In this document: positions 1-64,000 of the stretch, one piece after another | Numbering within the stretch: the first letter of the stretch is position 1 | How the letters are laid out: each line of letters opens with the position of its first letter | NCBI GenBank assembly: GCA_964581565.1 | Contig: CAZOOZ010000008.1 | Coordinates: forward strand, 27,552-91,551 | Length of the DNA: 64,000 bases | Direction of reading: 5' to 3' | Origin: an uncultured Eubacteriaceae bacterium | GTDB lineage: Bacteria; Bacillota; Clostridia; Eubacteriales; UBA1433 | Made by a program: the position numbers and the translations under genes | The notes under the pieces: generated by a model | The model's database searches: none | What the model saw: the letters and a program-made list of their open reading frames with translations, nothing else | What the model was told of the DNA's origin: nothing

Positions 1-1
1 C

Positions 2-487
2 AGTAATATTTTAACGGCGGAAAAATTAAAAAGTAACTTTGATTTAGGCTATGTAGGACAAATAAAAAAAGTAAATGAACATCCTATCACAGATATTATA
101 AAGATTGGGTATTTACCGATTATATCAACGATTGGTTGTGACGAGGACGGCAATATCTATAACATCAATGCGGATACGGCGGCAGGAGCTATTGCTGTAA
201 ATTTACAAGCGGCGGCATTTGTGCTGCTTACCGATATTAAAGGCATCTTGCTTGATAAAAGCGATGAATCCACGCTGATAAAAAAAATAAATGCCGCTAA
301 GGCAAAACAGTATATAAAAGATGGAATCATCAATGGTGGTATGATTCCAAAAGCACAATGCTGCATTCACGCCTCAAAGAATGGCGTAAAAGGTGCTTAT
401 ATCATGGATGGCAGAAAAGAAAATGTCATCATTGAAGGCTTGCTTGGCAGAGGCAGTGAGGGCACTGTATTTGTGGATGATGAATAA
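2..487 (+). CDS. argB: Acetylglutamate kinase, 5'-truncated by window edge
   Basis: Open frame from base 2: DLGYVGQI...YNINADTAAGAIA...LLTDIKG...GGMIPK; directly upstream of argD. Confidence 0.93.
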   Translation, partial: SNILTAEKLKSNFDLGYVGQIKKVNEHPITDIIKIGYLPIISTIGCDEDGNIYNINADTAAGAIAVNLQAAAFVLLTDIKGILLDKSDESTLIKKINAAKAKQYIKDGIINGGMIPKAQCCIHASKNGVKGAYIMDGRKENVIIEGLLGRGSEGTVFVDDE

Positions 488-505
488 ATAGCAGGGGGAT
501 ATAAA

Positions 506-1678
506 ATGTCAAATAAAATAATTAAAGAAACGACAGATACATATGTCGCCAATACGTATGGTCGATTCAATGTATGTATCAGTGAAGGAAAAAATGCGAA
601 ATGCACTGATTTTGAAGGTAAAACATATCTTGATTTTACAAGCGGCATCGGCGTTAATTCTCTTGGTTTTTGTAATGAAGAATGGGTTGAAGCCGTATGT
701 GGTCAGGTAAAAACTTTAAATCATACTTCTAATTTATACTATTCGGAGCCGGGAGCGCAGCTGGCATATCGATTATGCGGCCTGAGCGGGATGAGCAAAG
801 TATTTTTTTCCAACTCCGGAGCTGAAGCAAATGAATGCGCCATTAAAGCGGCGAGAAAATACAGCTTTGATAAATACGGAACCGACAGATATGAAATCAT
901 AACACTGAAAAATTCTTTCCATGGAAGAACATTGGCAACAATTACCGCAACAGGTCAGGATGTATTTCATCAGTATTTTGATCCTTTTTTAGAAGGTTTT
1001 GTATATGCATCTGCAAACGACCGCGATGATCTATTGTCAAAAGTCAATAAAAAAACGTGCGCGATCATGATTGAAATCATCCAGGGCGAAGGCGGTATTT
1101 TAGAGCTTGAAGAAAGCTTTATAGAGACAGTTCTGAAAGTGGCACAGGCCAACGATCTTTTAGTAATTGTAGACGAAGTGCAAACAGGTATTGGGCGAAC
1201 AGGCAGCCTGTTTTCTTATCAAAATTATACTTTTTTACCCAATATCGTAACTTGCGCAAAGGGGCTTGCCGGAGGTCTACCTCTTGGAGCAACCCTATTC
1301 GACGAAAAGACGGCAAGCGTGTTAACACCGGGAACACATGCCACTACGTTTGGAGCAAACCCTATTGTTTGTGCGGGTGCAATGGCCGTGCTTGAAAGGC
1401 TAGATATGGATATGCTTCTCGATATCATTCAAAAAGGGATTTATATGAAAGAAAAGATCGAAAAGATGAAGCATGTGAAAAGCGTGAACGGCCGGGGGCT
1501 TATGCTCGGTATTGAAGTAGATATTGATAATAAAATGATTGTGGATAAATGTATCGAAAAAGGGCTTTTGGTGCTGACTGCAAAGCAAAAAGTAAGGCTG
1601 TTGCCGCCGCTTAATATATCGCTGGAAGAAATCAACGAGGGCCTTGATATTTTAGACGGTGTTTTAAATGAAATTTAA
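506..1678 (+). CDS. argD: Acetylornithine aminotransferase
   Basis: Class III PLP aminotransferase motifs NSGAEANE, SFHGRT, DEVQTG, AKGLAGG; follows argB. Confidence 0.93.
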   Translation: MSNKIIKETTDTYVANTYGRFNVCISEGKNAKCTDFEGKTYLDFTSGIGVNSLGFCNEEWVEAVCGQVKTLNHTSNLYYSEPGAQLAYRLCGLSGMSKVFFSNSGAEANECAIKAARKYSFDKYGTDRYEIITLKNSFHGRTLATITATGQDVFHQYFDPFLEGFVYASANDRDDLLSKVNKKTCAIMIEIIQGEGGILELEESFIETVLKVAQANDLLVIVDEVQTGIGRTGSLFSYQNYTFLPNIVTCAKGLAGGLPLGATLFDEKTASVLTPGTHATTFGANPIVCAGAMAVLERLDMDMLLDIIQKGIYMKEKIEKMKHVKSVNGRGLMLGIEVDIDNKMIVDKCIEKGLLVLTAKQKVRLLPPLNISLEEINEGLDILDGVLNEI

Positions 1679-1680
1679 AT

Positions 1681-1714
1681 AAGAGTCCCCTTCTTTTTTA
1701 GAGGGGACTCTTTT
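1681..1714. terminator. Intrinsic terminator between convergent argD and murC
   Basis: AAGAGTCCCCT...AGGGGACTCTT hairpin followed by T-run. Confidence 0.85.
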
Positions 1715-1726
1715 ATATAAGTATGA

Positions 1727-3133
1727 TTAATTGCTGTAGAGTTCTTTTAATTTATCAACCAGCATAAACGCTACCTGATTGATACTTTGCGAACCTGCGA
1801 CAAGTACAAAGTCTCCGGGTTGTAAGTTTTTGACTAAATAGTCTACAATATCCGTAAATTTGCTTATGCATATGGCTGGCGTGCCGTATTTTTCCTTTAC
1901 TTCTTTTACAAGCATTTCACTTGAAATGCCCCAGGCATTTGCTTCTCTGTCGGAATAAATATCATTCATAATCAAATAATCGCAATGGCTGAGTGCTTCG
2001 GCAAACTCATCAAAGAAATCATATGTGCGTGAATATGTGTGCGGCTGGAAAACAACCCAAAGTTTGTTGCGTTCATAATTATGACATGCCTGTACAGTAA
2101 CTTTGACTTCAGTGGGATGATGGGCGTAATCTTCAAATACTTTAATATTATTGACTTGACCGCGAAACTCAAATCTTCTTTTTGTGCCCTGAAAACGACG
2201 AAGCGTATCTTGCATACTTTGGATAGGAATACCCAGAAAATCTGCACATATAATGGCAGTCAGCGCATTGAGCACATTGTGTTGTCCAGGGATAATCAAG
2301 CTAAAATGACCAAAGAAGTCCTTGTTTTTGAACACGTCAAATTGAGGCTGGCCTAATACGTTATATTGAATATTGGCAGCATAATAATCGTTGTTTTGAC
2401 TAAGGCCGAATTTGATAACATTGCAACTGCATTCATCGGCTATAAAAACGATATCCTTATCATCACCGTTTATGATCAATAGTCCGTCTTCGGGTACTAT
2501 TTTGGCAAATTTCAGAAAAGACTGGCGAATCTGAGTAATGCCGTTTGTGAAATAATCTAAATGGTCTTCTTCAACATTCGCTATGGTGGCAATATAATGT
2601 TCAGACATTAAAAAGCTGTCAACATACTCACATGCCTCGGTCACGAAATATTCACTGTCACTGACGCGATAGTTACCGTTTATCTCACTGATTGTACCGC
2701 CGATACTAATCGTAGGATCAAAACCGGCATTTAAAAGCATAAGCGCAATCATAGAAGAAGTTGTAGTTTTGCCATGTGTTCCTGATACGGCGATTGTTTT
2801 GGGATAAAGCGACGTTAAATATCCTAGAAATTCTGAACGCTGCATCATGGGCAGGCCCCTTCTTTGTGCTTCAATATATTCCGGATTATTTTTGTTGATG
2901 GCGGCAGTGTATACTACCAAATCACAATCAACCGGAATATTGTCGGCGCTATGACCGATTTTGATATCATGTCCCTCTTTGACTAATTTATCCGTATAGC
3001 CGCAAGGCCTCATATCGGAGCCTGAAATGATTAAATTTTTATGAATCGCAATATGGGCAAGGCCGCTCATACTGGTGCCGCCAATGCCGATAAAATGGAT
3101 TTTTTTAATATTTTTAAAATCAATATTTTTCAT
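1727..3133 (-). CDS. murC: UDP-N-acetylmuramate--L-alanine ligase
   Basis: HFIGIGGTSMSG, AVSGTHGKTTT, EDHLD, DYAHHP, FQPHTYSRT; start moved to ATG 3133 after GAGGT RBS. Confidence 0.95.
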   Translation of the reverse strand: MKNIDFKNIKKIHFIGIGGTSMSGLAHIAIHKNLIISGSDMRPCGYTDKLVKEGHDIKIGHSADNIPVDCDLVVYTAAINKNNPEYIEAQRRGLPMMQRSEFLGYLTSLYPKTIAVSGTHGKTTTSSMIALMLLNAGFDPTISIGGTISEINGNYRVSDSEYFVTEACEYVDSFLMSEHYIATIANVEEDHLDYFTNGITQIRQSFLKFAKIVPEDGLLIINGDDKDIVFIADECSCNVIKFGLSQNNDYYAANIQYNVLGQPQFDVFKNKDFFGHFSLIIPGQHNVLNALTAIICADFLGIPIQSMQDTLRRFQGTKRRFEFRGQVNNIKVFEDYAHHPTEVKVTVQACHNYERNKLWVVFQPHTYSRTYDFFDEFAEALSHCDYLIMNDIYSDREANAWGISSEMLVKEVKEKYGTPAICISKFTDIVDYLVKNLQPGDFVLVAGSQSINQVAFMLVDKLKELYSN

Positions 3134-3375
3134 TTTATAAACCTCGAAGTTGATAATAAATATTATAACAAGTTCATTTTTATTATTCAATATTCAAAAA
3201 AACCGCCTTATATTACGAAATATAATATAAAATTGCCTATTTTTATCACATTTATTGTAAAAAAATATTTTTTTTTTTGATTTTATCCTATATAATATAG
3301 GTATTATAAGTATTTAACTAACTACCCAAATTGTATAAAGATCATTTAGTAGCTGTTACGGGAAGGAGTTACCCA

Positions 3376-3651
3376 ATGCAAATTACAGACATAAGAATCA
3401 GAAAAATTTATGCCGAAGGCAAAATGAAAGCAATTGTATCTGTTACGTTTGATGATGAATTGGTAATTCATGACATCAAAATAATTGAAGGCCAGAGTGG
3501 TATGTTCATAGCTATGCCAAGCAGAAGAACACCTGATGGAGAATTCAAGGATATTGCGCATCCGATTAATATCGAAGCAAGGAAAAAGATGCAAAAAGCA
3601 ATTTTGGAAAAATATGAAGCAGAAGCATTGAACGAAGTTGCGGCAGAATAA
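3376..3651 (+). CDS. spoVG: Septation regulator SpoVG
   Basis: [10 protein letters not shown]...IHDIKII...IAMPSRR...FKDIAHPIN; AAGGAG RBS; canonical spoVG-glmU-prs order. Confidence 0.96.
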
Positions 3652-3667
3652 TCAAAATATCCATTTT

Positions 3668-3694
3668 ATAAAAAAGGGATTATCCCTTTTTTAT
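3668..3694 (+). terminator. Terminator-like hairpin after spoVG
   Basis: ATAAAAAAGGGA-TTA-TCCCTTTTTTAT. Confidence 0.6.
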
Positions 3695-3769
3695 TTTATG
3701 TTAAAAATAAATGTGATGATGTGATATTATAATATAATTGTAAATATGATTTATATGAGGAGGTGTGAG

Positions 3770-5122
3770 ATGCATACTCAGGCTATTATATTGGCTGGCG
3801 GCAAAGGCACGAGAATGAAAAGCGACAAGCCGAAAGTGCTGCACGAAATATGTGGTAAAAGCATGCTTTCTTATGTGCTGGATAATGTCGGTAATGCGGG
3901 AATAGAGCAAATTGCTGTTATTGTTGGCTACGGAGCGGAAGAAGTAAAAAGCAGTATTGTGGGGCAGGTCAGCACATTTACTCAGCACCGGCAGCTTGGA
4001 ACGGGGCATGCAGTTATGCAGGCGCTGCCGTTTATTGATGATAATGCGTATATTGTTATTTTATGCGGCGATGCTCCCTTGGTAGATTCAAAAACCATAC
4101 AAGCTTTATATGAATATACTTCATCAAATAAAAAAGATGCCGTTGTTGTATCGGCTATACTAGAAGATCCCTGCGGTTATGGCAGAATTGTAAGAGGCAG
4201 CGGCGATGAATTGATTAAAATTGTAGAACAAAAAGATGCTGCCGATGAAGAAAAGAAAATCGGCGAAATAAATTCGGGCGTCTATTGCTTTTTAGGGAGT
4301 GTATTAAAATATGCTTTGGGGCATATTAGTAATAATAATTTTCAGGGCGAATATTATCTCACAGACACGATAGAGCTTTTAATCAAAGAAAAATATTCTG
4401 TTGATGTTTTGATGGAAGAGAACAGCGATATAATAAAGGCCGTTAACGATAAAAAGCAGCTTGCTCAATTAGAAAAATTTATGCGGCGTCATATCAATGA
4501 TCTCTGGCTTGGAAAAGGGGTGAGCATGATTGATCCTGATTCGACTTATATTTCATACGACAGTGTCTTAAGTGAAGATGTTCTTTTATATCCAGGTGTT
4601 GTCATTGAAGGACGAAGTATCATCAAAAAAAATTGCATAATAACATCAGGCAGCATGATCAAAAACAGTATTATAGGTGAGGATACGCTTGTGCAAAGTT
4701 CCTATATTACAGACAGCATCGTAGGCAGCCATGTAAAGATCGGGCCTTATGCGCACTTAAGACCAAAATCAAAACTGGCTGATCATGTAAGAATAGGTAA
4801 TTTTGTAGAAGTGAAAAATTCCGAAATAGGGGAAAATTCAAAATCTTCTCATCTTACATACATCGGAGATGCCAAAGTGGGAGATAACGTGAATTTGGGA
4901 TGTGGGGTTGTTTTTGTAAATTATGACGGGAAAAATAAAGCGCTTACAGTTGTGGAAGATGATTGTTTTATAGGCTGCAATGTAAATCTGATTGCGCCTG
5001 TCACAGTAAAAAAAGGCGCCTATGTGGCGGCGGGGTCGACAATTACATTTGATGTGGAAGAAAATAATCTGGCAATCGCGCGATGCAGACAAACCAACAA
5101 AGAAAACTGGGTTAAAAAATAA
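3770..5122 (+). CDS. glmU: Bifunctional UDP-GlcNAc pyrophosphorylase/glucosamine-1-P acetyltransferase
   Basis: ILAGGKGTRMKS, LGTGHA, GEYYLTD, GNFVEVKNS, hexapeptide repeats; GAGGAGG RBS. Confidence 0.96.
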   Translation: MHTQAIILAGGKGTRMKSDKPKVLHEICGKSMLSYVLDNVGNAGIEQIAVIVGYGAEEVKSSIVGQVSTFTQHRQLGTGHAVMQALPFIDDNAYIVILCGDAPLVDSKTIQALYEYTSSNKKDAVVVSAILEDPCGYGRIVRGSGDELIKIVEQKDAADEEKKIGEINSGVYCFLGSVLKYALGHISNNNFQGEYYLTDTIELLIKEKYSVDVLMEENSDIIKAVNDKKQLAQLEKFMRRHINDLWLGKGVSMIDPDSTYISYDSVLSEDVLLYPGVVIEGRSIIKKNCIITSGSMIKNSIIGEDTLVQSSYITDSIVGSHVKIGPYAHLRPKSKLADHVRIGNFVEVKNSEIGENSKSSHLTYIGDAKVGDNVNLGCGVVFVNYDGKNKALTVVEDDCFIGCNVNLIAPVTVKKGAYVAAGSTITFDVEENNLAIARCRQTNKENWVKK

Positions 5123-5154
5123 GTAATAAAAATATTGGAGGAAAAGAAGAGAAA

Positions 5155-6102
5155 ATGAACTGGGCCGATAATAACGTTAAATTAATTGCAGGAAGCTCAA
5201 ATTTGCCTTTGGCAAAAGAAATAGCATCAGTGCTGGAAATGCCGCTGTGTGACACAGCCACAGAACGCTTTAGTGATGGTGAGACATATGTAAATATCAA
5301 TGAGTCTGTGAGAGGTTGTGACATATTCATTATTCAAAGTGTTGCCGAGCCTGTCAATGATAATTTAATGGAATTATTAATTTATATCGATGCGCTCAAA
5401 CGTGCATCGGCAGGAAGGATCAACGCGGTTATTCCTTATTACGGATATGCAAGACAAGACAGGAAAGCACGCTCAAGAGACCCCATCACCGCAAAGTTGG
5501 TAGCAGATTTGATCACTGCGGCAGGTGCCAACAGAGTCATTACAATGGATTTGCATGCACACCAAATTCAGGGATTTTTTAACATTCCTCTCGACCATCT
5601 CACGGCAACAAGCGTGATGGTGGAACATATTTTGCAACTTGGATTGGATGATTTCGTCGTTGTATCGCCGGATGTGGGAAGTGTAAAACGCACACGCAAG
5701 GTAGCCGGTATGCTCGACGCGCCAATGGCAATCATAGATAAACGCCGTTATGCAATGAATACAACGGAAGTCATGAATGTGATCGGTGATGTAAAAGGAA
5801 AAGACTTACTGCTCATAGATGATATGATAGATACGGCGGGGACGATGGCAAACTCGGTTTATGCGCTCAAAAAAATGGGAGCAAAAAATATCTACGCTGC
5901 CGCTACACATGGAGTGCTTTCAGGCAAAGCGATCAAAAATCTAAGCGAAGTCCCAATCGAGAAGGTATTTATCACCAACACGATTGATTTGCCGCAAGAA
6001 AAGCAAATAGATAAGATAAAAATAATCTCTGTTGCAGGCATTATTGCAAAAGCAATTGACAGAGTACATAAAGGCAAAAGTGTAAGTATACTATTTGATT
6101 AA
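5155..6102 (+). CDS. prs: Ribose-phosphate pyrophosphokinase
   Basis: FSDGE, YYGYARQDRK, DLHAHQIQGFF, DDMIDTAGT. Confidence 0.97.
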   Translation: MNWADNNVKLIAGSSNLPLAKEIASVLEMPLCDTATERFSDGETYVNINESVRGCDIFIIQSVAEPVNDNLMELLIYIDALKRASAGRINAVIPYYGYARQDRKARSRDPITAKLVADLITAAGANRVITMDLHAHQIQGFFNIPLDHLTATSVMVEHILQLGLDDFVVVSPDVGSVKRTRKVAGMLDAPMAIIDKRRYAMNTTEVMNVIGDVKGKDLLLIDDMIDTAGTMANSVYALKKMGAKNIYAAATHGVLSGKAIKNLSEVPIEKVFITNTIDLPQEKQIDKIKIISVAGIIAKAIDRVHKGKSVSILFD

Positions 6103-6111
6103 CTGATTTCA

Positions 6112-6143
6112 AAAGAGAGTTCTGCGGTGCAGCACTCTTTTTT
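6112..6143. terminator. Terminator between convergent prs and NUDIX gene
   Basis: AAAGAGAGT.CTGC...GCAGCACTCTTTTTT imperfect hairpin. Confidence 0.6.
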
Positions 6144-6159
6144 TATTGTAACATTAAAA

Positions 6160-7089
6160 CTATATCATTTTTTCGTAGGCTTCAAGCGCGGCAAGATTTC
6201 GCGCTTTTGACATGGCAGCTACTTCAAAACCTTCATGCATGATGGCCCCATGGCTGGAACGCAGCATTTCTTTTGCCTTGGCAATGCTCACATGCATAGG
6301 GTAGATGCCCCAGTTGGATTCCAGTTCTGTCAGTCGTGTCTTATTATTTATATCTTTTGCGTCTGCCGTAAAGTAATAAGACAATTGCAGCATACTGCTG
6401 TATTCTATGCTTGTGCCCAAAGTTTTTAAATTAGTAATAGCGATTCCCGTTTCCTCCAATGCCTCTCTTGCTGCGGCCTTGCGGATATCTTCGCCTTTTA
6501 AAACGCCGCCTCCGGGGATTCCGCAAATATCCAATTTGTCGCTTTTGAGCAGGATGATTTTATCATCATCTGTCTTGATGATGCAGCGTGCAACAATACG
6601 CAGCGGATAGATTCTTTTTTCCGAGTTTTCGGCATGAATATGTATAAAAGACGGATATTTTTTTGCGAGGACATATTTATAAATAATCCATGTCTGTCCG
6701 TCTGAATACATATCTGTTGCAGCTTCGCCGTCAACAAACATGATTTCATGGTCGGCTTCCAGCTCCAAAGATAGTCTTTCTTTAAGTTCGACTTCATAAA
6801 AAATTCCTGTATTAAAAACCTGTTTAAAATATTCAACAGGAGTATCTATGTACCAAGACAGCGTTTCCAGCTTTCTTTTTACGTTGATAGAATATCCGGT
6901 CTCTTCTAAAAATTCTCTTCTCAGGGTTTCCTCATGCGTCTCTCCTTCTTGAACACCGCCTCCGGGAAGAAATTTACCCAGTTTGTTTTTTACAATTAAT
7001 ACTTTTCCGTCAATATCTGTTACCACTCCGTAGATGCCAGTACGCAGTACAACATCACGCTCCGGTTTTCTGATCCCAAATACGGGCAA
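6160..7089 (-). CDS. Tandem two-domain NUDIX hydrolase
   Basis: Two intact Nudix boxes (GGGVQEGETHEETLRREFLEETG; GGGVLKGEDIRKAAAREALEETG); TTG start at 7089 after GAGGTG RBS. Confidence 0.85.
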   Translation of the reverse strand: MPVFGIRKPERDVVLRTGIYGVVTDIDGKVLIVKNKLGKFLPGGGVQEGETHEETLRREFLEETGYSINVKRKLETLSWYIDTPVEYFKQVFNTGIFYEVELKERLSLELEADHEIMFVDGEAATDMYSDGQTWIIYKYVLAKKYPSFIHIHAENSEKRIYPLRIVARCIIKTDDDKIILLKSDKLDICGIPGGGVLKGEDIRKAAAREALEETGIAITNLKTLGTSIEYSSMLQLSYYFTADAKDINNKTRLTELESNWGIYPMHVSIAKAKEMLRSSHGAIMHEGFEVAAMSKARNLAALEAYEKMI

Positions 7090-7124
7090 AGTGATCACCT
7101 CTTCTGATAACTTATTCAATCTAT

Positions 7125-8111
7125 TTATAAAGTAGCGCACATCACAGCTTTGATTGTATGCACACGATTTTCAGCTTCATCAAAAACTTTTGAATACTTG
7201 CTTCTAAACACTTCATCTGTAACTTCCATTTCGGTAATGCCGTACTTTTGATACACCATTTCTCCGAATTCGGTTTCTCTGTCGTGGAAGGAGGGCAGGC
7301 AGTGAAGGAAAATCACATTTTCATTTTTTGTATTTCTGATCATTTCCATATTGACTTGGTATGGCAGCAGCATATCGATTCGTTCTTTGATTTTGTCTTC
7401 TTCGCCCATGGATACCCAGATATCAGTATAGACGACATCGGCCATATGGGCGCCTTCTTTCACATCGCTTGTGCATGTTATTGTGCTACCTGATAATGCA
7501 GCTGTTTGCCGCATTTCATCAACAAGGTCTTGTTCCGGCATGAGCTGTGGCGGAGCAATGACCGTGAAATGCACGCCGAGTTTTGCGCAGATAATCAAAA
7601 GTGAATTGGCAACATTATTTCTCCCGTCACCTGCATATACGAGTTTAATATCGTTATATGGTTTTCTTATATTTTCTTTTATAGTGAGAAAATCTGCGAG
7701 TGCTTGTGTAGGGTGATATAAATCGGTAAGTCCGTTCCATACGGGCAGACCGGAATATTTTGCCAAGTCTTCAACGGTCTGCTGCTTGAAACCGCGGAAT
7801 TCTATACCGTCATAAAATCTTCCGAGTACATTGGCAGTGTCTTCTAGAGATTCTTTTTTGCCCATCTGGCTGTTGGTGAGAAAGGTAACATTCGCGCCTT
7901 CGTCGTATGCGGCTACCTCAAAAGCACATCTTGTGCGTGTAGATGTTTTTTCAAATAAAAGCACAATGTTTTTACCTTTAAGCATCTCTCCTGGAATCTT
8001 ATTTTTCTTTTTGATCTTCAGCTCTTTCGCAAAGTTTAAAAGATATTCGATTTCTTCTTTCGTATAATCTTTAAGTGTGAGTAAGCTTCTTCCTTTTAAT
8101 GATATTGCCAT
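7125..8111 (-). CDS. arcB: Ornithine carbamoyltransferase
   Basis: [25 protein letters not shown]; follows arcA; start 8111 after AGGAG. Confidence 0.92.
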
Positions 8112-8122
8112 ATTATTTCTCC

Positions 8123-9364
8123 TTATATTATTTCTTCTCTGCAAATAGGCATGGTCATACATCTGGGACCGCCACGCCCTCGCACAAGCTCTGAACCTTT
8201 GATTCTGATTACTTTTATATCATGTTTTTCAAGGACTTCATTTGATATTTCGTTTCTGTCGTAAGCGATGACGACGCCGGGAGATAACACAAAGGTGTTC
8301 GTGCTGTCGTTCCATTGTTCTCTCGCGGCAATGATCGGGTCTCCGCCGCCGCTTTTGATTAGATCGATATGTTTCGTATTCAGCGCATCTTGCAGTGTTG
8401 ATTTAAGACTGTCCATTCTTGTAAAATGTATTTGATTATTTTTTCCGCGCGTCATTTTTATAATATTCATGTGTTCGTCAATAGAGGGATATATTGTAAA
8501 TTTATCATAATCCACCATCGTGCATACCGTATCCAAATGCATAAAAGCCCGGATTTTCGGAAGCTGCACTGCATACACATCTTGTATCCGAGAATTTTGA
8601 TAAAATAAATTATTGGCAAGGATTTGTGCGGCGGAGGCATCTGTGCGTTGACTGAGCCCTACGAGCATAGATGCAGAACTCGTCACTAAAATATCACCGC
8701 CTTCTATCGTGCTGCTTTGAATATTATTGTCATACCATAGCGGCACATTATTTTTATTAAAAAACTCATGATGTTTATAAATTGCACGCAGGATGCGGCT
8801 CTCACGTTTTCGTATGGGGTTTTTCATTGTATGGATGGAAAGCCCGTTTTCAATGGCTGCCGCACCGTCGCGCATAAAATACATATTCGGAAGAGGTGGC
8901 ATATAAAACATATACATCTGCGGCATATAATCACTGAGCACTTCTTGCTTTTTTATTTTGGCAACATCTGTGATACTCAGTCCTTTGATTAAGCATTTTG
9001 CCGTCTCTGAAGCATTTAAATCAAATAAATAATCTAAAATACATTGTTCTATATAGTCACATCCAAGGATATCTTTTTCAATGATTTGATGTAAGATATC
9101 TTTCTTTGTTTTCTTATCTTCTAATATATCTGCAAGAAGATCTTTAATATAAATTACATTGGCGCCGAATGTTATGATCACAGAGGCAAAATCATCGTGT
9201 TCTTGCTGCATGCCTTTCAAATATGGGATATCATCAAAAAGTACCATTTCCAAGTTTTGCGGCACAATATTATGCAGCTCTTCATCGGGCCTGTGTAAGA
9301 TAACAGTTTTCAGTTTTGAGATTTCGCTTGTAATATTGATATTGCTGCGCATCATGAAATTCAT
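8123..9364 (-). CDS. arcA: Arginine deiminase
   Basis: [37 protein letters not shown] (catalytic Cys). Confidence 0.95.
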
Positions 9365-9558
9365 CCTCTCATATTTTTATTATTATATAACATTTATAAC
9401 GTTTCATAAATAATTTAATAAAATATCAAGAAATTTATAGTATTCTTAACTAAAAATGTATATTCAAAAAGTTCGTGTACAAAAAATCGTCAAAGATTTA
9501 TAATAAATTATCAAGTATTTGTAAAAAATCATTCTATGCTTTGGGAAAAGGAGAGACG

Positions 9559-10281
9559 ATGGAAGAAGTGATTTGTATTGAAAATATTTCAAAAAAATAC
9601 GGGAAAAAAACTGTTTTAAACAAGGTCAGTTTAACGATTCCAAAAGGGAGAATCTATGGTATCATCGGGCCGTCTGGTGCAGGAAAGACAACGCTCGTTA
9701 AAATGATGGTAGGTATGGAGAAGGCAGACAGCGGAAGCATTACGGTACTTGGATGTGAGATGCCTGATTTACCGGTACTGCAAAATATTGGCTACATGTC
9801 TCAGTCGGATGCGCTGTATGCCGATCTCACAGGCGGAGAGAACCTGAAATTCTTTGCATTGTTGTTTAAAATCCGTGGCGCAAAACAAAAGCAGCGTATT
9901 GCCTACTGTGCCGATGTGGTAGATTTAAGCGATGAATTAAAGAAAAAAGTATCTGCGTATTCAGGAGGCATGCGTCGTCGCCTTGCACTTGCGGTTGCCC
10001 TGGTTCAGGATCCCGAGTTACTTATTTTGGATGAGCCTACAGTAGGCATTGATCCACAGCTTCGCGCCAGTATTTGGGATGAGCTACACAGGCTTCGGGA
10101 TGAAGAAGGGAAAACCATTATCATCACCACGCATGTCATGGACGAAGCTGAAAAGTGTGACCGGCTTGCAATGATCCGTGAAGGCATACTGATCGCAGAC
10201 GGTTCGCCCGGTGAACTCATAGCCGCATATGGTGTAGAAAAGCTGGAAGACGTATTCTTAAAAGCGGGGAGGAAGCAGTGA
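9559..10281 (+). CDS. ABC-2 type exporter ATP-binding protein
   Basis: GPSGAGKT, YSGGM, ILDEPT; start at 9559 after AAGGAG. Confidence 0.92.
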   Translation: MEEVICIENISKKYGKKTVLNKVSLTIPKGRIYGIIGPSGAGKTTLVKMMVGMEKADSGSITVLGCEMPDLPVLQNIGYMSQSDALYADLTGGENLKFFALLFKIRGAKQKQRIAYCADVVDLSDELKKKVSAYSGGMRRRLALAVALVQDPELLILDEPTVGIDPQLRASIWDELHRLRDEEGKTIIITTHVMDEAEKCDRLAMIREGILIADGSPGELIAAYGVEKLEDVFLKAGRKQ

Positions 10282-11339
10282 TGAGAGTAGCGGCAATTAT
10301 CAGAAGGATTTTTCAGCAAATGCACCGCGATAAGCGCACGATGGCTTTGATATTTATTGCGCCGTTGTTTGTGCTCACATTGATGTATTTTATTTTTAAC
10401 GGGGATACGGTAGATGCCAGAGTAGGAATTGTAAATATTGACCAGGGCGTCTATGATGCGTTGAAAGATGCCGATATCGATGTTGTCACGCTTATAAACG
10501 CAGATAAAGATATGATCGTGCAAAAAGACCTCGACGGTATTTTGGAAAAAACGGATGGTGCATATAATCTAATTTTGGAAAATGAAAACCCGAATACGGC
10601 AACAGCATTAAAAGCAAAAATAACACAAACGATTTCGGGAGTGATGTTCCAAACGTTCTTAAATGAAATTCCCATGGGGCCGCTTGGATATCAGGCTGCA
10701 GATATCAATGTTGATTATTTGTATGGCAGTGAAGATACTACCATGTTTGACACGTTCAGCCCCATACTTATAGGTTTTTTTGTCTTTTTTTTCGTATTTC
10801 TCATTGCCGGTATAGGGCTTCTTCGTGAACGTATGACAGGCACAATGGAAAAATTGATGTCCACGCCCGTAAAAAGGTGGGAAGTGGTGATGGGTTATCT
10901 TACGGGATATGGCATTCTTGCAATGTTGCAGACGCTCGTGATTATTTTCTTTTCGGTAGAAATACTCGATATTGTACTTGTCGGCTCTATTTGGAATGTG
11001 ATTTTAATCTGTGCTCTGTCGGCGATCACTGCGCTTGCGCTCGGAATTCTTCTCTCGGCATTTGCGACAAGCGAATTCCAGATGATACAGTTCATCCCGA
11101 TCGTCATCATTCCGCAGGTTTTTTTCTGCGGGCTGTTTCCGATGGAAGGCATGGCAGACTGGCTGCAGGCGGTAGGGAAAATTATGCCAATGTATTACGC
11201 GGCGGATGCGCTCAAAGGGGTTATGTATAAAGGGCTTGGCTTTTATGATATTCTTTTTGATTTAGGCATTCTAACAGCCTTTGCGGTTGTATTTATTGTC
11301 TTGAATGTTTTTGCGTTGAAGCGATATAGAAAATTATGA
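10278..11339 (+). CDS. ABC-2 type exporter permease
   Basis: N-terminal TM, soluble loop, 5 C-terminal TMs, RERMTGTMEKL motif; overlaps ATPase stop. Confidence 0.9.
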   Translation: MMRVAAIIRRIFQQMHRDKRTMALIFIAPLFVLTLMYFIFNGDTVDARVGIVNIDQGVYDALKDADIDVVTLINADKDMIVQKDLDGILEKTDGAYNLILENENPNTATALKAKITQTISGVMFQTFLNEIPMGPLGYQAADINVDYLYGSEDTTMFDTFSPILIGFFVFFFVFLIAGIGLLRERMTGTMEKLMSTPVKRWEVVMGYLTGYGILAMLQTLVIIFFSVEILDIVLVGSIWNVILICALSAITALALGILLSAFATSEFQMIQFIPIVIIPQVFFCGLFPMEGMADWLQAVGKIMPMYYAADALKGVMYKGLGFYDILFDLGILTAFAVVFIVLNVFALKRYRKL

Positions 11340-11789
11340 TAAAAAAGACTGAGGGCAACCTGCAAAGGGTGCCTTTTTTAGTTATATAATTTTTAATAAT
11401 GTTTCTATATTTACTTGAAATACAAGACTAAATTATGCATTTGTATCTGTTATAATTACTTGTGTAAAAAAGTAGAATGGATAGTGTATATTGTAAAAAT
11501 TAATTGGAATAAGAAAAGCATTTTTTTGCTATGTATAACATATTTGTCTCATTAAATAAGATTTTTCTTTTTGTTTATATTACAAACTACATATAATTTC
11601 AATAATAAATAATAAAAAATTTTTTTTGTTTTATTATTCTAGAAATACCACGAAATAAAATTAATAAATATTTAACATATTACATATTGTAAAACGTATA
11701 ACAAAGTGGTATTATAATTTTCGTAAATATATCGTATGGGGATATCGGTGTATTTCAAATAAAAATAGAATAAGAATCAGTAAAGGAAG

Positions 11790-12569
11790 ATGAATATGGA
11801 AATGGCTTTGCCTGTATTTAACGTGTTATGGACAGGCGGTTGGGATTCCACGTATAGAATTCTGTACTTGTCCAGACACGAAGTTGAATTGCGCCCGCAT
11901 TATATTTATTATGAAAACAGAAGATCGCGCGATATAGAAATCAAGACAATGGAAGAAATATCAAAAGATATTCGAAAGGATCCAAAAACAAAATGCACGC
12001 TGCATCCCTTAATAATCACTCAATTTAAAGATATCGAAACAAATGATGATATCACACAAGCTTTTAAAAGAATCCGGCAGGAAGTGTTGATAGGATTTCA
12101 ATACGAGTATTTAGCTCGCTACGCAAACACATTGAATAATCTCGAAATAGGTGTGGAGCAGGGCGGCCTGGCCGAGCAAATGATGAATACCTTCGGAGAG
12201 ATGATAAAGATAAAAGATGAATTAAATCTTGAATATTGGAAAGTGAACGAAAAAAATTCCAGTGAGGATTTAAATAAAGTATTCGGATTGTTTAAATATC
12301 CACTTTACTCTATGACAAAACTCGATATGAAAGAAAAAGCCATAGAGCTTGGATTTATAGATTCTATGTATAAGACATGGTTTTGTCATTTTCCGCGAAA
12401 AGGCAGGCCATGCGGATGTTGCTTTCCATGTAATTTTACGATTGAGGACGGTCTGCCCGAAAGGCTTCCCAATGATGCGCTCAGAAGACATAAAATAGAC
12501 AAGAAATTCGCAGATAAGAAAAGCTATCAGTTGTATAAAAAATACAGAAGAAAATATCTGAATTATTAA
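11790..12569 (+). CDS. QueC-like (7-cyano-7-deazaguanine synthase family) PP-loop ATPase
   Basis: VLWTGGWDST PP-loop and C-terminal TWFC-x8-CGCCFPC Zn-site pattern. Confidence 0.7.
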   Translation: MNMEMALPVFNVLWTGGWDSTYRILYLSRHEVELRPHYIYYENRRSRDIEIKTMEEISKDIRKDPKTKCTLHPLIITQFKDIETNDDITQAFKRIRQEVLIGFQYEYLARYANTLNNLEIGVEQGGLAEQMMNTFGEMIKIKDELNLEYWKVNEKNSSEDLNKVFGLFKYPLYSMTKLDMKEKAIELGFIDSMYKTWFCHFPRKGRPCGCCFPCNFTIEDGLPERLPNDALRRHKIDKKFADKKSYQLYKKYRRKYLNY

Positions 12570-12597
12570 AAACAGAGCAGATTTTACTGCTCTGTTT
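12570..12597. terminator. Bidirectional terminator
   Basis: AAACAGAGCAG...CTGCTCTGTTT between convergent genes. Confidence 0.8.
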
Positions 12598-12620
12598 ATC
12601 TTATTATGTTTATTGGATTT

Positions 12621-13895
12621 TTACAGTTTATTGAGTGCTTGATCAAAATCACAGATAATGTCGTCTATGTTTTCAATACCAACGGATACACGGATCAATT
12701 CAGGCAGTACGCCGGAGGCAATCTGTTGCTGCTCGGTAAGCTGTCTATGTGTGGTGCTTGCGGGATGCAGCACGCCGGTGCGCACATCGCCTAAGTGTAC
12801 AACAAGAGAGGTCAGTTTCAAATGCTTTGTAAATTCTTTTCCTGCCGCAGCACCGCCTTTGGGGCCGAAGGTGAGAATGCCACCCGCCCCTTTAGGCAGA
12901 TATTTTTCTGCGAGGTCATAATTTTTATGGCTTTTGAGTTTGGGGTAGGTGACCCAGTCCACTTTTGGATGTGATTGCAAAAACTCTGCCAGTTTTAAAG
13001 CATTTTCGCTGTGGCGTTCCATACGCAGATGAAGTGTTTCAAGTCCCAGATGTGCCAAGAATGCGTTAAACGGGCTCATAGTGACACCATAATCACGCAG
13101 CAGTTGCACGCGCACTTTTGTGATATAGGCAGCTTCTTTGAATTCTTTTGTATACTGCATACCGTGATAGCTGGCATCAGGCTCTGTCAGCTCGGGATAT
13201 TTTCCGTTTTCCCAGTTAAATTTTCCGCTGTCGATCACAATGCCGCCAAGGCTCACGGCGTGCCCGTCGGTATATTTGGATGTGGAATGCACAATAACAT
13301 CAGCTCCGTAGTCAAAAGCTCGGCATAAATAAGGAGTTGCCAGTGTGTTATCGACAATGAAAGGGATATCAGCTTGACGGGCGATTTTTTTAAAGACTTC
13401 AAAGTTCAGCACATTGAGTCCGGGGTTTCCGATCGTCTCACCAAAAAGCACGCGCGTATTAGGACGAATAGCATCATAGATTTCCGTTTCATTATCGGGG
13501 TCTACAAACGTGACATCAATGCCGATTTTTTTCAACGTAACAGCAAACAGATTATAGGTGCCGCCGTATATTGTAGAAGAAGATACAACATGATCGCCGG
13601 CTTTGCATATGTTTAATAAAGAAAGAAAGCTTGCCGCTTGGCCCGACGAAGTCGCTACGGCGCCTACACCACCTTCCAGTAAACTCATCTTGCCTTCCAG
13701 TGCCGATACGGTGGGGTTACCGAGACGTGTATACATATAGCCGTCACTTTTCAAATCAAACAGGTCTGCTACATCATCCGCTTCATAATAACGGTAAGTT
13801 GTGCTTTGTGCGATCGGCAGCACATGAGGCTCACCCGATGCGGGATGGTAAGAACCCTGTACACAGTAGGTTTCAATGTTATATTTGTCTTGCAA
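12621..13895 (-). CDS. metY: O-acetylhomoserine sulfhydrylase / aminocarboxypropyltransferase
   Basis: YTRLGNPT, SGQAA, VHSTSKY (PLP Lys), HPASTTHRQL; TTG start after AAAGGAG; downstream of S-box. Confidence 0.9.
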   Translation of the reverse strand: MQDKYNIETYCVQGSYHPASGEPHVLPIAQSTTYRYYEADDVADLFDLKSDGYMYTRLGNPTVSALEGKMSLLEGGVGAVATSSGQAASFLSLLNICKAGDHVVSSSTIYGGTYNLFAVTLKKIGIDVTFVDPDNETEIYDAIRPNTRVLFGETIGNPGLNVLNFEVFKKIARQADIPFIVDNTLATPYLCRAFDYGADVIVHSTSKYTDGHAVSLGGIVIDSGKFNWENGKYPELTEPDASYHGMQYTKEFKEAAYITKVRVQLLRDYGVTMSPFNAFLAHLGLETLHLRMERHSENALKLAEFLQSHPKVDWVTYPKLKSHKNYDLAEKYLPKGAGGILTFGPKGGAAAGKEFTKHLKLTSLVVHLGDVRTGVLHPASTTHRQLTEQQQIASGVLPELIRVSVGIENIDDIICDFDQALNKL

Positions 13896-13913
13896 AAAAA
13901 TCACTCCTTTTAT

Positions 13914-13941
13914 AAAAAAAGCCGCTTTCATAAGAAGCGGC
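13914..13941 (-). terminator. Riboswitch expression-platform terminator
   Basis: Minus strand GCCGCTTC...AAAGCGGC-TTTTTTT between aptamer and metY RBS. Confidence 0.8.
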
Positions 13942-13960
13942 AAATAATATTTACTTACTC

Positions 13961-14062
13961 TTCTTATCTTTCAGGATTTTTCCTGCTGGAATTAGCACGT
14001 TACTGTAAACAGTTGTTGCCGGGCTTCGTAGGGCCAGTCCCTCCGCCTCTCTGGATAAGAAT
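13961..14062 (-). ncRNA. SAM-I (S-box) riboswitch
   Basis: Minus strand TTCTTATCCAGAGAGGCGGAGGGACTGGCCCTACGAAGCCCGGCAAC...GTGCTAATTCC...GAAAGATAAGAA, canonical S-box core. Confidence 0.96.
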
Positions 14063-14127
14063 ATTAAATTTTATATATCATAACGTAACAAACAAAGCGT
14101 GTCAAGACATTTGATAATATTTATCGA

Positions 14128-15234
14128 TTAAATTGTGATTAGTTCGTACTCTTTGTTTCCAAGACCCATCTTTACAGCATGGTTAATGGTAACCATCCAG
14201 TCTGTCTCGGGACTGACACGGGTGAAATGATCATGATGACGGCAAATGCTTTTTTCAAGCAGGCTTCCGGCCATCACAGGTTGATTGTTGACGGCATCCG
14301 CACAGGCTTTGTCGAGTGCAACCGGATCAAAAGAGGCAAACATGCCAACGTCAGGTACAATCGGAATATCATTTTCGCTATGACAATCGCAATACGGAGA
14401 GATATCGATCGCCAGACTGATATGAAAATGCGGGCGGCCATGCAGCACTGCCCACGCATATTCGGCCATTTTTTTATCCAGTATGTCGTTCGATTCATCC
14501 GATGCAGGGCGAATTGCATCCATAGGGCATACGCCGATACAGCGGCCGCAACCCACACATTTATTATGATCAATCGACGCTTTGCCTTCTGTGACGGTAA
14601 TAGCGCTTTGCGCACATTCTTTCGTACACATACCGCAGCCCACACATCGTCTTTGAGAAATGCGGGGTTTACCGCTGCTGTGCATTTCCATTTTGCCTGC
14701 TCTGGAGCCGCAGCCCATACCGATATTTTTAATAGCACCGCCGAATCCGGTGAGTTCATGCCCTTTAAAATGACTTAGTGAGATGATGATATCGGCATCC
14801 ATAATGGCTCTGCCGATTTTGGCTTCTTTGATATAATCGCCTCCTTGCACGTTAACGAGTATATCGTCGGTACCCTTGAGCCCGTCGCCGATAATGACAT
14901 GACAGCCTGTAGAGAAAGGTGAAAAACCATTTAAATAAGCGGTGCTGATATGTTCGAGTGCGTCTTTTCTGGCGCCGACATATAGGGTATTACAGTCTGT
15001 GAGAAATGGTTTGCCGCCTCGTCCTTTTACAGCTTCAACAACTGTTTTCGCATAATTGGGTCGAAGATATGATAAGTTGCCGGGCTCGCCAAAATGGATT
15101 TTAATCGCCGCATATTTTTTATTGAAATCGATCGTATCTATACCTGCTGCTATCATCAGCCGACATAGTTTTTGTTGCAAATTTTCTGTATGAGTGGCAT
15201 GCATGTTTGTAAAATACACCTTTGACTTTTCCAT
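14128..15234 (-). CDS. DUF362-domain 2x[4Fe-4S] protein
   Basis: KIHFGEPGN, SHFKGH...FGGAIKNIGMG, two CxxCxxCxxxC motifs, CDC, DPVALD. Confidence 0.85.
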   Translation of the reverse strand: MEKSKVYFTNMHATHTENLQQKLCRLMIAAGIDTIDFNKKYAAIKIHFGEPGNLSYLRPNYAKTVVEAVKGRGGKPFLTDCNTLYVGARKDALEHISTAYLNGFSPFSTGCHVIIGDGLKGTDDILVNVQGGDYIKEAKIGRAIMDADIIISLSHFKGHELTGFGGAIKNIGMGCGSRAGKMEMHSSGKPRISQRRCVGCGMCTKECAQSAITVTEGKASIDHNKCVGCGRCIGVCPMDAIRPASDESNDILDKKMAEYAWAVLHGRPHFHISLAIDISPYCDCHSENDIPIVPDVGMFASFDPVALDKACADAVNNQPVMAGSLLEKSICRHHDHFTRVSPETDWMVTINHAVKMGLGNKEYELITI

Positions 15235-15506
15235 AGTAATTTTCCTTTCCAACGGTCAATGTTTTCTGATTTGCACGGTATTCTATTTATTATAACGAGC
15301 TGTGAATATGAAAAATTAATAGAGCTAACACTTTGATAATTCAATCAGATAATAGAAATTATACCATAAATAAATATTTATCTCATGGCATGTGAAAATC
15401 TGTGTGATTGAAAGAAGAATTAATGATAGGAACATTTAAACCAAATGCATGCAAAAGCATACAATTTATTAAAGTATTTCTAAAAAATAATTAAAATAAC
15501 TTAGAT

Positions 15507-16784
15507 TTAAAGCTCAACGGATGTTGCAACAAAATAATTGTATTCATTACCGGCTTTAAGCTGCGCACGCATACGAATATCATTGATTAAATCAAAATTA
15601 TCCATGAGAATAGAAACAATGTAGGGGCAAATAGACTCATTTTCTACAAAGGAATGAAGCACCTTTACGGCTTCTTCTTTTGACATGCCTTTTCTGTATG
15701 GGCGGTCTTCTGTAATAGCTGTGAAGATATCGGCTACAGCCATAATCCTTGAACCTAAAATAATACTTTTATCATCTAAATGAAAGGGATAGCCTTGCCC
15801 ATTTAATTTTTCATGATGAAAAGATGCCCATTTATTGATCGTTTCCATGCCTTTGATAGCCTGAAGGAGCCTGAAGGTATAGAATGTGTGACTTCGTATC
15901 GCGTTGAATTCTTCCGCGTTTAATTTTCCGGGCTTTTCGAGAATTTCTTTTTTTACCGCCAATTTTCCGAGATCATGAAGGTTTCCGGCAACCAGCATCA
16001 TTTTGCATTCATCTTCCGAAAAACCTGCAAGTTCAGCCAGTTTTTCGGCAGTTTTGGCCACGCCGGCAGAATGATTTGCCGTAAAAGGGCTGCGATAATC
16101 GATAATGCTTGCAAATATTTTGGTAAGATCGATAGTCTCGTCCAGCGTGAGTTCTACAATGCCAAAAGAGGTGATATCGGGCAGAATATATAAAAGTGGT
16201 TTATAAACAACATCGAGCCATATGTATTCATGGATGCTCATGTCCATAAAAGCATCCACTAGTTCAGGAATAAACTTGGTATTTTTTTGTGCGGATATCT
16301 TTGTGCGGATATCTTTGATTTGCCCTATAACATCATGGTTGCGATCTATTAAAACAGCAATGCGATCTGCCAAATGCAGTATATGACTCGCATAAGGGAT
16401 ATTTTTACCTTTAAATGTAGTTCCTTGTCCATGGTTCCAATGCATATGATGATACCGAATTATATCTGCTACATTGCTGAAGGGAGCAAATCCTTCTATA
16501 AGCTGAGCGCCTCTGAAAGCATGATTCTGTGAAGTAGGCGGCTCTGCTTCGATCAATTCGAGACGCTCATCTAACGAGAGTGCGCCCATATCATGCAAAA
16601 GACCTGCAAGCAGCAACTCTTTTTTTTCATCGCTCGACAAATTCAATTGTTCGCCAAGTTTAAAGGCCAGATATGCAACTTGCTGATGATGATCGGCAAC
16701 TTCAGTACTGACCAGATCTACGGCATTCGTAAGACAGATAAGCAAATCGTACATGCTTATTAAATTCGGATATACGTCAGTCAT
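15507..16784 (-). CDS. Tandem HD / HD-GYP phosphohydrolase (putative c-di-NMP phosphodiesterase)
   Basis: Degenerate N-terminal HD (LLHDMG) plus intact LHDLGK...HHEKLNGQGYP...DRPYR. Confidence 0.85.
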   Translation of the reverse strand: MTDVYPNLISMYDLLICLTNAVDLVSTEVADHHQQVAYLAFKLGEQLNLSSDEKKELLLAGLLHDMGALSLDERLELIEAEPPTSQNHAFRGAQLIEGFAPFSNVADIIRYHHMHWNHGQGTTFKGKNIPYASHILHLADRIAVLIDRNHDVIGQIKDIRTKISAQKNTKFIPELVDAFMDMSIHEYIWLDVVYKPLLYILPDITSFGIVELTLDETIDLTKIFASIIDYRSPFTANHSAGVAKTAEKLAELAGFSEDECKMMLVAGNLHDLGKLAVKKEILEKPGKLNAEEFNAIRSHTFYTFRLLQAIKGMETINKWASFHHEKLNGQGYPFHLDDKSIILGSRIMAVADIFTAITEDRPYRKGMSKEEAVKVLHSFVENESICPYIVSILMDNFDLINDIRMRAQLKAGNEYNYFVATSVEL

Positions 16785-16943
16785 GGTAATATTTCCTTTG
16801 TTGTACTAATTTTCGCTAAATTTTATGGCCATTTGCATAAATTGTAACATAATCATATATAACAATGCAAAATAAAAATAATAGATTATAATTAGGTTAT
16901 ATTATTTAATTTAAAAAATTTTTAAATAAAAAACTTTAAAAGA

Positions 16944-17606
16944 TTATTGTAATAATTCAAATTTATTTTTTTTAAATTTGATCAATCCTTCGTCACGCAT
17001 TTTGCTCAGTTCTCTTGACATGGCACTTCTGTCTACGAATAAATAATCAGCTAATTGCTCGCGATTATATGGAATCGCAAAAGAATTGGAAGCAGAGAGG
17101 TTTTTTTGTTCCTGAAAAAAAGTGAGCAGTTTTTCTCTTGTTGTTCTTTTTGATATCACATCAAGCCTGTTATTGAGCATGATGACTTCGCCGGCCAGAA
17201 TTCCAAGCATATTTTTAATAAGCATCGTATGAAACACACAGGCAGAAGGGCAAGTGCTTATAATTCGTTTGTTATCGATAAGCAATACTTCACTGTCTTC
17301 TAAAGCAATTGCTGATATAGGGGATTTTGTATTCCGAAGATAGGCCAAAGCGCCGCCAAACATTTTTGACGGTTCGAATTTTGCAAGAATGCTCCGGTTG
17401 CCGTGTGCGTCTTCTTTCATCACGGCTACTTCGCCGCTTAAAACGATACCCATATATTCAACACTTTCCCCTGGAAATATGATATAGCTGTCTTTTTTAC
17501 ACATTTTAGGCTTTGCCCCGAGACATTTCAGCATGGCCCGCAGATCGGATTTATCAATATGGTAAAATAAGGGGCTTTTTAAAAGAATATCCAAATTTAA
17601 TTCCAT
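16944..17606 (-). CDS. Crp/Fnr-family regulator (HcpR-like)
   Basis: cNMP-binding fold plus HTH REQLADYLFVDRSAMSRELSKM; divergent from hcp. Confidence 0.88.
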   Translation of the reverse strand: MELNLDILLKSPLFYHIDKSDLRAMLKCLGAKPKMCKKDSYIIFPGESVEYMGIVLSGEVAVMKEDAHGNRSILAKFEPSKMFGGALAYLRNTKSPISAIALEDSEVLLIDNKRIISTCPSACVFHTMLIKNMLGILAGEVIMLNNRLDVISKRTTREKLLTFFQEQKNLSASNSFAIPYNREQLADYLFVDRSAMSRELSKMRDEGLIKFKKNKFELLQ

Positions 17607-17617
17607 CTTTTTACTTT

Positions 17618-17633
17618 CGTTGTAAATGCAACG
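17618..17633. promoter_or_regulatory. Putative HcpR site (autoregulatory)
   Basis: CGTTGTAAATGCAACG near-palindrome just upstream of the regulator start. Confidence 0.6.
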
Positions 17634-17748
17634 CAATGCATAACAAATATAATTTATAATAAATGCAAATTGTAAACGTTCGCTTCTGCGATAAAATAAT
17701 AAAAATATTATTTATAAATAAAAACATTTAAAAATAAAATTAGTAATT

Positions 17749-17762
17749 GTTGCAAAAGCAAC
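17749..17762 (+). promoter_or_regulatory. Putative HcpR activator site
   Basis: Perfect GTTGC-N4-GCAAC, centred about -41.5 relative to a TATACT -10 at 17785-17790. Confidence 0.7.
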
Positions 17763-17921
17763 GTACACTATAGCCGAATTATACTATACTGCCAGTAGGA
17801 AAGTCAATAGAAAGAAGCAAAAAGCATCCTTTTGTTTTGACAAATAAATGGGCTTTTTGCTATGAGCAAAACAGAAATGTATGTGCTTGAAGAATTATTA
17901 TGAATTGTGGAGGAAAAGAAA

Positions 17922-19469
17922 ATGTCAATGTTTTGTTTTCAATGTGAACAGACATCCAAAGGAACAGGCTGCACTATAGGAGGCGTTTGCGGAAAAAAAG
18001 CGAATACGGCAAACCTGCAAGATGCCCTTACCGGAAAACTTGTTGCGCTTGGAAAAGCCGCTAAAGGTAAAAACACATCTCTGACAGATGAATTAATGCT
18101 TGAAGGATTATTTACAACAATTACAAATGTCAATTTCAACGATGAAAGTATTACCGCGTTAAGTAAAAAGATCGATGAAGAAACTGAAAGGCTGAACGGG
18201 GATAAAGAGATGGAGATGAAGGCGCTCTGGGAAGGGGATGAAGATATCCGTTCTTTAAAATCATTGATTTTGTTTGGACTCAGAGGCATGGCCGCTTATG
18301 CGCATCATGCACGCATATTGGGAAAAATCGATCCGCAGATCAATGATTTTTTCTATACGGCAATGGCGGCGATCGGTCAGGAAAAAACAGTCGATGAGCT
18401 CTTGGCGCTTGTTTTGGAAGTAGGCAATGTAAATTTACAATGCATGGCGCTTCTTGATGGGGCCAACACATCGGCATATGGCAGTCCCGTGCCGATAAAA
18501 GTGACAACAAATATAGAAAAAGGTCCGTTTATCGTAATTACAGGACATGATTTAAAAGATTTAAAATTACTTTTGGAGCAAAGCAAAGAAAAAGGAATCA
18601 ATATTTACACCCATGGGGAAATGCTTCCGGCACATGCGTATCCTGAGCTCAAAAAATATGCACATCTAAAAGGTAATTTTGGAACAGCATGGCAAAATCA
18701 GCAGAAGGAATTCGATAATATTCCTGCGCCGATACTGTATACCACGAATTGTTTAATGCCGCCAAGAGCAAGCTACGCCGAAAAAATCTTTACCACATCA
18801 GTCGTAGACTATCCCGGTTTAAAGCATATCGGTGACGATAAAGATTTTTCCCCCGTCATTGACATGGCATTACAACTTGGCGGCTACAGTGAAGATAAAA
18901 AGATGACAGGGATCAACGGAGGAGACAGCATGATGACCGGGTTCGCACATGGGGCTGTGCTCTCGGTTGCGGATACGGTGATCGATGCCGTCAAAAATGG
19001 AGCAATCAAGCATTTCTTCTTGGTTGGCGGCTGTGACGGTGCGGCTCCCGGAAGAAATTATTATACGGAATTTGTGAAGAAAACGCCGAAAGACTCTGTT
19101 GTGCTCACGCTTGCGTGCGGGAAATTTAGATTCAACGATCTTGATTTAGGGCAGATAGGAGGGCTTCCGAGGCTGATGGATATGGGTCAGTGTAATGATG
19201 CATACAGCGCAATAAAAGTTGCCGTTGCGCTTGCTGAAGCGTTTGAATGTTCCATCAACGAGCTTCCGCTTACTTTAGTGCTTTCATGGTATGAGCAGAA
19301 AGCTGTATGTATCTTGCTTACGCTGCTTGCTCTGGGGATCAAAAATATCTATATCGGACCGAGTCTTCCTGCCTTTGTATCGCCCAATATTTTAAAAGTG
19401 CTCGTAGAAAATTATAACCTCACGCCAATATCGACACCGGATGAAGATTTAAAGAAAATTTTAGATTAG
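17922..19469 (+). CDS. hcp: Hydroxylamine reductase / hybrid-cluster protein
   Basis: MFCFQCEQT...GCTIGGVCGK, YTHGEMLPAH, GGCDG, GQCNDAY, SWYEQKA. Confidence 0.96.
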   Translation: MSMFCFQCEQTSKGTGCTIGGVCGKKANTANLQDALTGKLVALGKAAKGKNTSLTDELMLEGLFTTITNVNFNDESITALSKKIDEETERLNGDKEMEMKALWEGDEDIRSLKSLILFGLRGMAAYAHHARILGKIDPQINDFFYTAMAAIGQEKTVDELLALVLEVGNVNLQCMALLDGANTSAYGSPVPIKVTTNIEKGPFIVITGHDLKDLKLLLEQSKEKGINIYTHGEMLPAHAYPELKKYAHLKGNFGTAWQNQQKEFDNIPAPILYTTNCLMPPRASYAEKIFTTSVVDYPGLKHIGDDKDFSPVIDMALQLGGYSEDKKMTGINGGDSMMTGFAHGAVLSVADTVIDAVKNGAIKHFFLVGGCDGAAPGRNYYTEFVKKTPKDSVVLTLACGKFRFNDLDLGQIGGLPRLMDMGQCNDAYSAIKVAVALAEAFECSINELPLTLVLSWYEQKAVCILLTLLALGIKNIYIGPSLPAFVSPNILKVLVENYNLTPISTPDEDLKKILD

Positions 19470-19527
19470 TTAAATATTTGCATAATAGTTTAAAATTTAC
19501 TGTGTCACTTAAGAATAAAAAAATTAA

Positions 19528-19557
19528 GAAACGGCTGAGTGATCACTCAGCCGTTTT
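19528..19557. terminator. Terminator after hcp
   Basis: AAACGGCTGAGTG-AT-CACTCAGCCGTTTT. Confidence 0.85.
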
Positions 19558-19665
19558 ATCATGAATAAATTTATTTTGTAAATCAGCAACCATACATATA
19601 AGGTCTGTGACCAGCACTACATATGATAAGAAAAATATGAATATAAGAAACTTTCATGTTTACTG

Positions 19666-20520
19666 TTATTGTGTCTGAAGATAGGCATCTTGCAGCCGCG
19701 TTTCCAAGTTATCGTTATATGAGCGGCGAATTCTTTTCAGGCCGAATAGATCCGAAGTATCCTTCGTTATGTAATTCACTCCGTACTCACATGAGAGTGA
19801 TGCCGAAAAACCCAGTTTTTTTAAGATAATATCCGTATTTTCACTAAATTCTCCATATGGATACGTAAAAGTAGTAGGCATCGTACTTGTGGCTGCGCTG
19901 ATTTCATCTTGCAGTTTTTGTATATCCGCGGTCAGTACTTCTTCATAGGTTGAAAATGATTCGCCGTCGGCTTGCATGCAGCCGATTCTCTCGCTTTTCG
20001 ATGTGTGAAGGTTATATGTGTGATTTTGAACCTCGACATATCCGCTGTGAGCCATCTGGTTTATCTGATCCCAGGAAAGATAAGAATAAGAGCTTAAAAC
20101 TTCTTTTTCATCGATATAAATTCCCGTGACAGACAGCACAATTTTCATATCATATTGCTTTAACAATTCATATGCATAGGTGTATGTACCTAAGAAGCCG
20201 TCGTCAAAAGAAAGAATGATCGGCTTTTCGGGCAGCGGCGAGCCATTATATACATGATCGATAAGATCGGTCATGGTGATAGTTGTATAATTGTGTTCTT
20301 TCAAATATTTCAGATCGCTTTCGAATTCTTCGGGGGATATGGCATATTTACCCAGTTCAGATATGCGGATATCGTGATACATCAGAATAGGAACAACTAT
20401 GGTATCTTCTTTACTTGAATTTGCAGAAGAATATTGCGTGCTCACTATAAAAACAATGAGTACAAGCGCTAAAAATAATAAAGTAGCTATTGCTGTTTTA
20501 CGTTTGCGTTGTTGTATCAT
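19666..20520 (-). CDS. Membrane-anchored polysaccharide deacetylase (CE4)
   Basis: N-terminal TM, PILMYH, LSFDDG, QNHTYNLH, YPYG. Confidence 0.88.
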   Translation of the reverse strand: MIQQRKRKTAIATLLFLALVLIVFIVSTQYSSANSSKEDTIVVPILMYHDIRISELGKYAISPEEFESDLKYLKEHNYTTITMTDLIDHVYNGSPLPEKPIILSFDDGFLGTYTYAYELLKQYDMKIVLSVTGIYIDEKEVLSSYSYLSWDQINQMAHSGYVEVQNHTYNLHTSKSERIGCMQADGESFSTYEEVLTADIQKLQDEISAATSTMPTTFTYPYGEFSENTDIILKKLGFSASLSCEYGVNYITKDTSDLFGLKRIRRSYNDNLETRLQDAYLQTQ

Positions 20521-20623
20521 GATCTGCTCCGAAACGTATATATCAAACAGTATATCAAAAGAAATACAGCTTTCATAAAGTTTCATTTGGATTTTACAAA
20601 AATAAAAGACTGCCCGGCAGTCT

Positions 20624-20878
20624 TTATTTAAATAGATTGTAAAAATTTTTCAATTCGGCTTTCTTTTCTGCGGATAATTCGCTTTTTCGAATGCCTTCGA
20701 TAGCGGCCTGAAGCCCATAGAGCCTGTGAATGCATGCGGAAGGATCTTGCTCTTTGATTTTCAGCCATGCCTGTTTACTGCCTGTCTTTATCAGTTGCTC
20801 GGGTGTGTGGATGCCTATGTCATTTAGCTGCTGCTCTAATTTCTCGCCGATATTTGGCAGCACGGATAACTTGCCCAT
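20624..20878 (-). CDS. TfoX/Sxy C-terminal-domain protein
   Basis: LPNIGEKLEQQLNDIGI..EQL...GSKQAW...LYGLQAAIEG. Confidence 0.85.
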   Translation of the reverse strand: MGKLSVLPNIGEKLEQQLNDIGIHTPEQLIKTGSKQAWLKIKEQDPSACIHRLYGLQAAIEGIRKSELSAEKKAELKNFYNLFK

Positions 20879-20947
20879 AATGATACCTCGGTTCCTCAGA
20901 AAAATTTATAGATAGATTATACCACAAATACATCAATGAGTAAGCTG

Positions 20948-21823
20948 TTATTGTATGGTTTTATAAGCTTTTTGTAATACTTTTTCGATCGTGGTTCCAT
21001 GAGAGCGGCTCACTCTTTTTAGGGCATATAATGTTTCGGCGTCTTTTGTGATCACATTGATGCCATAGTCACAGGAGAGGGTTGCCAAAAATCCGATCTC
21101 TTTTAAAACGATATCCGTATTTTCGCTCGATTTTCCGTAGGGATAGGCAAATGTGTTGGGGACCTTGCCCGTATGAAATAATATCTCTTCCTGAAGCTTT
21201 TGGATATCATCGATCAATACATCGTGATAGGTATCGAAAGATTCATAAGAGATCTGCATGCAGCCAAATCTCGGGTTGCCGGTGCCGTGAAGATTATAGG
21301 TGTGGTTTTGCACTTCCACATAGCCCGAATCCAGCATTTCGTTTAATTGATCCCAGTTGACATGGGCGTAGTCAATACTTTTGCTTGGAAACTCCGTGAA
21401 GTCATCCGTATTTTTACCGATAATGGAGAAGACGATTTTGACATGGTATTGCTTTAGTAAAGGCAGTACGTAGACATAATTATTTAAATAACCGTCGTCA
21501 AAAGTAAGGATAACAGGTTTTTCGGGCAGAGGGGTATCATGATAGACATAATCAATAAGCTCCGTCATGGTAATGGCAGTGTAATTATTTTCCTGAAGAT
21601 ATTGCAAATCACTTTCAAATTCATAGGGGGAGATGGCATCTTTGCCGAGTTTGCTTGTTTTGACTTCGTGATACATAATAATAGGAAGACAAATCGCGTC
21701 TTTGTCCACAGTGCCAGACTGCACCGGTGTTTTTTGATGATTGAAGGCAATAAAAAATACAATACAACTTAAAAGTAAAAAAGCAGCGCCAAGAATATAC
21801 CTGCGCTTAATATGTAGAATCAT
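20948..21823 (-). CDS. Membrane-anchored polysaccharide deacetylase (CE4), paralog
   Basis: N-terminal TM, PIIMYH, LTFDDG, QNHTYNLH, YPYG. Confidence 0.88.
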   Translation of the reverse strand: MILHIKRRYILGAAFLLLSCIVFFIAFNHQKTPVQSGTVDKDAICLPIIMYHEVKTSKLGKDAISPYEFESDLQYLQENNYTAITMTELIDYVYHDTPLPEKPVILTFDDGYLNNYVYVLPLLKQYHVKIVFSIIGKNTDDFTEFPSKSIDYAHVNWDQLNEMLDSGYVEVQNHTYNLHGTGNPRFGCMQISYESFDTYHDVLIDDIQKLQEEILFHTGKVPNTFAYPYGKSSENTDIVLKEIGFLATLSCDYGINVITKDAETLYALKRVSRSHGTTIEKVLQKAYKTIQ

Positions 21824-21955
21824 TTTTTTGCTCCGCTATAAATATTGAACTAATAAAATATACGAAAAAAATATTTATATCAGAACAAAATCAATCTACT
21901 TTTTTATTATTACTTTTATTTTATATTGATTCATAAATGTAATAATGATAGAATG

Positions 21956-22108
21956 CTATTCACTGACTTTAATGTAAATTTCCTCAGTATCCAACTGGGC
22001 TTTTTTTAACAGGTCGACAGCAAGACCGAAATTTTGCTGTTCTATGCTGTCGATGGCTTCTGTGGCTGCGTTAAACAGAATTTTATACATTGTTTCATAG
22101 TTCATCAT
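21956..22108 (-). CDS. Unannotated 50-aa helical protein (copy 1)
   Basis: MMNYETMYKILFNAATEAIDSIEQQNFGLAVDLLKKAQLDTEEIYIKVSE; AGGAGA RBS; paralog at 22554-22709. Confidence 0.8.
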   Translation of the reverse strand: MMNYETMYKILFNAATEAIDSIEQQNFGLAVDLLKKAQLDTEEIYIKVSE

Positions 22109-22132
22109 TTATCTTCTCCTAAAAATAAAATG

Positions 22133-22191
22133 TGCGTCAAAAATGCGTCACTTGCAAAATCTATTATATTTTGACGATAAAATTATGTCAA
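22133..22191. promoter_or_regulatory. Putative operator sites in divergent intergenic region
   Basis: TGCGTCA twice at 11-bp spacing (22133, 22144) and TTGAC-N11-GTCAA (22171-22191). Confidence 0.5.
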
Positions 22192-22213
22192 TACTTCGCC
22201 GGGGAGAATCATA

Positions 22214-22408
22214 ATGAAAAATATTTTATCACGCTATACACTTCGTATCAGCCCGATATTATTATATAAATTAGGTTATATTGCTGAATTCGAGGGCAGA
22301 ACAAAAAATAAAGAAATAGAGCAATTGATTAAAAAGCATATTGCAGATTTTGAAAAAACTCATGGAGAAATAGAATGTGATTGCATACTTAAGCCTGCCA
22401 CGGAGTAG
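22214..22408 (+). CDS. Arc/TraY-like ribbon-helix-helix DNA-binding protein
   Basis: RYTLRI beta ribbon, LLYKLGYIAEFEGRTKNKEIEQLI helices; GGAG RBS. Confidence 0.75.
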   Translation: MKNILSRYTLRISPILLYKLGYIAEFEGRTKNKEIEQLIKKHIADFEKTHGEIECDCILKPATE

Positions 22409-22553
22409 TTGAAGCATGGCTGTTAAAAAATCCATGGCATAAATATGATACAAATTAAAAAAATTTTGTATCAGCCCGAAGCAGCGGGCGATTACCATTT
22501 ATAAAAGAAAAATATTATCTAATAAAAATGAGGAAGCAGGGAATGCTTCCCTG

Positions 22554-22709
22554 TTATTTATTGGCCTGTATATAGATTTCTTCCGCATCTGTCTGCGCTT
22601 TTTTTAATGTGTCGATAGCCAGTCCGAAATTTTTCTGTTCGATCTTGTAGGTGGCGTCGGTTATCGCGTTAAACAATACTTTATACATTGATTCATAAAT
22701 TGTCATCAT
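22554..22709 (-). CDS. Unannotated 51-aa helical protein (copy 2)
   Basis: MMTIYESMYKVLFNAITDATYKIEQKNFGLAIDTLKKAQTDAEEIYIQANK; AGGAGA RBS. Confidence 0.8.
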   Translation of the reverse strand: MMTIYESMYKVLFNAITDATYKIEQKNFGLAIDTLKKAQTDAEEIYIQANK

Positions 22710-22840
22710 TTTCTCCTAAAAGATATATTTTAAGAAAGGCTTATTTAATTATAATATTATAATACTATAATCACAAGACTTAATGCAAATATTTTACTAT
22801 CTTTTAAGAAACTATAATAGTATCTTGGAGGGTAGTAAAT

Positions 22841-23143
22841 ATGGATGTTAAAGATCGTATAAAATTATTAATGGATGAAAAAGGTTGGTCGGCATATAAA
22901 CTGGCGAAAGAAGCAAATTTACCGCAATCCACAATTTCTCATTTATTTAAGAGAAACAACGCTCCTACAATTCCCACTATAGAAGCCATATGTAAAACGT
23001 TTGGGATCACGATGGCGCAGTTTTTTGCAGAGGAAGGGGAGCGGGTGGTGCTCACCAATGAGCAAAAGCAGCTTTTGATTTTGTGGGGTACGCTTTCGAA
23101 AAAACAAAAGAACCTGCTGTATGAGCTTCTTCAGACAATGTGA
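22841..23143 (+). CDS. XRE-family HTH regulator
   Basis: WSAYKLAKEANLPQSTISHL...PTIPTIEAIC...GITMAQFF. Confidence 0.9.
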   Translation: MDVKDRIKLLMDEKGWSAYKLAKEANLPQSTISHLFKRNNAPTIPTIEAICKTFGITMAQFFAEEGERVVLTNEQKQLLILWGTLSKKQKNLLYELLQTM

Positions 23144-23281
23144 TTTAGATAAGTTCCCGTAAGGATACTTTTTTATGTAAAAGTATAAAGAAAATCAACG
23201 ATACTATTCGTCTACAGGAGATGTCTTAGCGCTTGCTTCGGTGTTATATGCCTTGGCGGCGATTTATTTTTCAAAGATTCA

Positions 23282-23338
23282 TTGACTTCAGCATAATATA
23301 GTAGTATGGTAATGTAGTAATTTAGTAAAATAGTAAAT
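23282..23338 (+). promoter_or_regulatory. sigmaA-like promoter overlapped by four 8-bp direct repeats
   Basis: TTGACT-17-TATGGT; TGGTAATG/TAGTAATT/TAGTAAAA/TAGTAAAT at 23307-23338. Confidence 0.6.
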
Positions 23339-23356
23339 CTATTTTGGAGGTCTGTT

Positions 23357-23833
23357 ATGGATATTCCTACAACATTAAAGCATAAACCGGTGATTGTTGC
23401 TCAAAATTATGATAAAGTGGATGGACGCATTGCAAATTCGGATGCAAAAGGACTTTCTTTGGGATTAGCACAGTGGAACGACCGTGGCAAGGTTGATATC
23501 TCTGCTAAAATTTGGAGATATACCGGAGAAAAGTGGTCAAGGCAATCGGAAGAAATGCCGCTTCATCGTGTCATTGATCTTGCGATTCTGATCTGTCGCA
23601 GCAAAAAGTATTTTCATGACGCTTATATATATCCCAACTTATACGACGAGAAGCATACCGAAATCGATCGAATTCCGTTACAGGGGGATGCACTGGATAT
23701 TTCCGTTTGCACAAATAACCCAATGATTGATGAAGATATTCTGCTGTTTCGTGATGCATTGACCGCAGATGACGAAATGATATCGGAGCGGCTTCGCCGT
23801 CTTTCTGCGATTCTTAAAGAAATGGGGTATTAA
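23357..23833 (+). CDS. Conserved protein (DUF6530-like)
   Basis: IPTTLKHKPVIV...GLSLGLAQWN...KWSRQSEEMPLHR; family recalled from memory. Confidence 0.7.
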   Translation: MDIPTTLKHKPVIVAQNYDKVDGRIANSDAKGLSLGLAQWNDRGKVDISAKIWRYTGEKWSRQSEEMPLHRVIDLAILICRSKKYFHDAYIYPNLYDEKHTEIDRIPLQGDALDISVCTNNPMIDEDILLFRDALTADDEMISERLRRLSAILKEMGY

Positions 23834-23834
23834 A

Positions 23835-24179
23835 TTGAAAAGTGAAGAAAAGAAAAAAATAATTACGGCATATAAAGAGCGGGTCATCATCGGCGGCATT
23901 TATGCAGTCAAAAATATTAAAACCGGGAAAATATTATTGGAAGCCACACAGGATCTTGCGGGAAGCCGTAATCGATTTGAGTTTTCTAAACGAACCGGCT
24001 CGGCGACCTCCTTCATTATTCAAAAGGACTGGCAGATATATGGGCCTGACTGTTTTACCTTTGAAGTGCTGGAAGAAATAAAAAAAGACACTACACAAAC
24101 GCCGCAGGAATTTGCTGAGGATATAAAGACATTGAAAGAACTATGGAAAGAAAAGTTTCCTTGCGAACAACTGTATTAA
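23835..24179 (+). CDS. GIY-YIG nuclease-family small protein
   Basis: GGIYAVKN..TGK, NRFEF, LQKDW-like IQKDW, FTFEVLE; 1-bp gap after previous stop. Confidence 0.75.
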   Translation: MKSEEKKKIITAYKERVIIGGIYAVKNIKTGKILLEATQDLAGSRNRFEFSKRTGSATSFIIQKDWQIYGPDCFTFEVLEEIKKDTTQTPQEFAEDIKTLKELWKEKFPCEQLY

Positions 24180-24260
24180 TAATTTTTGTCATAAATAAGC
24201 AGAATGCAAATTTATCATAGAAGATTTTGCACACAAATGTCAGATGACCTAGAACACAGA

Positions 24261-24354
24261 GTATTCTCAGGCGAGCAAAAGCAACTTTTGATTCTATGGG
24301 TCATGCTCTCCGGAAAAAAGAAGCTTGCTATATGAACTTCTTCAGACGATGTAA
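24261..24354 (+). pseudogene. Frameshifted 3' remnant of the XRE gene
   Basis: Reads EQKQLLILW..LS / LLYELLQTM* like the end of 22841-23143; downstream TTTAGATA also shared. Confidence 0.75.
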
Positions 24355-24542
24355 TTTAGATAGATATCCAAAAGAATATTTTTTATGAAAAAATAAAAAT
24401 AATAAATTTGTTAATAAAGTTAAAATTCTATTTGGTTATCAGAGTTTAAAGTATATGAATATTTTCAACATCTTTTTTGTGTTTATGTAATAAATATTAT
24501 TCAATTTAAATTTATTTTCATAAAATAAAATATGATTTCTTG

Positions 24543-25700
24543 TTAGAATGGAAGATCATCGTCATTAGATAATGAAATCGACGAAAGTTTAGAAATCATG
24601 TTAGTTAAAATCAATTTTTGTGATTGTTTCGTACAGCCTTTGTACCATTCATAAAATGATTTGACTTCATTATATTTAATCTCCATACGTGAATTGTAAC
24701 GGTAACCTCCCGTAACAATACATCTAATTACATCAGAATTTTGTTGTATTATATCTTCGAAACAATTATCACGGAGCACTTTTTCTAATTTAAATAAAAA
24801 CAGGTCAGTATCGTAATTAAATTTTTTTTCATCAGTATATGAATATAGAGCGTTATAAATACTGTTTGAAAAATTTTTATAGATTCTTTTATCAGCAACT
24901 GGAATATCCAAATTAATAAAATCATCTTTATCAATACTTTCTTTGATTTCAGCAAAAGAATCAAATCTATCATTGGGAGATTTTTCCATCATTTTATTTA
25001 AAAGACTTTGATATGAAAAATCACAATAATCAGGCTCATTCATATTTTTTATTAAACGATTAAACAATTCGGCAACATAAAACATATCTGTCTTAGAAGT
25101 ATAAAAGCCCTTATAATATTCATTAGGTAATGTGTCAGAATTATTTCGATTAATATCTGCAATTAAACTGTCCTCAAAGCTGCTTGGATTTTCAAATATT
25201 TTTCCAATGCCAAAATCAATTATTTTTACATTTCCTGCTTTATCTATTAAAATATTTCCTTCTCGTATATCTCTATGAATGATGCCATGTTCTTCGATAT
25301 ACTGGAATCCGTCAATAAGCTCTATAAAAACTTGATCAAGAGAAGCAATTTTATGCGATGGGGAATAATCGTGTATATACTCGTCTAATTTAACCCCGTC
25401 AATATATTCCATTAAAATGTATCCAGTAAAAATGTTTTGATAAGCGTAATAATTAAATATTCTTACAATGTTTTTGTGATTCAGTTTATGCAGAATTTTA
25501 ATTTCATCAAGGAAGTTTTTAAAAAATTTTTCCTTAATTTCTGTATATTCTGGTTCGTATTTCTTTGCAACAAGAAGCTCCTCTATAAAAGGATCTTGTA
25601 ATAATACAGTTTTTGCAAATGAACCATTGCCTAAATTATCATTTACCATAATATAATCTTTTTGCTTGACAAATTTAATTATATTATCATTTTCTTTCAT
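24543..25700 (-). CDS. Standalone Hanks-type Ser/Thr protein kinase with C-terminal domain and DDDLPF tail
   Basis: LGNGSFA, VAKK, HRDIREGN, DFG; no TM or PASTA; visibly AT-richer than neighbours. Confidence 0.9.
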   Translation of the reverse strand: MKENDNIIKFVKQKDYIMVNDNLGNGSFAKTVLLQDPFIEELLVAKKYEPEYTEIKEKFFKNFLDEIKILHKLNHKNIVRIFNYYAYQNIFTGYILMEYIDGVKLDEYIHDYSPSHKIASLDQVFIELIDGFQYIEEHGIIHRDIREGNILIDKAGNVKIIDFGIGKIFENPSSFEDSLIADINRNNSDTLPNEYYKGFYTSKTDMFYVAELFNRLIKNMNEPDYCDFSYQSLLNKMMEKSPNDRFDSFAEIKESIDKDDFINLDIPVADKRIYKNFSNSIYNALYSYTDEKKFNYDTDLFLFKLEKVLRDNCFEDIIQQNSDVIRCIVTGGYRYNSRMEIKYNEVKSFYEWYKGCTKQSQKLILTNMISKLSSISLSNDDDLPF

Positions 25701-25846
25701 TACTCATTCCACGCTTTCTTGAAATATATACGTTTTATTGAAAATAATTATATCATATAATTTCATTTGAAATATATTTTGGATAGTATAACAATAGTAG
25801 TATTAGATAAAATTTTTATTTTATAAATTATAAAATAAAAGCCAAC

Positions 25847-26515
25847 CTAAAAATCAGCATTTAATATTTCCTTTGACCACCGAAACATCAAATCAAAGTA
25901 AATATCTGTATTCGCCATGATTGTGCTGCTGTAAGCGTTCCAATTGATATTTATAGTCAAAATTTCCCGTTCAGCACCTTCAAGCAGCGGCAGTAATTCT
26001 TTTTTTGTGCAAATATATATGCCGCTGCGCAAGTAGCAAAGAGCCTGCAGAAGAAAAAACGGGCTCTTATACATGCCCTTAATGGCATCGATATCCAGGG
26101 GTGTGTGAACGGCTGCGTGACAGCATGCATGATAAAGACCTGATGCGCTGATCTTTACACTGTCTATAATATCTTTACGCTCTGTATTGGGGAGTAGTGT
26201 ATCGAGTGCACCGTAATATGGAAGCGTATCCTGTTTAAACTGGAACAATTCATACTTGGGCCAGTTTAATAGCTCTTGCCTGCCGCCTATGAAACCGCAT
26301 GCCTTATCGTTTTGCGGCATTGTTGCGAGAATTTTTCTGTAAGCGATGAGGTCGTTCATGGATACTGCATCAAGGATAACCACAGCGTCAATGTCGCTGT
26401 CTTCATGCGCTTCCTGTCTCCGATAGCTTCCCTGCAGCCCTGCAAACAAAAGCCTGTTTTTAAAATGAGCTTTCAATTTATCGGTCAGTTCCGTCATCCA
26501 GTTATCTGCGTTCAT
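25847..26515 (-). CDS. Pol-beta-fold nucleotidyltransferase domain protein
   Basis: GLQGSYRRQEAHEDSDIDAVVILD (GS...DxD). Confidence 0.8.
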   Translation of the reverse strand: MNADNWMTELTDKLKAHFKNRLLFAGLQGSYRRQEAHEDSDIDAVVILDAVSMNDLIAYRKILATMPQNDKACGFIGGRQELLNWPKYELFQFKQDTLPYYGALDTLLPNTERKDIIDSVKISASGLYHACCHAAVHTPLDIDAIKGMYKSPFFLLQALCYLRSGIYICTKKELLPLLEGAEREILTININWNAYSSTIMANTDIYFDLMFRWSKEILNADF

Positions 26516-26585
26516 TATCAGTGTGAGTCCTTTCATAAATGGTTTATCGAGTTATTTTAAATCGCGAGGAAAAGTTATATGAAAT

Positions 26586-27281
26586 CTATCGTCTGACCCA
26601 ACCTTTATCCACCCAGTACTGATTATCGGCTGACAACGTTTCTTCTTTTTTTGTAAATATTCGATGCATTTTCTTTAAAACAAAAAAGAGTAAGCTGACT
26701 TTTATCCCTTTACGTGCTGTGTATGCATCTTTATATCTTTTAGCCAGTTTCTCTGTTTTACGCACAATGATACCCTGCCGTTTATAGGATAGCTCGTCCC
26801 AAAATACTCCTTCCATTAATCCGACGCCCATTTTTTTGATATCGGAGATGCCCAGCCACATCAGGCTGGTTGCTATATCCCTTTGGGCTCCGCCATTGAA
26901 TACGCCGATTGCGTTTGTGAGTATGACGGATTTTTTGGTGAACATTTTTTCATCGGGCCTGTGCACCATCCAATGAACGCACAAATGGTCGAGCAATGCT
27001 TTCATCTGCGCCGTGGTTCTTAATGCGTATACAGGTGAGGCAAAAACAAGCAGATCCGATCCCAGCATTGCATTCCAAATAGGCATGACATATTCCGCGT
27101 GTGCACAGAGCCGTTCGTCTTTTAAAAAACAAGTTTTGCATCCGCGGCAAAAATGAGGACAGTCTTTTGGAAGGTAGAATTCTTTAATTTCGTTACCGTC
27201 ACGTAAAACATCCAAAAAAATCTCCTTTATCCGGTAAGTGCATCCTTTTACCTCGGTACCGTTAATGACTACAATTTTCAC
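26586..27281 (-). CDS. Flavodoxin-like NAD(P)H-dependent FMN reductase / iron-sulfur flavoprotein family
   Basis: MKIVVING, CxxCxxC...C, FASPVY...QMKALLD. Confidence 0.8.
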   Translation of the reverse strand: MKIVVINGTEVKGCTYRIKEIFLDVLRDGNEIKEFYLPKDCPHFCRGCKTCFLKDERLCAHAEYVMPIWNAMLGSDLLVFASPVYALRTTAQMKALLDHLCVHWMVHRPDEKMFTKKSVILTNAIGVFNGGAQRDIATSLMWLGISDIKKMGVGLMEGVFWDELSYKRQGIIVRKTEKLAKRYKDAYTARKGIKVSLLFFVLKKMHRIFTKKEETLSADNQYWVDKGWVRR

Positions 27282-27447
27282 GTATATGCCTCCGTGTTCA
27301 TAATATCAAAGCCGATGCTTTGCAGGATATAAATATAGTCTGAATTATTTGGTTATTATACCATGATTAACAAACCGGTATAAAATTATAAAATTTTTAT
27401 TTTATAAAATAACGGCACATAAAAAACATACAGGATAAAGCTTTGTG

Positions 27448-28254
27448 TTATCTTATTTTTAAATGGATCATCTTTACCATACCGAACACATCGGAGAAAA
27501 GCATCTTAAATTTTGTTGCAAAATGCATTTTAAAACGAAAGCTAACCAAACTGTAAAATTTTCGTTCTTCTATAACTGTTGTCATAGGGGATATCATTGA
27601 GGCGAGGTCTTCGGCAGCATCGGCATAAAAATACATTTTTGCATCTTCTTTGTTCATTTTCTTCATATAGCGCTTCATGCATTTCATACCCATTGAAGAA
27701 ACCGCATCAAAAACGAGCTGTATATCTTCAAAGGCGGCAAGACGTTTTATAAAATCGATCACTTGTGTTTCGCTGAAATAGTAGAACAATCCTGAAGCAA
27801 TCACCATAACAGGCTTTTGCACGGTGTTTTTTACGATATCTATCCATTTATAGTCAAACATTGAATACGGCAGATATCTGTCGCGTCCGCTTTCAGGAAG
27901 ATACTCTTGCCGCAAATGGAGCACTTCGGGCAGGTCCAGCTCAAACCAAAGCGCGCTTCCGTTGTCGTTACGAGTATAGGCTGTTTCAAGGCCGCAACCC
28001 ACATTTATGATAATACCATCGGGGTTTTGGGCTAAAAACGCCTGAATATAATAATCTGTATTTTTGGATCTGACCGCACTGGCAAGCGATGTATACTCGC
28101 TTTGACCCGGCATTTTTTTAATGTTTTCAGGCAGCAACTCTGATAGGGACAAGGCCGCTTTGTCGCACAGGATATCCGGATGGTATCTGGATGCGTAAAT
28201 GCGTCCGAGCAAAGGTATATATAGAGTTTCGGACACTGAATTTAATTCAAACAT
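27448..28254 (-). CDS. Class I SAM-dependent methyltransferase (LCM/TcmP-like)
   Basis: VSETLYIPL, NVGCGLET, ELDLPEV, SGLFYY. Confidence 0.85.
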   Translation of the reverse strand: MFELNSVSETLYIPLLGRIYASRYHPDILCDKAALSLSELLPENIKKMPGQSEYTSLASAVRSKNTDYYIQAFLAQNPDGIIINVGCGLETAYTRNDNGSALWFELDLPEVLHLRQEYLPESGRDRYLPYSMFDYKWIDIVKNTVQKPVMVIASGLFYYFSETQVIDFIKRLAAFEDIQLVFDAVSSMGMKCMKRYMKKMNKEDAKMYFYADAAEDLASMISPMTTVIEERKFYSLVSFRFKMHFATKFKMLFSDVFGMVKMIHLKIR

Positions 28255-28327
28255 CTAAGCTCCTTTCTAAAATCATTATCGATTTGTCATTATAATCTTT
28301 TTATGGAGGAGTATGAAGGCTCTAAAT

Positions 28328-28345
28328 AGTTAGATAAAACTAACT
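28328..28345. promoter_or_regulatory. AGTTAG-N6-CTAACT operator (site 1)
   Basis: AGTTAGATAAAACTAACT just downstream of minus-strand TTGACA-16-TACTAT promoter. Confidence 0.7.
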
Positions 28346-28462
28346 ATTATCATAGTATCTGTTTATTCTTGTTTGTCAATAGTTGAATATGCTTTTTAAT
28401 ATGGAGGCATATATAAATGATATATCTATAAATTGATTGTTTTTTCTGTTTTTATAAAATAA

Positions 28463-28510
28463 TTGCATTACGAATCAGCATATATTATAATAAGGTTGGT
28501 GGCTGTACCA
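28463..28510 (+). promoter_or_regulatory. sigmaA promoter with FadR-type operator
   Basis: TTGCAT-17-TATAAT then TGGT-N6-ACCA (28497-28510). Confidence 0.6.
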
Positions 28511-28528
28511 CTAAAATAGGAGCATGAT

Positions 28529-29245
28529 ATGGAAAACAACTTTACAAAAATTGAAATGAAAAGTCTGCGCGCACAGGCATCCTATGAAATAGAACGAAAA
28601 ATATTTTCCGGCGAGCTGAAACCTGGTGACCGCCTTCCTCCTGAACGGGAATTGGCGGCAGCCATGGGGATCAGCCGTGCGGTGTTGAATTTTGCTATTC
28701 GCGATCTTGAGGCAAAAGGTTTTGTGAAGATCGTGCCGCGGCGCGGGGCATACATAAACGATTATAAACAAAAAAGTACACCGCAGATGCTGCTTTCTCT
28801 TATAAAGCATAGTACGGAGAATGTTGATTTTACTTTGTTTAGTGATATGCTCGATACGAGGCGGCTACTGGAAAGTGAATGCACGCGTTTGGCAGTGGAA
28901 CGAATAACAAATGAGGAGCTTGATGTATTGCGTGCTTGCCTAAATGATATGAAAACATGCAGCACGGCGGAGTCTTTTGCAAAAGCGAATTACAGATTCC
29001 ATCACACACTCACCATGGCTTCGGGTAATATCGTCTACGCAATGATTCTTCGCTCTTTTGAAGATGCGATCCACTGGTATTTGAAAGCATATTTTACTAC
29101 GGATAAAAAACGCAGTATTTCCTGCAGGCAGCATGAAGGATTGCTGGATGCTCTCGCACACAGGGACTGTGATGTGGCAGAGAAAGCAATAAGTGCAATC
29201 TTTTGTGAAGGAATAGGCGGACTCAGAGAAATATTTAAACCATAA
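28529..29245 (+). CDS. GntR/FadR-family regulator (FCD domain)
   Basis: LKPGDRLPPERELAAAMGISR; RRLLE; FHHTLTMASGN. Confidence 0.92.
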   Translation: MENNFTKIEMKSLRAQASYEIERKIFSGELKPGDRLPPERELAAAMGISRAVLNFAIRDLEAKGFVKIVPRRGAYINDYKQKSTPQMLLSLIKHSTENVDFTLFSDMLDTRRLLESECTRLAVERITNEELDVLRACLNDMKTCSTAESFAKANYRFHHTLTMASGNIVYAMILRSFEDAIHWYLKAYFTTDKKRSISCRQHEGLLDALAHRDCDVAEKAISAIFCEGIGGLREIFKP

Positions 29246-29302
29246 TCAAACCCTCGGCAGGCTTGTATGCCCGCAGGGGGTTTTTATTATAAGGAGGTAT
29301 GA

Positions 29303-30847
29303 ATGGATAGGGGATTATTTAATGAACGCTATGACGCAATCGTAATCGGCAGCGGTATGGGTGGGCTTGCTGCCGGATGCAATCTTGCCAGATGTGGGTT
29401 AAAGCCGCTCGTGCTGGAAAAGCACAATCTGCCGGGCGGTGTAACCACGAGTTTTGTACGCGGCCGTTTTGAGTTTGAGATCTCTGTGCAGTGCATCACG
29501 GAATACGGCAACATTGAAGGAATGGGACCTATATATAAATTCTTTCATGACGAGCTGCAGCTTGACCTTCAGTTTCCAGAAATGAGAGAAGGCCGCTTTT
29601 TTTCTATGCAGGACAAAAACTTAAAGACAGTGCTGCCGCTCAAAAAGGAAGAGCTTATTGCATTTATCGATAAGTGCGTGCCGGGAAGTGCCGAGCCCGT
29701 TCGGGAGTATCTTAATTTTTGCGATGAGATGCTCATAGCCATCAATTACATCAACGATAATGATGCACATATTAAACCGATGGAATTGATCAGAAAGCAT
29801 AAGGGCATCGTGGCCGCGTCAGGCCTAACGGTCAAAGAAGTGACGGATAAATTCAAAATTCCAAAGGAAGCACTCGATCTGCTCGATATCTACTGGACTT
29901 TTACGGGTCTTCCCATGGATGCTATGTCCTTTCCCGTCTACGGAACGGTGCTCTCATGCATGGCTTCCACGCCTGTCTATGCGCCCCATAAAACCACGTT
30001 TGAAATTTCCGCAAAAATGGCGGAAAGGCTCACGCAGCTTGGCGGGCAGATCGCTTACAACACCCGTGTGGACAAAATTCTCGTAGAAAATGGTGCGGTT
30101 AAGGGTGTGGTTACCAACCGGAGAGAAATTATTAAAACGGAGAATATCTACTCCAACGCTCTTCCCCATAACGTATTTTGTAACCTCATCGATAAAGATG
30201 ATCTACCCCTAAAGGCATTGAAGCAATTGAATATGCGTGTACCGGGCACAAGTTTCTTGAGCCTGTATATGGGTCTGGATCAAAGCTATGAACAGTTGGG
30301 GCTTGATCATTACATGTATTACTTTGCAAAAGACGGCGATATCAACCGCGCTTATCAGCAGATGGAATATCTGAAACCGAGTCAATACTTCGCCGGCATG
30401 TGCCCCAACCCGCTGATACCGGATGCCTCGCCCGAGGGAACATCTATACTGCATTTGGAAACACTGACGAAATCTTCTGCGTGGTTGCCTGTAACACAGG
30501 AAGAATACTATAAGACAAAATGTGAGCTGGCAGCTGCATTGATCGACCAGGCAGCCGAAAGCTTAAACATTCCCATTCGGGATCATATCGAGGAAATCGA
30601 AGTCTGTGCACCGCATACCTTTGCGCGCTACATCGGCTCCTTTATGGGTAATGTATACGCATACGATCACCGCGTATTCGACTCCGTGGTCATTAAAGCC
30701 ATGACGCAGGAAAAAGAGCGCCTCATACGCGGACTTTCTTTTGTAGGGAATGCCGGCCTGCTGATTGCGGGATTTCCCAGTTCTATTTTATCCGGCAAAC
30801 TGGCTACCATCGAACAAATCGAAGAATGCAAAAAGGGGGTGTGCTGA
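29303..30847 (+). CDS. Phytoene-desaturase/RetSat-family FAD oxidoreductase (copy 1)
   Basis: VIGSGMGGL, EKHNLPGG..TSFVRGRFEFE, IEEIEVCAPHTFARY. Confidence 0.85.
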   Translation: MDRGLFNERYDAIVIGSGMGGLAAGCNLARCGLKPLVLEKHNLPGGVTTSFVRGRFEFEISVQCITEYGNIEGMGPIYKFFHDELQLDLQFPEMREGRFFSMQDKNLKTVLPLKKEELIAFIDKCVPGSAEPVREYLNFCDEMLIAINYINDNDAHIKPMELIRKHKGIVAASGLTVKEVTDKFKIPKEALDLLDIYWTFTGLPMDAMSFPVYGTVLSCMASTPVYAPHKTTFEISAKMAERLTQLGGQIAYNTRVDKILVENGAVKGVVTNRREIIKTENIYSNALPHNVFCNLIDKDDLPLKALKQLNMRVPGTSFLSLYMGLDQSYEQLGLDHYMYYFAKDGDINRAYQQMEYLKPSQYFAGMCPNPLIPDASPEGTSILHLETLTKSSAWLPVTQEEYYKTKCELAAALIDQAAESLNIPIRDHIEEIEVCAPHTFARYIGSFMGNVYAYDHRVFDSVVIKAMTQEKERLIRGLSFVGNAGLLIAGFPSSILSGKLATIEQIEECKKGVC

Positions 30848-30848
30848 T

Positions 30849-32060
30849 ATGTCGAAGGTAAAACTCATTCCGGGATTATTCGCTTTGATGCGCATGGCAC
30901 GTATACGTAAAGAACGAATAGAGCAGACTGAGGCTACATATTGCCCTGATCCGATCGGTGAGGTGGCAAAGCAGATGCACCCGGATTTTTTGTCGCTTGC
31001 GGTGCACAGCATAGCAGAGGAAAACGATAGTGTACGCACGTATCGGCTTGTCTGTGCAAAGGATGATGCATCGCTGCCGGTGTTTCAGGCAGGGCAGTAT
31101 ATTTCCGTAAAGCTATCTATCGGGCAGACGCAAAGCAGCCGTGCATATACAATTTCGTCCGCACCGTATGAGGCCGAAGGGGAAAACGGATATTACGAAA
31201 TCACAGTCAGAAAAAAACCGGGAGGTTTTGTAAGCGGTTATCTGTTCGACAACTGGAAAGCAGGCACGAAAATTTATGCTACGGGGCCGCATGGAGATTT
31301 TTATTACTGTCCGCTGCGTGATCATAAAGATATCGTTGCACTGGCGGGCGGTGCGGGAATCACGCCGTTTAGAAGTATGATAAAACAGTTTGCCGTAAGA
31401 GAGAAAGAACTCACTCTCACGTTACTGTATGGCTGCAAAGACGATAAAGACGTATTGTTTGAAAAAGAGCTTGATGAGCTCATAAAAAAAGAGCCCGGTC
31501 GTTTTCACCGTGTCAATACTTACGAGGCTGCTCCTCAGGGAGAGTGCCAGGGTTATCTTGACGCAAAATTTATTAATGAAAATATACAAAATCCGCAGGA
31601 TAAAACCTTCTTCATTTGCGGGCCCGCCGTGATGTATGAATTTCTGAGAAGCGAATTCCCAAAAGTAGGAAATCTGAGACGCAAACAGCTTCGATTCGAG
31701 GTAGGCGGTGCGCCGGATGACGTAACGAAAAGAAAAGATTGGCCTAAAGAAGCAAAAGCGAAAACAGTGCAGCTCGCAGTGCATATCGGTAATCTCAGCT
31801 ATGATATTCCCGCCGGCACCACCGAGAGTATATTAGCTAGCATTGAACGCGCGGGGCTGCTGCTTGATTCCCGCTGCCGCAGCGGTGAATGCGGCATCTG
31901 CCGTTCAAAGCTTAACAGCGGTGATGTCTTTATAATACCGGATAACGACGGCCGGCGTGCGGTGGATAAGCAGCTGGGCTATATCCATCCGTGCTCTACT
32001 TATCCGCTCAGCGACTGTTGTGTTATTATTCCGCCACCAAACCCTGTTAAAGACAGGTAA
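30849..32060 (+). CDS. FNR-type FAD/NAD(P)H reductase with C-terminal 2Fe-2S (copy 1)
   Basis: AGQYI, RAYTISS, AGGAGITP, FICGP, CRSGECGIC...HPC. Confidence 0.88.
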   Translation: MSKVKLIPGLFALMRMARIRKERIEQTEATYCPDPIGEVAKQMHPDFLSLAVHSIAEENDSVRTYRLVCAKDDASLPVFQAGQYISVKLSIGQTQSSRAYTISSAPYEAEGENGYYEITVRKKPGGFVSGYLFDNWKAGTKIYATGPHGDFYYCPLRDHKDIVALAGGAGITPFRSMIKQFAVREKELTLTLLYGCKDDKDVLFEKELDELIKKEPGRFHRVNTYEAAPQGECQGYLDAKFINENIQNPQDKTFFICGPAVMYEFLRSEFPKVGNLRRKQLRFEVGGAPDDVTKRKDWPKEAKAKTVQLAVHIGNLSYDIPAGTTESILASIERAGLLLDSRCRSGECGICRSKLNSGDVFIIPDNDGRRAVDKQLGYIHPCSTYPLSDCCVIIPPPNPVKDR

Positions 32061-32179
32061 AGTCAATTAAAATGCAGAAAATGGTAAGACAGCGAAGAGG
32101 TTAGCAAGAAGCACATTATCATTTCGTCCTATATAAAAACATTTTATAAAAAATAAAAATAATAAAAAAGGAGGAAAAT

Positions 32180-33745
32180 ATGAGCGATTATCAATTTAGC
32201 CGGGAGGCTGATGCCGTCGTCATAGGCGCTGGCAACGGAGGTTTGGCGGCGGGTGCGGTTCTTGCGAAAAACGGCTTAAAACCACTTGTTTTAGAAAAAC
32301 ACAGTTCGCCGGGAGGCTTCGCCTCAAGCTTTGTGCGCGGCCGGTTTGAGTTTGAAACGGCACTGCACGTGCTTGCCGATTATGGTCCGGCAAATAACCG
32401 CGGTAATCTTGGGTTGTTTTTCGACGAGCTGGGGCTGGACGTAGAATTTGTGGAAGTGCCCGAGGCATATCGGCTTATTACAACACACGATCCAGAAGGA
32501 AATTTGGATGTTGTGATGCCGATGGGTGTTGAAGCTTATATTGACAAGATGGAAGAAATTGTGCCGGGTTCGCGTGAAAGCGTGACGAAATACATGTTAC
32601 TCAGCAAGGAAGTCTACGAGGCGCTGGCATATTTGGGCAAAAACAAGGGCAATGTGGATAAAAGCGTTCTGCTCAATGAATATGGAAACTTTGTGCGTAC
32701 CTGCGCGGCTTCGCAGCAGCAAGTGCTTGATGCGCTGAAAATGCCTATGAGAGCTCAGCGTATTCTGAACGCTTACTGGACATATCTCGCTGTAGATATG
32801 CAGCGAATCAATTTTACGATATTCGGCGTTATGATTTATGTTCTTCTTGAAAAGAGTGCGTATGTGCCAAAAATGCGTTCGCACGAGATATCTATGGCGC
32901 TTGAGCAGAAGATAAGAGAATTTGGCGGCATAGTAGAGCTCAACAGTGAGGTAGAGCATATTTTAATTGAAAACGGAAATGTGGTAGGGGTTAAGACCAA
33001 AAGAGGTGAATACATAAAGACGTCGCAGGTGGTAGCCAATATGTCCGAGCATATGGTTTATTCAAATCTCTTGCATCCCGCAGTCGAAATACCGCCTCGC
33101 TGTTATCAGCTTGCCAACGCACGCATAATGGGTGCGAGCGCAATGGTCGTTTATCTGGGACTTAATAAAAGCGCGCAGGAACTGGGTATTACGGAATATG
33201 AATATTTAATTTATGACAGTATGGACACACCCGATATTTATAAATCGTTCGATACGCGCGGACGCACGAAAGCGCAGGCCACGGCGTGTTTGAATCTTGC
33301 TGTGCCGGACTGTTCACCGCCCGGTACCTGCATTATCTCGTTTACGGTGCTCAATCAGGGCGATCGATGGGCAGCTGTGACACCCGAGGTTTACCACCAA
33401 GAAAAAGAACGAATTGCAGAAGAGATTTTAGGAGAGTTTAAACTGGCTACCGGCATCGACCTAATACCGTATATTGAAGAAATAGAGATAGCCACACCGG
33501 CCACATTTGCCAATATTAACCGTAAATATAACGGCAGCATTTACGGTTACGAGTGTGTAGACTGGGATTCGTTGATTCCCAAAACAATGACTATTCAAGA
33601 CGAAGATGAAAATCTTATCAAAGGGCTGCGTTTCGTCGGCGGATTTTCTCGCCGGTCACAGGGATTTTCAAGCTCCTATATGACGGGAGAATTGGCGGGA
33701 CGACTGACTGCCGCCAAATGGAAGGAGGAAAATAAAAATGTCTGA
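32180..33745 (+). CDS. Phytoene-desaturase/RetSat-family FAD oxidoreductase (copy 2)
   Basis: VIGAGNGGL, EKHSSPGGFASSFVRGRFEFE, IEEIEIATPATF. Confidence 0.85.
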   Translation: MSDYQFSREADAVVIGAGNGGLAAGAVLAKNGLKPLVLEKHSSPGGFASSFVRGRFEFETALHVLADYGPANNRGNLGLFFDELGLDVEFVEVPEAYRLITTHDPEGNLDVVMPMGVEAYIDKMEEIVPGSRESVTKYMLLSKEVYEALAYLGKNKGNVDKSVLLNEYGNFVRTCAASQQQVLDALKMPMRAQRILNAYWTYLAVDMQRINFTIFGVMIYVLLEKSAYVPKMRSHEISMALEQKIREFGGIVELNSEVEHILIENGNVVGVKTKRGEYIKTSQVVANMSEHMVYSNLLHPAVEIPPRCYQLANARIMGASAMVVYLGLNKSAQELGITEYEYLIYDSMDTPDIYKSFDTRGRTKAQATACLNLAVPDCSPPGTCIISFTVLNQGDRWAAVTPEVYHQEKERIAEEILGEFKLATGIDLIPYIEEIEIATPATFANINRKYNGSIYGYECVDWDSLIPKTMTIQDEDENLIKGLRFVGGFSRRSQGFSSSYMTGELAGRLTAAKWKEENKNV

Positions 33746-34955
33746 TAAATTAAAAATTAAAATCAAGCCACTGGCATTTATGGACCTGCTGGCATTTAAA
33801 AACCTGATACCCAAACGAAAAAAAATGTTTGAGAACGCCTCTGTTGTATGTCCCGAGGCGAAACCGGTCGTCAATGAGTTGGCAAGGCGCTTGCATCCCA
33901 TAAGGCAATATATGACGATAGCGGAAGTCATAGATGAGACGCCTGACGTGAAAAGCTTCAAACTCAAAGCGGATATTGCCCGGCAAACAAGCGAGCTTGC
34001 TGTGTTTCGCGCAGGACAATATTTATCTGTGAAATTAAACGTGGAAGACGAACATATAACCCGTCCGTATTCCATTGCATCTTCGCCTAAGGAAGCGCAG
34101 GAAGGGTATTACAGGCTGACAATCAAGCGCGCCGCGTTCGCTACGGATTATCTATGGGGAAACTGGAAAATCGGAGCTCAAATAGAGACATCAGGGCCGG
34201 AAGGTCAGTTTTATTACACGAGGCTGCGCGATATGCCACACATTGTAGGCATTGCCGGCGGCAGCGGAATCACGCCGTTTTTAAGCATGATGAGTGACTT
34301 TGAAGATAAAGGATGGCTCGTGAATTTCACGCTGTTCTACGGCTGTAACTGTGCAGGTGATATTGTCTGCCGTAAACAGATTGACCAAATTGCAGAAAAC
34401 AGTAAAGGAAAGCTCAAAGTGGTATATATCATGGCCAAAGAAGAGCCCGAGGAGAATATGGAGAAGGGATTTATAACAGCAGAGCTGATCAAAAAATATG
34501 TGCAACCCGAACTATGCAGCTTCTTCATTTGCGGTCCGCAGGCCATGTATACATTTATCAACAAGGAGCTTGCTCAGTTCTCTCTGCCGCTCAAGCAGCT
34601 GCGTTATGAAGTTTTTGGAGAAGCCAAGAATGTTGCCGCAATGGAAGACTATCCGCAAAACGTGCCCGACAGCTTTACAATAAAGGCTGTATATCGGGAA
34701 GAGACGAAGAAAATACCCGCTTTCTCAAGAGAATCCGTGCTGGTGGCAATGGAACGTGCCGGCTTTGCACCGCCATCCAAGTGCCGTAGCGGGCAATGTG
34801 CATTCTGCCGAACACGGCTGATTTCGGGGGATGTGTATGTGCCGTCTTCATCCGATGACAGGCGAAATGCAGATAAAAAATTTGGTATCATACATGCGTG
34901 TTCCTCATATCCGTTAAGTGATTTAGTGATCGAAGTGCCTCATGATGAAGTGTGA
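33738..34955 (+). CDS. FNR-type FAD/NAD(P)H reductase with C-terminal 2Fe-2S (copy 2)
   Basis: AGQYL, RPYSIAS, AGGSGITP, FICGP, CRSGQCAFC...HAC; overlaps upstream stop. Confidence 0.88.
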   Translation: MSDKLKIKIKPLAFMDLLAFKNLIPKRKKMFENASVVCPEAKPVVNELARRLHPIRQYMTIAEVIDETPDVKSFKLKADIARQTSELAVFRAGQYLSVKLNVEDEHITRPYSIASSPKEAQEGYYRLTIKRAAFATDYLWGNWKIGAQIETSGPEGQFYYTRLRDMPHIVGIAGGSGITPFLSMMSDFEDKGWLVNFTLFYGCNCAGDIVCRKQIDQIAENSKGKLKVVYIMAKEEPEENMEKGFITAELIKKYVQPELCSFFICGPQAMYTFINKELAQFSLPLKQLRYEVFGEAKNVAAMEDYPQNVPDSFTIKAVYREETKKIPAFSRESVLVAMERAGFAPPSKCRSGQCAFCRTRLISGDVYVPSSSDDRRNADKKFGIIHACSSYPLSDLVIEVPHDEV

Positions 34956-35006
34956 GAGAGTATAAATAGTTCATAACTCAATGAAAGTTCAAAATTTATG
35001 TAAAAT

Positions 35007-35035
35007 AAAGGCCGGTCTTATTGATCCGGTCTTTT
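35007..35035 (+). terminator. Terminator ending the oxidoreductase operon
   Basis: AAAGGCCGG...CCGGTCTTTT. Confidence 0.65.
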
Positions 35036-35086
35036 GATGTGCGCGAATACTTTTTAACCTTAAATTGCAGATACTGTAAAAAGCTA

Positions 35087-35135
35087 TTGACAAATACAGT
35101 CAGGGATATTAAACTAAAGTTAGTTAAAACTAACT
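35087..35135 (+). promoter_or_regulatory. sigmaA promoter with AGTTAG-N6-CTAACT operator (site 2)
   Basis: TTGACA-17-TAAACT then AGTTAGTTAAAACTAACT at 35118-35135. Confidence 0.72.
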
Positions 35136-35384
35136 AAATAATGTCGTTATTAATTCAAGTCGGTTAATAAAAAAAAGAATTATCGTTTGATACATCAAAA
35201 GAAAGTAATGAAAAAATTTTTTACAAAAACATCATTAGAAAGTATAACTCGATTTTGTATAGTTTTTATCCAACAATTATAGAAGAGAATGTCTTCTTTA
35301 AAATATAAAGCCGAAAAGCTATTCTTTAAAATGCCGAATATAGTTGATTAGGTTCAGTTTAAGTTTTTAGGAGGATGAAGAAGT

Positions 35385-37169
35385 ATGACAAAAGAAAAAA
35401 AAATAAATATTTTAAAAAGGTTTACCCCCTATATGGGTACAAAGAAAGGTCTTCTTCCTTTGTCGTTAGTGCTGTCAGGAATTTCTGCAGTTCTCAATAT
35501 TTTGCCTTTTGTGCTTGTATGGTACATAACACGTGATATATTATCAGATCCGCAAGCAATTGATTTTTCAAAAGTTCATTTTTATGCGTGGCTTGCCTTT
35601 GCAAGCGCGATAGGAGGAATAGTAGCATATTTTTGTGCGCTTATGAGCTCGCATCTTGCGGCCTTTCGTGTAGAGGTTGGAATGCAAAAAGTCGGTATGG
35701 AAAAAATATTATCTATGCCGCTTGGTTTTTTTGATTTGAATTCGAGCGGAAAAATACGAAAAATCGTCAATGACGGAGCAGGGACGACGCATACATTTTT
35801 AGCACACCAACTCCCTGATATGGCAGGCAGTATTGTCTCCCCCGTTATTTTAATCGCGCTAATTTTTACTTTTGATTGGCGAATGGGGCTGGCTTCTCTC
35901 GTCCCTATTATTTTGGGGTTTATAACCATGAAGTTTATGACAAGTACCAAAGGCAGACAGTTTCAGAAAAATTATTTTGATTCATTAGAGGAAATGAGCT
36001 CTGAATCCGTAGAATATGTGCGAGGAATCCCGGTAGTTAAAACTTTTGGTCAAACAATATTTTCTTTTAAACGATTCTATAACAGCATCATCAAATATAA
36101 AGAGATGGTTCATGCGTATACGCTTCTTTGGCAAAAACCGATGTCTTTTTATACTATTATTATGCAGTCGGCCACATTCTTTTTGATCCCTATGGCAATT
36201 CTTTTGATTGGAAGAGGAGAAAATCTCGTCATTGTGCTTGCGGATTTTGTCTTTTATATTCTGATATCTCCTATCTTTACTATCCTTTTAATGAAATCGA
36301 TGTATTTTCAGCAAAACGCAATGATTGCAGAGCAAGCAATTGACAGGATAGATAACCTTCTTGATTATCCTATGATGAGCTACAGCAAAAATATAAAAAA
36401 CATTAACAATCATAGTTTGGAGTTCAAAAATGTCGTTTTTTCATATGAGGGAAGCGGCAAACGTGCTATTGATAACATCAGTTTTAAGTTAAACGAAGGA
36501 GAAACAATTGCGCTTGTTGGGGCTTCAGGAGGAGGAAAAACAACAATTGCACGACTGGCTGCACGCTTTTGGGATGCAGATGAAGGAGAGATATTAATCG
36601 GAGGAGTAAACGTTAAAGATATTCCTCAAAAAGAACTAATGGATAATATTTCTTTTGTTTTTCAAAGTACTAAGCTGTTTAAAGGCTCATTAAGAGACAA
36701 TATAGTTTTTGGAAAAGAAAATGTTGGAGACGAAGAGCTGAATAAAGCAATTGATTTTTCACAGTCAAGAGAGATCATAGAAAATCTATCTAATGGAATT
36801 AATACAGTAATCGGTTCAAAAGGAACTTATCTTTCAGGCGGAGAACAACAAAGAATTGCGCTTGCCAGAGCAATTGTAAAAAATGCTCCAATCGTACTCT
36901 TGGATGAAGCCACTGCTTTCGCGGATCCCGAAAATGAACACTTAATCCAAAAAGCTTTGAAAGAACTCAGCCGCGGAAAAACAACTCTCATGATTGCGCA
37001 TCGGCTTACAAGCGTACAAAACGTTGATAGAATTCTTGTTATAAAAAGCGGGAAAATCACGGAGGAAGGAACGCATAAGGAACTATTAAACAAAGACGGA
37101 CTCTATAAAACGATGTGGGATGAATATCAACAATCTGTCATATGGAAAATCAATGCAAAAGATGCTTAA
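35385..37169 (+). CDS. ABC transporter fused TMD-NBD, subunit A (IrtA/YbtP-like heterodimer)
   Basis: 6 TM; LAHQLPD, EYVRGIPVVK; GASGGGKT, LSGGE, LLDEATAFADPENE. Confidence 0.88.
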   Translation: MTKEKKINILKRFTPYMGTKKGLLPLSLVLSGISAVLNILPFVLVWYITRDILSDPQAIDFSKVHFYAWLAFASAIGGIVAYFCALMSSHLAAFRVEVGMQKVGMEKILSMPLGFFDLNSSGKIRKIVNDGAGTTHTFLAHQLPDMAGSIVSPVILIALIFTFDWRMGLASLVPIILGFITMKFMTSTKGRQFQKNYFDSLEEMSSESVEYVRGIPVVKTFGQTIFSFKRFYNSIIKYKEMVHAYTLLWQKPMSFYTIIMQSATFFLIPMAILLIGRGENLVIVLADFVFYILISPIFTILLMKSMYFQQNAMIAEQAIDRIDNLLDYPMMSYSKNIKNINNHSLEFKNVVFSYEGSGKRAIDNISFKLNEGETIALVGASGGGKTTIARLAARFWDADEGEILIGGVNVKDIPQKELMDNISFVFQSTKLFKGSLRDNIVFGKENVGDEELNKAIDFSQSREIIENLSNGINTVIGSKGTYLSGGEQQRIALARAIVKNAPIVLLDEATAFADPENEHLIQKALKELSRGKTTLMIAHRLTSVQNVDRILVIKSGKITEEGTHKELLNKDGLYKTMWDEYQQSVIWKINAKDA

Positions 37170-37179
37170 GGAGGAGAAA

Positions 37180-38913
37180 ATGATTAAGTATTTTCAAAAT
37201 AAATATGCCATGTCTGAACAAGGAGTGAAAGACCTGATTCGCTCCATTATTTGGACGGTCATTATGGATATCAGCTTTATGATTCCGGTTATTTTCGGCT
37301 TTAAATTCTTGGATGAACACTTGACCACATTACTAAATGCTTCAAACAGCTCGGGAAGCAGTGTTCTCTATTATATAATCATGGCTCTGGCCGCTTTGCT
37401 GGTCATGTTTGTAATTGCTTATTTCCAGTATGATTCGACTTATACCAGAATTTACGAAGAAAGCGCAAGGAGAAGAATTAGCCTGGCTGAAACATTAAGA
37501 AAGTTGCCATTAGCTTTTTTCGGCAAAAAGGATATTGCCGACTTAAGTGCGACAATCATGGAAGATGCCACACAAATTGAACAACAATTTTCCCATTCTG
37601 TACCTCAAATTTTTGCGTCGGCAGTGACCATTTTTATCATGGGTGTAATAATGTTCATTTATAACTGGCAGTTATCCCTTGCTGTATTCTGGGTTGTTCC
37701 GGTTGCACTTTTGGTTTTTTATCTGTCGAGAAAATTTCAAAATAGTATGCATACAAAGCTCTATCATGTAAAAAGAGATATTTCAGATAATATTCAAGAA
37801 GAGCTCGATTCAATTTATGAGATAAAATCCTATAATAGAGAAGAGGATTTTTCAAGTAGTTTTAATACAAAGCTGGATAATTATGAAAAGTTTTTGATTA
37901 AAGGTGAACTGTTACTCGGTGCGTTGATCAACGTTTCCTATGTGATATTAAAGCTGGGGCTGCCCAGTGTGATACTGGCGGGCGCGTATCTTTTGGCAAA
38001 CGGATCGGTTAGTATATTTGCGTACCTTGTATTTCTTGTCGTAACGGCACGTATTTATAATCCAATCATGGATGCGATGAATAACTTAGCACTTCTTCTG
38101 TTTCTCAATGTTCGCATTAACCGCATGAAAGAGATGGATCAAATGCCAAGACAGGATGGAAGAACTGAGTTTAATCTTAATAATTATGATATTGAATTCA
38201 AAAACGTCGATTTTTCATATCAAAATGGGGTACAAACGTTAAAGAATGTTAGTTTTACGGCAAAACAAGGCGAAGTGACTGCGCTTGTAGGACCTTCTGG
38301 CGGCGGAAAGAGTACAGTGGTCAAGTTGTCTGCGCGTTTCTGGGATATAGATAAAGGGCTCATCACCTTGGGCGGAGAAGATATCTCCCGAATTGATCCT
38401 GAAATTCTTCTGAATAATTTTTCAATTGTTTTTCAGGATGTAATACTCTTTAATTCAAGTGTCATGGATAATATCCGCCTTGGAAAGAAAGATGCGCCTG
38501 ATGAAGAAGTAATGAAGGCGGCGTATCTTGCGCAATGCGATGAGTTTGTAAGAAAACTTCCGCAAGGATATGATACATTGATCGGCGAAAACGGCGAAAG
38601 ATTATCAGGAGGTGAAAGACAGCGTATATCCATTGCCAGAGCCATACTCAAGGACGCGCCAATTATCCTGCTTGATGAGGCTACGGCATCTCTTGATGCG
38701 GAAAATGAGAGTAAAATTCAAAGAGCCCTTAGCGAGCTTATTAAAAACAAAACTGTTTTGATTATTGCTCATCGTATGAGAACAGTTTCAGGTGCCGATA
38801 AAATTGTTGTTATTAAAGATGGTGCTATCGCAGAGGCAGGCGCGCCTCGGGTGCTAAAAGAAAAACAAGGAATATTTGCATCTATGGTAAAAACACAATA
38901 TCAAAATAATTAA
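37180..38913 (+). CDS. ABC transporter fused TMD-NBD, subunit B (IrtB/YbtQ-like)
   Basis: RISLAETLRKLPLAFF; GPSGGGKS, LSGGE, LLDEATASLD; start 37180 after AAGGAGG. Confidence 0.88.
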   Translation: MIKYFQNKYAMSEQGVKDLIRSIIWTVIMDISFMIPVIFGFKFLDEHLTTLLNASNSSGSSVLYYIIMALAALLVMFVIAYFQYDSTYTRIYEESARRRISLAETLRKLPLAFFGKKDIADLSATIMEDATQIEQQFSHSVPQIFASAVTIFIMGVIMFIYNWQLSLAVFWVVPVALLVFYLSRKFQNSMHTKLYHVKRDISDNIQEELDSIYEIKSYNREEDFSSSFNTKLDNYEKFLIKGELLLGALINVSYVILKLGLPSVILAGAYLLANGSVSIFAYLVFLVVTARIYNPIMDAMNNLALLLFLNVRINRMKEMDQMPRQDGRTEFNLNNYDIEFKNVDFSYQNGVQTLKNVSFTAKQGEVTALVGPSGGGKSTVVKLSARFWDIDKGLITLGGEDISRIDPEILLNNFSIVFQDVILFNSSVMDNIRLGKKDAPDEEVMKAAYLAQCDEFVRKLPQGYDTLIGENGERLSGGERQRISIARAILKDAPIILLDEATASLDAENESKIQRALSELIKNKTVLIIAHRMRTVSGADKIVVIKDGAIAEAGAPRVLKEKQGIFASMVKTQYQNN

Positions 38914-38998
38914 TATGTTGTATCAAATAATATAAATGCATGAAGTATAGGATAATATAAAGAAATTAGAAAGCAATAAGTAACCAAAGTTGTAATTA

Positions 38999-39036
38999 CA
39001 TGAAGCAAGTGTCTTTAAAGAGGCACTTGCTTCATG
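38999..39036. terminator. Strong hairpin after ABC pair
   Basis: CATGAAGCAAGTGTCT...AGGCACTTGCTTCATG. Confidence 0.6.
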
Positions 39037-39181
39037 GAGAGCACGATTAAAGTTCATTACACAAATATGGAAGATATTTATCGACATCCGTTCTTTTTGC
39101 ATACTATAAATTCTTTAAATGTAATAATAATTTATAAAAATGTAAGATGTATATGAAAAAGGAAGAAAAATCCGTATAAAC

Positions 39182-39214
39182 AAAAAGCAGACCGACATAT
39201 CGTCAGCCTGTTTT
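39182..39214 (-). terminator. sod terminator (homologous to 41911-41943)
   Basis: Minus strand AAAACAGGCTGACGATATGTCGGTCTGCTTTTT. Confidence 0.6.
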
Positions 39215-39256
39215 CGTTTTTATGAACATCCACTGGGGAGAGTGTGTCTATAGCAT

Positions 39257-39904
39257 TTACGCAAAGCCCTTTGACATATTTGCCATGCAATCCTTATAAA
39301 GCTCTCCGGCTTGTTTCCAATTTGCTACATTGAACCAATCATCGATATAGGCTGCCCGCTCATTGTAATGTTTTAAATAATACGCATGTTCCCAAACATC
39401 AATGGCCGCAACGGGACAAAGATTCTGAACAATAGGCGTATTTTGATTGGCCGATGTGACAATTTTGAGCTTCCCGCTCTGGTCCACGACAAGCCATGCG
39501 TATCCCGAGCCGAACACAGATAGTGCCTGCTTTTTAAACGCGTCGTAAAAGTCTTCGACAGACCCAAAATCCTGTACGATTGCATTATAAAGCATCCCGG
39601 CCTGTGAACGTATCTCCAAATTAGACATGCCGTTAAAATAGAAGATGTGGTTATAAACTCCGCCGCCGTTATTAATGACAGACTGCCGGATGGCTACCGG
39701 AAGTCTGTCCGCGTTATAGATCAACTCTTCAAGCGACCAGTTGTGCAGATCCGGATAGTCTTTCAATGCGCTATTGAGATTGTTGACATATGTTTGCAGG
39801 TGCCGGTCGTGATGTAAATGCATCGTTTTTGTATCGATATACGGTTCAAGTGCATCGTAAGCATAAGGAAGGGGTGGATTTACAAATGGATAATGCTCAT
39901 TCAT
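39257..39904 (-). CDS. sod: Fe/Mn superoxide dismutase
   Basis: LPYAYDALEPYID, HHDRH, NNGGG..NH, FGSGYAWL, DVWEHAYY. Confidence 0.95.
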   Translation of the reverse strand: MNEHYPFVNPPLPYAYDALEPYIDTKTMHLHHDRHLQTYVNNLNSALKDYPDLHNWSLEELIYNADRLPVAIRQSVINNGGGVYNHIFYFNGMSNLEIRSQAGMLYNAIVQDFGSVEDFYDAFKKQALSVFGSGYAWLVVDQSGKLKIVTSANQNTPIVQNLCPVAAIDVWEHAYYLKHYNERAAYIDDWFNVANWKQAGELYKDCMANMSKGFA

Positions 39905-40369
39905 ACAATAGCCTCCTGTTTTGTCTTATAATATATAGCATATTCGACCATGTTGAAGATGTTAATCCGGTTTCGGTCAAAATGAAAACCGTTGAGAGCT
40001 ATTTCAATATTTCGTGATGACAGAATCTTCTTGTCGTTGGGGTTAAGTATTGGATGGTTATTTGTGTTTAATAGTTTTAAAACTCTATTCAACATGCCTA
40101 ACCGATACATAAAAATTATCTTTCATGTGGTTTGTTTATCATGATGTCGTGCGGTTAATTGACTTTATTATAGTCATGTGCGATTCATAATAGAAAAAAT
40201 AAGCCGACTCTTGATAAATTTGTATCATATTCATCCTGTTATGGCTTGCATATGTTGCAGCAGAATGATTCCATCAAAAATTTATTCATACTTCAATATT
40301 TTCTGGAGTATGTCAGCAACGCAATCTTGTAAAATTTAATGCCTTTATGGTATGCAATTTCTTTCTCCG

Positions 40370-40425
40370 TTGTATTTTTTACTGAAAAGTGGTAAAATAT
40401 ATCACAAGGTTAGAATTAGCTAACT
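40370..40425 (+). promoter_or_regulatory. sigmaA promoter with GGTTAG-N6-CTAACT operator (site 3)
   Basis: TTGTAT-17-TAAAAT then GGTTAGAATTAGCTAACT at 40408-40425. Confidence 0.62.
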
Positions 40426-40526
40426 ACAATCTGTTTTTTGCGGCAGTGATTAATTCAGTCTGTGAAAAATTATTTTTTTCTATATGCTATGCGTTGAATA
40501 AAATTTTATTAAAGGAAGATAACATC

Positions 40527-41741
40527 ATGTATTGTGTAAGACAAATTACTCCCCAAGTATTCTGGGTAGGAGGAAACGACCGGAGACTTGCGCTGTTTGA
40601 GAATATGTTTCCTCTGCCGAACGGCATCGCCTATAATTCGTATCTAATCATGGATGAAAAGGTGGCGCTGATGGATACAGTTGATTCTTCGATCACTCGC
40701 CAGTTTTTGGAAAATATCGAGCATGTGCTCGATGGCAGAGCCATCGACTATCTTATCGTGAACCACATGGAGCCGGACCATTGTGCCAACATTGAGGAAC
40801 TCTGCCGGCGGTATCCTGAAATGAAGATTGTCGGCAATCAAAAAACCTTTCAGATGATCCGCCAATTTTATGATTTCGATATTGAATACAGCACCTTGGA
40901 GGTGCATGAAAAAGATACCCTAAATCTTGGCGTGTATACTCTGCGTTTCTTTTTTGCTCCCATGGTTCACTGGCCGGAGGTAATGTTTAGCTATGAAGAA
41001 CACAAAGGGATTCTTTTTTCGGCCGATGCGTTTGGCTCCTTTAGCGCTCTTCCCGGTGATCTTTTTGCCGACGAATTGGATTTTGAAGGGGCTTTTCTCG
41101 ACGAGGCGCGCCGTTACTATACCAATATCGTTGGTCGATACGGCGCACAGGTACAAGCGGCACTAAAAAAGTTGTCTGGTACGGAAATCCGTTTACTTTG
41201 TCCCTTGCATGGCCCGATCTGGCGCAAAAATTTAAATTATATTTTGTCTAAATATGACCTGTGGAGCCGGTATCAACCGGAAAAGCGAGGTGTTGTTGTA
41301 GCCTATGCTTCCATGTACGGCAATACGGAGAATGCGGTGACTGTGATTGCGAATCATTTGGCGGAAAAGGGCGTGCAGGATATGCGGGTATATGACATTT
41401 CCAAGACACACGCTTCGTATGTCATTGCAGATGCGTTCAAATACAGCCATTTGATACTCGCCGCACCCACCTATAATTCCGGACTCTATTTCGGTATGGA
41501 AGCGCTCTTGAGGGATATGACGGTACTCAACCTGCAAAATCGGAAGGTCGCCTTGGTTGGAAACGGCTCCTGGGCACCGGCGTCGCAAACCATCATGCAG
41601 AAGATGATTGGTGAAATGAAGTATATGGAACTGCTCACGCCGCCGCTGGTTCTGCGTTCATCGCTGAAGACTGTTCAGATGGCAGAACTTTTAAAATTTG
41701 TGGATACCGTAAGCGAGTCCATCTTGCGCCCGATAGTTTAA
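40527..41741 (+). CDS. fprA: Flavodiiron protein (FprA/A-type flavoprotein)
   Basis: YNSYL, NHMEPDH, MVHWPE, FSADAFG, PLHGP, YASMYGNT flavodoxin domain. Confidence 0.92.
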   Translation: MYCVRQITPQVFWVGGNDRRLALFENMFPLPNGIAYNSYLIMDEKVALMDTVDSSITRQFLENIEHVLDGRAIDYLIVNHMEPDHCANIEELCRRYPEMKIVGNQKTFQMIRQFYDFDIEYSTLEVHEKDTLNLGVYTLRFFFAPMVHWPEVMFSYEEHKGILFSADAFGSFSALPGDLFADELDFEGAFLDEARRYYTNIVGRYGAQVQAALKKLSGTEIRLLCPLHGPIWRKNLNYILSKYDLWSRYQPEKRGVVVAYASMYGNTENAVTVIANHLAEKGVQDMRVYDISKTHASYVIADAFKYSHLILAAPTYNSGLYFGMEALLRDMTVLNLQNRKVALVGNGSWAPASQTIMQKMIGEMKYMELLTPPLVLRSSLKTVQMAELLKFVDTVSESILRPIV

Positions 41742-41910
41742 TCTGAGTATAGTCCTTGCTAAACATGTCAATTATACTGCATTAATATTATAATGTATGC
41801 TTCTGACTAACATATGCTTTAGCCATTATCAGTCAATATCGTATCACAATACCATAATTTAATTATAAAAAGAAAAGAAAAACATGTCATAAGAGGAATT
41901 CAGAGCAAAT

Positions 41911-41943
41911 AAAAACAGGTCGACGATAGGTCGGCCTGTTTTT
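41911..41943 (+). terminator. fprA terminator (homologous to 39182-39214)
   Basis: AAAAACAGGTCGACGATAGGTCGGCCTGTTTTT. Confidence 0.7.
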
Positions 41944-41989
41944 ATCGTTATAAAATATTTAAGGTTCATATAGACTCGTACGAGTGTTC

Positions 41990-42091
41990 AGGACAAACTC
42001 GAAAACCCTGCATAAAATAAAGTTTTTAGCAGCAGGCAAACGGATATTACGGTGCTGTATGTGTGCTAAACAAACCGATAAACTGGTATTT
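41990..42091. repeat. Repeat unit A (58-bp core + 24-bp gene-proximal motif)
   Basis: Core 41990-42047 matches 42671-42728 at 53/58; tail AAACAAACCGATAAACTGGTATTT. Confidence 0.88.
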
Positions 42092-42095
42092 GGAA

Positions 42096-42578
42096 TTATA
42101 AGTGACTGGTTACAGCAATTACAAACTGTTCAACACCCTGCTCTATAATATCAATTAGCGAAGCCTGATCCTCAAAATCCGGAGCGGATGTCAACGTGCA
42201 TTCTATAATGGCGTCTTGATTATTCTCTTCATGAAACATAACAGTATTATTTGAAATAATGCTGTTAACAACAGTTTCATATCTCTTTAATATTTCCCGG
42301 TTCCGCGCGGATAGCCATACTTCGAAGTCGCCCTTTTCGTGTAAGTAGACTACGGCGATTTTAAGTCCCTTATCTTTCAATTGTTTTGTATTCAATGAAA
42401 AGTAAGACATGTCCATATAACCTTGGTAAACATTTCCTGCGTCGTAATCCGGATATTTTTTAGTGAAATTTGTACGCAATTTGCCAATAAAATCTATGAT
42501 CCCTTTATATGCGGCTTGTATTTCTCCCTGCTGTAAACAGAAAGTGTAATCGCTTATAAGCTGATTCAGAGTTTTCAT
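42096..42578 (-). CDS. Conserved hypothetical protein (DUF7000-like)
   Basis: 160-aa ORF, GGAGG RBS, YQGYMDMSYF...KIAVVYLHE..FEVWL. Confidence 0.7.
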   Translation of the reverse strand: MKTLNQLISDYTFCLQQGEIQAAYKGIIDFIGKLRTNFTKKYPDYDAGNVYQGYMDMSYFSLNTKQLKDKGLKIAVVYLHEKGDFEVWLSARNREILKRYETVVNSIISNNTVMFHEENNQDAIIECTLTSAPDFEDQASLIDIIEQGVEQFVIAVTSHL

Positions 42579-42654
42579 AAATAGCCTCCGTGAATTCTTA
42601 TTTACCTAAGCGTTATGCTGTTTTGTCCTTCTGAATGACCGAGGTGTTTGAAGG

Positions 42655-42770
42655 TGGTGCGAGATTCATAAGGACAAACTCAAAAAACCTGCATAGAATA
42701 AAGTCTTTGGCAGCAGGCAAACGGATATGAGAGCACGATATTCGTAAAATAAACCGGTAAACTGAAGTTT
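42655..42770. repeat. Repeat unit B preceded by 10-bp copy of tRNA-Leu 3' end
   Basis: TGGTGCGAGA (42655-64) = 47869-78; core 42671-42728; tail AAATAAACCGGTAAACTGAAGTTT. Confidence 0.85.
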
Positions 42771-43035
42771 ATTTCTTCTTAATTTTATGAGCCGTAATGA
42801 TCGTATGGCTATACGCATTTATCGTTATTTTGCAATCGTCTATACTTACGTACCAATTTTTCCCTGTTCTGATTATAACCGCATTAGGACTTTGTATTTT
42901 TTCTCTGCACCAATTAACAACATCATCAGTATCTAAAGAAAGATTTCTCTTTATGCGCATAATTCCTAAATCAGTTGTATGTAGCTTATGTAAGTCTAAA
43001 ATCAGTTTATCTTTATTACTATCATTACTCTGTAT
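42769..43035 (-). CDS. DUF3781-family protein, apparent ATA start or lost start codon
   Basis: Frame extends upstream of annotated Met as KLHTTDLGIMRIKRNL; GKNWY, TIITAH; no ATG/GTG/TTG upstream in frame. Confidence 0.65.
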   Translation of the reverse strand: MQSNDSNKDKLILDLHKLHTTDLGIMRIKRNLSLDTDDVVNWCREKIQSPNAVIIRTGKNWYVSIDDCKITINAYSHTIITAHKIKKK

Positions 43036-43200
43036 TAACCTTCTTAATTTCTGTTTGCCTGCATATCATACCAGGGACAGTCTCTCCGTTCTACTATAAC
43101 GATTATTCGCTAACAGCAAGTCATGTGCGCCATATTGCGGGTAAGGAAGTACCATTGGATTTGCACAAATAAAGCACGTATTTATGCAAGTTTTAAAAAG

Positions 43201-43243
43201 TCAAAAATGAGGGATAGGGTAAAACCTTATTCTCCGCTTTTTG
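43201..43243. repeat. REP-like hairpin with partial copy at 47168-47200
   Basis: TCAAAAATGAGGGATAGGGT-AAA-ACCTTATTCTCCGCTTTTTGA; ACCTTATTCCTCCGTTTTTGA recurs after the GyrI gene. Confidence 0.5.
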
Positions 43244-43273
43244 AGGTTGATAGCGTGACGAGATGAGAAATAC

Positions 43274-43480
43274 TTAAAAATAAAACAGCTCTTCGAATTT
43301 TTTATCCAATGCCACACAAAGAATCAATGCCAGTCTCGCGGTGGGATTAAATTGTCCTGTCTCAATTGAACTGATCGTGTTTCGCGAAACCCCAATCATT
43401 TCAGCAAGCTGACTTTGGGATAATTGTTTTTCGGCTCGAACTTCCTTTAACCTGTTTTTTAATACCAATTCGTTATCCAT
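43274..43480 (-). CDS. XRE-family HTH regulator
   Basis: LKNRLKEVR...LSQSQLAEMIGVSRNTISSIETGQFNPT; real start MDNEL. Confidence 0.88.
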   Translation of the reverse strand: MDNELVLKNRLKEVRAEKQLSQSQLAEMIGVSRNTISSIETGQFNPTARLALILCVALDKKFEELFYF

Positions 43481-43499
43481 TGTATTATCCTGAAGTGGG

Positions 43500-43672
43500 C
43501 ATGATACGTTAATCAAAAATATAACTCCGGCAATGATGCCCATCACTGTCCCAATTAATTGGGCGTTTTCCTTTTGTAAACCGATTTTTTGTAACTTTCA
43601 AATGCGAAATAAGTCGAGAACAATGCAAAAATCGTATGATTGTTTAAATCTTTAATAGATTCTTTATTCATA
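43500..43672 (-). pseudogene. Degraded paralog of the upstream membrane protein
   Basis: MNKESIKD...YFAFESYKK, frameshift in A-run, then RFTKENAQLIGTVMGIIAGVIFLIN. Confidence 0.5.
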
Positions 43673-43685
43673 AGATATCCCTGCT

Positions 43686-43994
43686 TCAAGCGATAAAATA
43701 ACCAGCAAATACTATTACACCAGTAATACCGCAGGCTATTCCCTGTATCAGAAATTGCCTCTTTTTCGTCTTGATATAAGAGTATAAACCTGATGCTGAC
43801 ATATAGCCAAACAGAATAACTCCGAATTCATAAAATGGTTTTCCCTGAAGTGCTTTAATCACACTAAAAACAACACACAGAACCACAACAACGATTCCGG
43901 CAACTCCAAAACCTTTTATTAATTCGCTGCGTTGCATTTCATCCAAATAAGAGTTTTCATTTTTGCTTTTTTCTAAAATCTCTTCTTTTTTCAT
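43686..43994 (-). CDS. DUF6442-like 3-TM membrane protein
   Basis: MKKEEILEKSKNEN..DE then three hydrophobic segments; typical XRE partner. Confidence 0.72.
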   Translation of the reverse strand: MKKEEILEKSKNENSYLDEMQRSELIKGFGVAGIVVVVLCVVFSVIKALQGKPFYEFGVILFGYMSASGLYSYIKTKKRQFLIQGIACGITGVIVFAGYFIA

Positions 43995-44031
43995 TGGATA
44001 CTCCTTTGACAGGTGTTCTAATCAAAATTAT

Positions 44032-44079
44032 ACCATGCCAAGTATACTTGTCAACAGTTTTAAAGCAAACCTGGCATGG
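44032..44079. promoter_or_regulatory. Inverted repeat / putative XRE operator
   Basis: ACCATGCCAAGT...ACCTGGCATGGT with internal CAAGTATACTTG palindrome over a minus-strand TTGACA. Confidence 0.5.
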
Positions 44080-44292
44080 TAAAGAAGATATAAAAGTAAA
44101 TACTTGCTAAATTTTATATTCTAATCTAAATACAAAACAAATCTAAACCCTTCGCCAATCGAAAAGAATGGTGAGCGGTTTGTATTATGTGGGTTTCTGA
44201 ATTTATAAAATCCGAGTATAAGGGTCTTATGCCCTATTACACGTTCTTGATGTTCATCTCTTGGCAGGGATGGTAAATTTGACCTGATATAT

Positions 44293-45045
44293 TTATCTGC
44301 TAATGAATTGCTCAATGACCTTCGCCGCTGCTTTTGCATTGCTTAAAATAGCCGGATGACCACCGGAATTGAATAAATGAACAGCTCCGTGTCTTATAAT
44401 ATTTGCCATTTTTCGGTATTCATCCGCAAGGTCTTTGCGTACCATTGTATCCTCACGGCTTCCCATGAATAAAATTGGCGTTTGCAAAGAAGATAAAGGC
44501 TTGTGAAAAAGCGGCTTTTTCAGAGTTGCAAAACAGAGCAAAGCCTGTGTATCGGCATCTACAACTGCTTCCCAGTCCGCACCCTGGCACCATTCATAAA
44601 ATTGTTTTGCCTGAATGTCTTTTTTCGCTGCATTTCTTTCGGCAAGCAAGTCCTCGGCGAAGCCGCTATGCAGGGTTCTTCCGTCAAAACTATCGGCAAC
44701 AACCTTATTGACTAGTTCGGGGCGTTCTAAAGCGACGTTGACAGCAGCCCATGCCCCGCCGCTTGTCCCAACCAAATTCACTTGAGTATATCCTAAATGA
44801 TCTATTAATGCTATGGTTTGCATTGCTTCTTCATACCATAATTCCGACGGAATATCTTCAATTCTATCCGAATGGCCATTACCCAAGAAGTCAATTAAAA
44901 TGACCCTGAAATTTTCCTGATACAAAGGAATCAGTGTCTCAAACATTTTGGAAGATGCGGTATTGCCGTGCAAGAAAATCAGCGGGGTTTTTGAGCCGAT
45001 TTCCTGATAAAATATATTTTTATTATGATAGTTAAAATATGACAT
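44293..45045 (-). CDS. Alpha/beta hydrolase
   Basis: FLHGNT, DFLGNGHS, GTSGG nucleophile elbow, GGHP. Confidence 0.88.
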   Translation of the reverse strand: MSYFNYHNKNIFYQEIGSKTPLIFLHGNTASSKMFETLIPLYQENFRVILIDFLGNGHSDRIEDIPSELWYEEAMQTIALIDHLGYTQVNLVGTSGGAWAAVNVALERPELVNKVVADSFDGRTLHSGFAEDLLAERNAAKKDIQAKQFYEWCQGADWEAVVDADTQALLCFATLKKPLFHKPLSSLQTPILFMGSREDTMVRKDLADEYRKMANIIRHGAVHLFNSGGHPAILSNAKAAAKVIEQFISR

Positions 45046-45564
45046 ATTTGCCTCCTAATCTGTTTTTTGATATCTTTTTTGATTAGTAAGGCATATTGAT
45101 AATTGCCTTACTATTAACTCAAAACATTCCAAATGCCCATTGCAAAATTCTCCTTTAAATTAGATTGGTTTAAAGCAAATTTATTATATATTATATACCA
45201 GCAGCATGCAAGAACGTGAGCAAAACGTCTGCATTCCACCATGTTGGGATCCAGTAATATCAATGGTTTGTAGATGATCGGCAGGCGGTATTTATAGATT
45301 CGTTTGAGGTTGGGAGCCTTATTTGTGGCAATAATTGATTTTATATCTTTTTAAAATTTGAAAGCTCATTTTATTGGCTATTTATCTCTTTAATAGCATC
45401 TTAATTCTCAATATAAAGAATTACCTCATCGTAAGCGGAAATTTGAGTTTCTTCGATATCGTCCATTACTATTTTGTATATCTGTGAAATTATCATTTAA
45501 GATAAAACGGACAGGTCTGGTTATATAGCTTTGCAATTATCGTAACGCAATAAAATATTGCCTA

Positions 45565-45624
45565 TTGACTGCTCAAACTATAATGAGTATAATTAAGCAT
45601 ACTTATCATACTTATCATACTTAT
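45565..45624 (+). promoter_or_regulatory. sigmaA promoter followed by three perfect 9-bp direct repeats
   Basis: TTGACT-17-TATAAT; CATACTTAT x3 at 45598-45624. Confidence 0.75.
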
Positions 45625-45638
45625 TATGGAGGTTGATA

Positions 45639-45863
45639 ATGAAAAACTCGAAAGGCAAATACGCTTGGACTGCGAAAGTCGGAGAGAAAGGACAAATCGT
45701 TATACCTAAAGAGGCACGAGAAGTCTTTGATATCAATCCCGGGGATACGCTGCTCCTTCTGGGCGATGAGTCCCAGGGCATTGCAATCGTTAAAAACGAT
45801 ATGTTTATTCACTTTGCCGAGGCGGTCATGAAAGCGCAAAATCAGGAGGAAGAGGACAAATGA
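45639..45863 (+). CDS. AbrB/MazE/SpoVT-family DNA-binding protein
   Basis: AKVGEKGQIVIPKEAREVFDINPGD. Confidence 0.9.
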   Translation: MKNSKGKYAWTAKVGEKGQIVIPKEAREVFDINPGDTLLLLGDESQGIAIVKNDMFIHFAEAVMKAQNQEEEDK

Positions 45864-46969
45864 GAAGGGAATTACCCGGCGCGGATGGCATGAAGCCGGA
45901 AAAGAGAAGAAGAAAAAAAGTCTTAAGAATCATACTGACAGCGTTCGCAATCCTGATATGTATGCTCATTGTGCTTGCTGCAGTATATGTGTATAACAAT
46001 CTTAATTATGACAAGGTTCCATTCCGGAAGACGATGAAAGCGGGTTATGAGGAAAAGCAGGTATCTTTAGATGATCGAACAGTTTTGAATTATGTGGAAG
46101 GACCCGATAATGGCTCTTCCCTCTTGCTGATCCACGGACAAGAAGCGGCGTGGGGAATATATACAAAGGTACTACCGGAATTATCAAAATATTATCATGT
46201 CTATGCGGTGGATTGCCACGGGCATGGAAAATCCAGCAAAGATTCGGAAAAATACAGCGCGCAGGCGATGGGAGAGGATTTTGTCTGGTTTATTGAAAAT
46301 GTGATTGGTGAACCGGCGGTGGTTTCGGGACACTCATCCGGGGGACTGCTTGCGGTATGGCTTGCCGCCAATTCTTCTGAGAATGTATTGGGTGTTGTCC
46401 TGGAGGATCCGCCTCTCTTCTCAACGGAGGCGTCCCGATGCGATAAAACATATGCGCAGGTGGATACATTTCAGGTCTGTCATTCATTTTTGAACCAGGA
46501 TGAGGAGGATGACTTTGCGCTGTATTACATCGAAAACTGCTATTGGATTAATTATTTTGGAGATGCGAAAGAAAATATCATTCAATATGCCGTATCCTAC
46601 CGGGAAAAACATCCAGGAGAGAGATTGAAAATATTTTTTTTCCCACCTTCTATTACCGGGATATTTTATTTCATGGACGACTACGATCCCAGATTTGGCG
46701 ATACATTCTATGATTGCTCATGGATGGAAGGCTTTGGTCACGCCGAGGCCCTGTCAAAGATTAACTGCCCATCCGTCCTGATCCATACGAATTGGCAGTA
46801 TGATGAGAACGGTATCCTCATGGGGGCTATGAACGGTGAGGATGCCGAGCGAGCGCATTCACTGATAGAAAATAACGTGCTTATCAATGTTGACTCCGGC
46901 CACTCCTTCAGTTGGGAAAAACCGGATGATTTTATTGAGATCATGATCGATTTTCTCAATGAGATTTAA
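45860..46969 (+). CDS. Membrane-anchored alpha/beta hydrolase
   Basis: N-terminal TM, LIHGQ, DCHGHGKS, GHSSGG, DSGH; ATGA-coupled to AbrB gene. Confidence 0.87.
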   Translation: MRRELPGADGMKPEKRRRKKVLRIILTAFAILICMLIVLAAVYVYNNLNYDKVPFRKTMKAGYEEKQVSLDDRTVLNYVEGPDNGSSLLLIHGQEAAWGIYTKVLPELSKYYHVYAVDCHGHGKSSKDSEKYSAQAMGEDFVWFIENVIGEPAVVSGHSSGGLLAVWLAANSSENVLGVVLEDPPLFSTEASRCDKTYAQVDTFQVCHSFLNQDEEDDFALYYIENCYWINYFGDAKENIIQYAVSYREKHPGERLKIFFFPPSITGIFYFMDDYDPRFGDTFYDCSWMEGFGHAEALSKINCPSVLIHTNWQYDENGILMGAMNGEDAERAHSLIENNVLINVDSGHSFSWEKPDDFIEIMIDFLNEI

Positions 46970-47202
46970 TAAATTACGGGATACAAAGGGGATGGTACGC
47001 TAAGAGAAGCAGGGACTAGGACACAAAGATTTTATGTTAGAGAACCAACCCGGTTAATCTCCTTATCACTTGGAAGCGGACCGTATGAATTTATGTATTA
47101 AGTTCTCTCATTTCTAAAATTCAGTGATAAATTGGGGGGGATATTTATGTGTGAAAAATCCCAGTGTAAGGGGTTTATACCTTATTCCTCCGTTTTTGAT
47201 TT

Positions 47203-47688
47203 CTATCTTTTGACAGGCCGGGTAACTTTCTTTACGGGCATTACAATTTTTGTAAGCAATTCGCTTTCGGGAAAATCGGGTCCGTTGTAATAAAACTCAT
47301 AAGATGTTCCGACGGCTTTATAGCCGTTATCAGTAATGTATGCTGCCATTTCATCGTATACAGATCCCACTTCGCTGTAAGAGCCTCTGTACATGCAGAA
47401 AACAATATACCCTTCGGGAATGAAGCCTGGCTTTATATCTTCTTTTTGTGCAAAAGAGTCAGATACGGTAAAGCCTATTTCAACATCAAGATTCTGCATG
47501 TCCAAGTTATGATAGCATACAAACGGTATATCTGTCATAGTCTCGCCGAGTTCATCAAGATATGACGCGATTTTTGCATAGCTTTGACCGATTATTTGCG
47601 GCAGATCCTGAACTTTTGTCGTTGTGCGAATTGTTAAAGTAGGTTGATGCAGTTGTTTTAAGATTGCGATATCGGACATTTTCGGCAT
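47203..47688 (-). CDS. GyrI-like small-molecule-binding protein
   Basis: QPTLTIR, DVEIGF, YRGSYSE..VY, YEFYYN.P. Confidence 0.82.
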   Translation of the reverse strand: MPKMSDIAILKQLHQPTLTIRTTTKVQDLPQIIGQSYAKIASYLDELGETMTDIPFVCYHNLDMQNLDVEIGFTVSDSFAQKEDIKPGFIPEGYIVFCMYRGSYSEVGSVYDEMAAYITDNGYKAVGTSYEFYYNGPDFPESELLTKIVMPVKKVTRPVKR

Positions 47689-47868
47689 TTTTTAACACTC
47701 CTTAATTTTAGATATCAGCAAGAATAAAATAATAAATTGTCGGGATTGGTGCAAATTATTTTTGATATATTATGATTATATATTAAAGAAAAATAAATTC
47801 AATTAATAGTTATTAAATAAAAAAACAGAGTGATGCATTACTTTATTTTTATGAATATTTTAAAAAAA

Positions 47869-47956
<88 letters not shown>

Positions 47957-48009
47957 ACGTAGATAATATTATACTCAAATTTAAATATTTTGCAAATATA
48001 TTTCAATTA

Positions 48010-48867
48010 TTATCGGTATAAAAAATTTGTCAATTCTGCAAACTGCTCAAGTGTTAAGGCTTCGCCACGAATATTTGGATCTAGTTGAAGGCTCTCAAGG
48101 GCATATTTTATTTTTTCTTTGCTCATGCCAAGTGTATTTGAAAGAGCGTTAAGCAATGTTTTGCGCCGTACGGAAAAAGCCGCCCGTATAATTTCAAAAA
48201 GCTCTTTTTCATGTTGTGTGTTTACATCTGGATGTTTGCGAAGTGTGAGTAGCACAACACTGGAATCTACCGTTGGTTTTGGGAAGAACACATTGCTGGG
48301 TACGTTAAAAAGAATAGTACAGTCTGCGTAGTAAGATACCGCAAGCGTCAGTGAGCCGTAATTTTTTGTGGAGGGTTTTGCAGCGAGCCGCTGAGCCACT
48401 TCTTTTTGCATCATCAGAGTAAGGCTTTCGAATAAATCATTGTGCTCAAGTAATTTCATGATTGCCGCACTTGTGATACTATAGGGCAAATTAGAGATAG
48501 CTTTTATTTTTTGATCAGTACCAAATAACTCTAAAAGCTGCTTAAAATTAAACTTCAAAATATCATCATGGATTAAAGTGACATTATCGGCATCGCTGAA
48601 ATTGTTTTTTAAAATGGCATAGAGTTTATCATCCTTTTCTACGGCAACAAGCTTCTTGCATTGCTGATATAAAAAATAAGTAAGCGAACCCATACCCGGG
48701 CCTATTTCAAGCACGCAGTCATCTGAAGTAATATCGGATTCTTTGATGATTTTATTGATGATATTATCATCGGTAATAAAATTTTGCCCAAGGTCTTTTT
48801 TAAAATAAAAATCGGCTGCGGCGATATTGTTTTTAATATAATTTATTGAAGTGGTTTTCTGTGGCAT
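48010..48867 (-). CDS. rsmA: 16S rRNA dimethyladenosine transferase
   Basis: KDLGQNFI, LEIGPGMG, SNLPYSIT, MQKEVA, PTVDS, RRKTL. Confidence 0.95.
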   Translation of the reverse strand: MPQKTTSINYIKNNIAAADFYFKKDLGQNFITDDNIINKIIKESDITSDDCVLEIGPGMGSLTYFLYQQCKKLVAVEKDDKLYAILKNNFSDADNVTLIHDDILKFNFKQLLELFGTDQKIKAISNLPYSITSAAIMKLLEHNDLFESLTLMMQKEVAQRLAAKPSTKNYGSLTLAVSYYADCTILFNVPSNVFFPKPTVDSSVVLLTLRKHPDVNTQHEKELFEIIRAAFSVRRKTLLNALSNTLGMSKEKIKYALESLQLDPNIRGEALTLEQFAELTNFLYR

Positions 48868-48889
48868 ATAAACCTCTTGATAAAAATAA

Positions 48890-50587
48890 TTAATTATTGT
48901 TCCATTTCTTTATAGTTTCATATAATTCTAGTATTTTATCTTTTAAATCTAAAACATTATTTGAATTTTCTTTAGTAATATTAGTAGAAACACGATGTGC
49001 AAAATTTACCTTTTTAAAATTTTTGTTAGTTGGTTCTATATAATCTGGAAAATATTCATATTGTTCACATTGGTTTAATTGTTTATGGAATGTTTGATTT
49101 ATTGCTTCTTTAGAAATATAATTTTCTATTTCACGTCCTTTTGTAATCCAACAGAACATATTATTATCTAAAAATTCTTGCCGAATTCTTTTTTTAGTAT
49201 CATTAATACGTGTCTGATTATTCTTTTTATCGCTATCTATGATAATAGCAGAATTGCGATTTGTTAATAAGACATTAATTAAATTTTCATCTTGAACTGT
49301 TGTATAATGTGATAATAATCTACCACCATAATAAAGAAATTGATAGTGCCTGCCTTCTTCATAAATATTATTTGGTATTAATACTTCAAGCCATCTTTTT
49401 AAATAAATTCTATCAGAAGGGCCTTCGACCCATATTATACCATTAGATTGAAATAAATCACTAGCTCGGACGTCTAAATCGTCTAATATTTGAAATTTAT
49501 CGATGTCGTTATTTATATATTTAATTGTAGAAATATTATTTGCTTTTATTACATGAAAAATGCTTGCTTCTTCTTTGCCGTAATATGCATTAATAGCAAC
49601 GTGAGAGTGAGTTGTTAAAAAAATGCATTTGTCATTCTTTGTTGCAAATTCATATAAATAATCAAATATTTTTCTTTGCAGAGCTGGATGAAGATTATTT
49701 TCAATTTCTTCAAATGCATATACTATACGTTTATCTTTATATTCTTGTGTATAGGGGATAATTAATAAATTTAGCAAAATTAGAATTATAGTTTTTAAAC
49801 CGCTCCCTGATTGCGACAAAGCAAATCTACCATTATTTTTTTCCTCTAAAAATATTTCCCATAAATAATCTTCATTGTTTTTTTCTATCTGTTGTATTTT
49901 TATATTACTAAAATTAGATTCAGGATTCATTATTTTGTTTAATTCATTGAGCAATGTATTTTGAATTAATTTTTCATCATAGTCAAAATAATTAATAAAT
50001 TTTCTAATTATATTTGTTGCACCATTGCCATTTGAAAATAATGCTTCATTATCGGACTCATTTTCTTGGGCTATATTTCTATCAGCATTTAAACGTTTAA
50101 ATTTATAATTAACAAAAAATCCCGAAAATTGTTCTGCTAAATCCTCCCAAAATGTATTTAGTTCACTTTTAAAATTTTCTGTTGAATTAAATTCAGAAAA
50201 TTTATACGAAAAATGAATAGTTTCAGAATAATTGTTTTTTGTTTGTATATTAAGTCTTATAAGTTCATTTTCTAAATTTTGTTTTGCATACTCAAAATGA
50301 TCTCCAATAATTTTGCCCCCGCGTCTTTCTTGTCTAAATACATTTTTATAATATTTTTCGGTAATAGGAAAAACAATTTCAATATCATGAAAACGATTAT
50401 TATTTTTAGTAAATATCTCTGCATTTAATATGTATTGAATTATGTCTAAAATGCTAGATTTTCCACAATTATTTTTCCCAATTATTAAATTTATTTTTTT
50501 AATATTTGTTAATTCATTAAAATCGGTCGCAGAAAAACTTTTATAGTTTTTAAAATAAATTCCGGATGTATTATACAATCTAAACAC
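48890..50587 (-). CDS. OLD-family ATP-dependent nuclease (ABC ATPase + TOPRIM)
   Basis: GKNNCGKS, SQSGSG, FEEIENNLHP, TTHS, IWVEGPSD, IIDSD; very AT-rich. Confidence 0.85.
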   Translation of the reverse strand: MFRLYNTSGIYFKNYKSFSATDFNELTNIKKINLIIGKNNCGKSSILDIIQYILNAEIFTKNNNRFHDIEIVFPITEKYYKNVFRQERRGGKIIGDHFEYAKQNLENELIRLNIQTKNNYSETIHFSYKFSEFNSTENFKSELNTFWEDLAEQFSGFFVNYKFKRLNADRNIAQENESDNEALFSNGNGATNIIRKFINYFDYDEKLIQNTLLNELNKIMNPESNFSNIKIQQIEKNNEDYLWEIFLEEKNNGRFALSQSGSGLKTIILILLNLLIIPYTQEYKDKRIVYAFEEIENNLHPALQRKIFDYLYEFATKNDKCIFLTTHSHVAINAYYGKEEASIFHVIKANNISTIKYINNDIDKFQILDDLDVRASDLFQSNGIIWVEGPSDRIYLKRWLEVLIPNNIYEEGRHYQFLYYGGRLLSHYTTVQDENLINVLLTNRNSAIIIDSDKKNNQTRINDTKKRIRQEFLDNNMFCWITKGREIENYISKEAINQTFHKQLNQCEQYEYFPDYIEPTNKNFKKVNFAHRVSTNITKENSNNVLDLKDKILELYETIKKWNNN

Positions 50588-50591
50588 CTTC

Positions 50592-51701
50592 TTAATTATT
50601 ATTATTTTGATTATTGTTTAAAAGCTCGTATGCTCTTTTCTTATTATAAATCATTCCGTCTCTATTTGTCACCAGAGTTGCGGCATTGTCGGCAAATTGC
50701 AGTTTGAAGATATCGTCTATGTTTTCCGGGCGGCATTCGCAGATCATATCGAGCAGTTGCGCATCGCTCATTTTCTCCTTTTTCATATGATATTTTATCA
50801 GCAGTGTCACTTTATCTATTACGGCAAAGTCATACCCGTAAAAAATCAGAATCTCTCGGCATATTTCGGCGGAGCGTTTGGCATGACCGGGAAAACGTAT
50901 TTTGCCGTCTTTGATTATTTTGCATTCGGGTTTACAAATATCATGAAACAGCGCGGCAAGCCGCAGAATTAAATCAGGCGCTGTATTACTGACAACATCT
51001 ATGATGTGGTTATAAACATCTTGCGTATGATATTCATTCTGCTCCACGCCTACACATGCATCAAGCGCCGGAGAAATAGTTTTTAATAAAGAAGTTGTCT
51101 GCAGCAGTTTCAACGCTTCCCTGACATTGCTGCCCGTTAAAAGCCATTTGAGTTCGTCTCCAATCAGGCTCGGAGCCACATCAGTCAGCTCAGGATCGTT
51201 TTTAATAATATCTGCAAGAATAGTATCAACCGAAAAACCAGGCAATTGCGATAGATAGCGAATAGCCTGTAATTTTTTTATTTTATGATGTTGTAAATAA
51301 TCTTTTTCTTTATTTGCAAGTCGAATGATTTTTCTTTCAATATCTTCAATATCAAAATATTTAGTTATAACAATTCCGTCTTCATCTGCCAAAATGCCAT
51401 TGACCGTGAAATCAAGTGTTTCGAAATACTCATCAAGGCAGCATGCAGTAGTAATTCGAAAGTGATTATCCTCTTTGGATACACTAATAATATTGTTTGA
51501 TGCATACACGGCATAGCCTGCATCTATAAGTAGTTTTTGCACATCTTGCGGCAAAGCCGTTGTGAGTACATCAAACGCACAGGTATACTGTTGTTTTTTG
51601 ATACTATGAATGAGTCCGGCTCCGTAAATATAGGATCTGGCATTTTTGCAGGAAAGTATATCGAGTAATATAATGGTTGGGGTATGAAGTGATATATGCA
51701 T
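50592..51701 (-). CDS. CCA/poly(A)-polymerase-like protein with degenerate NTase head and intact HD domain
   Basis: LDFTVN (cf. RRDFTIN), DIERKIIR, QNEYH...H, LAALFHDICKP, FPGHA; GGxVRD and DxD not conserved. Confidence 0.75.
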   Translation of the reverse strand: MHISLHTPTIILLDILSCKNARSYIYGAGLIHSIKKQQYTCAFDVLTTALPQDVQKLLIDAGYAVYASNNIISVSKEDNHFRITTACCLDEYFETLDFTVNGILADEDGIVITKYFDIEDIERKIIRLANKEKDYLQHHKIKKLQAIRYLSQLPGFSVDTILADIIKNDPELTDVAPSLIGDELKWLLTGSNVREALKLLQTTSLLKTISPALDACVGVEQNEYHTQDVYNHIIDVVSNTAPDLILRLAALFHDICKPECKIIKDGKIRFPGHAKRSAEICREILIFYGYDFAVIDKVTLLIKYHMKKEKMSDAQLLDMICECRPENIDDIFKLQFADNAATLVTNRDGMIYNKKRAYELLNNNQNNNN

Positions 51702-51978
51702 TGTTTATATCCTAAAAAAATGATAAAGTCATTATATTATTTCTTAAGTTGTATTTCAACTTAATACAATACCATAGCAACGGACATAATGTATATTCTT
51801 TTCTTAATTTAAATATATTAGTAAATAAACTTGGCAAAACAGCACTTTATCGTTGCATTTATGTTTGAAATCATTAATATATGTTAGTATAATGTTTATT
51901 ATTTTGCTATTGACGTAAAAGTATTTTCTGTTAATATATATAAGCTTATGTTTTTACCCAATGTAAAGGGGATCATTT

Positions 51979-53553
51979 ATGGATTCGGAAAATAAAAAAC
52001 CCTCCTATCTTAGAGGGGCGATGATACTTACCATAGGAAGTATATTTGCAAGGTTCTTAGGATTGTTTTTTAAAGTGCCTTTAAGCCGTATTATAGGCGA
52101 TTACGGGATGGGGCTTTACGGATATCCGTATCCAATTTATTCTTTCTTGGTCGCCGTATCTGTCATAGGGCTTCCGCTTGCTATTTCAAAAATGACGAGT
52201 GAAAGCATGAGCCTCAAAAGATATGAACATGCACAAAGAGTGTTTAGAATATCTATGGCTTCAATGATGATACTGGGTATTATTTGCAGTATTTTAATTA
52301 TCACTTTTGCAAAGCCTATTATACATTTCTTAGGCTGGCCGGAAGAAACATATTTTTCTATTTTAGGGCTTTCGCTTACGCCAATTTTTGTATCCTATAT
52401 GGCAACCTATCGAGGCTTTTTTCAAGGTCTTCAAATGATGATACCCACTTCGTTGTCACAAATCGTGGAGTCGGTCTTTCGTGTTATCTTTGGTGTTGGG
52501 CTCGCGTTTTTCTTGCTGAAAGCAAAAGGAGTTGCATGGGCGGCAGGAGGCGCTAGCTTTGGTGCCACCGCAGGTGCGATTGCGGGCGGCATTTTAATGT
52601 CTTTTCTGTATAGAAGATATAAGAAAAGAGGCAAAACGATTCCTCAGTTTCCGGCAGTGAGATATAGTGAAAAAACATCGAAAATAGTAGCAATGCTCTT
52701 TAAAATAGCAATTCCCGCATCACTTGGCTCGATTGTTGTATCGCTGATGAATATGATCAATTCTGTCACGGTTGCAAGATGTCTGCAAACGGCAGGCTTT
52801 GATATCATCACGGCTACAGAGCTTTGGGGGCAGCTTTCACAAAAAGTACAGACATTAATAAATGTTCCGTTGATGGTGGGAGTGGGGCTTGCGGCGGCGT
52901 TGGTTCCTGCGATCAGCGAATCTTATGTCAGAAGAGCGCACGGCGAAATCGCGGATAAAACCGCTCTTGCAATGAAAGCGGTTATGATGGTGGCGCTGCC
53001 GTCGGCAATTGGTCTGTCGGTTCTTGCGGAGCCTATTATAAAGCTGCTTTTCGGAGCCACATCAGCCGGCGGTGATTTGCTTAAATATTTGGCCTTTAGT
53101 TGTATTACATCTATAACGTATATAACATGTCAGGCAATACTTCAAGGACTTGGGAAAATGATGCTGCCTATTCGCAATCTGGCCATAGGGGCAGTTATCA
53201 AAATGGTGCTTAATCTTATATTAATTTCTATTCCAGAAATTAATATATACGGTATCATTATTGCTACTTTTGTTGCCGACAGCACCATTACAGCACTGAA
53301 TTATTTATGCGTGAAAAAATATATCAAGTTCAGACTAAATAAAACGGATGTTTTTATCAAGCCGCTTTTAAGCAGCGTTATCATGGGCGCAACAGCGTAT
53401 TTTTCGTATCATTTTTTGGCAAACATAGTAGGAAGCAATTTTGCGGTTCTTATTGCAATAGCGCTTGGAGGCGGTGTTTATTTCCTGGCCATGTTGCTAT
53501 GCGGCGGAATAGCAAAAAAAGATATAAAAAATTTATTAAAAAGGAAACATTAA
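51979..53553 (+). CDS. SpoVB/YabM-family MOP flippase
   Basis: GAMILT, GLPLAISK, RGFFQG...SQIVE, ~14 TM; upstream of yabN. Confidence 0.88.
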   Translation: MDSENKKPSYLRGAMILTIGSIFARFLGLFFKVPLSRIIGDYGMGLYGYPYPIYSFLVAVSVIGLPLAISKMTSESMSLKRYEHAQRVFRISMASMMILGIICSILIITFAKPIIHFLGWPEETYFSILGLSLTPIFVSYMATYRGFFQGLQMMIPTSLSQIVESVFRVIFGVGLAFFLLKAKGVAWAAGGASFGATAGAIAGGILMSFLYRRYKKRGKTIPQFPAVRYSEKTSKIVAMLFKIAIPASLGSIVVSLMNMINSVTVARCLQTAGFDIITATELWGQLSQKVQTLINVPLMVGVGLAAALVPAISESYVRRAHGEIADKTALAMKAVMMVALPSAIGLSVLAEPIIKLLFGATSAGGDLLKYLAFSCITSITYITCQAILQGLGKMMLPIRNLAIGAVIKMVLNLILISIPEINIYGIIIATFVADSTITALNYLCVKKYIKFRLNKTDVFIKPLLSSVIMGATAYFSYHFLANIVGSNFAVLIAIALGGGVYFLAMLLCGGIAKKDIKNLLKRKH

Positions 53554-55032
53554 ATGAAAAAAATACTAATCGGAGGTATGGGAACGGCATCCATAGAGCA
53601 TATGACATTAAAAACTCATCAAGCAATTTTAGATGCGCAAAAGGTTTTCATGCGTACGGCTGTGCATAAAAGCGCAAAAGAAATATTAAAAATGCGTCCA
53701 GATGCCATCAATTTTGATGAGATTTATAATAAAAGTAATAATTTTGAGCAAGTTTATGAAAAAATTTCCAATGAAGTAATTGCGGCATCCTATGAAAATG
53801 ATATAATGTATTTAGTACCCGGCAGCCCTGTATCTGCTGAAAACACGGTAAGCCTCATTGTTCAAAAAGCAAAACAAAATGATATCCAAGTTGAGATATT
53901 GCCGGCAGTGAGCTTTGTCGATGCTATTTTCTCATCGATGAAGAAAGATGCGGCGCATAGTGTAAAGCTGCTTGATGCACTTCAATTAAAAACTGATGAT
54001 TTTGACAAAAACTGCGATATTTTAATATGTCAGATATATGATAATTTTATTGCATCAGAAGTCAAGCTTAAAATGATGGAATATTATGATAAAAATAAAA
54101 CAGTATATATCATACAAAATGGGGGGGAAGCCGATGCGAGAATAAAAGAAACCGTATTATATGAACTAGATAGAAATTTTGAATTTGATCATATGAGCAG
54201 TCTGCTGCTTTTCAAAGATGAGACATTAATTCTCAGAGATTATCGGACTTTAGAAGAAATTATGGGTATGCTTCGAGGTCCAAACGGATGTAATTGGGAC
54301 AAGCAGCAAACTCACAGTAGTCTTAAACGTTATCTTATTGAAGAATGCTATGAAGTACTTGATGCAATTGAAAAAAATGATTGCGGAATGCTTGAGGAAG
54401 AATTGGGAGATGTATTGTTACAAGTCTACTTTCATGCTACAATTGCCAAAGAAGATCAGGAGTTTGACCTACGGGATATTTTTGAGGCTATCAATAAAAA
54501 AATGATCAACAGGCATCCCCATGTGTTTCAGACAAATCGAGATTTTTCACCTGAGAAAGTTGAAAATGAATGGGAGGCAATAAAACTAAAAGAAAAAGGT
54601 TATAGTAAGTCTAGTGAAAGTCTACAATCAATGCCAAAACAGCTGCCGGCATTGATGTATGCAGCCAGAGTTCAGGATAAAGCAAAAAAAGCAGGATTTG
54701 ATTTTGAAAATATAGATCAAGTGTATGATAAGCTCAGAGAAGAAGTGAAGGAATTCATAGAAGCTGCATCAACGATGCAAATACAGCAGTTAAAAGAAGA
54801 ATTAGGAGATTTACTGTTTTCTATAGTAAATGTATCCCGGTTTTTAAAATTGGATTGTGAAGATACTTTAAGACAAGCAACCATAAAGTTTATAGACCGA
54901 TTTTCCATAGTTGAAGAAATGGTTTTATCAGACGGCTTAAATTTAAAAGAAATAAATCTTAAAAAAGCAGATGAATATTGGAATTTAAGTAAAATAATTT
55001 TAAAGGAGAAATATAAAAATGAAAAAAAATGA
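53554..55032 (+). CDS. yabN: YabN: tetrapyrrole-methylase-like + MazG pyrophosphohydrolase
   Basis: VPGSPVSAE, GCNWDKQQTHSSL, EELGDVLLQ, RHPHVF, EELGDLLFS. Confidence 0.9.
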   Translation: MKKILIGGMGTASIEHMTLKTHQAILDAQKVFMRTAVHKSAKEILKMRPDAINFDEIYNKSNNFEQVYEKISNEVIAASYENDIMYLVPGSPVSAENTVSLIVQKAKQNDIQVEILPAVSFVDAIFSSMKKDAAHSVKLLDALQLKTDDFDKNCDILICQIYDNFIASEVKLKMMEYYDKNKTVYIIQNGGEADARIKETVLYELDRNFEFDHMSSLLLFKDETLILRDYRTLEEIMGMLRGPNGCNWDKQQTHSSLKRYLIEECYEVLDAIEKNDCGMLEEELGDVLLQVYFHATIAKEDQEFDLRDIFEAINKKMINRHPHVFQTNRDFSPEKVENEWEAIKLKEKGYSKSSESLQSMPKQLPALMYAARVQDKAKKAGFDFENIDQVYDKLREEVKEFIEAASTMQIQQLKEELGDLLFSIVNVSRFLKLDCEDTLRQATIKFIDRFSIVEEMVLSDGLNLKEINLKKADEYWNLSKIILKEKYKNEKK

Positions 55033-55291
55033 ATTGATTAGTGCAATTGCAGAAAAAAGTAATGTAAAGAAAATTGAAGCTGAAAGAATGCTTGACGCTT
55101 TAGTTACCGTTGTTGGTGAAGAATTAAACAAAGGTGAAAAATTAACCGTTCCGTCGCTTGGAACATTCCAAATTAAAGAAAGAAAAGAAAAAGAAGGCAG
55201 AAATCCGAGAACCGGAGAAAAGATGATCATCCCTGCAGCAAAAGTTCCGATGTTTAAAGTTGCAAAAAATTTGAAAGATACTATTAAATAA
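55019..55291 (+). CDS. hup: Histone-like DNA-binding protein HU
   Basis: MKKNELISAIAEK...GTF...GRNPRTGE...P.FK. Confidence 0.93.
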   Translation: MKKNELISAIAEKSNVKKIEAERMLDALVTVVGEELNKGEKLTVPSLGTFQIKERKEKEGRNPRTGEKMIIPAAKVPMFKVAKNLKDTIK

Positions 55292-55302
55292 AATTTAGAA
55301 TA

Positions 55303-55340
55303 AAAGAGCACCTGAAGAATGTATCAGGTGCTCTTATTTT
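55303..55340 (+). terminator. Terminator after hup
   Basis: AAGAGCACCTGA...TCAGGTGCTCTT-ATTTT. Confidence 0.85.
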
Positions 55341-55558
55341 AATTATAACTCATAATATGTTTCTTCAAAATTTTCTTCATCATTAGAAGTCTTTTTTTTA
55401 TGCCTTTTTTGCAAGGATGCATAGTCTACGATTATCAGTCCGTTTTTAGCAAGTTTTATTCAAGCGCGTATCGGCGATATATCTACAATAATCGGTGGCA
55501 TGGTCATCTTATTCGGCATGGCTTTGTTTCATTGTGTGGCGAATTATATAGGATATCA

Positions 55559-56707
55559 TTAGTTATGTGTAGCTTCAATAAGCGTGACTGTAGCAGAAAA
55601 GATTGAGTCGTCTTCGCTGCGATACACTTTAATTTCAACGGTTTCTTTCGGTTTTTTCTTCAGAAGTGTGGATGTAATATCCGTGAGCTGCTTTATTTCA
55701 ACTCCGTCAATGTGAGTAATGATGTCACCTTTTTTCAGACCAGCTTTTACCAAACTGGTATTTGTGATATCTTGTATAAACATACCGGTAGGCAGATTAT
55801 AGAATGCGGCAGTAGCTTCATTGATGAATTGATAGCTGACACCGAGCGCTGCCCGATCCTTTACGTAACCGTATTCTTTTAAATCTTGCGCAATGGTGAG
55901 GGCGATATCGCTTGTGATGGCAAAGCCCAATCCTTCAAAACCGCTGGCAACTATTTTGGATGAACTGATTCCGATAACTTGCCCGTACGTATTGGCTAAA
56001 GCGCCACCCGAATTACCCGGGGAAATGGCTGCATCTGTTTGTATACAAGATAAAATATATCCGTCTTCAGTTGTGATAGAACGATTGGTAGCCGATATAA
56101 TACCCATCGTTGTGCTGCTGCTGAAAGCGACTCCGCCGGGATTGCCGATTGCAAGGACAATATCGCCCACGGTTGTTTGATCTCCGCTGGAGAATTCGGC
56201 GGCAGAAAGATCCGTTGCATCAGCTTTTAAAAGAGCTATATCTGTGGGTGTGTCGCTGCCTACGAGAGAAGCGGCATATTCTTTGCCATCATATAAAACA
56301 ACTTTAAAACTGTTGCCGCCTTTAATGACGTGCGCATTGGTGAGAATGTATCCATCGTCTGTAAGGATTACACCCGAGCCTTCGCCGTAAAGGCTGCCTG
56401 CGTTATAGTCGCTGTAGGTAAGCACGCCCACAACAGAAGGAATCACTTTTTTCGCAGTTTGCTGCAGGCTTAGTGTTTGAGAATTCAGTATACTTGAATC
56501 GTCGTTTGTTGTATTCGGCTGCTGGATGATTTCAGAAAAATCCTGATCATTTTCTAAGTCTGGCAAAGTAATGATTCCATTATATAATAAAAATAAAAAT
56601 CCGCTTATTGTAACAAAGGATATAAATACAGTAAACAAAAGTAACAAAATAATGTTTCGGGTTTTATGTCTTTTGGAAGAACGAAACTGACTGTTGTCCT
56701 GATACAT
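55559..56707 (-). CDS. htrA: HtrA/DegP-like membrane serine protease with PDZ
   Basis: TM, GSGVI, TNAHV, DIALL, QTDAAISPGNSGG, GLKKGDII. Confidence 0.92.
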   Translation of the reverse strand: MYQDNSQFRSSKRHKTRNIILLLLFTVFISFVTISGFLFLLYNGIITLPDLENDQDFSEIIQQPNTTNDDSSILNSQTLSLQQTAKKVIPSVVGVLTYSDYNAGSLYGEGSGVILTDDGYILTNAHVIKGGNSFKVVLYDGKEYAASLVGSDTPTDIALLKADATDLSAAEFSSGDQTTVGDIVLAIGNPGGVAFSSSTTMGIISATNRSITTEDGYILSCIQTDAAISPGNSGGALANTYGQVIGISSSKIVASGFEGLGFAITSDIALTIAQDLKEYGYVKDRAALGVSYQFINEATAAFYNLPTGMFIQDITNTSLVKAGLKKGDIITHIDGVEIKQLTDITSTLLKKKPKETVEIKVYRSEDDSIFSATVTLIEATHN

Positions 56708-56919
56708 ATATTTACCTCTCGCTCATTTATGAAATGGTTACTCATATATTATATGCTCTTTTCCGAAAGCATACAAGTAAACACAAAGAGTTCATAGGAT
56801 AAATGAATCATTTCTATGCTAAATGATTTATTACCTATTTTTAAAACAAGATACTATATAATGATATTAATTTGTGGTATAGTAAATTAACAAAAAATTT
56901 AAAAATAAAGGAGCAAAAC

Positions 56920-57936
56920 GTGAAAAAAATCATGGCATTTTTTTTAGTAGTCGTAATGTTTATGAGCATGGGGCTCGCATCTTGCGCAACCAAAGAGACA
57001 GCAACTGATTACTCCAATGAAGAAAATTGGCTTGCACTGCCCACTGATCCCTCTAAGGATGTGGATGTTTTCTACTTATACCCAACAGGATATTTTAAAT
57101 CTTCTGATGATGAACCCGATGTGTGCAAGATTGATAACGAGATGATGGTTTCCAATGCGCAGGGCGCTTTTCAAAGACAAGCGACTGCCTTTGAAACTGT
57201 GGGGAATATATATGCACCCTATTACAGGCAAGCAGATGCTGGTACTTGTCTGTCATTATCTTTGGAAGATCAAGATGAGCTTTTAAGCGGCGCGACAAAA
57301 TCAGATGTTTTTGCTGCGTTTGATTATTTTATCAAGAATTATAATAATGATCGTCCCTTTATTTTGGCAGGGCATTCACAAGGCTCGAATATGTTGCTTT
57401 ATATACTATCCGAATATATGAAAGAAAATCCAGAAGTCTATGATCGTATGATAGCAGCATATGTTATAGGGTATTCTGTGACAGATGAATATCTGAGCGA
57501 GAATGAGCATCTTAAATTTGCCCAGGGAGCGGATGATATCGGCGTTATCCTTTCGTACAATACACAAGCGCCGGATGTGATCGGCGATAATCCGGTTGTA
57601 GTTGACGGAGCAAATGTAATCAATCCAATCACTTGGACAACAGACGAAACCTTGGCAACGGCAGAGCAGAATTTGGGATCGATCATGCTCAATTCCGACG
57701 GCTCGGTAGTTCTGGATGAAAATAACGAATTTAAACGTGTTATGGATTATGCCGATGCTTGTATTGATTTAGACAAAGGAGTCCTCATTTGCAGTACCGC
57801 GGATGAAGACAGTTTGGCTCCTGGAAATGGTATTTTCCCCAGGGGAGTATATCACAGCTTCGATTACCCTTTCTATTATTATAATATTCGTAAAAACGCA
57901 GAACATCGTATAAATATTTATATGAATGCTCAATAA
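56920..57936 (+). CDS. DUF3089-type alpha/beta hydrolase lipoprotein
   Basis: GTG start after AAGGAG, lipobox LASC, DVFYLYPT, APYYRQ, GHSQG, YHSFDY. Confidence 0.82.
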   Translation: MKKIMAFFLVVVMFMSMGLASCATKETATDYSNEENWLALPTDPSKDVDVFYLYPTGYFKSSDDEPDVCKIDNEMMVSNAQGAFQRQATAFETVGNIYAPYYRQADAGTCLSLSLEDQDELLSGATKSDVFAAFDYFIKNYNNDRPFILAGHSQGSNMLLYILSEYMKENPEVYDRMIAAYVIGYSVTDEYLSENEHLKFAQGADDIGVILSYNTQAPDVIGDNPVVVDGANVINPITWTTDETLATAEQNLGSIMLNSDGSVVLDENNEFKRVMDYADACIDLDKGVLICSTADEDSLAPGNGIFPRGVYHSFDYPFYYYNIRKNAEHRINIYMNAQ

Positions 57937-57967
57937 TAAAAAAGAATTTAATCAAATAAAATTTAAT

Positions 57968-58018
57968 AAAAGCAACAAAAAACCCTTCATCATAATTGAA
58001 GGGGTTTTTGTTGCTTTT
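57968..58018. terminator. Bidirectional terminator
   Basis: AAAAGCAACAAAAAACCCTTCA...TGAAGGGGTTTTTGTTGCTTTT. Confidence 0.88.
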
Positions 58019-58874
58019 AATGTTTGCCTTCTACAAAAATGGCTTGTGTGCCCGGACCGGCGTGGGCGCCGATAACGGCGCCGAGAGTAGCAAAACGTAC
58101 ATTTTTGCAACCGAATCGCTCTTCTACCATCTTTTTTAAAATTTTGGCTGTTTCTATATCATCACCGTGTGCTATAGTTACTGTTAAGGCTGAAAAATCC
58201 GAACCTGCTTTTTCTTCAAGCATATTCATCATGGTCATATAAAGTTTCTTTTCTCCGCGAACTTTATGCTTGGGGACAAGTTTGCCGTCTTCCACGATCA
58301 AAACAGGACGGATACTTAAAGTATCGCCTAAGAATGCCGAAGTTTTGCTTACTCTACCGCCCCGATAGAGATATTCCAGTTTTTCAACTGTAAACACATG
58401 TGCCATTTTCCTTGCATAATCTTTCATAAGGGGATGCATTTCATCGGCACTCATTCCCTTAGCGGCGAGCTCACATGCTTTAAGCACGACATGTCCCAGT
58501 CCCATAGATGCACATAGCGTGTCAATAATTATGATTTTGACATCCGGATATGTTTTCTTAACTTCATCCAATGCGGTGACGGCGGCATTATATGTTCCGG
58601 ATAGCTGTGAAGAAAAGGCCGGATAGAAGCATTCTTCATTATTTTCGGCTATTGAAGTGAAGGTGTCAATAAATCTGCTCACGGGTACCTGAGAAGTTGA
58701 ATATACAGCACCCTTTCGCATATTATCAAAAATTTTTTTAGAGGTGATTGTTTCACCGTCTAAATATTCATTTGAACCGTCCAATACAACCAAAGGCAGT
58801 ACGGTTATATTATTTGCCTTTATCAGATCTTTCGGCAGATCCGATGCGCTGTCGGCGATGATTTTTACTGGCAT
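58017..58874 (-). CDS. DegV/FakB fatty-acid-binding protein
   Basis: IADSASDL, TSQV, SSQLSGTY, YLYRGGRV, IGAHAGPG. Confidence 0.92.
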   Translation of the reverse strand: MPVKIIADSASDLPKDLIKANNITVLPLVVLDGSNEYLDGETITSKKIFDNMRKGAVYSTSQVPVSRFIDTFTSIAENNEECFYPAFSSQLSGTYNAAVTALDEVKKTYPDVKIIIIDTLCASMGLGHVVLKACELAAKGMSADEMHPLMKDYARKMAHVFTVEKLEYLYRGGRVSKTSAFLGDTLSIRPVLIVEDGKLVPKHKVRGEKKLYMTMMNMLEEKAGSDFSALTVTIAHGDDIETAKILKKMVEERFGCKNVRFATLGAVIGAHAGPGTQAIFVEGKH

Positions 58875-58985
58875 TAGAAACCTCCTTTATTTTTAGTTTA
58901 AATCATTATATAATTTATACAATTGAAAACCAATAATACATTCGGGTGATATGCAGGGTGAATTTAATAGTGAAAAGCCTGAGTA

Positions 58986-59282
58986 ATGAAAGTTATAATA
59001 AAAATGAAAAACATGATTGATGCCTATAAAAAAAAATTGGCGGCAAATAATAAAATTATATTAAAATTAAAAATCATATCTAAAGCCAATAAAACCGAAT
59101 TTGTAAGCAAGATGGAAGATAATACGATAAAGCTGGCTGTTGCGAGCGTTCCCGAAAAAGGAAAGGCAAACAGCGAAATCATTTCCTTCTTATCAAAAGA
59201 ATTTAATGTCGGCAAACAAGATATAAAAATTATTTCAGGAAAAACTTCTACCGTCAAATTAATACAAATTAAAAAGGAATAA
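58986..59282 (+). CDS. DUF167/YggU-family protein
   Basis: VASVPEKGKAN..II.FLSK...IISGKTS.VK; exact start uncertain. Confidence 0.8.
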   Translation: MKVIIKMKNMIDAYKKKLAANNKIILKLKIISKANKTEFVSKMEDNTIKLAVASVPEKGKANSEIISFLSKEFNVGKQDIKIISGKTSTVKLIQIKKE

Positions 59283-59287
59283 TAAAT

Positions 59288-60166
59288 ATGGACAAAATTA
59301 TCAGAGGACAATTGGCGCATTACCCGGTCAGGTTTTTTTGCGCCACTACATCATCAAGTGTTGAACAAATGCGATGCATTCATAATTCCACGGCGACAGC
59401 AACGGCTGCGGTAGGAAGACTTCTGACAGCGGCAATGATGATGGGCGTGATGATGAAAAATGAAAAAGACAGGCTTACATTAATTATAAATGGAAGCGGT
59501 CCTATAGAACAAATAACGGTAACAACCAATAATCGTGCGCAGGGCAAATGCGATATATGTTATCCCGATATCGATGTATTTGTCAACGAAACCGGCAAGC
59601 TTGATGTGGGCAGGGCAATTGGAGCAGGCACGCTTACGGTCATTAAAGATATTGGGCTGAGGACACCTTACAACAGTACAGTAGAATTGATCAGTTCCGA
59701 GATAGCGGAAGACATTGCTTATTATTATGCGGCGAGTGAACAAATCCCGACTGTTTGTTCACTTGGGGTATTGGTGCAACCCGATAACAGCGTTTTATGT
59801 GCAGGGGGATTCATGATTCAAGTGATGCCGACTTGTCCCGAAGAAGTGATAGATTACTTGGAAAATATTATAAAGGAATTACCGAGCATTACGACAATGC
59901 TGAAAAATAATATGACGGAGATAGATATCATCAATACGATATTTAAAAAAGACGGATATGATTATAAGATCGAGGAAAGTATTGCCCCGGAGTATTATTG
60001 CGACTGTAGTTATGAAAAGATAGAACGAATATTAAAATCTTTAGGTAGGCAAGAGTTGGAAAATATCCTAAAAGAACAGCAAGAAATAGAATTAAAATGT
60101 CATTTCTGCAATAAAAAGTATTATTTCAATGCTGAAAAAATCTATCAGTTATTGAAAATAGATTAA
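59288..60166 (+). CDS. hslO: Hsp33 redox-regulated chaperone
   Basis: GRLLTA, SEQIPT, AGGFMIQ, CDCS...CHFC. Confidence 0.93.
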   Translation: MDKIIRGQLAHYPVRFFCATTSSSVEQMRCIHNSTATATAAVGRLLTAAMMMGVMMKNEKDRLTLIINGSGPIEQITVTTNNRAQGKCDICYPDIDVFVNETGKLDVGRAIGAGTLTVIKDIGLRTPYNSTVELISSEIAEDIAYYYAASEQIPTVCSLGVLVQPDNSVLCAGGFMIQVMPTCPEEVIDYLENIIKELPSITTMLKNNMTEIDIINTIFKKDGYDYKIEESIAPEYYCDCSYEKIERILKSLGRQELENILKEQQEIELKCHFCNKKYYFNAEKIYQLLKID

Positions 60167-60259
60167 ATTATAATACATTCACTATAAAAAAGGAATTTTA
60201 TATGATAAAATAAAAAAATTCTGCATTAAAAAGACAGCTATCCAACAGGAGGAGAAAGA

Positions 60260-61327
60260 GTGTTTGGGAAATTAGATTTCATTTTAGATAAATATGAACA
60301 ATTAAATCAGCAGTTGAGCGATGCAACGATCATATCTGAACAGAATAAATACAGGGAACTCGTAAAAGAACATGCAAAATTAGAACCTATCGTTTTTAAA
60401 TATAAAGAATATAAAAAAACACAGGAAGATTTGCAAAGCAATAAAGAGCTTTTAGGCGATAAAATAGATAAAGATTTTAAGAGAATGGTTGAAGAAGATA
60501 TTGATCTGCTTAGCGCTGAGCTTGAAAAATTAGGAGAAGAATTAAAAATCTTGTTACTGCCAAAAGATCCCAATGATGATAAAGATGTCATAATCGAAAT
60601 ACGTGCAGGCACCGGCGGAGATGAGGCAGCCCTGTTCGCAGGGGATCTGCTTAGAATGTATATAAGGTATGCCGAAAGATCACGTTTCAAAACAGAACTA
60701 TTAAGCACGAATCCAATAGGGGTAGGAGGATATAAAGAAGTTATTTTATCACTCCAAGGCAGCGGTGCATACAGTAAGCTAAAATATGAGAGCGGTGTAC
60801 ATCGAGTTCAGAGAATTCCGCTAACGGAATCTCAGGGCCGCATTCATACATCGGCAGCCACCGTGGCAGTGCTTCCGGAAGCTGAGGATGTGGAAGTAAA
60901 CATCAACCAAAATGATTTAAGAGTGGATGTCTTCCGTTCCGGAGGTCATGGAGGGCAAAGCGTCAACACGACTGATTCCGCAGTGCGCATCACGCATTTG
61001 CCGACCGGAATCGTTGTAACTTGTCAGGATGAAAAATCTCAGCTTAAAAATAAGGAGAAAGCGATGAAAGTGCTTAAAGCCCGTATTTATGAAGCAGAGT
61101 TGAAAAAACATCAGGATGAACTGGCGCAAAACAGAAAAAGTCAGGTAGGAAGTGGAGATCGAAGCGAAAGAATACGAACTTACAATTTCCCGCAAGGCAG
61201 AGTTACGGATCATAGAATCGGTCTTACATTATATAAACTGGAAGCATTTTTAGACGGAGAAATCGATGAAATGATTGATGCTTTGCATATGGCAGAGCAG
61301 GCAGAACAGCTTAAGAACAATAATTAA
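60260..61327 (+). CDS. prfA: Peptide chain release factor 1
   Basis: [11 protein letters not shown] (PxT), GGQ, RTYNFPQ. Confidence 0.96.
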
Positions 61328-61335
61328 GGGGAAAA

Positions 61336-62340
61336 ATGAAATATTTTGACATACAAAAAGAAAATAATTTTGACGAAGCATTAAACTATGCGGCAACAAT
61401 AATCAGGCAAGGCGGAATCGTGGCTTTCCCGACCGAGACGGTATATGGCTTGGGTGCAGATGTTCAAAATAAAGAGGCAGTAGAAAAAATTTATGCTGCC
61501 AAAGGAAGGCAAAGCGATAACCCGCTGATTGTGCATATTGCAGATAAGAGTGATCTGTCGAAAATTGCAAAAAATATACCCGGTTGGGTGTTTGTATTGA
61601 CTGAAAAATATTGGCCGGGACCACTGAGTATTGTTCTTGAAAAAAAAGAACTTATTCCAAAGACGGTGACGGCAGGTTTAAATAGTGTTGCTATTCGAAT
61701 GCCGGATAACAGGATAGCATCAGAGCTTATAAGGAGAAGCGGCTGTTATATTGCGGCCCCGAGTGCGAATAAATCAGGGCGTCCGAGCCCGACCAAAGCA
61801 GAGCATGTGTTAATTGATTTGCATGACAAAATAGATGTGATTTTAGGCTATGACAATATTTCCATAGGTCTTGAATCAACAGTAATCGATGCGAGAGGTT
61901 CATACCCCGTTATCCTTCGCCCCGGAGCAATAACGCTTGAGATGCTTAAAGACGCTGTAGGAAATGCCGATCTAATAAAAAATACGAAATCCGGTGCGGT
62001 GCTTTCACCGGGGATGAAATATACACACTATAAACCAAAAGCTAAAGTGCTAATAGTGGATGGCGCCATGAATGAAATGGCGGAAAAGATAAATAAACTC
62101 TATGATACCAATAAAAATATTGCGTTATTTTTATCCGAAGAATTGGCAAATAAAGTTGTCGTGAAAAACAAAATCATTTTTCAGAATGCTTTCATGGCGG
62201 CAAAGCTTTTCTATGCTTCACTGAGAAAATTTGATCAGCAGAATGTGGAGATTATTGTATGTCAGGCATTTGGTGAAAATGGTATTGAGATGGCTATTAT
62301 GAATCGTTTAAGAAAAGCAGCAGGCAATCAATATCTATAA
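61336..62340 (+). CDS. sua5: Sua5 L-threonylcarbamoyladenylate synthase
   Basis: FPTETVYGLG, KGRQSDNPLIVH, APSANKSG, PGMKYTHY, NRLRKAA. Confidence 0.93.
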   Translation: MKYFDIQKENNFDEALNYAATIIRQGGIVAFPTETVYGLGADVQNKEAVEKIYAAKGRQSDNPLIVHIADKSDLSKIAKNIPGWVFVLTEKYWPGPLSIVLEKKELIPKTVTAGLNSVAIRMPDNRIASELIRRSGCYIAAPSANKSGRPSPTKAEHVLIDLHDKIDVILGYDNISIGLESTVIDARGSYPVILRPGAITLEMLKDAVGNADLIKNTKSGAVLSPGMKYTHYKPKAKVLIVDGAMNEMAEKINKLYDTNKNIALFLSEELANKVVVKNKIIFQNAFMAAKLFYASLRKFDQQNVEIIVCQAFGENGIEMAIMNRLRKAAGNQYL

Positions 62341-62367
62341 CAGATGTTTAAAATTATGAGGAGAAAT

Positions 62368-62829
62368 ATGAAAAAAATTCTGTTTGTTTGTACAGGAAAT
62401 ACATGTAGAAGCCCAATGGCTGAATATTTGTTCAATGTAAAAGTAATACAAAAAGGGCTTGCTAAGAAGTATAAAGCGGTCTCTGCCGGGATTTCAGCCT
62501 TTGATGGTGTAGCCGCTACAACTCAGGCACAGCAAGTGATGAGGAGCAAAAGTATCGATATCAGAGAGCATAAGGCAACGCAGCTTGATGACGAAGATAT
62601 GAAAAGCAGTTCCCTGGTGCTTTGCATGACAAGCCGGCATGCGCAGATTCTTAGAAAATATTATCCCGAGTATGCCGATAAGGTCTTTTCTGTTTCTGAG
62701 TATTTAAATCAACCTTATGATATAGACGATCCATATGGCCTTGGTATAGCCGAATATGAAAAAACAGCTTCTCAATTGGAAAGCCTCATAGAGAAAATTA
62801 TAAATAAATTAGAAGTGGAGCGATATTGA
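62368..62829 (+). CDS. Low-molecular-weight protein (Arg/Tyr) phosphatase, YwlE-like
   Basis: FVCTGNTCRSPMAE, DIDDPYG. Confidence 0.9.
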   Translation: MKKILFVCTGNTCRSPMAEYLFNVKVIQKGLAKKYKAVSAGISAFDGVAATTQAQQVMRSKSIDIREHKATQLDDEDMKSSSLVLCMTSRHAQILRKYYPEYADKVFSVSEYLNQPYDIDDPYGLGIAEYEKTASQLESLIEKIINKLEVERY

Positions 62830-62830
62830 A

Positions 62831-63277
62831 ATGAAGATAGCAGTTGGCAGTGATCACGCGGGATATGAATTAAAAGAAGCAATAAAAAATGATTTGACGA
62901 AAAAAGGATATACGGTTAAGGATTTTGGAACATATTCGTCGGAAAGTGTAGATTACCCCGACTACGGCATTCAAGCAAGCGAAGCGGTGGCAAGTGGCGA
63001 ATATCAATGCGCTATAGTTATTTGCGGAAGCGGCATCGGAATTTCTATTGCTGCAAATAAAGTGAAAGGTATCAGAGCGGCGCTGGTTTGCGATATTGAA
63101 CGCGCAAAGCTTGCAAGAATGCATAACAATGCCAATGTACTGGCTTTGGGCGCGCGGTTTACGCCTTTTGATACAGCGAGAGAAGTCGTAGATATATTTT
63201 TAAATACGCCGTTTGAAGGACAAAGGCATGAAAAAAGAGTCGAAAAAATTGATAGTTATGAAAAAAACAGGAAGTAG
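62831..63277 (+). CDS. rpiB: Ribose-5-phosphate isomerase B
   Basis: GSDHAG, DYPDY, CGSGIG, ANKVKGIR, HNNAN. Confidence 0.94.
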   Translation: MKIAVGSDHAGYELKEAIKNDLTKKGYTVKDFGTYSSESVDYPDYGIQASEAVASGEYQCAIVICGSGIGISIAANKVKGIRAALVCDIERAKLARMHNNANVLALGARFTPFDTAREVVDIFLNTPFEGQRHEKRVEKIDSYEKNRK

Positions 63278-63321
63278 TGATTATTTGCTTGAAAATATAA
63301 TAAAAAAATGAGAGGTATTTT

Positions 63322-63789
63322 ATGAACCAAACAACACAGCAAGAAAACAGACCGAGCTGGGATGACTATTTTATGAGCATACTCGATACAGTGAAAGAGC
63401 GTTCTACATGCCTTCGAAGAAAAGTGGGAGCAATCATAGTAAAAGACAAGCGAATTATAGCTACAGGCTATAATGGTGCGCCGAGCGGACTGAAACATTG
63501 TTATGAAGTAGGCTGCCTTAGAGAGCAATTAAATATTCCGAGCGGCCAGAATCATGAACTGTGCAGAGGTATCCATGCAGAACAGAATGCAATCATTCAA
63601 GCTGCGATGTATGGGGTAAGCATCAATGAAGCAACGATCTACATAACTCATAACCCTTGCGTGCAATGTGCCAAGATGATTATCAACGCAGGTATCAAAA
63701 GAGTTGTATTCTGCGGGGAGTATCCGGATATGTTATCAAAACAATTACTGGAAGAAGCAGGAATAGTATTGGATAAATATAATAAATAA
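63322..63789 (+). CDS. dCMP deaminase (ComEB-like)
   Basis: [24 protein letters not shown]. Confidence 0.92.
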
Positions 63790-63957
63790 TTACAAATTCC
63801 AATATTTTATGATTAAAATATAATGATTTTTACTTAATTCTAAAATTGAGAAAAATTTCACAATATTCTTTGACAAGCATAATAAAGTATGTTAAAATGC
63901 AAATTGCAGATTTATAACCTAAATCTATAGAAAACATTTAAAAAGGCGGTAATACTC

Positions 63958-64000
63958 ATGAACTTTGACGCAATTAAAACCATTTCCCAGGCCGAAAGCC
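63958..64000 (+). CDS. Start of an ORF truncated by the window edge
   Basis: AAGGCGG RBS then MNFDAIKTISQAES; product not assignable. Confidence 0.45.
   Translation, partial: MNFDAIKTISQAES

Follow-up and report, generated by a model that had tools for sequence, protein, structure and literature searches.

A soluble Hanks-type Ser/Thr kinase ending in a mimic of the host SSB tip: a candidate single-gene defence protein

Results

Genomic locus of the kinase gene

The window, i.e. the whole stretch of 64,000 nucleotides that was analysed, carries a complete gene for a soluble Ser/Thr kinase of the Hanks type, which is embedded together with its spacers in a segment of low GC content. The following features describe the locus:

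24180..25846 (no strand assigned), low-GC segment (about 0.25-0.31) consisting of the kinase gene and its flanking spacers only, defined by composition and by the gene not being found in relatives
24543..25700, (-) strand, complete coding sequence (385 amino acids plus stop) for the soluble, SSB-tipped Ser/Thr kinase of the Hanks type, from the ORF and its translation
25701..25846, (-) strand, AT-rich upstream intergenic region of 146 bp, in which a weak SD-like GGAATGAG precedes the ATG
24273..24384, (+) strand, remnant of the 3' end of an HTH gene and its downstream spacer (23060-23173), 76% identical, seen as direct repeats D2, D3 and D7

The GC content amounts to 0.25-0.28 over positions 24250-26000, compared with 0.36-0.48 in the flanks and 0.367 for the genome, and the AT-richness of the kinase gene that an initial sequence-only reading had noted is thereby borne out. 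The gene was not found in any of 40 relatives (40/40), five of which belong to the same genus, and the low-GC segment 24180..25846 is probably a horizontally acquired unit. Its promoter presumably lies in the intergenic region 25701..25846; promoter-like sites were not more frequent than in shuffled sequences (17 found, 14.7 +/- 3.8 expected), and a terminator scan at the kinase locus found none. The neighbours of the kinase gene in the window encode a nucleotidyltransferase, a DUF6530 protein, a GIY-YIG-like ORF and an HTH protein, with no classical defence genes among them. Separately, the remnant of the HTH gene, which lies just downstream of the kinase gene, is a scar of modular rearrangement.

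Exactly one copy of the kinase gene is present in each of the 36 genomes checked. No full-length member was found in phage or plasmid records, in which partial matches to the kinase domain reach at most 68% coverage in phages and at most 77% in plasmids, all at less than 60% identity; four full-length members reside on viral contigs among the 80 loci kept. RecT (PF03837) and ERF (PF04404) are both absent from the genome to which the window belongs.

Architecture of the protein

The gene product comprises a kinase domain, a C-terminal domain (CTD) and a short tail:

24936..25646, (-) strand, kinase domain, residues ~19-255, from Pfam, invariant catalytic residues, AF2 and Foldseek
25254..25277, (-) strand, catalytic loop H142-R143-D144...N149, with H142, D144 and N149 invariant and R143 at least 90% conserved in 66 sequences
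25209..25217, (-) strand, DFG motif D162-F163-G164, with D162 and G164 invariant and F163 at least 90% conserved in the same 66 sequences
24582..24935, (-) strand, family-specific alpha/beta CTD, residues ~256-373, folded alone with pLDDT 91.5 and matching no Pfam family
24546..24581, (-) strand, flexible C-terminal tail, residues 374-385 (SISLSNDDDLPF), with low pLDDT in two models
24546..24563, (-) strand, SSB-tip mimic D380-D-D-L-P-F385 with free C-terminus, the same hexapeptide that ends the SSB of the genome

The kinase, whose full-length homologs exhibit 58-77% identity, matches the Pfam family Pkinase (PF00069) with 108.6 bits (gathering cut-off 31.7 bits; E 4.6e-31) over residues 19-177 only. 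Pfam returned only kinase families for the protein, with neither an SSB/OB domain (PF00436) nor a PASTA domain; PHROGs assigned residues 13-256 to a generic 'serine-threonine kinase' family, and no NCBIfam model came near its cut-off. The kinase domain carries the G-loop (G24-A29), K46, E66, HRD (142-144), N149, DFG (162-164), P192/E194 and R245. In a family alignment of 66 sequences with 28-78% identity to the kinase of the window, the invariant residues are G26, K46, E66, H142, D144, N149, D162, G164 and R245, along with P384 and F385 of the tail. The catalytic core is intact in these residues.

The full-length AF2 model (mean pLDDT 91.4) displays a bilobal kinase fold followed by a separate domain at residues ~256-373, and a Foldseek search with the kinase fold ranks PknB-type kinases on top (E ~1e-13), with Fyn, CHK1 and others following down to 1e-11. 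A transmembrane segment is absent, the highest 19-residue Kyte-Doolittle mean being 0.86, and no phosphatase was found among the neighbours scanned against Pfam. Prediction of a complex of two kinase copies (homodimer) gave a score of 0.18 (mark 0.42), a value that speaks neither for nor against self-association or docking of the tail. Hence the main points that had been read from the sequence beforehand, namely intact Hanks motifs, a C-terminal domain of ~120 residues, no transmembrane segment and no partner phosphatase, hold up in the Pfam and alignment data, in the confidently folded domain of the AF2 models, in the hydropathy profile and among the scanned neighbours, respectively.

A model of the CTD only was built from an alignment of 74 sequences and used for structural searches. 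Foldseek against the PDB (best E 0.99) and a VIA-align comparison with 48,161 chains (best Z 3.9) did not recognise a solved relative, nor was a viral structural relative found in BFVD (best E 0.58). The predicted CTD thus appears to adopt a fold without a solved relative, where failed searches are no proof of a new fold. In the ESM Atlas, clear occurrences of the CTD are confined to clusters of the same kinase family and to clusters of ~200-residue 'hypothetical' proteins, the latter probably being fragments. Within the protein, acidity is lowest in the CTD, with a pI of 7.8 versus 5.0 for the kinase domain. A weak likeness to the CTD was also encountered in one PIN_12 cluster of the ESM Atlas (TM 0.53); this link was dropped, the PIN_12 gene that adjoins the kinase gene in locus L061 having no SSB-type tail.

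The SSB-type tail and its conservation

Bacterial SSB is an OB-fold tetramer in which a long disordered linker precedes the C-terminal tip, and this tip reads DDDIPF in E. coli and DDDLPF in Firmicutes. The kinase encoded by ORF 24543..25700 (-) ends in ...SISLSNDDDLPF* and its tail resembles the SSB tip (SSB-Ct) in that it (i) consists of an acidic run followed by L/I, P and a terminal F with a free carboxylate, and (ii) is located at the extreme C-terminus on a flexible stretch, the pLDDT being ~52 over the last ~10 residues of the full model and 72 in the CTD-only model. The two differ in what precedes the tip, since in the kinase ~10 residues join it to a catalytic domain and an apparently novel domain, and no OB-fold is present.

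A search of the genome with PF00436 yielded a single SSB of 152 amino acids, encoded on a separate contig and ending in DDDLPF. Among 3,551 stop-to-stop frames of at least 100 amino acids in the 2.29-Mb genome, just two end in [DE][LIVMF]PF, and these are the SSB and the kinase; likewise, no end of the [DE][LIVMF]PF type occurs among 1,748 non-kinase ORFs of at least 100 amino acids in 80 related loci. The tail is more than a chance occurrence. A recent capture of the 3' end of ssb was considered and rejected, as the two genes use different codons for Leu and Pro and a different stop codon, and the sequences that precede the tip bear no relation to each other.

The terminal motif is kept throughout the family. 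All 120 close homologs end in either PF (117) or PFN (3), and so do 75 of the 79 kinase ORFs in species genomes (PF 72, PFN 3), while the PF end is likewise found in the four viral-contig members (4/4). Among 110 distant representatives, which were drawn from clusters at 50% identity and have a complete CTD, the PF end occurs in 103, with the consensus D-D-D-[IL]-P-F, a distribution of I44/L43/V10/M4 at position -3, and mostly D or E at positions -4 to -6.

Co-variation of kinase tail and host SSB tip

In 75 kinase-bearing genomes, each kinase was paired with the best-scoring SSB of the same genome. Where both proteins end in PF, position -3 of the kinase is identical to position -3 of that SSB in 57 of 62 pairs, with L/V at L006 and L076, P/V at L010, M/I at L020 and V/I at L060 making up the five mismatches, and the three LPFN kinases (3/3) are all found in genomes whose SSB ends in LPFN. 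The best-scoring SSB has no PF tail in 10 of the 75 genomes; a lower-ranked copy was used for eight of these and none was settled for the other two.

A kinase tree was then built with the tail columns left out. On it, every row in which kinase and SSB both have L or I shows agreement (63/63), including the eight genomes with a lower-ranked SSB copy. The tree requires six L/I switches in the kinase and six in SSB, and every switch in the kinase is matched by SSB. Independent pairs have the same direction in 4/4 cases on well-supported branches, for which a sign test gives p=0.125, and in 6/6 cases when all branches are counted. V/V arises twice on the tree and PFN/PFN in two clades far apart from each other; L034, L041 and L042, which form a sister trio, exhibit V/V, L/L and I/I. 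At positions -4 to -6, kinase and SSB share the same residue at 124 of 210 sites, compared with 104.1 +/- 4.1 after shuffling within the -3 class, and the observed number was reached in 0 of 5,000 shuffles. Because the branching of the kinase tree mostly mirrors the phyla (17 label changes, with a minimum possible of 16), much of the raw concordance reflects shared ancestry, and the independent tail-switch events are few. The kinase tail tracks the host SSB tip across many phyla. Being both near-universal in the family and co-variant with the host SSB tip, the SSB-tail mimic that had been proposed from the sequence is well supported as a functional feature, and the poor conservation among homologs that the sequence-only reading had named as a refutation is clearly not what the family shows.

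Genomic neighbourhoods across the family

A conserved neighbour is absent, the largest cluster of neighbouring proteins comprising six proteins in 5 of 79 loci. R-M, Abi, TA, Shedu, CRISPR, integrase or transposase genes are located at most two genes away in ~39-40 of the 79 loci, as counted from a classification whose two halves used different E-value cut-offs, and at roughly half of the loci no neighbour could be recognised as a defence or mobile-element gene. In several genomes the kinase gene is placed inside or directly after R-M operons, and at some loci it adjoins Shedu, Abi, PARIS-like, McrBC or Cas9 genes. When compared with control positions 50 kb away on the same contigs of the same 36 genomes, defence or mobile-element neighbours, classed manually by the Pfam names of crudely called ORFs, are found at 14 of 36 kinase loci versus 3 of 36 controls (Fisher p=0.0046), and the paired comparison of locus and control yields 12 versus 1 (p=0.0034).

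The defence role put forward in the sequence-only reading is thus consistent with an accessory gene whose defence and mobile-element neighbours are enriched; the PADLOC search contributed matches to PD-T4-6 and mad6 models, and these cover the catalytic core only. Since the PADLOC and NCBIfam matches are to the generic core and lie far below curated cut-offs, membership in a defence family is not established, and the putative defence role of the kinase is supported only indirectly.

Comparison with known kinase systems

PD-T4-6, an anti-phage system of E. coli reportedly described by Vassallo et al. in 2022, likewise consists of one stand-alone Ser/Thr kinase gene, and many of its PADLOC HMMs match our kinase at 1e-12 to 2.5e-30 (best PDLC04047, 2.5e-30). 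The match is, however, limited to residues ~19-175 of the kinase and the first ~160 of 292-547 model positions, and leaves the C-lobe, the CTD and the tail outside. The kinase core also matches MAD6 of MADS (PADLOC mad6, 2.7e-31; NCBIfam NF047741, 76.8 bits against a cut-off of 460) and PglW of BREX (24.6 bits against an NCBIfam cut-off of 990), but these are much larger proteins with partner genes, whereas the kinase of the window has no conserved neighbour. The PASTA receptor kinases PknB/Stk1, of which PknB is the best structural match of the kinase domain (E ~1e-13), possess transmembrane and PASTA domains, neither of which is present here (NF033483, 96.4 bits against 450). Stk2, the abortive-infection kinase of staphylococci, resembles the kinase of the window in being a soluble, eukaryote-like Ser/Thr kinase without a partner, and is absent among the PADLOC families listed for our kinase (25 of 33). 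In the review cited here (PMC6532042), Stk2 is presented as activated by a phage protein and as killing the cell by phosphorylating proteins of core functions.

Discussion

Single-gene defence kinases are already known, and to our knowledge the ways in which they sense infection and choose their substrates are largely unexplained. We slightly favour the explanation that the present protein is a horizontally mobile, single-gene Hanks kinase of defence type, which docks via its SSB-tip mimic onto readers of the SSB tail. The tip ...D-D-[L/I]-P-F-COOH, located ~10 residues past the apparently novel CTD, would plug into pockets that read SSB tails, such as those of host replication, repair and recombination enzymes and of phage proteins that exploit the host SSB (single-strand annealing proteins), and the docked proteins would serve as activators of the kinase, as its substrates, or as both. 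In the sequence of events that we favour, multimeric phage proteins reading the SSB tail would, upon infection, capture several kinase tails. Clustering of the kinase would then lead to trans-autophosphorylation, the active kinase would phosphorylate the docked DNA-metabolism proteins, and, as a result, either phage DNA replication and recombination would be blocked or the infection would be aborted. Both the docking in SSB-tail pockets and the identity of the bound proteins are inferred, as are the activation by clustering and the anti-phage outcome.

Pockets of the kind envisaged have been described. DDDIPF is given as the conserved SSB-Ct hexapeptide in the abstract of PMC5872125. As stated in the part of PMC6393309 used here, ExoI of E. 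coli binds the SSB-Ct peptide with a Kd of 98 nM, and Redbeta of phage lambda binds it with a Kd of 10.6 uM and loses binding upon the exchange F177A. The portion of PMC11846896 considered here further reports that efficient annealing by Sak, the annealase of phage 80alpha, needs the last 7 residues of its SSB, and its abstract adds that phage recombinases are targeted by several unrelated defence systems.

Within the favoured explanation, we lean only marginally towards the tail being a bait or sensor for phage proteins rather than an address label for substrates; a bait for phage proteins and an address to host SSB-interacting proteins both predict everything observed. The most elaborate version, an integrated decoy, supposes a widespread family of immune kinases with a tip that evolution keeps in line with that of the host SSB; this tip would bait phage proteins in need of the host SSB tail, for instance annealases and further replication or recombination factors, and the kinases would be switched on when captured by these multimeric proteins. 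We regard this version as tentative and rather doubtful. As a side observation, the linker of only ~10 residues between CTD and tip is far shorter than the linker of SSB, and this might limit access to some pockets.

The kinase may instead be a non-immune accessory regulator, possibly residing on integrative elements, with a tail that reaches host replication and repair enzymes which it then tunes by phosphorylation in connection with stress, DNA damage or element transfer. The tracking of the SSB tip predicts docking to SSB clients and is silent on phages; a stable accessory function would fit both a kinase tree ordered mostly by phyla and the one copy in each of 36 genomes, and neither the neighbours in the window nor those at about half of the 79 loci point to defence. 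This reading is, however, at odds with the failure to find the gene in 40/40 relatives, five congeners among them, with its strongly atypical GC content, with its placement inside or directly after R-M operons and beside Shedu, Abi, PARIS-like, McrBC and Cas9 genes, and with the enrichment of defence and mobile-element neighbours over same-contig controls, so that we consider it unlikely.

It appears quite improbable that the tail is mainly a degradation tag, with LPF acting as a ClpXP degron that keeps a toxic kinase at low levels until proteolysis is disturbed by infection or stress. The precedent comes from S. mutans UA159, for which the part of PMC5143411 cited here reports that GFP becomes ClpXP-sensitive in vivo once DDDLPF or LPF is appended, that SsbA without its last six residues is stable, and that an LPF ending is found only on SsbA, SsbB and one hypothetical protein. 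The same portion of that work describes the recognition as strain-dependent, as not reproduced in vitro, and as lacking in E. coli and in the further streptococci that were examined. Moreover, the tail of the kinase is conserved across many phyla, with endings that include IPF, VPF and LPFN, and follows the host SSB tip together with the acidic positions -4 to -6, which exceeds what a three-residue degron would need. A degron role could coexist with docking.

The tail might also be an autoinhibitory pseudo-ligand that folds back, in cis or in trans, on the kinase domain or the CTD until a competitor frees it, its likeness to SSB then being secondary. Acidic C-terminal tails can bind back on their own proteins, the SSB tail is reported to interact with its own OB fold, and both the CTD, with a pI above that of the acidic kinase domain, and the shortness of the linker would suit such an arrangement. 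Yet the tail is not docked confidently in either AF2 model, and nothing would make a purely internal ligand vary along with the L, I, V and LPFN forms of the host SSB tip, which makes this possibility very improbable in our view. Finally, a passive plug that competes with SSB for its client proteins, catalysis being dispensable, would account for a tip identical to that of SSB, but is extremely improbable considering that a single-copy accessory protein could hardly out-compete the abundant tetrameric SSB, and that all catalytic residues are invariant across the 66 aligned sequences of 28-78% identity, which argues for selection on catalysis.

In the full-text literature searched, which mostly excludes subscription journals, no paper was found that describes an SSB-type tail on a kinase or on a defence protein. 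The docking, defence-type kinase that we slightly favour belongs to a family that carries a built-in clue readable from the sequence, that is, a six-residue docking tip of the host SSB which changes with the SSB of the host. If the tail is a bait, the family would represent a bacterial case of immunity by decoy, directed at a hub on which phages depend, and, provided that such a decoy sensor exists, phages could not easily escape it without losing their grip on the host SSB. If it is an address label, the kinase would be wired to the SSB interactome. The co-variation further suggests that the match between tail and host may matter when such genes move between species, and that SSB-type tips on proteins other than SSB may lead to more players in hosts and phages alike.

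A soluble Hanks-type kinase with an SSB-like C-terminus

The ORF at 24543-25700 on the minus strand encodes a 385-residue protein (C-terminus ...SISLSNDDDLPF) which is, by every test, a Hanks-type kinase. Pfam family PF00069 (protein kinase) matches at 108.6 bits (cut-off 31.7; alignment ending at residue 177), and G26, K46, E66, H142, D144, N149, D162, G164 and R245 are invariant in a 66-member family alignment, as are the two terminal residues P384 and F385. The same alignment served for an AlphaFold2 model (mean pLDDT 91.4), which exhibits a normal bilobal kinase, for which PknB-type kinases are the closest PDB matches (E ~1e-13), and a second domain at residues ~256-373; the last ~10 residues are of low confidence. 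The protein is devoid of hydrophobic segments (top 19-residue Kyte-Doolittle mean 0.86), no phosphatase is encoded by the window neighbours scanned with Pfam, and the GC content is 0.25-0.28 in the kinase gene versus 0.36-0.48 in the flanks and 0.367 in the whole genome. The genome's one SSB (single-stranded-DNA-binding protein; 152 residues, different contig) ends in ...PIDDDDLPF, so that the last six residues are common to both proteins. All elements of the sequence-only reading (intact kinase motifs, a separate C-terminal domain (CTD), no transmembrane segment, no partner phosphatase, an AT-rich gene and an SSB-like terminus) are thus confirmed. Many database entries of the family (P0123, P0240, P0253, P0257, P0262, P0263 and P0267) have their first residue precisely at the invariant Met97, which probably reflects wrong starts set by gene callers or fragments at contig edges rather than a shorter isoform.

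When residues 256-385 were modelled alone (74-sequence alignment), the CTD adopted an alpha/beta fold (pLDDT 91.5) with the SSB-like tip placed ~10 residues beyond its folded surface. No convincing relative of the CTD was detected in the PDB with Foldseek (best E 0.99), among 48,161 representative chains with VIA-align (best Z 3.9, under the tool's own noise level) or in BFVD (best E 0.58), no Pfam family covers it, and in the ESM Atlas it turned up solely in clusters of the same kinase family and in probable fragments. The family is thus predicted to carry a novel CTD.

The proposed search with PADLOC gave a divided answer: the PD-T4-6 and MADS mad6 models match at ~1e-30, their alignments being confined to the catalytic core (residues ~19-175). 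A full-length match to the PD-T4-6 models was not obtained, and none of the named defence-kinase models matched in PADLOC and NCBIfam covers the protein beyond this core; the NCBIfam models for PknB/Stk1, MAD6 and PglW score it far under their cut-offs. Searches of the full-text literature turned up no kinase or defence protein described as having an SSB-type tail, and the family appears to be previously undescribed.

The low-GC unit in the window comprises the kinase gene and its spacers only. Its surroundings are as follows.

Features around the kinase gene in the window
19666-20586 and 20948-21823, minus strand: two paralogous polysaccharide-deacetylase genes, with a TfoX_C-domain gene between them
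21954-22108 and 22552-22706, minus strand: two paralogous ~50-residue ORFs (155-nt repeat, 73% identical)
22214-22408: small ribbon-helix-helix/Arc-like ORF between these paralogues
23357-23833, plus strand: DUF6530 protein (Pfam 2.5e-80)
23835-24179, plus strand: 114-residue ORF directly after DUF6530, with weak homing-endonuclease/GIY-YIG-type matches (PADLOC HEase 0.0028, PHROG 2.4e-4, TIGR01453 5.8e-5)
25847-26536, minus strand: 229-residue nucleotidyltransferase-fold protein, co-oriented with the kinase and immediately upstream of it, normal GC

The 3' end of an XRE-type HTH gene together with its downstream spacer (23060-23173) is repeated with 76% identity just downstream of the kinase (24273-24384) and is a scar of modular rearrangement. 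The DUF6530 gene and the GIY-YIG-like ORF sit between the two copies, a layout that looks like the insertion of a cassette into a formerly adjacent, older convergent pair of HTH and kinase genes. The nucleotidyltransferase-fold protein weakly matches MntA-type antitoxin (5.5e-4) and PADLOC PDC-S09 (7.5e-9), and does not recur as a partner gene at the 79 kinase loci elsewhere. No family was found for the paralogous ~50-residue ORFs.

The tail is conserved in the family and tracks the resident SSB

The ending [DE][LIVMF]PF occurs in just two of the 3,551 stop-to-stop frames (≥100 residues) of the 2.29-Mb genome, those of the kinase and the SSB, and in none of 1,748 non-kinase ORFs of at least 100 residues at 80 related loci in other genomes. 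Recent capture of the SSB end by the kinase gene at the DNA level was ruled out: the two genes use different Leu, Pro and stop codons, and their upstream sequences are unrelated.

That the tail might not be conserved among homologs was the objection raised by the sequence-only reading against itself, and the opposite was found. A word-indexed search yielded full-length homologs at 58-77% identity; PF is the ending of 117 of the 120 listed, and PFN that of the other three. HMMER, run exhaustively against 1.84 billion cluster representatives (E ≤ 1e-30), yielded 195 proteins; among the best 150 of these, 131 match the CTD, 110 with a complete CTD, and 103 of the 110 end in PF. Identity of these representatives to the query is often just 30-35%. 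Position -3 (the third-last residue) is I in 44, L in 43, V in 10 and M in 4, and positions -4 to -6 are mainly Asp/Glu, which yields the consensus D-D-D-[IL]-P-F; the seven exceptions include the near-variants ...LPFN, ...LPFT, ...IPY and ...IQF.

When one genome was scanned for each prokaryotic species, the kinase core proved to have 550 or more relatives, of which the best 80 loci constitute the family itself, spread over Bacillota, Bacteroidota, Pseudomonadota, Campylobacterota, Spirochaetota, Saccharibacteria, Actinomycetota, Acidobacteriota, Planctomycetota and others. The 79 kinase ORFs called at these loci comprise 72 with a PF end, three with PFN and four that are truncated or different. 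SSB genes were located with PF00436 in 75 kinase-bearing genomes and their C-termini read, the best-scoring SSB of each genome serving for the main comparison. Kinase and best SSB both end in PF in 62/75 genomes, and 57 of these 62 pairs share the residue at -3 (L/L 34, I/I 21, V/V 2); the five mismatches are L/V at loci L006 and L076, P/V at L010, M/I at L020 and V/I at L060. In three further genomes (L003, L017 and L033) a kinase ending in LPFN accompanies an SSB ending in EELPFN. The best-scoring SSB lacks the PF tail in 10/75 genomes, which are mostly Bacteroidota with short SSB paralogues; eight of the ten encode a second SSB with a PF tail and the kinase's -3 residue, the other two being those of L039 and L054, of which the latter has an SSB ending in ...LPY.

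Two cases deserve separate mention. The genome of kinase locus L004 (G003) contains two SSB genes (L093 and L162), the best-scoring ending in ...DDDIPW and the other in ...ISDDDLPF, and its kinase matches the latter. The SSBs of the Lachnospiraceae-type genomes of L003, L033 and L017 (SSB loci L151, L152 and L156) extend one residue past the canonical terminal Phe (...EELPFN), and the resident kinases copy this. The free carboxylate of the terminal Phe is considered important for binding of the SSB C-terminus, and the EELPFN tip is therefore worth its own look.

Since kin share traits, a tree of 74 kinases was built from an alignment stripped of the tail columns. Its branching mostly mirrors the phyla, so that the raw tail concordance overstates independence. 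Where both proteins carry L or I, all 63 of 63 rows agree (including the eight genomes for which the lower-ranked SSB copy was used), and six L/I changes are required on the tree for the kinase tail and six for the SSB tail. Independent pairs change in the same direction in 4/4 cases on well-supported branches, for which the sign test has a floor of p=0.125, and in 6/6 on all branches. V/V originates twice (L013 and L034), LPFN/LPFN occurs in two distant clades (L003 and L033), and the sister kinases L034, L041 and L042 carry V, L and I, respectively, each equal to the SSB of its own host. Identity at -4 to -6 amounts to 124/210 sites versus 104.1 ± 4.1 when SSB tails are shuffled within their -3 class (reached in 0/5,000 shuffles, kinship being ignored). 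The match with SSB is thus real, beyond chance, and a general, host-matched trait of a widespread kinase family, and we conclude from these comparisons of sequences that selection keeps the kinase tail resembling the resident SSB tip.

Genomic setting of the family

The kinase was not detected (E ≤ 1e-20) in any of the 40 relatives searched (five from its genus, one from its family and 34 from its order; most genomes nearly complete), and exactly one copy is present in each of 36 other genomes checked. Clustering three genes per side at 79 loci revealed no conserved neighbour (biggest cluster: six proteins from five loci). Two genes per side (253 proteins) were then annotated with Pfam and sorted by hand into defence/mobile classes (restriction-modification (R-M), Abi, toxin-antitoxin, Shedu, PARIS-like, McrBC, GmrSD, Cas9, Schlafen/AlbA, T5orf172, integrase, recombinase, transposase), and about 39-40 of the 79 loci have such a neighbour. 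The anticipated enrichment near defence genes was borne out against 36 positions located 50 kb off on the same contigs and treated alike: 14/36 kinase loci versus 3/36 controls (Fisher p=0.0046; paired 12 versus 1, p=0.0034), counts which rest on crude ORF calls and hand-sorted Pfam names, with E-value cut-offs differing between two halves of the kinase loci and the more permissive one used for the control. The kinase lies directly 3' of an R-M gene at L003, L005, L050, L060, L066 and L070. Phage and plasmid records contain practically no full-length members. On viral contigs such members are rare: of the 80 loci kept there, four are full-length, and all four carry the tail.

Individual loci provide further detail. 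In a Flavonifractor MAG (L002:4643-12149) the kinase resides inside a type I R-M operon (hsdM-hsdS-kinase-hsdR, gaps -1 and +18 nt), a placement usual for secondary defence genes, PrrC being an example. In three Burkholderiaceae (L022:9146-9784, L028:9128-9748 and L040:9122-9778) a ~210-residue Shedu SduA_C-domain gene is convergent with the kinase, at most 8 nt from its stop or overlapping it, and is the only locally recurrent neighbour. In a Bacillus genome (L078:4760-6283) a second, unrelated Pkinase gene (508 residues) lies at most two genes downstream of the family member.

Possible function of the tail

Because the tail is kept identical to the host SSB tip, the best explanation is that it binds the pockets which read that tip. 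The tip is a docking peptide, bound by E. coli ExoI with a Kd of 98 nM and by Redbeta of phage lambda with a Kd of 10.6 µM, the latter binding being abolished by F177A (PMC6393309); the annealase of phage 80alpha requires the last seven residues of its SSB (PMC11846896), and the SSB tail serves as a compatibility constraint in choosing RecT proteins (PMC13490951). We consider it somewhat probable that the protein is a single-gene defence-type kinase which docks by its mimic tail onto readers of SSB tails, and that these readers switch it on, serve as its substrates, or do both; its role in defence and its partners are inferred. The closest functional analogue by description is Stk2, reported as a lone soluble kinase that is switched on by a phage protein and kills the cell by phosphorylating core proteins (PMC6532042).

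Such docking might operate in two ways. The tail may serve as bait: multimeric phage proteins needing to grip host SSB would capture several kinase tails, and the clustered kinases could then trans-autophosphorylate. Alternatively, the tail may be an address label which only brings the kinase to host SSB clients, the trigger residing elsewhere, perhaps in the CTD. Conservation of the tail and tracking of the host are predicted by both, and we slightly favour the bait.

Outside the docking reading, a non-immune accessory regulator of replication and repair appears unlikely. A role of the tail as ClpXP degron is quite improbable, even though LPF acts as such in some S. mutans strains; according to that study, an LPF ending is confined in strain UA159 to three proteins, SsbA, SsbB and the hypothetical SMU.394 (PMC5143411). 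Autoinhibition by the tail as a pseudo-ligand is very unlikely, and a passive plug is hardly credible.

A single-gene defence kinase docking in this manner would join two known themes, that is, defence by single-gene kinases and docking to the SSB tip, and its SSB-like tail offers a straightforward and falsifiable way into the question of how sensing or targeting by these kinases works.

Follow-up and report, generated by a model that had tools for sequence, protein, structure and literature searches.

A tandem CrtI-like flavoprotein and [2Fe-2S] reductase operon that may encode NAD(P)H-dependent reductases of unsaturated lipids

Two tandem pairs of genes, each for a CrtI-like flavoprotein (A) and an iron-sulfur flavoreductase (B), follow a regulator gene (R) in the 64,000-nucleotide stretch of DNA analysed here (the window), which derives from an uncultured Eubacteriaceae bacterium, and they raise the question of which reaction such pairs catalyse and on what substrate. 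Sequencing runs that contain this DNA carry sludge-metagenome labels. The five co-directional ORFs lie on the + strand in the order R-A1-B1-A2-B2, and their positions confirm the arrangement of a regulator followed by A1-B1-A2-B2 that an earlier note had read from the sequence, together with its tight coupling within each pair: a gap of 1 bp between A1 and B1, and an overlap of 8 bp between A2 and B2. The features of the locus are as follows.

28463..28491, + strand: promoter-like TTGCAT-17 nt-TATAAT before R (read by eye)
28497..28510, + strand: candidate operator TGGTGGCTGTACCA, a TGGT-N6-ACCA palindrome, 6 nt past the -10 hexamer
28529..29245, + strand: R, GntR winged-helix and FCD regulator of the FadR subfamily (Pfam, NCBIfam and PDB-relative searches)
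29248..29283, + strand: imperfect stem-loop between R and A1, with 15-nt arms that are 80% complementary
29303..30847, + strand: A1, CrtI-superfamily FAD protein of 514 aa, divergent lineage (domain/profile searches, AF2 model, tree)
30849..32060, + strand: B1, FNR-type FAD/NAD(P)H reductase with a C-terminal plant-type [2Fe-2S] domain, 403 aa (domain/profile searches, alignment)
32180..33745, + strand: A2, CrtI-superfamily FAD protein of 521 aa, Bacillota lineage (domain/profile searches, tree)
33738..34955, + strand: B2, FNR/[2Fe-2S] reductase of 405 aa (domain/profile searches, tree)
35010..35040, + strand: possible weak intrinsic terminator after B2, GGCCGG...CCGGTC then TTTT (read by eye)

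The promoter-like element was missing from the automated promoter scan, its -35 hexamer having only 3 of 6 matches, and the possible terminator was absent from an automated scan with a loop limit of 8. B1 is assigned the ATG at 30849 as its start because homologues share the start MSKVK and AAGGGGG lies upstream. The stem-loop between R and A1 may be an attenuator of read-through. A prismane (HCP) gene is located about 11 kb upstream of the operon, in a separate unit.

A1 and A2 (36% identity across 502 residues, E 2e-100) both possess the common motif that had been claimed for them, LEKH..PGG...SFVRGRFEFE, match PF13450 with 42.5 and 44.6 bits, respectively, and carry an N-terminal FAD beta-alpha-beta motif in which G16, G20, G21 and E39 do not vary across all 16 sequences compared. 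The top Foldseek match of the AF2 model of A1 (pLDDT 85.4, pTM 0.86) is CrtD (4rep; E 1.3e-25, TM 0.74/0.77), and NicA2 is among its fold matches. The profile of A matches 4rep over positions 11-509 (1e-31) and 4dgk (1e-24), with 14-18% identity between A and solved members of the superfamily. All full-length profile and fold matches of A are carotenoid enzymes, and its homologues bear the database names 'phytoene desaturase family' and 'prolycopene isomerase'. Among NCBIfam profiles, A1 best matches that of carotenoid isomerase, TIGR02730 (CrtISO/CrtH equivalog), for which the scores of A1 and A2 (125.9 and 82.8 bits) are below the cut-off of 586.9, as their scores for TIGR02734 (crtI_fam; 91.4 and 94.5 bits) are below the cut-off of 238.1. 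Judged from its sequence, A is a member of the CrtI/phytoene desaturase superfamily (COG1233) that lies outside the curated crtI_fam. The proposed acid/base residues of P. ananatis CrtI, R148, D149 and R152, fall on l/v/k columns of low conservation in the A profile, in a helical region where the alignment is uncertain. A Pfam scan gave no match to Oxidored_FMN, nitroreductase, NMO or SDR catalytic domains in A or B, and the covalent-flavin motif G-F-[LR]-x-[NS]-[TL]-H-A was found in 0 of 80 A sequences, as was a looser form sought within the first 120 residues.

The FAD, NAD and 2Fe-2S motifs attributed to B1 and B2 (37% identity, E 1e-90) correspond in both to FAD_binding_6, NAD_binding_1 and C-terminal Fer2 domains. 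The cluster ligands C343, C348, C351 and C382 occur without exception in the 31 B sequences aligned, in which R98 and Y100 of the flavin motif R-x-Y-[ST] are also invariant or nearly so. The N-terminal extension previously described as common to B1 and B2 is indeed present, with about 50 family-specific residues, among which R20 and H44-P45 are invariant in the aligned sequences. The domain order of B is that of the PaaE, Hcr, BenC and GbcB-type NAD(P)H reductases, and B scores 125-134 bits against several oxygenase-reductase profiles, the best scores of 130-134 comparing with cut-offs of 383-430. B was rejected as an equivalog of PaaE, Hcr, BenC or GbcB since it falls below every cut-off and partner oxygenase genes are absent nearby: Pfam scans found no oxygenase genes near the pairs, as the earlier note had stated, and no Rieske, di-iron or PaaABC genes near the operon or among the neighbours of related loci that were scanned. 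B shares its FAD (or FMN)/NAD/C-terminal [2Fe-2S] layout with Class IA or PDR-type reductases (PaaE, Hcr, BenC, GbcB and phthalate dioxygenase reductase), but differs from them in its extra conserved N-terminal segment and in its flavoprotein partner, which takes the place of a Rieske, di-iron or hybrid-cluster protein.

On the evidence of gene order and co-divergence, A and B form a single functional unit. The homology and neighbourhood search by which their co-occurrence was to be checked found B adjoining A in 76 of 78 related loci, which span Bacillota, Spirochaetes, Syntrophaceae and Asgard archaea, both misses being at contig ends. When 700 neighbour ORFs were clustered, only A (72 loci) and B (73 loci) were widely common, followed by a GntR regulator in 8 loci. 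The distances among A and among B proteins are correlated (r = 0.949; 0 of 999 permutations as high), and their trees mirror each other, the B1 clade mirroring the A1 clade. In most loci there is a single A for each B. The longer homologues, 15 proteins of 915-951 aa, are without exception natural fusions, in the order B-A in 14 cases (with a linker of about 18 residues) and A-B in one; locus L015 also has a fusion of 916 aa. The two pairs had been called clearly diverged copies, which agrees with their sequence identities, but they are not mere local copies and belong to two separate tree lineages: A1-B1 groups with a Spirochaete/Syntrophaceae lineage, A1 being in a long-branch clade of seven, and A2-B2 groups with a Bacillota lineage. 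Recent duplication was rejected, as the pairs fall in two old lineages of the module. An Asgard clade of 15 sequences also carries the pair, in tandem at one locus.

The database names of the homologues would suit desaturases of carotenoids or other pigments, with B as an incidental neighbour. The probability of this reading is practically negligible, and it is refuted as far as sequence allows. Phytoene/squalene synthase (PF00494) is absent from the whole 100%-complete genome, control genomes having given matches, and carotenoid synthesis is therefore excluded; PF00494 was likewise not found among the 46 window ORFs scanned, in keeping with the claim that the window has no crtE/crtB genes. 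The homologues are not in carotenoid clusters either, there being no carotenoid genes among 135 neighbour ORFs of related loci. The crtI_fam scores of 91-94 bits against 238, and the constancy of B as a partner of A, sometimes fused to it, also oppose a role in pigment synthesis.

The label 'fadR' given to the regulator holds in part. R is a GntR/FCD regulator (FCD 88.6 bits, GntR 64.5 bits) that reaches the Pfam threshold for FadR_C (54.5 bits) but falls well short of the cut-offs of the FadR equivalogs NF003444 (80.6 versus 189 bits) and TIGR02812 (77.8 versus 249.2 bits), the NanR, LldR and GlcC profiles score it equal to or above FadR, and no NCBIfam cut-off is reached. Its PDB relatives include the FadR-like protein Rv0494 (3.8e-15) and E. 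coli FadR (7.8e-13), and it has the FadR-type layout of a GntR winged helix-turn-helix, an all-helical FCD/FadR_C effector domain and a palindromic candidate operator of TGGT...ACCA type. By its profile scores, R resembles FadR at the subfamily level only and is not a FadR member. The operator proposed at 28497-28510 is strengthened by recurrence of its motif upstream of orthologous operons: TGGTGG..(A/G)CCA is kept before the operon across families, being identical or nearly so in the operon promoter regions of L009, L008, L081, L013, L018, L010 (with a shorter spacer) and L027 (with an identical core of 12 nt). In the window, the motif has 2 matches versus 0.49 expected.

A link to fatty acids, as the earlier note had supposed, was found as operon context in relatives, in the lineages nearest to A1-B1 in the trees. 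In Syntrophaceae (L012 and L028), the operon encodes an acyl-CoA synthetase, an enoyl-CoA hydratase, an acyl-CoA dehydrogenase, B, A, a FabK/NMO-like protein, another enoyl-CoA hydratase and another acyl-CoA dehydrogenase; in Spirochaetaceae (L041), it encodes A, B, DegV/FakB, FakA and PlsY. The window's own genome contains five DegV/FakB genes and one FabF gene, no oleate hydratase, and only two acyl-CoA dehydrogenases, both short, and this organism is therefore unlikely to use the pairs in beta-oxidation. The alkene/alkane couple is near 0 to +30 mV and NAD is at -320 mV, and therefore, for a fermenter's enzyme that is coupled to NAD(P)H through its partner, only reduction would be favourable.

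The preferred explanation, for and against which the case is evenly balanced, is that each A-B pair is a two-component enzyme that uses NAD(P)H to reduce C=C bonds of long-chain unsaturated fatty acyl substrates. What follows on the direction of electron flow, on reaction and substrate, on the R ligand and on how the pairs divide their work is inferred. The FNR-type FAD of B would accept hydride from NAD(P)H, single electrons would pass through the C-terminal [2Fe-2S] cluster of B to the FAD of A, and the reduced flavin of A would saturate a C=C bond of a long hydrophobic chain, most probably that of a long-chain unsaturated fatty acid of exogenous origin, as such or activated. Bond position, bond geometry or substrate form may distinguish the two pairs, for example as the steps 18:2 -> 18:1 -> 18:0, and R may repress the operon at the candidate operator until it binds a lipid-derived ligand. 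The cell would thereby detoxify the unsaturated fatty acids that it scavenges or tailor them for its membrane, and would also gain an electron sink. Against fatty acyl substrates, fatty-acid-type neighbours are present in only 6 of 78 loci, most gut loci lie amid unrelated glycosidase or transport genes, Asgard membranes are isoprenoid and not fatty-acyl, and R is not assignable to FadR on its scores. Against reduction, the nearest named profiles are those of the isomerase CrtISO (TIGR02730, 125.9 bits) and of desaturases, and the only CrtI-family enzyme known to have genetic ties to a [2Fe-2S] ferredoxin and to a ferredoxin reductase, CtmAB with CtmE and CtmF, is described as working oxidatively (PMC4109377).

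The same NAD(P)H -> [2Fe-2S] -> FAD reductase could act on an isoprenoid chain (a polyprenyl, quinone side chain, archaeal lipid precursor, squalene, or dietary carotenoid or retinoid as for RetSat) or on another hydrophobic alkene, as might be expected from the carotenoid enzymes that make up every full-length match of A, from the Asgard clade with its tandem locus, and from the 72 of 78 loci in which fatty-acid context is missing. Such substrates are nevertheless unlikely, given a genome without phytoene/squalene synthase, a FadR-like regulator related to E. coli FadR and Rv0494 in the PDB, and fatty-acid activation, beta-oxidation and Fak-PlsY as the sole informative operon contexts. It is decidedly unlikely that A isomerises or hydrates lipid double bonds in a non-redox reaction that depends on reduced FAD, resembling CrtISO or anoxic CrtI, with B as a reductive activator that only keeps the flavin of A reduced. 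The carotenoid isomerase as top NCBIfam match of A1 favours this reading, and a CrtI homologue is said, in the title of work by Mori from 2015, to make hydroxyarchaeol. Precedents for it are CrtISO, which is described as requiring reduced FAD for its non-redox reaction, and CrtI, which is described as isomerising with reduced FAD under anoxia (PMC3382138). A strictly co-inherited, translationally coupled and often fused B, it can be argued, suits a stoichiometric electron supply over occasional activation.

Alternatively, A may act on a hydrocarbon or lipid as an O2-independent dehydrogenase, desaturase or allylic hydroxylase, comparable to CtmAB or delta-24 sterol desaturase, from which B carries electrons away; NicA2, found among the fold matches, passes electrons to a protein acceptor. 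In Castellaniella defragrans, the genes for the limonene dehydrogenase CtmAB (COG1233) are described as clustered with those for the 2Fe-2S ferredoxin CtmE and the NADH:ferredoxin oxidoreductase CtmF, and ctmE mutants as without growth on limonene (PMC4109377). An oxidative role is very unlikely for A: the covalent-flavin motif reported as common to CtmAB and the delta-24 sterol desaturase of Sterolibacterium denitrificans (PMC11061730) is in none of the 80 A sequences, most loci have one A per B and no A/A' heterodimer, NAD+-linked oxidation of such a C-H bond would be strongly uphill, and the hosts are probably fermenters or syntrophs, not denitrifiers.

CtmAB with CtmE and CtmF is the closest known system to the A-B module, and as described it is likewise a CrtI-superfamily flavoenzyme for a hydrophobic alkene-bearing substrate that operates free of O2 and has genetic links to a [2Fe-2S] carrier and to a flavoreductase that works with NAD(H). 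In the A-B module, the ferredoxin and the reductase are a single protein, one A corresponds to one B where CtmAB joins two adjacent COG1233 paralogues in a heteromer, strict fermenters, syntrophs and Asgard archaea serve as hosts, and the proposed direction is reductive; CtmA and CtmB are set apart by description and by the covalent-flavin His motif. CrtI, CrtD, PDS and CrtISO resemble A in fold, full-length profile, N-terminal FAD motif and the GG...F.F[DE] motif, which is known across the superfamily, whereas the low identity of A to them, its scores far under the family cut-offs and a genome without a carotenoid pathway distinguish it. RetSat, a membrane-bound C=C reductase of the CrtISO clade in vertebrates, is a precedent for this clade running reductively and saturating an isolated double bond of a lipid chain; to our knowledge, no dedicated Fe-S partner has been described for it. 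The acceptor of carotenoid desaturases is described as O2 or a quinone (PMC3382138), in contrast to the NAD(P)H/[2Fe-2S] protein that is dedicated to A.

Net NADH-dependent saturation of an unsaturated C18 fatty acid, as proposed for A-B, is described for two other systems: CLA-HY/DH/DC/ER of Lactiplantibacillus plantarum, which saturates fatty-acid C=C bonds (PMC13365329), and the CLA reductase of Butyrivibrio fibrisolvens, which, as cited from Hughes 1982 and Fukuda 2007, has a 1:1 ratio of NADH to substrate and is membrane-associated but non-integral (PMC4478896). CLA-ER acts on an enone after hydration and oxidation and is unlike A-B in chemistry and family, there being no OYE/nitroreductase domain in A or B. 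The suggestion that rumen or gut Clostridia might already be known to have similar pairs found no support: the literature searched yielded no such pairs and no experimental work on the A-B family, and the one candidate is the CLA reductase cited from Fukuda 2007. Tentatively, and with more doubt than confidence, the A-B module may be the long-missing biohydrogenation reductase, an NAD(P)H -> [2Fe-2S] -> FAD enzyme, soluble or peripheral to the membrane, that saturates free long-chain fatty acids at isolated or conjugated double bonds and that gene transfer has distributed among anaerobes of digesters, rumen and gut and to Asgard archaea, with its two lineages performing successive steps under a lipid-sensing FadR-like repressor. 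If this is true, the A-B module could fill the place of the missing enzyme of microbial fat biohydrogenation.

The earlier note had described a regulator gene followed by two tandem pairs, and the R-A1-B1-A2-B2 arrangement was confirmed by five open reading frames on the + strand, their domain scans and their pairwise identities.

28463-28491, + strand: promoter-like TTGCAT-17-TATAAT, found by eye
28497-28510, + strand: candidate operator TGGTGGCTGTACCA, found by eye, after the promoter and before the TAGGAG ribosome site
28529-29245, + strand: R, regulator with GntR and FCD domains
29303-30847, + strand: A1, FAD-binding start and weak full-length Amino_oxidase match
30849-32060, + strand: B1, FAD_binding_6, NAD_binding_1 and C-terminal Fer2 domains
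32180-33745, + strand: A2, FAD-binding start and weak full-length Amino_oxidase match
33738-34955, + strand: B2, FAD_binding_6, NAD_binding_1 and C-terminal Fer2 domains

The start of B1 was set to ATG 30849 (TTG 30765 in the mechanical list of open reading frames) because 31 aligned homologues start at MSKVK there and AAGGGGG lies just before it; the 1-bp gap between A1 and B1 that had been noted follows from this start, and the coordinates of A2 and B2 reproduce their 8-bp overlap. A1 and A2 are 36% identical, B1 and B2 37%, and the whole genome, which is 100% complete at 2.29 Mb in 17 contigs, contains these two A genes and two B genes and no more. The G+C content of the operon is 0.43-0.48, versus about 0.36-0.40 in its flanks. 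No riboswitch was detected by Rfam in 27000-36000. The sequencing runs that contain the window's DNA are all labelled as sludge metagenomes, with no RNA run among those listed.

Along almost their whole length the A proteins match the models for carotenoid isomerase, crtI_fam and CrtD, at 91-126 bits where the curated cut-offs are 238-640. A profile of 16 A-family members found full-length matches in the PDB only to CrtD (4rep, 1e-31) and CrtI (4dgk, 1e-24), and the AlphaFold model of A1 (pLDDT 85.4, pTM 0.86) has CrtD as its nearest fold (TM 0.74/0.77), followed by plant PDS, CrtI, NicA2 and amine oxidases. On these scores, profile matches and fold matches, A is a distinct subfamily within the CrtI superfamily. 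The B proteins resemble NAD(P)H reductases of the PaaE, Hcr, BenC and GbcB types, with scores under every cut-off; all four [2Fe-2S] cysteines are invariant in the aligned B sequences, and the B family has an N-terminal extension of its own, about 50 residues long, in which R20 and H44-P45 are invariant. NCBIfam (June 2026) lacks a model for the A-B pair, and the public database names of homologues, from two homologue searches and ESM Atlas, are generic only.

Several lines of comparison point to A and B as one unit. When relatives of A were sought in one genome per species, the best 80 of 543 were taken, representing 78 loci; a B homologue adjoins A in 76 of these (tblastn), which bears out the proposed co-occurrence of the pair, and in the other two (L024 and L071) the contig ends just after A. 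B precedes A in three Syntrophaceae loci among the 78. When all 700 open reading frames in these loci that reach 90 aa were clustered, two clusters alone proved widely shared, A (72 loci) and B (73 loci); the GntR regulator came next with 8 loci, and the rest were in 6 or fewer. The distances of adjacent A and B proteins are strongly correlated (72 pairs, r = 0.949; 0 of 999 permutations as high), which shows co-inheritance, partly confounded with species relatedness. In a search limited to longer proteins, all 15 longer homologues (915-951 aa) contain both the A and the B domain sets. Fusion has arisen at least twice, since both orders occur: B (residues 9-398), a joint of about 18 residues and A (417-924) in P0241, and likewise B-A in the 916-aa fusion encoded at L015, but A then B in P0255.

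The two pairs in the window are, by their sequences, two lineages. In a quick-search tree of A (79 rows), A1 falls in a long-branch clade of seven, the window and L005-L010, which groups with Spirochaete, Syntrophaceae and Bdellovibrionota sequences, and A2 sits beside the L009 copies within a Bacillota group. The B tree, of 36 rows from a selection of 32 diverse loci, has the same pattern as the A tree, with B1 in a clade of six (support 100) that is sister to a Spirochaete/Syntrophaceae group (support 97). L008 and L009 share the order R-A1-B1-A2-B2, as L006 and L007 appear to. The module has a patchy distribution: at E <= 1e-60 it was found in 11 of the 300 genomes sampled from the class, in 9 of 177 genera. 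In G066, a genome of the same genus as the window, a third A gene (L083, G066:C2 8401-9957), 81% identical to A2 and lacking a B of its own, lies between B1 and A2 in the order R A1 B1 A2' A2 B2 (also L009, 8879-10444).

The regulator had been called fadR, and this name holds only in part: R is a GntR/FCD protein with the Rv0494 FadR-like protein and E. coli FadR among its PDB relatives, but it scores under every NCBIfam cut-off, that of FadR included, and NanR, LldR, GlcC and PdhR score equally well. The proposed operator at 28497-28510 recurs in related loci. Although the motif TGGT-N6-ACCA is weak taken alone (2 in the window, 0.49 expected), the same or a near-identical site is found at the operon promoter of seven related loci. 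It is identical in L009; TGGTGGCCATGCCA in L008 and in L081, where it lies inside the divergent R-A spacer; TGGTGGTTATACCA in L013, the locus of the culturable Natronincola peptidivorans DSM 18979, and TGGTGGTTGGACCA in L018, upstream of A with R downstream in both; TGGTAGTACCA in L010; and a 12-nt identical core in L027. The comparison also took in L005 and L007, where no clear site was seen (R is at the contig edge in L007). By its recurrence in these promoter regions, the conserved candidate operator links R and the A-B operon in different families.

Carotenoid synthesis is excluded as the role of the operon: the genome has no PF00494 gene, and none of 135 scanned neighbour open reading frames of related loci is a carotenoid gene. 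Fatty-acid-type neighbours occur in 6 of the 78 loci (blastp; best 80 of 543 relatives), in the lineages nearest A1-B1. In the Syntrophaceae loci L012 and L028, a co-directional operon encodes an acyl-CoA synthetase, an enoyl-CoA hydratase, a FadE-like acyl-CoA dehydrogenase, B, A, an NMO/FabK-like protein, an enoyl-CoA hydratase and a second acyl-CoA dehydrogenase; an enoyl-CoA hydratase adjoins the fusion in L015, and an acyl-CoA dehydrogenase is the neighbour in L025. In Spirochaetaceae L041, A and B form a tight row with DegV (FakB), FakA and PlsY, the route of exogenous fatty acids into phospholipid. Most gut loci have unrelated genes around A-B; few contexts are informative, but those that are agree with one another. 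In the window's own genome there are five DegV/FakB genes, one FabF, just two acyl-CoA dehydrogenases, both short, and no oleate hydratase, so that scavenged fatty acids, not beta-oxidation intermediates, are the likely substrates in this organism.

Other recurrent neighbours by blastp are an aldehyde dehydrogenase in 5 loci and, in 3 loci each, a GFO/IDH/MocA oxidoreductase and a GH3-type adenylating enzyme. In certain gut Clostridia and Acutalibacteraceae (L058 and L072, 3434-10487; also L040 and L065) there is a row of aldehyde dehydrogenase, GFO/IDH/MocA oxidoreductase, A, B and GH3-family adenylating enzyme, which hints at an acid/aldehyde lipid pathway. A glycyl-radical enzyme cluster is near A-B in 3 loci; in Asgard L016 (529-4451) and L029 (1740-5695) a 988-aa PFL-like enzyme and its activase lie just upstream on the opposite strand, which may be mere synteny among close relatives.

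A-B is probably a lipid C=C reductase. In the most economical reading, electrons from NAD(P)H would pass to the FAD of B, the [2Fe-2S] of B, the FAD of A and finally the C=C bond of the substrate. The alkene/alkane couple is near 0 to +30 mV, so an NAD-linked partner drives reduction only; from this couple and the fermenter and syntroph hosts we infer electron flow toward reduction. That the substrates being saturated are long-chain fatty acyl groups is about an even chance; an identical NAD(P)H reductase chain acting on isoprenoids or other alkenes is unlikely.

Among readings without net reduction, an isomerase or hydratase that uses reduced flavin and is activated by B is a real rival that we consider quite unlikely; its precedent is the reduced-flavin isomerisation described for CrtISO and for CrtI under anoxia (PMC3382138). 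The nearest described system to A-B is limonene dehydrogenase CtmAB with the [2Fe-2S] ferredoxin CtmE and the NADH:ferredoxin oxidoreductase CtmF (PMC4109377), to which a delta-24 sterol desaturase is related (PMC11061730). Oxidation of the Ctm kind is very unlikely for A-B: the covalent-flavin motif is in 0 of 80 A sequences (best 80 of 543 relatives), the stoichiometry is one A per one B, and the thermodynamics are unfavourable.

Downstream of the operon (35385-38913) are two half-transporters of an ABC exporter, MsbA/CydCD-like, which may possibly be linked to lipid export; they were left out of the system because they are syntenic in G066 only, have their own promoter-like site and are not conserved in other loci. 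A palindrome, TAGTTA-N(4 or 8)-TAACTA, occurs at 28327-28346, in the divergent spacer between a methyltransferase gene and R, and at 35121-35136, just past the promoter-like site (35087-35115) of the exporter genes (two copies in the whole window against 0.02 expected, a count reached in none of 100 shuffles), and may be the operator of another regulator bracketing the operon. Divergent from R on the - strand (26586-28254) are an NADPH-dependent FMN reductase and an LCM/TIGR00027-type SAM methyltransferase, syntenic in the same genus only. Farther away, a segment with G+C about 0.30 (48010-51701) encodes an rRNA adenine dimethylase-family protein, a 565-aa AAA ATPase resembling AriA/GajA/AbiL and an HD-domain protein that PADLOC does not match; it may hold an anti-phage pair. 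The window's lowest G+C (0.276) is at 24543-26536, where a nucleotidyltransferase lies beside a Ser/Thr kinase that fits two defence models, PD-T4-6 and mad6. A Crp-family regulator adjoining a hybrid-cluster (prismane) protein (16944-19469), a superoxide dismutase (39257-39904) and a flavodiiron-like protein (40389-41741) look like ordinary oxidative and nitrosative stress genes of an anaerobe.

By hydrogenating unsaturated fatty acids, anaerobes shape milk and meat fat and affect fatty-acid toxicity, digester electron flow and the lipid signals of gut microbes to their host; the fatty-acid-saturating reductases are still poorly defined. Rumen literature describes the reductases as less well characterised than the isomerases (PMC13188719), and a 2015 analysis did not succeed in locating the Butyrivibrio reductase in KEGG, COG or Pfam although its sequence had been reported (PMC4478896). 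The concern that similar pairs were already described in rumen or gut Clostridia was not borne out by full-text literature searches, in which no work on a CrtI-family protein paired with an FNR/[2Fe-2S] protein was found beyond the Ctm system; the CLA reductase of Butyrivibrio fibrisolvens reported in 2007 could be a member of the A family. Reports on anammox 'ladderane' CrtI homologues (PMC4790861) and BfaA/TmpA 10-methylene reductases (PMC7791843) yielded nothing bearing on the A family.

Judged by sequence conservation, A-B is a real and conserved flavoenzyme of two components, as yet uncharacterised, and the operon has two lineages of it under a putative FadR-like repressor. Conserved, self-sufficient and sometimes fused, it offers a directly testable gene candidate for the fatty-acid saturation step; R and its operator could serve as a lipid sensor, and, if A-B reduces, the reductive mode would be new for the CrtI superfamily.

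Follow-up and report, generated by a model that had tools for sequence, protein, structure and literature searches.

The described systems closest to the locus presented here are tandem accretion and CIMEs, the ssrA islands of Dehalococcoides and the composite islands of SCC. In the passages of the review by Guedon et al. (2017, PMC5704250) that we draw on, CIMEs are elements which have lost their integrase, keep attL and attR and form tandems at a target gene's 3' end, while in tandem accretion newcomers integrate into a resident's att site and most of the tandem partners have decayed. The same passages present tRNA 3' ends as targets of tyrosine integrases, describe IMEs with serine recombinases as disrupting genes or showing low specificity, and give for Tn4451 a low target specificity with a GA crossover (PMC5704250). 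For Dehalococcoides, the sections of McMurdie et al. (2011, PMC3146451) used here describe several tandem islands, of kilobases to tens of kilobases, downstream of ssrA, a tmRNA target, and bounded by direct repeats of its 3' end; the reverse-strand large serine recombinase (LSR) gene DsiB adjoins attL with a ParB-domain gene beside it, DsiB works paired with a second small recombinase, DsiA, and the authors suggest that islands without an integration module are cis-mobilizable. Staphylococcal SCC and pseudo-SCC elements (CcrAB/CcrC), with which those sections draw a comparison (PMC3146451), also use LSRs, integrate at a conserved gene's 3' end, keep integration-site repeats between elements and include many units which have no recombinase and depend on one in trans; their target is rlmH and not a tRNA, and their units are large.

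Integrons follow the same logic as the array described below, in which accessory genes, for the most part single and unrelated to one another, share one orientation and each precede a recombination site. The types of cargo are similar too, including a Cass2/GyrI-like "integron-associated effector binding protein". Integrons are reported as rare or absent in the phylum of the genome studied here.

We analysed a stretch of 64,000 nucleotides (the window) from the 2.29-Mb genome of an uncultured Eubacteriaceae bacterium (G000) and compared it with a same-genus genome (G006, the congener) and four others, six genus genomes in all. Its array represents an already described type of island, of unusually small size and with a likeness to integrons. 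It shares with CIMEs and tandem accretion the integrase-less tandem units at the 3' end of a target gene, as far as the cited passages describe them (PMC5704250), and differs from the CIMEs reviewed there by the serine family of the recombinase and by many single-gene units of 0.5-1.5 kb. Dehalococcoides belongs to another phylum, and its islands, as set out in the sections used here (PMC3146451), have neither the 78-nt right-end block nor the terminator-promoter left end found in our elements. Compared with integrons, our array has neither IntI nor an attC consensus or conserved fold; its sites resemble double-stranded dyads, its units come with a terminator and a promoter of their own, and it is anchored at a tRNA gene instead of attI. 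A literature search at abstract level, with subscription journals outside its range, found no earlier description of the Clostridial element.

The repeated element is probably the attachment-site scar of Clostridial integrative elements which insert at tRNA 3' ends, mostly those of tRNA-Leu, by means of a TnpX-like LSR (Resolvase, Recombinase, Zn-ribbon and DUF4368 domains). In the window, the array most likely consists of small mobile gene units stacked behind tRNA-Leu by an LSR that the genome no longer encodes. The argument builds on the anatomy of the element, its anchoring at tRNA genes, the adjacency of LSR genes in relatives, one element seen with both of its ends and the variation of unit order and content. 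A sequence-only reading had proposed cassettes under a trans-acting site-specific recombinase, and the comparative evidence supports such an arrangement; what that reading could not see is the anchor at tRNA-Leu(CAG), the fit of the sites to an LSR of the TnpX/DUF4368 type and not to a tyrosine IntI, and the published precedents. The class of the enzyme and the tRNA anchor are new details.

The element and its island in the window

The element consists of a block of ~78 nt, conserved as sequence, whose end GAACACTCGnACCA mimics a tRNA 3' end, followed downstream either by an inverted arm (CGAGTGTTCATAAGGACAAA) with a terminator and a promoter or by an unrelated terminator. We call the block, with its terminal TTTGTCCTTATGAACACTCGnACCA, the right end or P, and the arm, followed by a terminator and in many cases an extended -10 promoter, the left end or P'. 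The two arms, ~20 nt each, are arranged around ..ACCA.. as the dyad of an attP-like core. Two modules of this type lie in an island of 8.9 kb and variable content (38969-47868) downstream of tRNA-Leu(CAG), which, with its upstream gene, is kept in 6/6 genus genomes. The island ends at 38968, where homology to the congener picks up again in ABC transporter genes (BLAST). Its features, in window coordinates, are the following:

38969-41856, no strand assigned: distal segment specific to G000 (Pfam, BLAST)
39257-39904, minus: Fe/Mn superoxide dismutase, in the distal segment (Pfam)
40389-41741, plus: flavodiiron-type MBL-flavodoxin protein, in the distal segment (Pfam)
41857-42085, minus: module A, with 5' extension 42052-42085, block 41976-42051 and degenerate P' arm 41935-41962
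42096-42578, minus: DUF7000 cargo gene (Pfam), with its own 5' UTR at 42594-42617
42618-42764, minus: module B, with 5' extension 42734-42764, block 42655-42731 and degenerate P' arm 42618-42641
42769-42960, minus: DUF3781 cargo gene (Pfam), now a 63-aa frame from an internal Met
43045-43062, plus: inverted 18-nt copy of the block start, inside the DUF3781 5' UTR and conserved in G006
43274-43546, minus: XRE-type HTH gene (Pfam), G000-specific, no counterpart in the G006 island
43686-43994, minus: DUF6442 gene (Pfam), G000-specific, no counterpart in the G006 island
44293-45045, minus: alpha/beta-hydrolase cargo gene (Pfam, BLAST), 83% identity with G006
45249-45270, minus: relic (first 22 nt) of block-2, a second type of right-end sequence (sequence comparison)
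45633-46969, plus: inverted segment specific to G000, carrying at 45633-45863 a MazE/AbrB-like gene and at 45860-46969 an alpha/beta hydrolase of 369 aa (Pfam); no counterpart within the G006 island
47203-47688, minus: GyrI-like small-molecule-binding gene (Pfam PF06445), first cargo gene behind the tRNA
47841-47859, minus: possible arm remnant (AATATTCATAAAAATAAAG) just 3' of the tRNA, read from the sequence with weak resemblance
47869-47956, minus: tRNA-Leu(CAG) (ARAGORN), island anchor and attB side

What had been noticed from the letters alone, a repeat in two copies, is partly confirmed. The near-identical cores (41990-42047 and 42671-42728) indeed match at 53/58 positions, i.e., 91% identity, and each half of the core occurs twice in the window against 0.00 and 0.01 expected from 100 shuffles; the repeat is real, and the element is longer than the proposed ~100 bp. 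The alignment runs on for ~100-125 nt on either side of the core. Each copy begins within ~10-20 nt of the stop codon of a minus-strand gene, and the two neighbouring genes, DUF7000 and DUF3781, are unrelated by Pfam, both as had been claimed. BLAST and an nhmmer profile found just these two copies in the whole 2.29-Mb genome. In module B, the block end (42655-42678) is a P half-site, ...TTTGTCCTTATGAATCTCGCACCA, in which the last 10 nt of tRNA-Leu(CAG), TCTCGCACCA, recur; a 13-nt spacer separates it from the degenerate arm, and the long form's terminator and promoter have been lost by deletion. Module A presents a degenerate block end, ..ACTCGTACGA, a degenerate arm, a terminator at 41909-41943 and the remnant of a TATAAT-type promoter at 41857-41870.

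Two details of the locus had to be corrected. The start of DUF3781 had been placed at 43035, and translation and alignment showed that a 10-nt deletion relative to the congener has removed the ancestral ATG of the gene. An inverted copy of the motif had also been claimed before the RBS of each gene; it exists for DUF3781 only (16/18 bases), the one proposed for DUF7000 at 42592-42606 being the conserved 5' UTR of that gene, which is common to the congener and starts right behind the truncated arm. Across the 37 element-bearing stretches described below, we found one inverted copy with at most 2 mismatches and two with at most 3 (0.0 and 0.1 in shuffles), and an inverted copy before the gene is no general feature of the units.

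In the congener, tRNA-Leu(CAG) also lies upstream of an array at the same place, with eight co-oriented copies in 11.5 kb plus one partial copy, all at this one locus; two and eight copies, each at a single place, are not the many dispersed copies of MITE or REP-type repeats. The flanks are conserved on both sides and the content varies between the two islands (8.9 versus 18.3 kb). The DUF3781 and DUF7000 genes, each with its module, stand in swapped order, the GyrI-like gene has a 92% identical counterpart at a shifted position (BLAST), and the hydrolase unit of the congener lies between a tRNA-Leu 3' fragment (~40 nt) with an arm and block E8. The other four genus genomes have the tRNA, with no block or arm downstream of it.

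Arrays, tRNA genes and recombinases across Clostridia

A pattern scan of Clostridia found the element in ~35 further stretches, in co-oriented arrays, so that it is neither restricted to this locus nor a simple local duplication. The pattern scan of genome_contigs gave 70 loci, of which 46 had profile hits, and after removal of 8 overlapping duplicates and of hits below 35 bits, 62 copies remained in 37 stretches of Clostridia DNA; a pattern scan of viral_contigs gave 4 loci, all chance matches to one unrelated coding sequence. Copies within a stretch are co-oriented in 37/37 stretches, 11 of which hold several copies; the distance between successive copies (n = 25) lies between 527 and 4759 nt (median 1084), and by an admittedly crude rule a same-strand ORF of at least 50 aa ends no more than 170 nt upstream of 55 of the 62 copies. 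The element adjoins dozens of genes that are unrelated to one another, at loci whose titles name several Clostridia orders, with cargo that includes GNAT, methyltransferase, hydrolases, Cass2/GyrI, CAT, efflux regulators and defence genes. The smallest units, L047 among them, measure 527-570 nt and contain a single small ORF. Block-2, the second right-end type, ends in ..CACTCGGACCA followed by an arm in L026, L030 and L042. BLAST of the long-form module against plasmids and phages gave no match.

The link with tRNA genes extends beyond the genus. A same-strand tRNA lies upstream in 15 of the 37 stretches (12 Leu, 2 Pro and 1 Met), to which the window and the congener add two; for 20 stretches, there is no tRNA within the available DNA of the stretch. 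Several tRNA-less stretches adjoin ICE-type genes, e.g., ArdA and ParB. In at least eight loci, this count being a lower bound, an arm without block lies 3-14 nt behind the CCA of a tRNA-Leu called by ARAGORN, and the blocks themselves terminate in ..CTCGnACCA. As in tandem accretion, the island starts at a tRNA 3' end, and the target gene's 3' end recurs at the boundaries of the units. Several junctions have the organization of an LSR att site, ~40-50 bp with inverted half-sites and a short centre: L047 shows perfect 22-nt arms flanking CCAC, and L031, L042 and L150 show arms with an 8-nt spacer. In many copies the spacer is longer, 19-26 nt, and seems to include an 11-nt duplication, the second arm is absent in about half of the copies, and the arm alleles (GTCCTT/GTCGTT versus AAGGAC/AACGAC) are not always matched across the junction. 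Both ends occur without a recombinase, as in CIMEs, in the window, where the arms are degenerate, in the congener, in L047 and in others.

No recombinase had been seen in the window, and this stands at a larger scale: its contig has no Phage_integrase match and the whole genome has neither a Resolvase-domain match nor a serine recombinase gene. No intact LSR was found near the array of the congener, whose closest LSR (44% identity) is on another contig and has no att-like sequence within ~8 kb. A recombinase gene does lie beside one end of the element in relatives, where the arm adjoins the 3' end of TnpX-like LSR genes with all four domains, an architecture which we take to be that of TnpX from the Tn4451/Tn4453 family of clostridia. 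LSR gene remnants have their 3' end toward the junction in L042, L060, L061, L073 and L086. L150 encodes a full LSR of 574 aa with all four domains, ~50 nt away from a P-P' junction with an exact block end; of the block, a fragment of 48 nt is present, located behind the gene of a class II aminoacyl-tRNA synthetase, and a tRNA-Leu without arm lies 2 kb upstream. In L148, a four-domain LSR lies on the opposite strand ~8 kb upstream of a full block. The ORF of L042 had at one point looked like the divergent integrase of an integron, and it turned out to be a chimera of a ParB-like N-terminus and an LSR without catalytic domain.

Starting from the recombinase, LSR homologues were found in 168 of 399 class genomes (E<=1e-40). 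Of the best 30 loci, 23 show the LSR with its 3' end at a tRNA (12 Leu, 7 Pro, 2 Met, 1 Gln and 1 Ala) and 16 have the arm motif beginning 4 nt behind CCA. This wider clade shares only the ~20-nt half-site and not the 78-nt block, and BLAST with the full module gave no match in five LSR-bearing genomes. One element of 10.2 kb, G287, shows both ends: its attL reads tRNA-Leu..CCGCACCA TAT CGAGTGTTCATAACGG and its attR, 10.2 kb away, reads CCGTTATGAACAATCG CACCA and is followed by a terminator. Its interior encodes an LSR, a ParB_N protein and TnpV, which gives it the LSR and ParB pairing of the Dehalococcoides islands, and the TnpV gene adjoins the right end, a likeness to the Tn4451/Tn4453 family (TnpX, TnpV). 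Unlike Tn4451, the elements of this study target tRNA 3' ends specifically and form arrays.

Proposed insertion at tRNA genes and its alternatives

The attachment-site explanation draws on repeats that mark unit boundaries in co-oriented arrays of many Clostridia, on a palindromic core, on an arm abutting tRNA and recombinase genes and on a unit order that differs between congeners. Each new element would insert at the tRNA-proximal junction, so that internal junctions would become P-P' (block and arm) and the far end P plus the native trailer of the tRNA (block and unrelated terminator). The DUF3781 and DUF7000 units would then be mini-elements without recombinase, CIME-like or cassette-like. 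This clade of LSRs would cut the sites, with a crossover probably in or next to CCA, and units below 1 kb may move as units. Since the window's genome has no serine recombinase and its sites are partly decayed, the array is now either inert or movable only with a recombinase in trans. Canonical serine integrases are not known to accept attL or attR as targets, and building an array therefore needs a tolerance like that of TnpX or Ccr, which we assume here; a likeness to the Tn4451/Tn4453 type would permit recombination at hybrid sites. The Ccr recombinases of SCC are not known to have the DUF4368 tail. The ~55 nt of the block past the normal half-site are strongly conserved, a feature for which this model gives no reason; the block contains two direct repeats, GTTTGyyTkATG, at a distance of 43 nt.

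A further-reaching version, which we hold only tentatively, is that the arrays form a living, integron-like platform whose sub-kb units are true cassettes and not the remains of larger elements, circles with a P-P' site being re-inserted in trans by the LSR of a co-resident ICE or IME. The units of 527-570 nt with a single small ORF would fit it, as would the same unit at different array positions in two congeners and a unit common (88%) to loci titled Lachnospiraceae and Christensenellaceae, whose homology ends exactly at ACCA. The mismatched arm alleles would be expected if arms come from different units, and the cargo (GNAT, methyltransferase, hydrolases, Cass2/GyrI, defence genes) is of integron type. 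On the other hand, the LSR remnants inside units at five loci show that larger elements do decay, no empty-site polymorphism or circular junction was seen, and the window's genome has no LSR, its sites and its DUF3781 gene decaying. It is possible, if doubtful, that Clostridia as a group practise such gene capture by a serine recombinase, with single-gene sub-kb cassettes made of an attP-like dyad, a terminator, a promoter and a 78-nt accessory block, whose circles would be stacked behind tRNA-Leu, tRNA-Pro or tRNA-Met by TnpX-like recombinases acting in trans from ICEs or IMEs. If so, the tRNA gene would act as a common stock through which gut and digester anaerobes of different orders exchange accessory, resistance and defence genes, which would help to explain how GNAT, hydrolase, CAT, efflux-regulator and defence genes move between these orders, and mobility of the small units would mean that the integron solution has been reached a second time, by an independent mechanism. 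Should the arrays be no more than fossils, they still offer a clean case of elements accreting in tandem and decaying at a tRNA gene, and the annotation of the locus is corrected all the same. The P/P' motif beside tRNA genes is a simple marker for annotating such islands, and site-specific LSRs with short, now predictable att sites are of interest as genome-engineering tools.

The remaining alternatives do without an LSR. An ordinary intergenic module of terminator and promoter, spread along with horizontally acquired DNA and shuffled by RecA-dependent homologous recombination with no dedicated recombinase, is unlikely. Blocks 75-90% identical over 80-190 nt are long enough for it, most arrays have no recombinase nearby, and the window copy W_B is nearer to W_A than its congener orthologue G6_3 is, which suggests conversion; such shuffling leaves unexplained the sharp ACCA boundary and the mimicry of a tRNA 3' end, the arm directly behind the CCA of various tRNA types in many genomes, the LSR gene beside the junction and the attL/attR pair of G287. 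We consider very improbable a classical integron or another tyrosine-recombinase system with folded, attC-like sites, to which the co-oriented, mostly single-gene units each followed by a site, the hairpin possible between the two arms and the L047 junction (two 9-nt inverted repeats with an 8-nt spacer, also like a tyrosine-recombinase core) might have pointed. The sites had already been called different from canonical attC, rightly so, as their consensus has no GTTRRRY core, about half of the copies have no second arm, and the recurrent neighbour is a serine recombinase. No IntI-type gene lies beside the array: the PF00589 (Phage_integrase) matches of G000 and G006 are all on non-array contigs, none was found within ~20 kb of the array in the two examined genomes with a matched contig, G007 and G008 (those of loci L075 and L068), and a crude motif screen found no tyrosine recombinase among 313 ORFs from 41 loci. 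A simple local duplication without function would agree with the two copies of the window's genome and is practically untenable, being already refuted by the congener's array and by the copies beside unrelated genes in Clostridia.

It is scarcely probable, finally, that the element acts as RNA, whether as a 3' UTR element, a leader or a small RNA with its own terminator. A terminator does follow nearly every block, the long form continues with an extended -10 promoter, and the terminator stems show compensatory changes; the flanking genes are functionally unrelated, and the links to tRNA genes and LSRs would be left unaccounted for. Neither a conserved fold nor an Rfam match was found: RNAalifold on 56 blocks gave no consensus structure on either strand, single-sequence fold z-scores ranged from -0.56 to +0.63, and an Rfam search of the window region, L021 and four array loci returned nothing relevant (hits with E 0.96 and E 0.22, far below the gathering score). 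The block does not encode a small peptide, because its indels are not in multiples of three. A scan of the block for sigma-70 promoters gave weak antisense matches only (AGGACA-17-TAAAAT/TAGAAT, 9/12).

Repeat copies, element anatomy and spread

The sequence-only reading had described two related copies of a repeat behind unrelated genes, and both parts of that description hold. Positions 41990-42047 and 42671-42728 are identical at 53 of 58 bases, the similarity continues more weakly on either side of this core, and each core half is present twice in the window versus 0.00 and 0.01 times expected from 100 shuffles. The copies lie directly 3' of minus-strand genes of two unrelated families, and a tRNA gene lies upstream of both:

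42096-42578, minus strand: DUF7000 gene, copy just 3'
42769-42960, minus strand: DUF3781 gene, copy just 3'
47869-47956, same strand as the array and upstream of it: tRNA-Leu(CAG), called by ARAGORN

Neither BLAST nor an nhmmer profile found a third copy in the 2,285,018-base genome (G000), and from this genome alone simple local duplication would still be possible. The element does recur in a congener, G006, and at many loci of Clostridia. G006 holds eight copies, all co-oriented inside 11.5 kb and every one in an intergenic gap, between genes for a 106-aa ORF, a SAM methyltransferase, DUF3781, GNAT, DUF7000, an MBL-fold protein, a TetR/ABC-2 operon and an alpha/beta hydrolase. In the remaining five genomes of the family the element had no match.

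On the gene-sense strand, the element opens with a block of ~78 nt, GTAATATTCGyTTGCTTGaTGCCrAAAaCCTTTATTyTATGCGGGTTTCCGAGTTTGTCCTTATGAACACTCGnACCA, with a sharp edge at either end. Two forms exist beyond ACCA. The long form has an inverted arm, CGAGTGTTCATAAGGACAAA, after 4-26 nt of spacer, and then a terminator, AACAGGCyGAC...GTCGGCCTGTTTTTG, with compensatory changes in its stem; some long forms continue with an extended -10 promoter (TGCTATAATTTAAT) and a common 5' UTR start. In the short form, an intrinsic terminator of unrelated sequence follows ACCA immediately. The block has no Rfam match, no consensus fold on either strand (56 aligned copies) and no conserved reading frame; its conservation as sequence, without fold or frame, points to protein-DNA recognition. 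Some 55 nt of the block past the normal half-site, which our model leaves unaccounted for, are strongly conserved across orders and contain the direct repeat GTTTGyyTkATG twice, 43 nt apart (read by eye from alignments). Many spacers, at 19-26 nt, are too long for a simple dyad and look like an 11-nt duplication (CGAATGACCCT). At locus L047 the arms are perfect 22-mers flanking CCAC. The C/G alleles of paired arms are sometimes mismatched across one junction, as expected if the arms come from different neighbouring units. A second right-end family, block-2 (..ATTGATATTACTGGATTTCTCCAAGTCCTATAATTTCACTCGGACCA), is joined to the same arm at L026, L030 and L042.

An alignment-derived pattern, scanned against one genome per species, returned 70 loci, of which a ten-copy profile matched 46. 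The others, such as those titled Methanobrevibacter, Nautiliaceae and Hymenobacter, had no profile match and were set aside as chance matches. One locus, L057 (~9400-10020, record titled Robertmurraya sp. chromosome), was picked up solely through resemblance to the arm motif; its tandem ~52-nt units, each with a palindrome (TTGTCCTCAT...GGTTCATGAGGACAAAG), may represent a different type of repeat array. After exclusion of eight overlapping loci (L029, L037-L039, L048, L054, L055 and L076) and of profile matches below 35 bits, the final set, including L021 (from G006) and the window, comprised 62 copies in 37 stretches, with record titles of Oscillospiraceae, Christensenellales, Lachnospiraceae, Peptococcaceae, Syntrophomonadaceae, Oscillibacter, Pygmaiobacter, Caproiciproducens and others. 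Copies are co-oriented in all 37 stretches, 11 of which have several, spaced by 527-4759 nt (median 1084, n = 25). A crude search rule for same-strand ORFs (50 aa or more) places the end of one no further than 170 nt upstream of 55 of the 62 copies. These upstream genes are highly diverse, and the gene downstream is frequently convergent.

tRNA genes and a large serine recombinase

Block-less arms stand 3-14 nt past the CCA of tRNA-Leu genes called by ARAGORN at at least eight loci (L028, L031, L035, L045, L046, L047, L083 and L088; anticodons CAG, CAA, TAG, GAG and TAA) and, among the matches listed, behind tRNA-like 3' fragments at L021, L022, L041 and L086. The block end, ..CACTCGnACCA, mimics an acceptor 3' strand with its CCA, and that of the window copy behind the DUF3781 gene equals the last 10 nt of the window's tRNA-Leu(CAG). 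A same-strand tRNA lies upstream of the first block in 15 of the 37 stretches (12 Leu, 2 Pro, 1 Met), and two more arrays with an upstream tRNA are those of the window and G006 (tRNA-Leu in L098). At L103 (2955-3282), an arm hairpin abuts an apparent tRNA 3' fragment uncalled by ARAGORN; the tRNA-Leu(TAG) ~190 nt further on is intact and has a terminator of its own.

No tyrosine recombinase was found near the arrays; the recurrent neighbour of the junctions is a large serine recombinase (LSR), TnpX-like. Its remnants, 3' end toward the junction, occur at five loci (L042, L060, L061, L073 and L086), in the order arm, chimeric ORF without catalytic domain, block at L042, and tRNA-Leu, C-terminal LSR fragment, block at L061. 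The chimeric ORF (L042 12344-14437, 698 aa) joins an N-terminus with matches to ParB-like genes from ICE regions (L075, L074, L082) to a C-terminal serine recombinase that has no Resolvase domain. A metagenome scan gave 14 loci, with block matches in all 14. At L150, a complete 574-aa LSR (Resolvase, Recombinase, Zn_ribbon_recom and DUF4368) ends ~50 nt from a junction of block end and arm (P-P') with the exact block end; the block at this locus is reduced to a 48-nt fragment that follows an aminoacyl-tRNA synthetase gene, and a nearby tRNA-Leu has no arm. At L148, a four-domain LSR lies ~8 kb upstream of a full block on the opposite strand, the layout of a whole element, with its left end outside the stretch examined.

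Residues 215-698 of the L042 protein, queried against 399 genomes of the class, matched in 168 at E<=1e-40. A tRNA gene stands at the LSR 3' end in 23 of the best 30 loci (12 Leu, 7 Pro, 2 Met, 1 Gln, 1 Ala), and in 16 of the 30 the motif GAGTGTTCATAA (at most 2 mismatches), the first half of a hairpin terminator, begins 4 nt past the CCA. Since the arm is the same behind different tRNAs, it is part of the element (P') and not a tRNA trailer. The full module was absent from five LSR-bearing genomes. In one genome, G287, a single element was seen with both ends: attL reads ..CCGCACCA TAT CGAGTGTTCATAACGG, and attR, 10.2 kb away, reads CCGTTATGAACAATCG CACCA and then a terminator. Its half-site at attR matches the block end at 17 of 21 positions (by-eye reading), and the genes between the two ends code for the recombinase, a ParB_N protein, ABC transporters, GNAT, a MerR regulator and TnpV. 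The TnpV-family gene (L133 10195-10563) lies directly inside the right end and the ParB_N gene adjoins the recombinase; both are candidate accessory or directionality factors. In G007, the genome of L075, three adjacent tyrosine recombinase genes (416, 328 and 363 aa) are present in two copies of equal score (C1:399814-402283 and 2072608-2075077), the nearer ~20-30 kb from the array, in a layout known from 'recombinase in trio' elements.

Island comparison and a proposed scheme for array growth

The islands of G000 and G006 have common flanks: on one side ABC-transporter genes up to window position 38968 (89% identity), on the other the tRNA-Leu and its upstream rRNA adenine dimethylase gene, with 8.9 kb between them in G000 versus 18.3 kb in G006. 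Four pieces are common to both, a GyrI-like gene (92%), a 250-aa hydrolase (83%), DUF3781 with part of its module (93%) and DUF7000 with its module (88%). These two DUF units stand in opposite order, which rules out deletion as the source of the swap. The DUF7000 piece starts 41 nt upstream of the ATG in both genomes, and in the window it abuts the truncated arm of module B (42618-42764), with ..GGACAAAACAG joined directly to CATAACGC.. at the boundary. In four other genomes of the genus the tRNA is present, with no block or arm found downstream (15 kb searched in three, 1.7 kb in G004).

The G000 array is decaying. Its arms are degenerate, a 10-nt deletion has removed the DUF3781 start codon, and block-2 is represented in the window by a 22-nt relic (45249-45270, its first 22 nt). 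The region upstream of DUF3781 (promoter) has a 10-nt deletion too, and in both congeners the 5' UTR of this unit repeats 18 nt of the block start in inverted orientation (L021 9000-9130; window 43040-43100). A G000-specific 3-kb insert at the island's distal end (window 39257-41741) encodes an Fe/Mn superoxide dismutase and a flavodiiron-type protein (ODP/MBL and flavodoxin), so oxygen-defence genes may be island cargo in G000. The G006 island carries phosphate acetyl/butyryl transferase and 4'-phosphopantetheinyl transferase genes between the tRNA-Leu and a tRNA fragment (L021 18566-19946), with no BLAST counterpart in G000 (E 1e-10).

We propose an attP-like dyad that has P, the block end, and P' as its half-sites, with crossover in or beside the CCA. 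Insertion at a tRNA would yield tRNA-P' ... P-trailer, and the next insertion, at the tRNA-proximal hybrid site, would create internal P-P' junctions; these P-P' and P-trailer products match the long and short forms observed. Such a scheme would need an enzyme tolerant of hybrid sites, and Ccr recombinases would be a precedent for acting on these. Units afterwards decay, as the recombinase remnants show. Small units may also move as units, as suggested by the swapped order and by a unit common to L033 and L068 (87.7% over 1078 nt), in which homology stops at ACCA. The G000 array is inert unless an outside recombinase arrives, because no Resolvase-domain gene was found in G000. As stated in a review of integrative mobilizable elements (IMEs), the Tn4451 integrase needs no RDF to work in either direction (PMC5704250).

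Known relatives

Close published kinds are the accretion of IMEs and cis-mobilizable elements (CIMEs), the Dehalococcoides ssrA islands and the SCC composite islands, the latter being the staphylococcal analogue. The IME review (PMC5704250) describes how elements decay to CIMEs and accrete at att sites. The Dehalococcoides report describes tandem ssrA islands with 20-bp boundary repeats, a serine recombinase beside attL on the reverse strand and an adjoining ParB gene; some islands have no integration module and are thought cis-mobilizable, and SCC composite islands are discussed alongside (PMC3146451). Our literature search found no description of this Clostridial element family or its block. 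What would be new is the host group, with tRNA-Leu/Pro/Met as putative targets of a TnpX-like enzyme; new also are the miniature units of one gene, and the combination of a conserved right-end block with a terminator-promoter left end.
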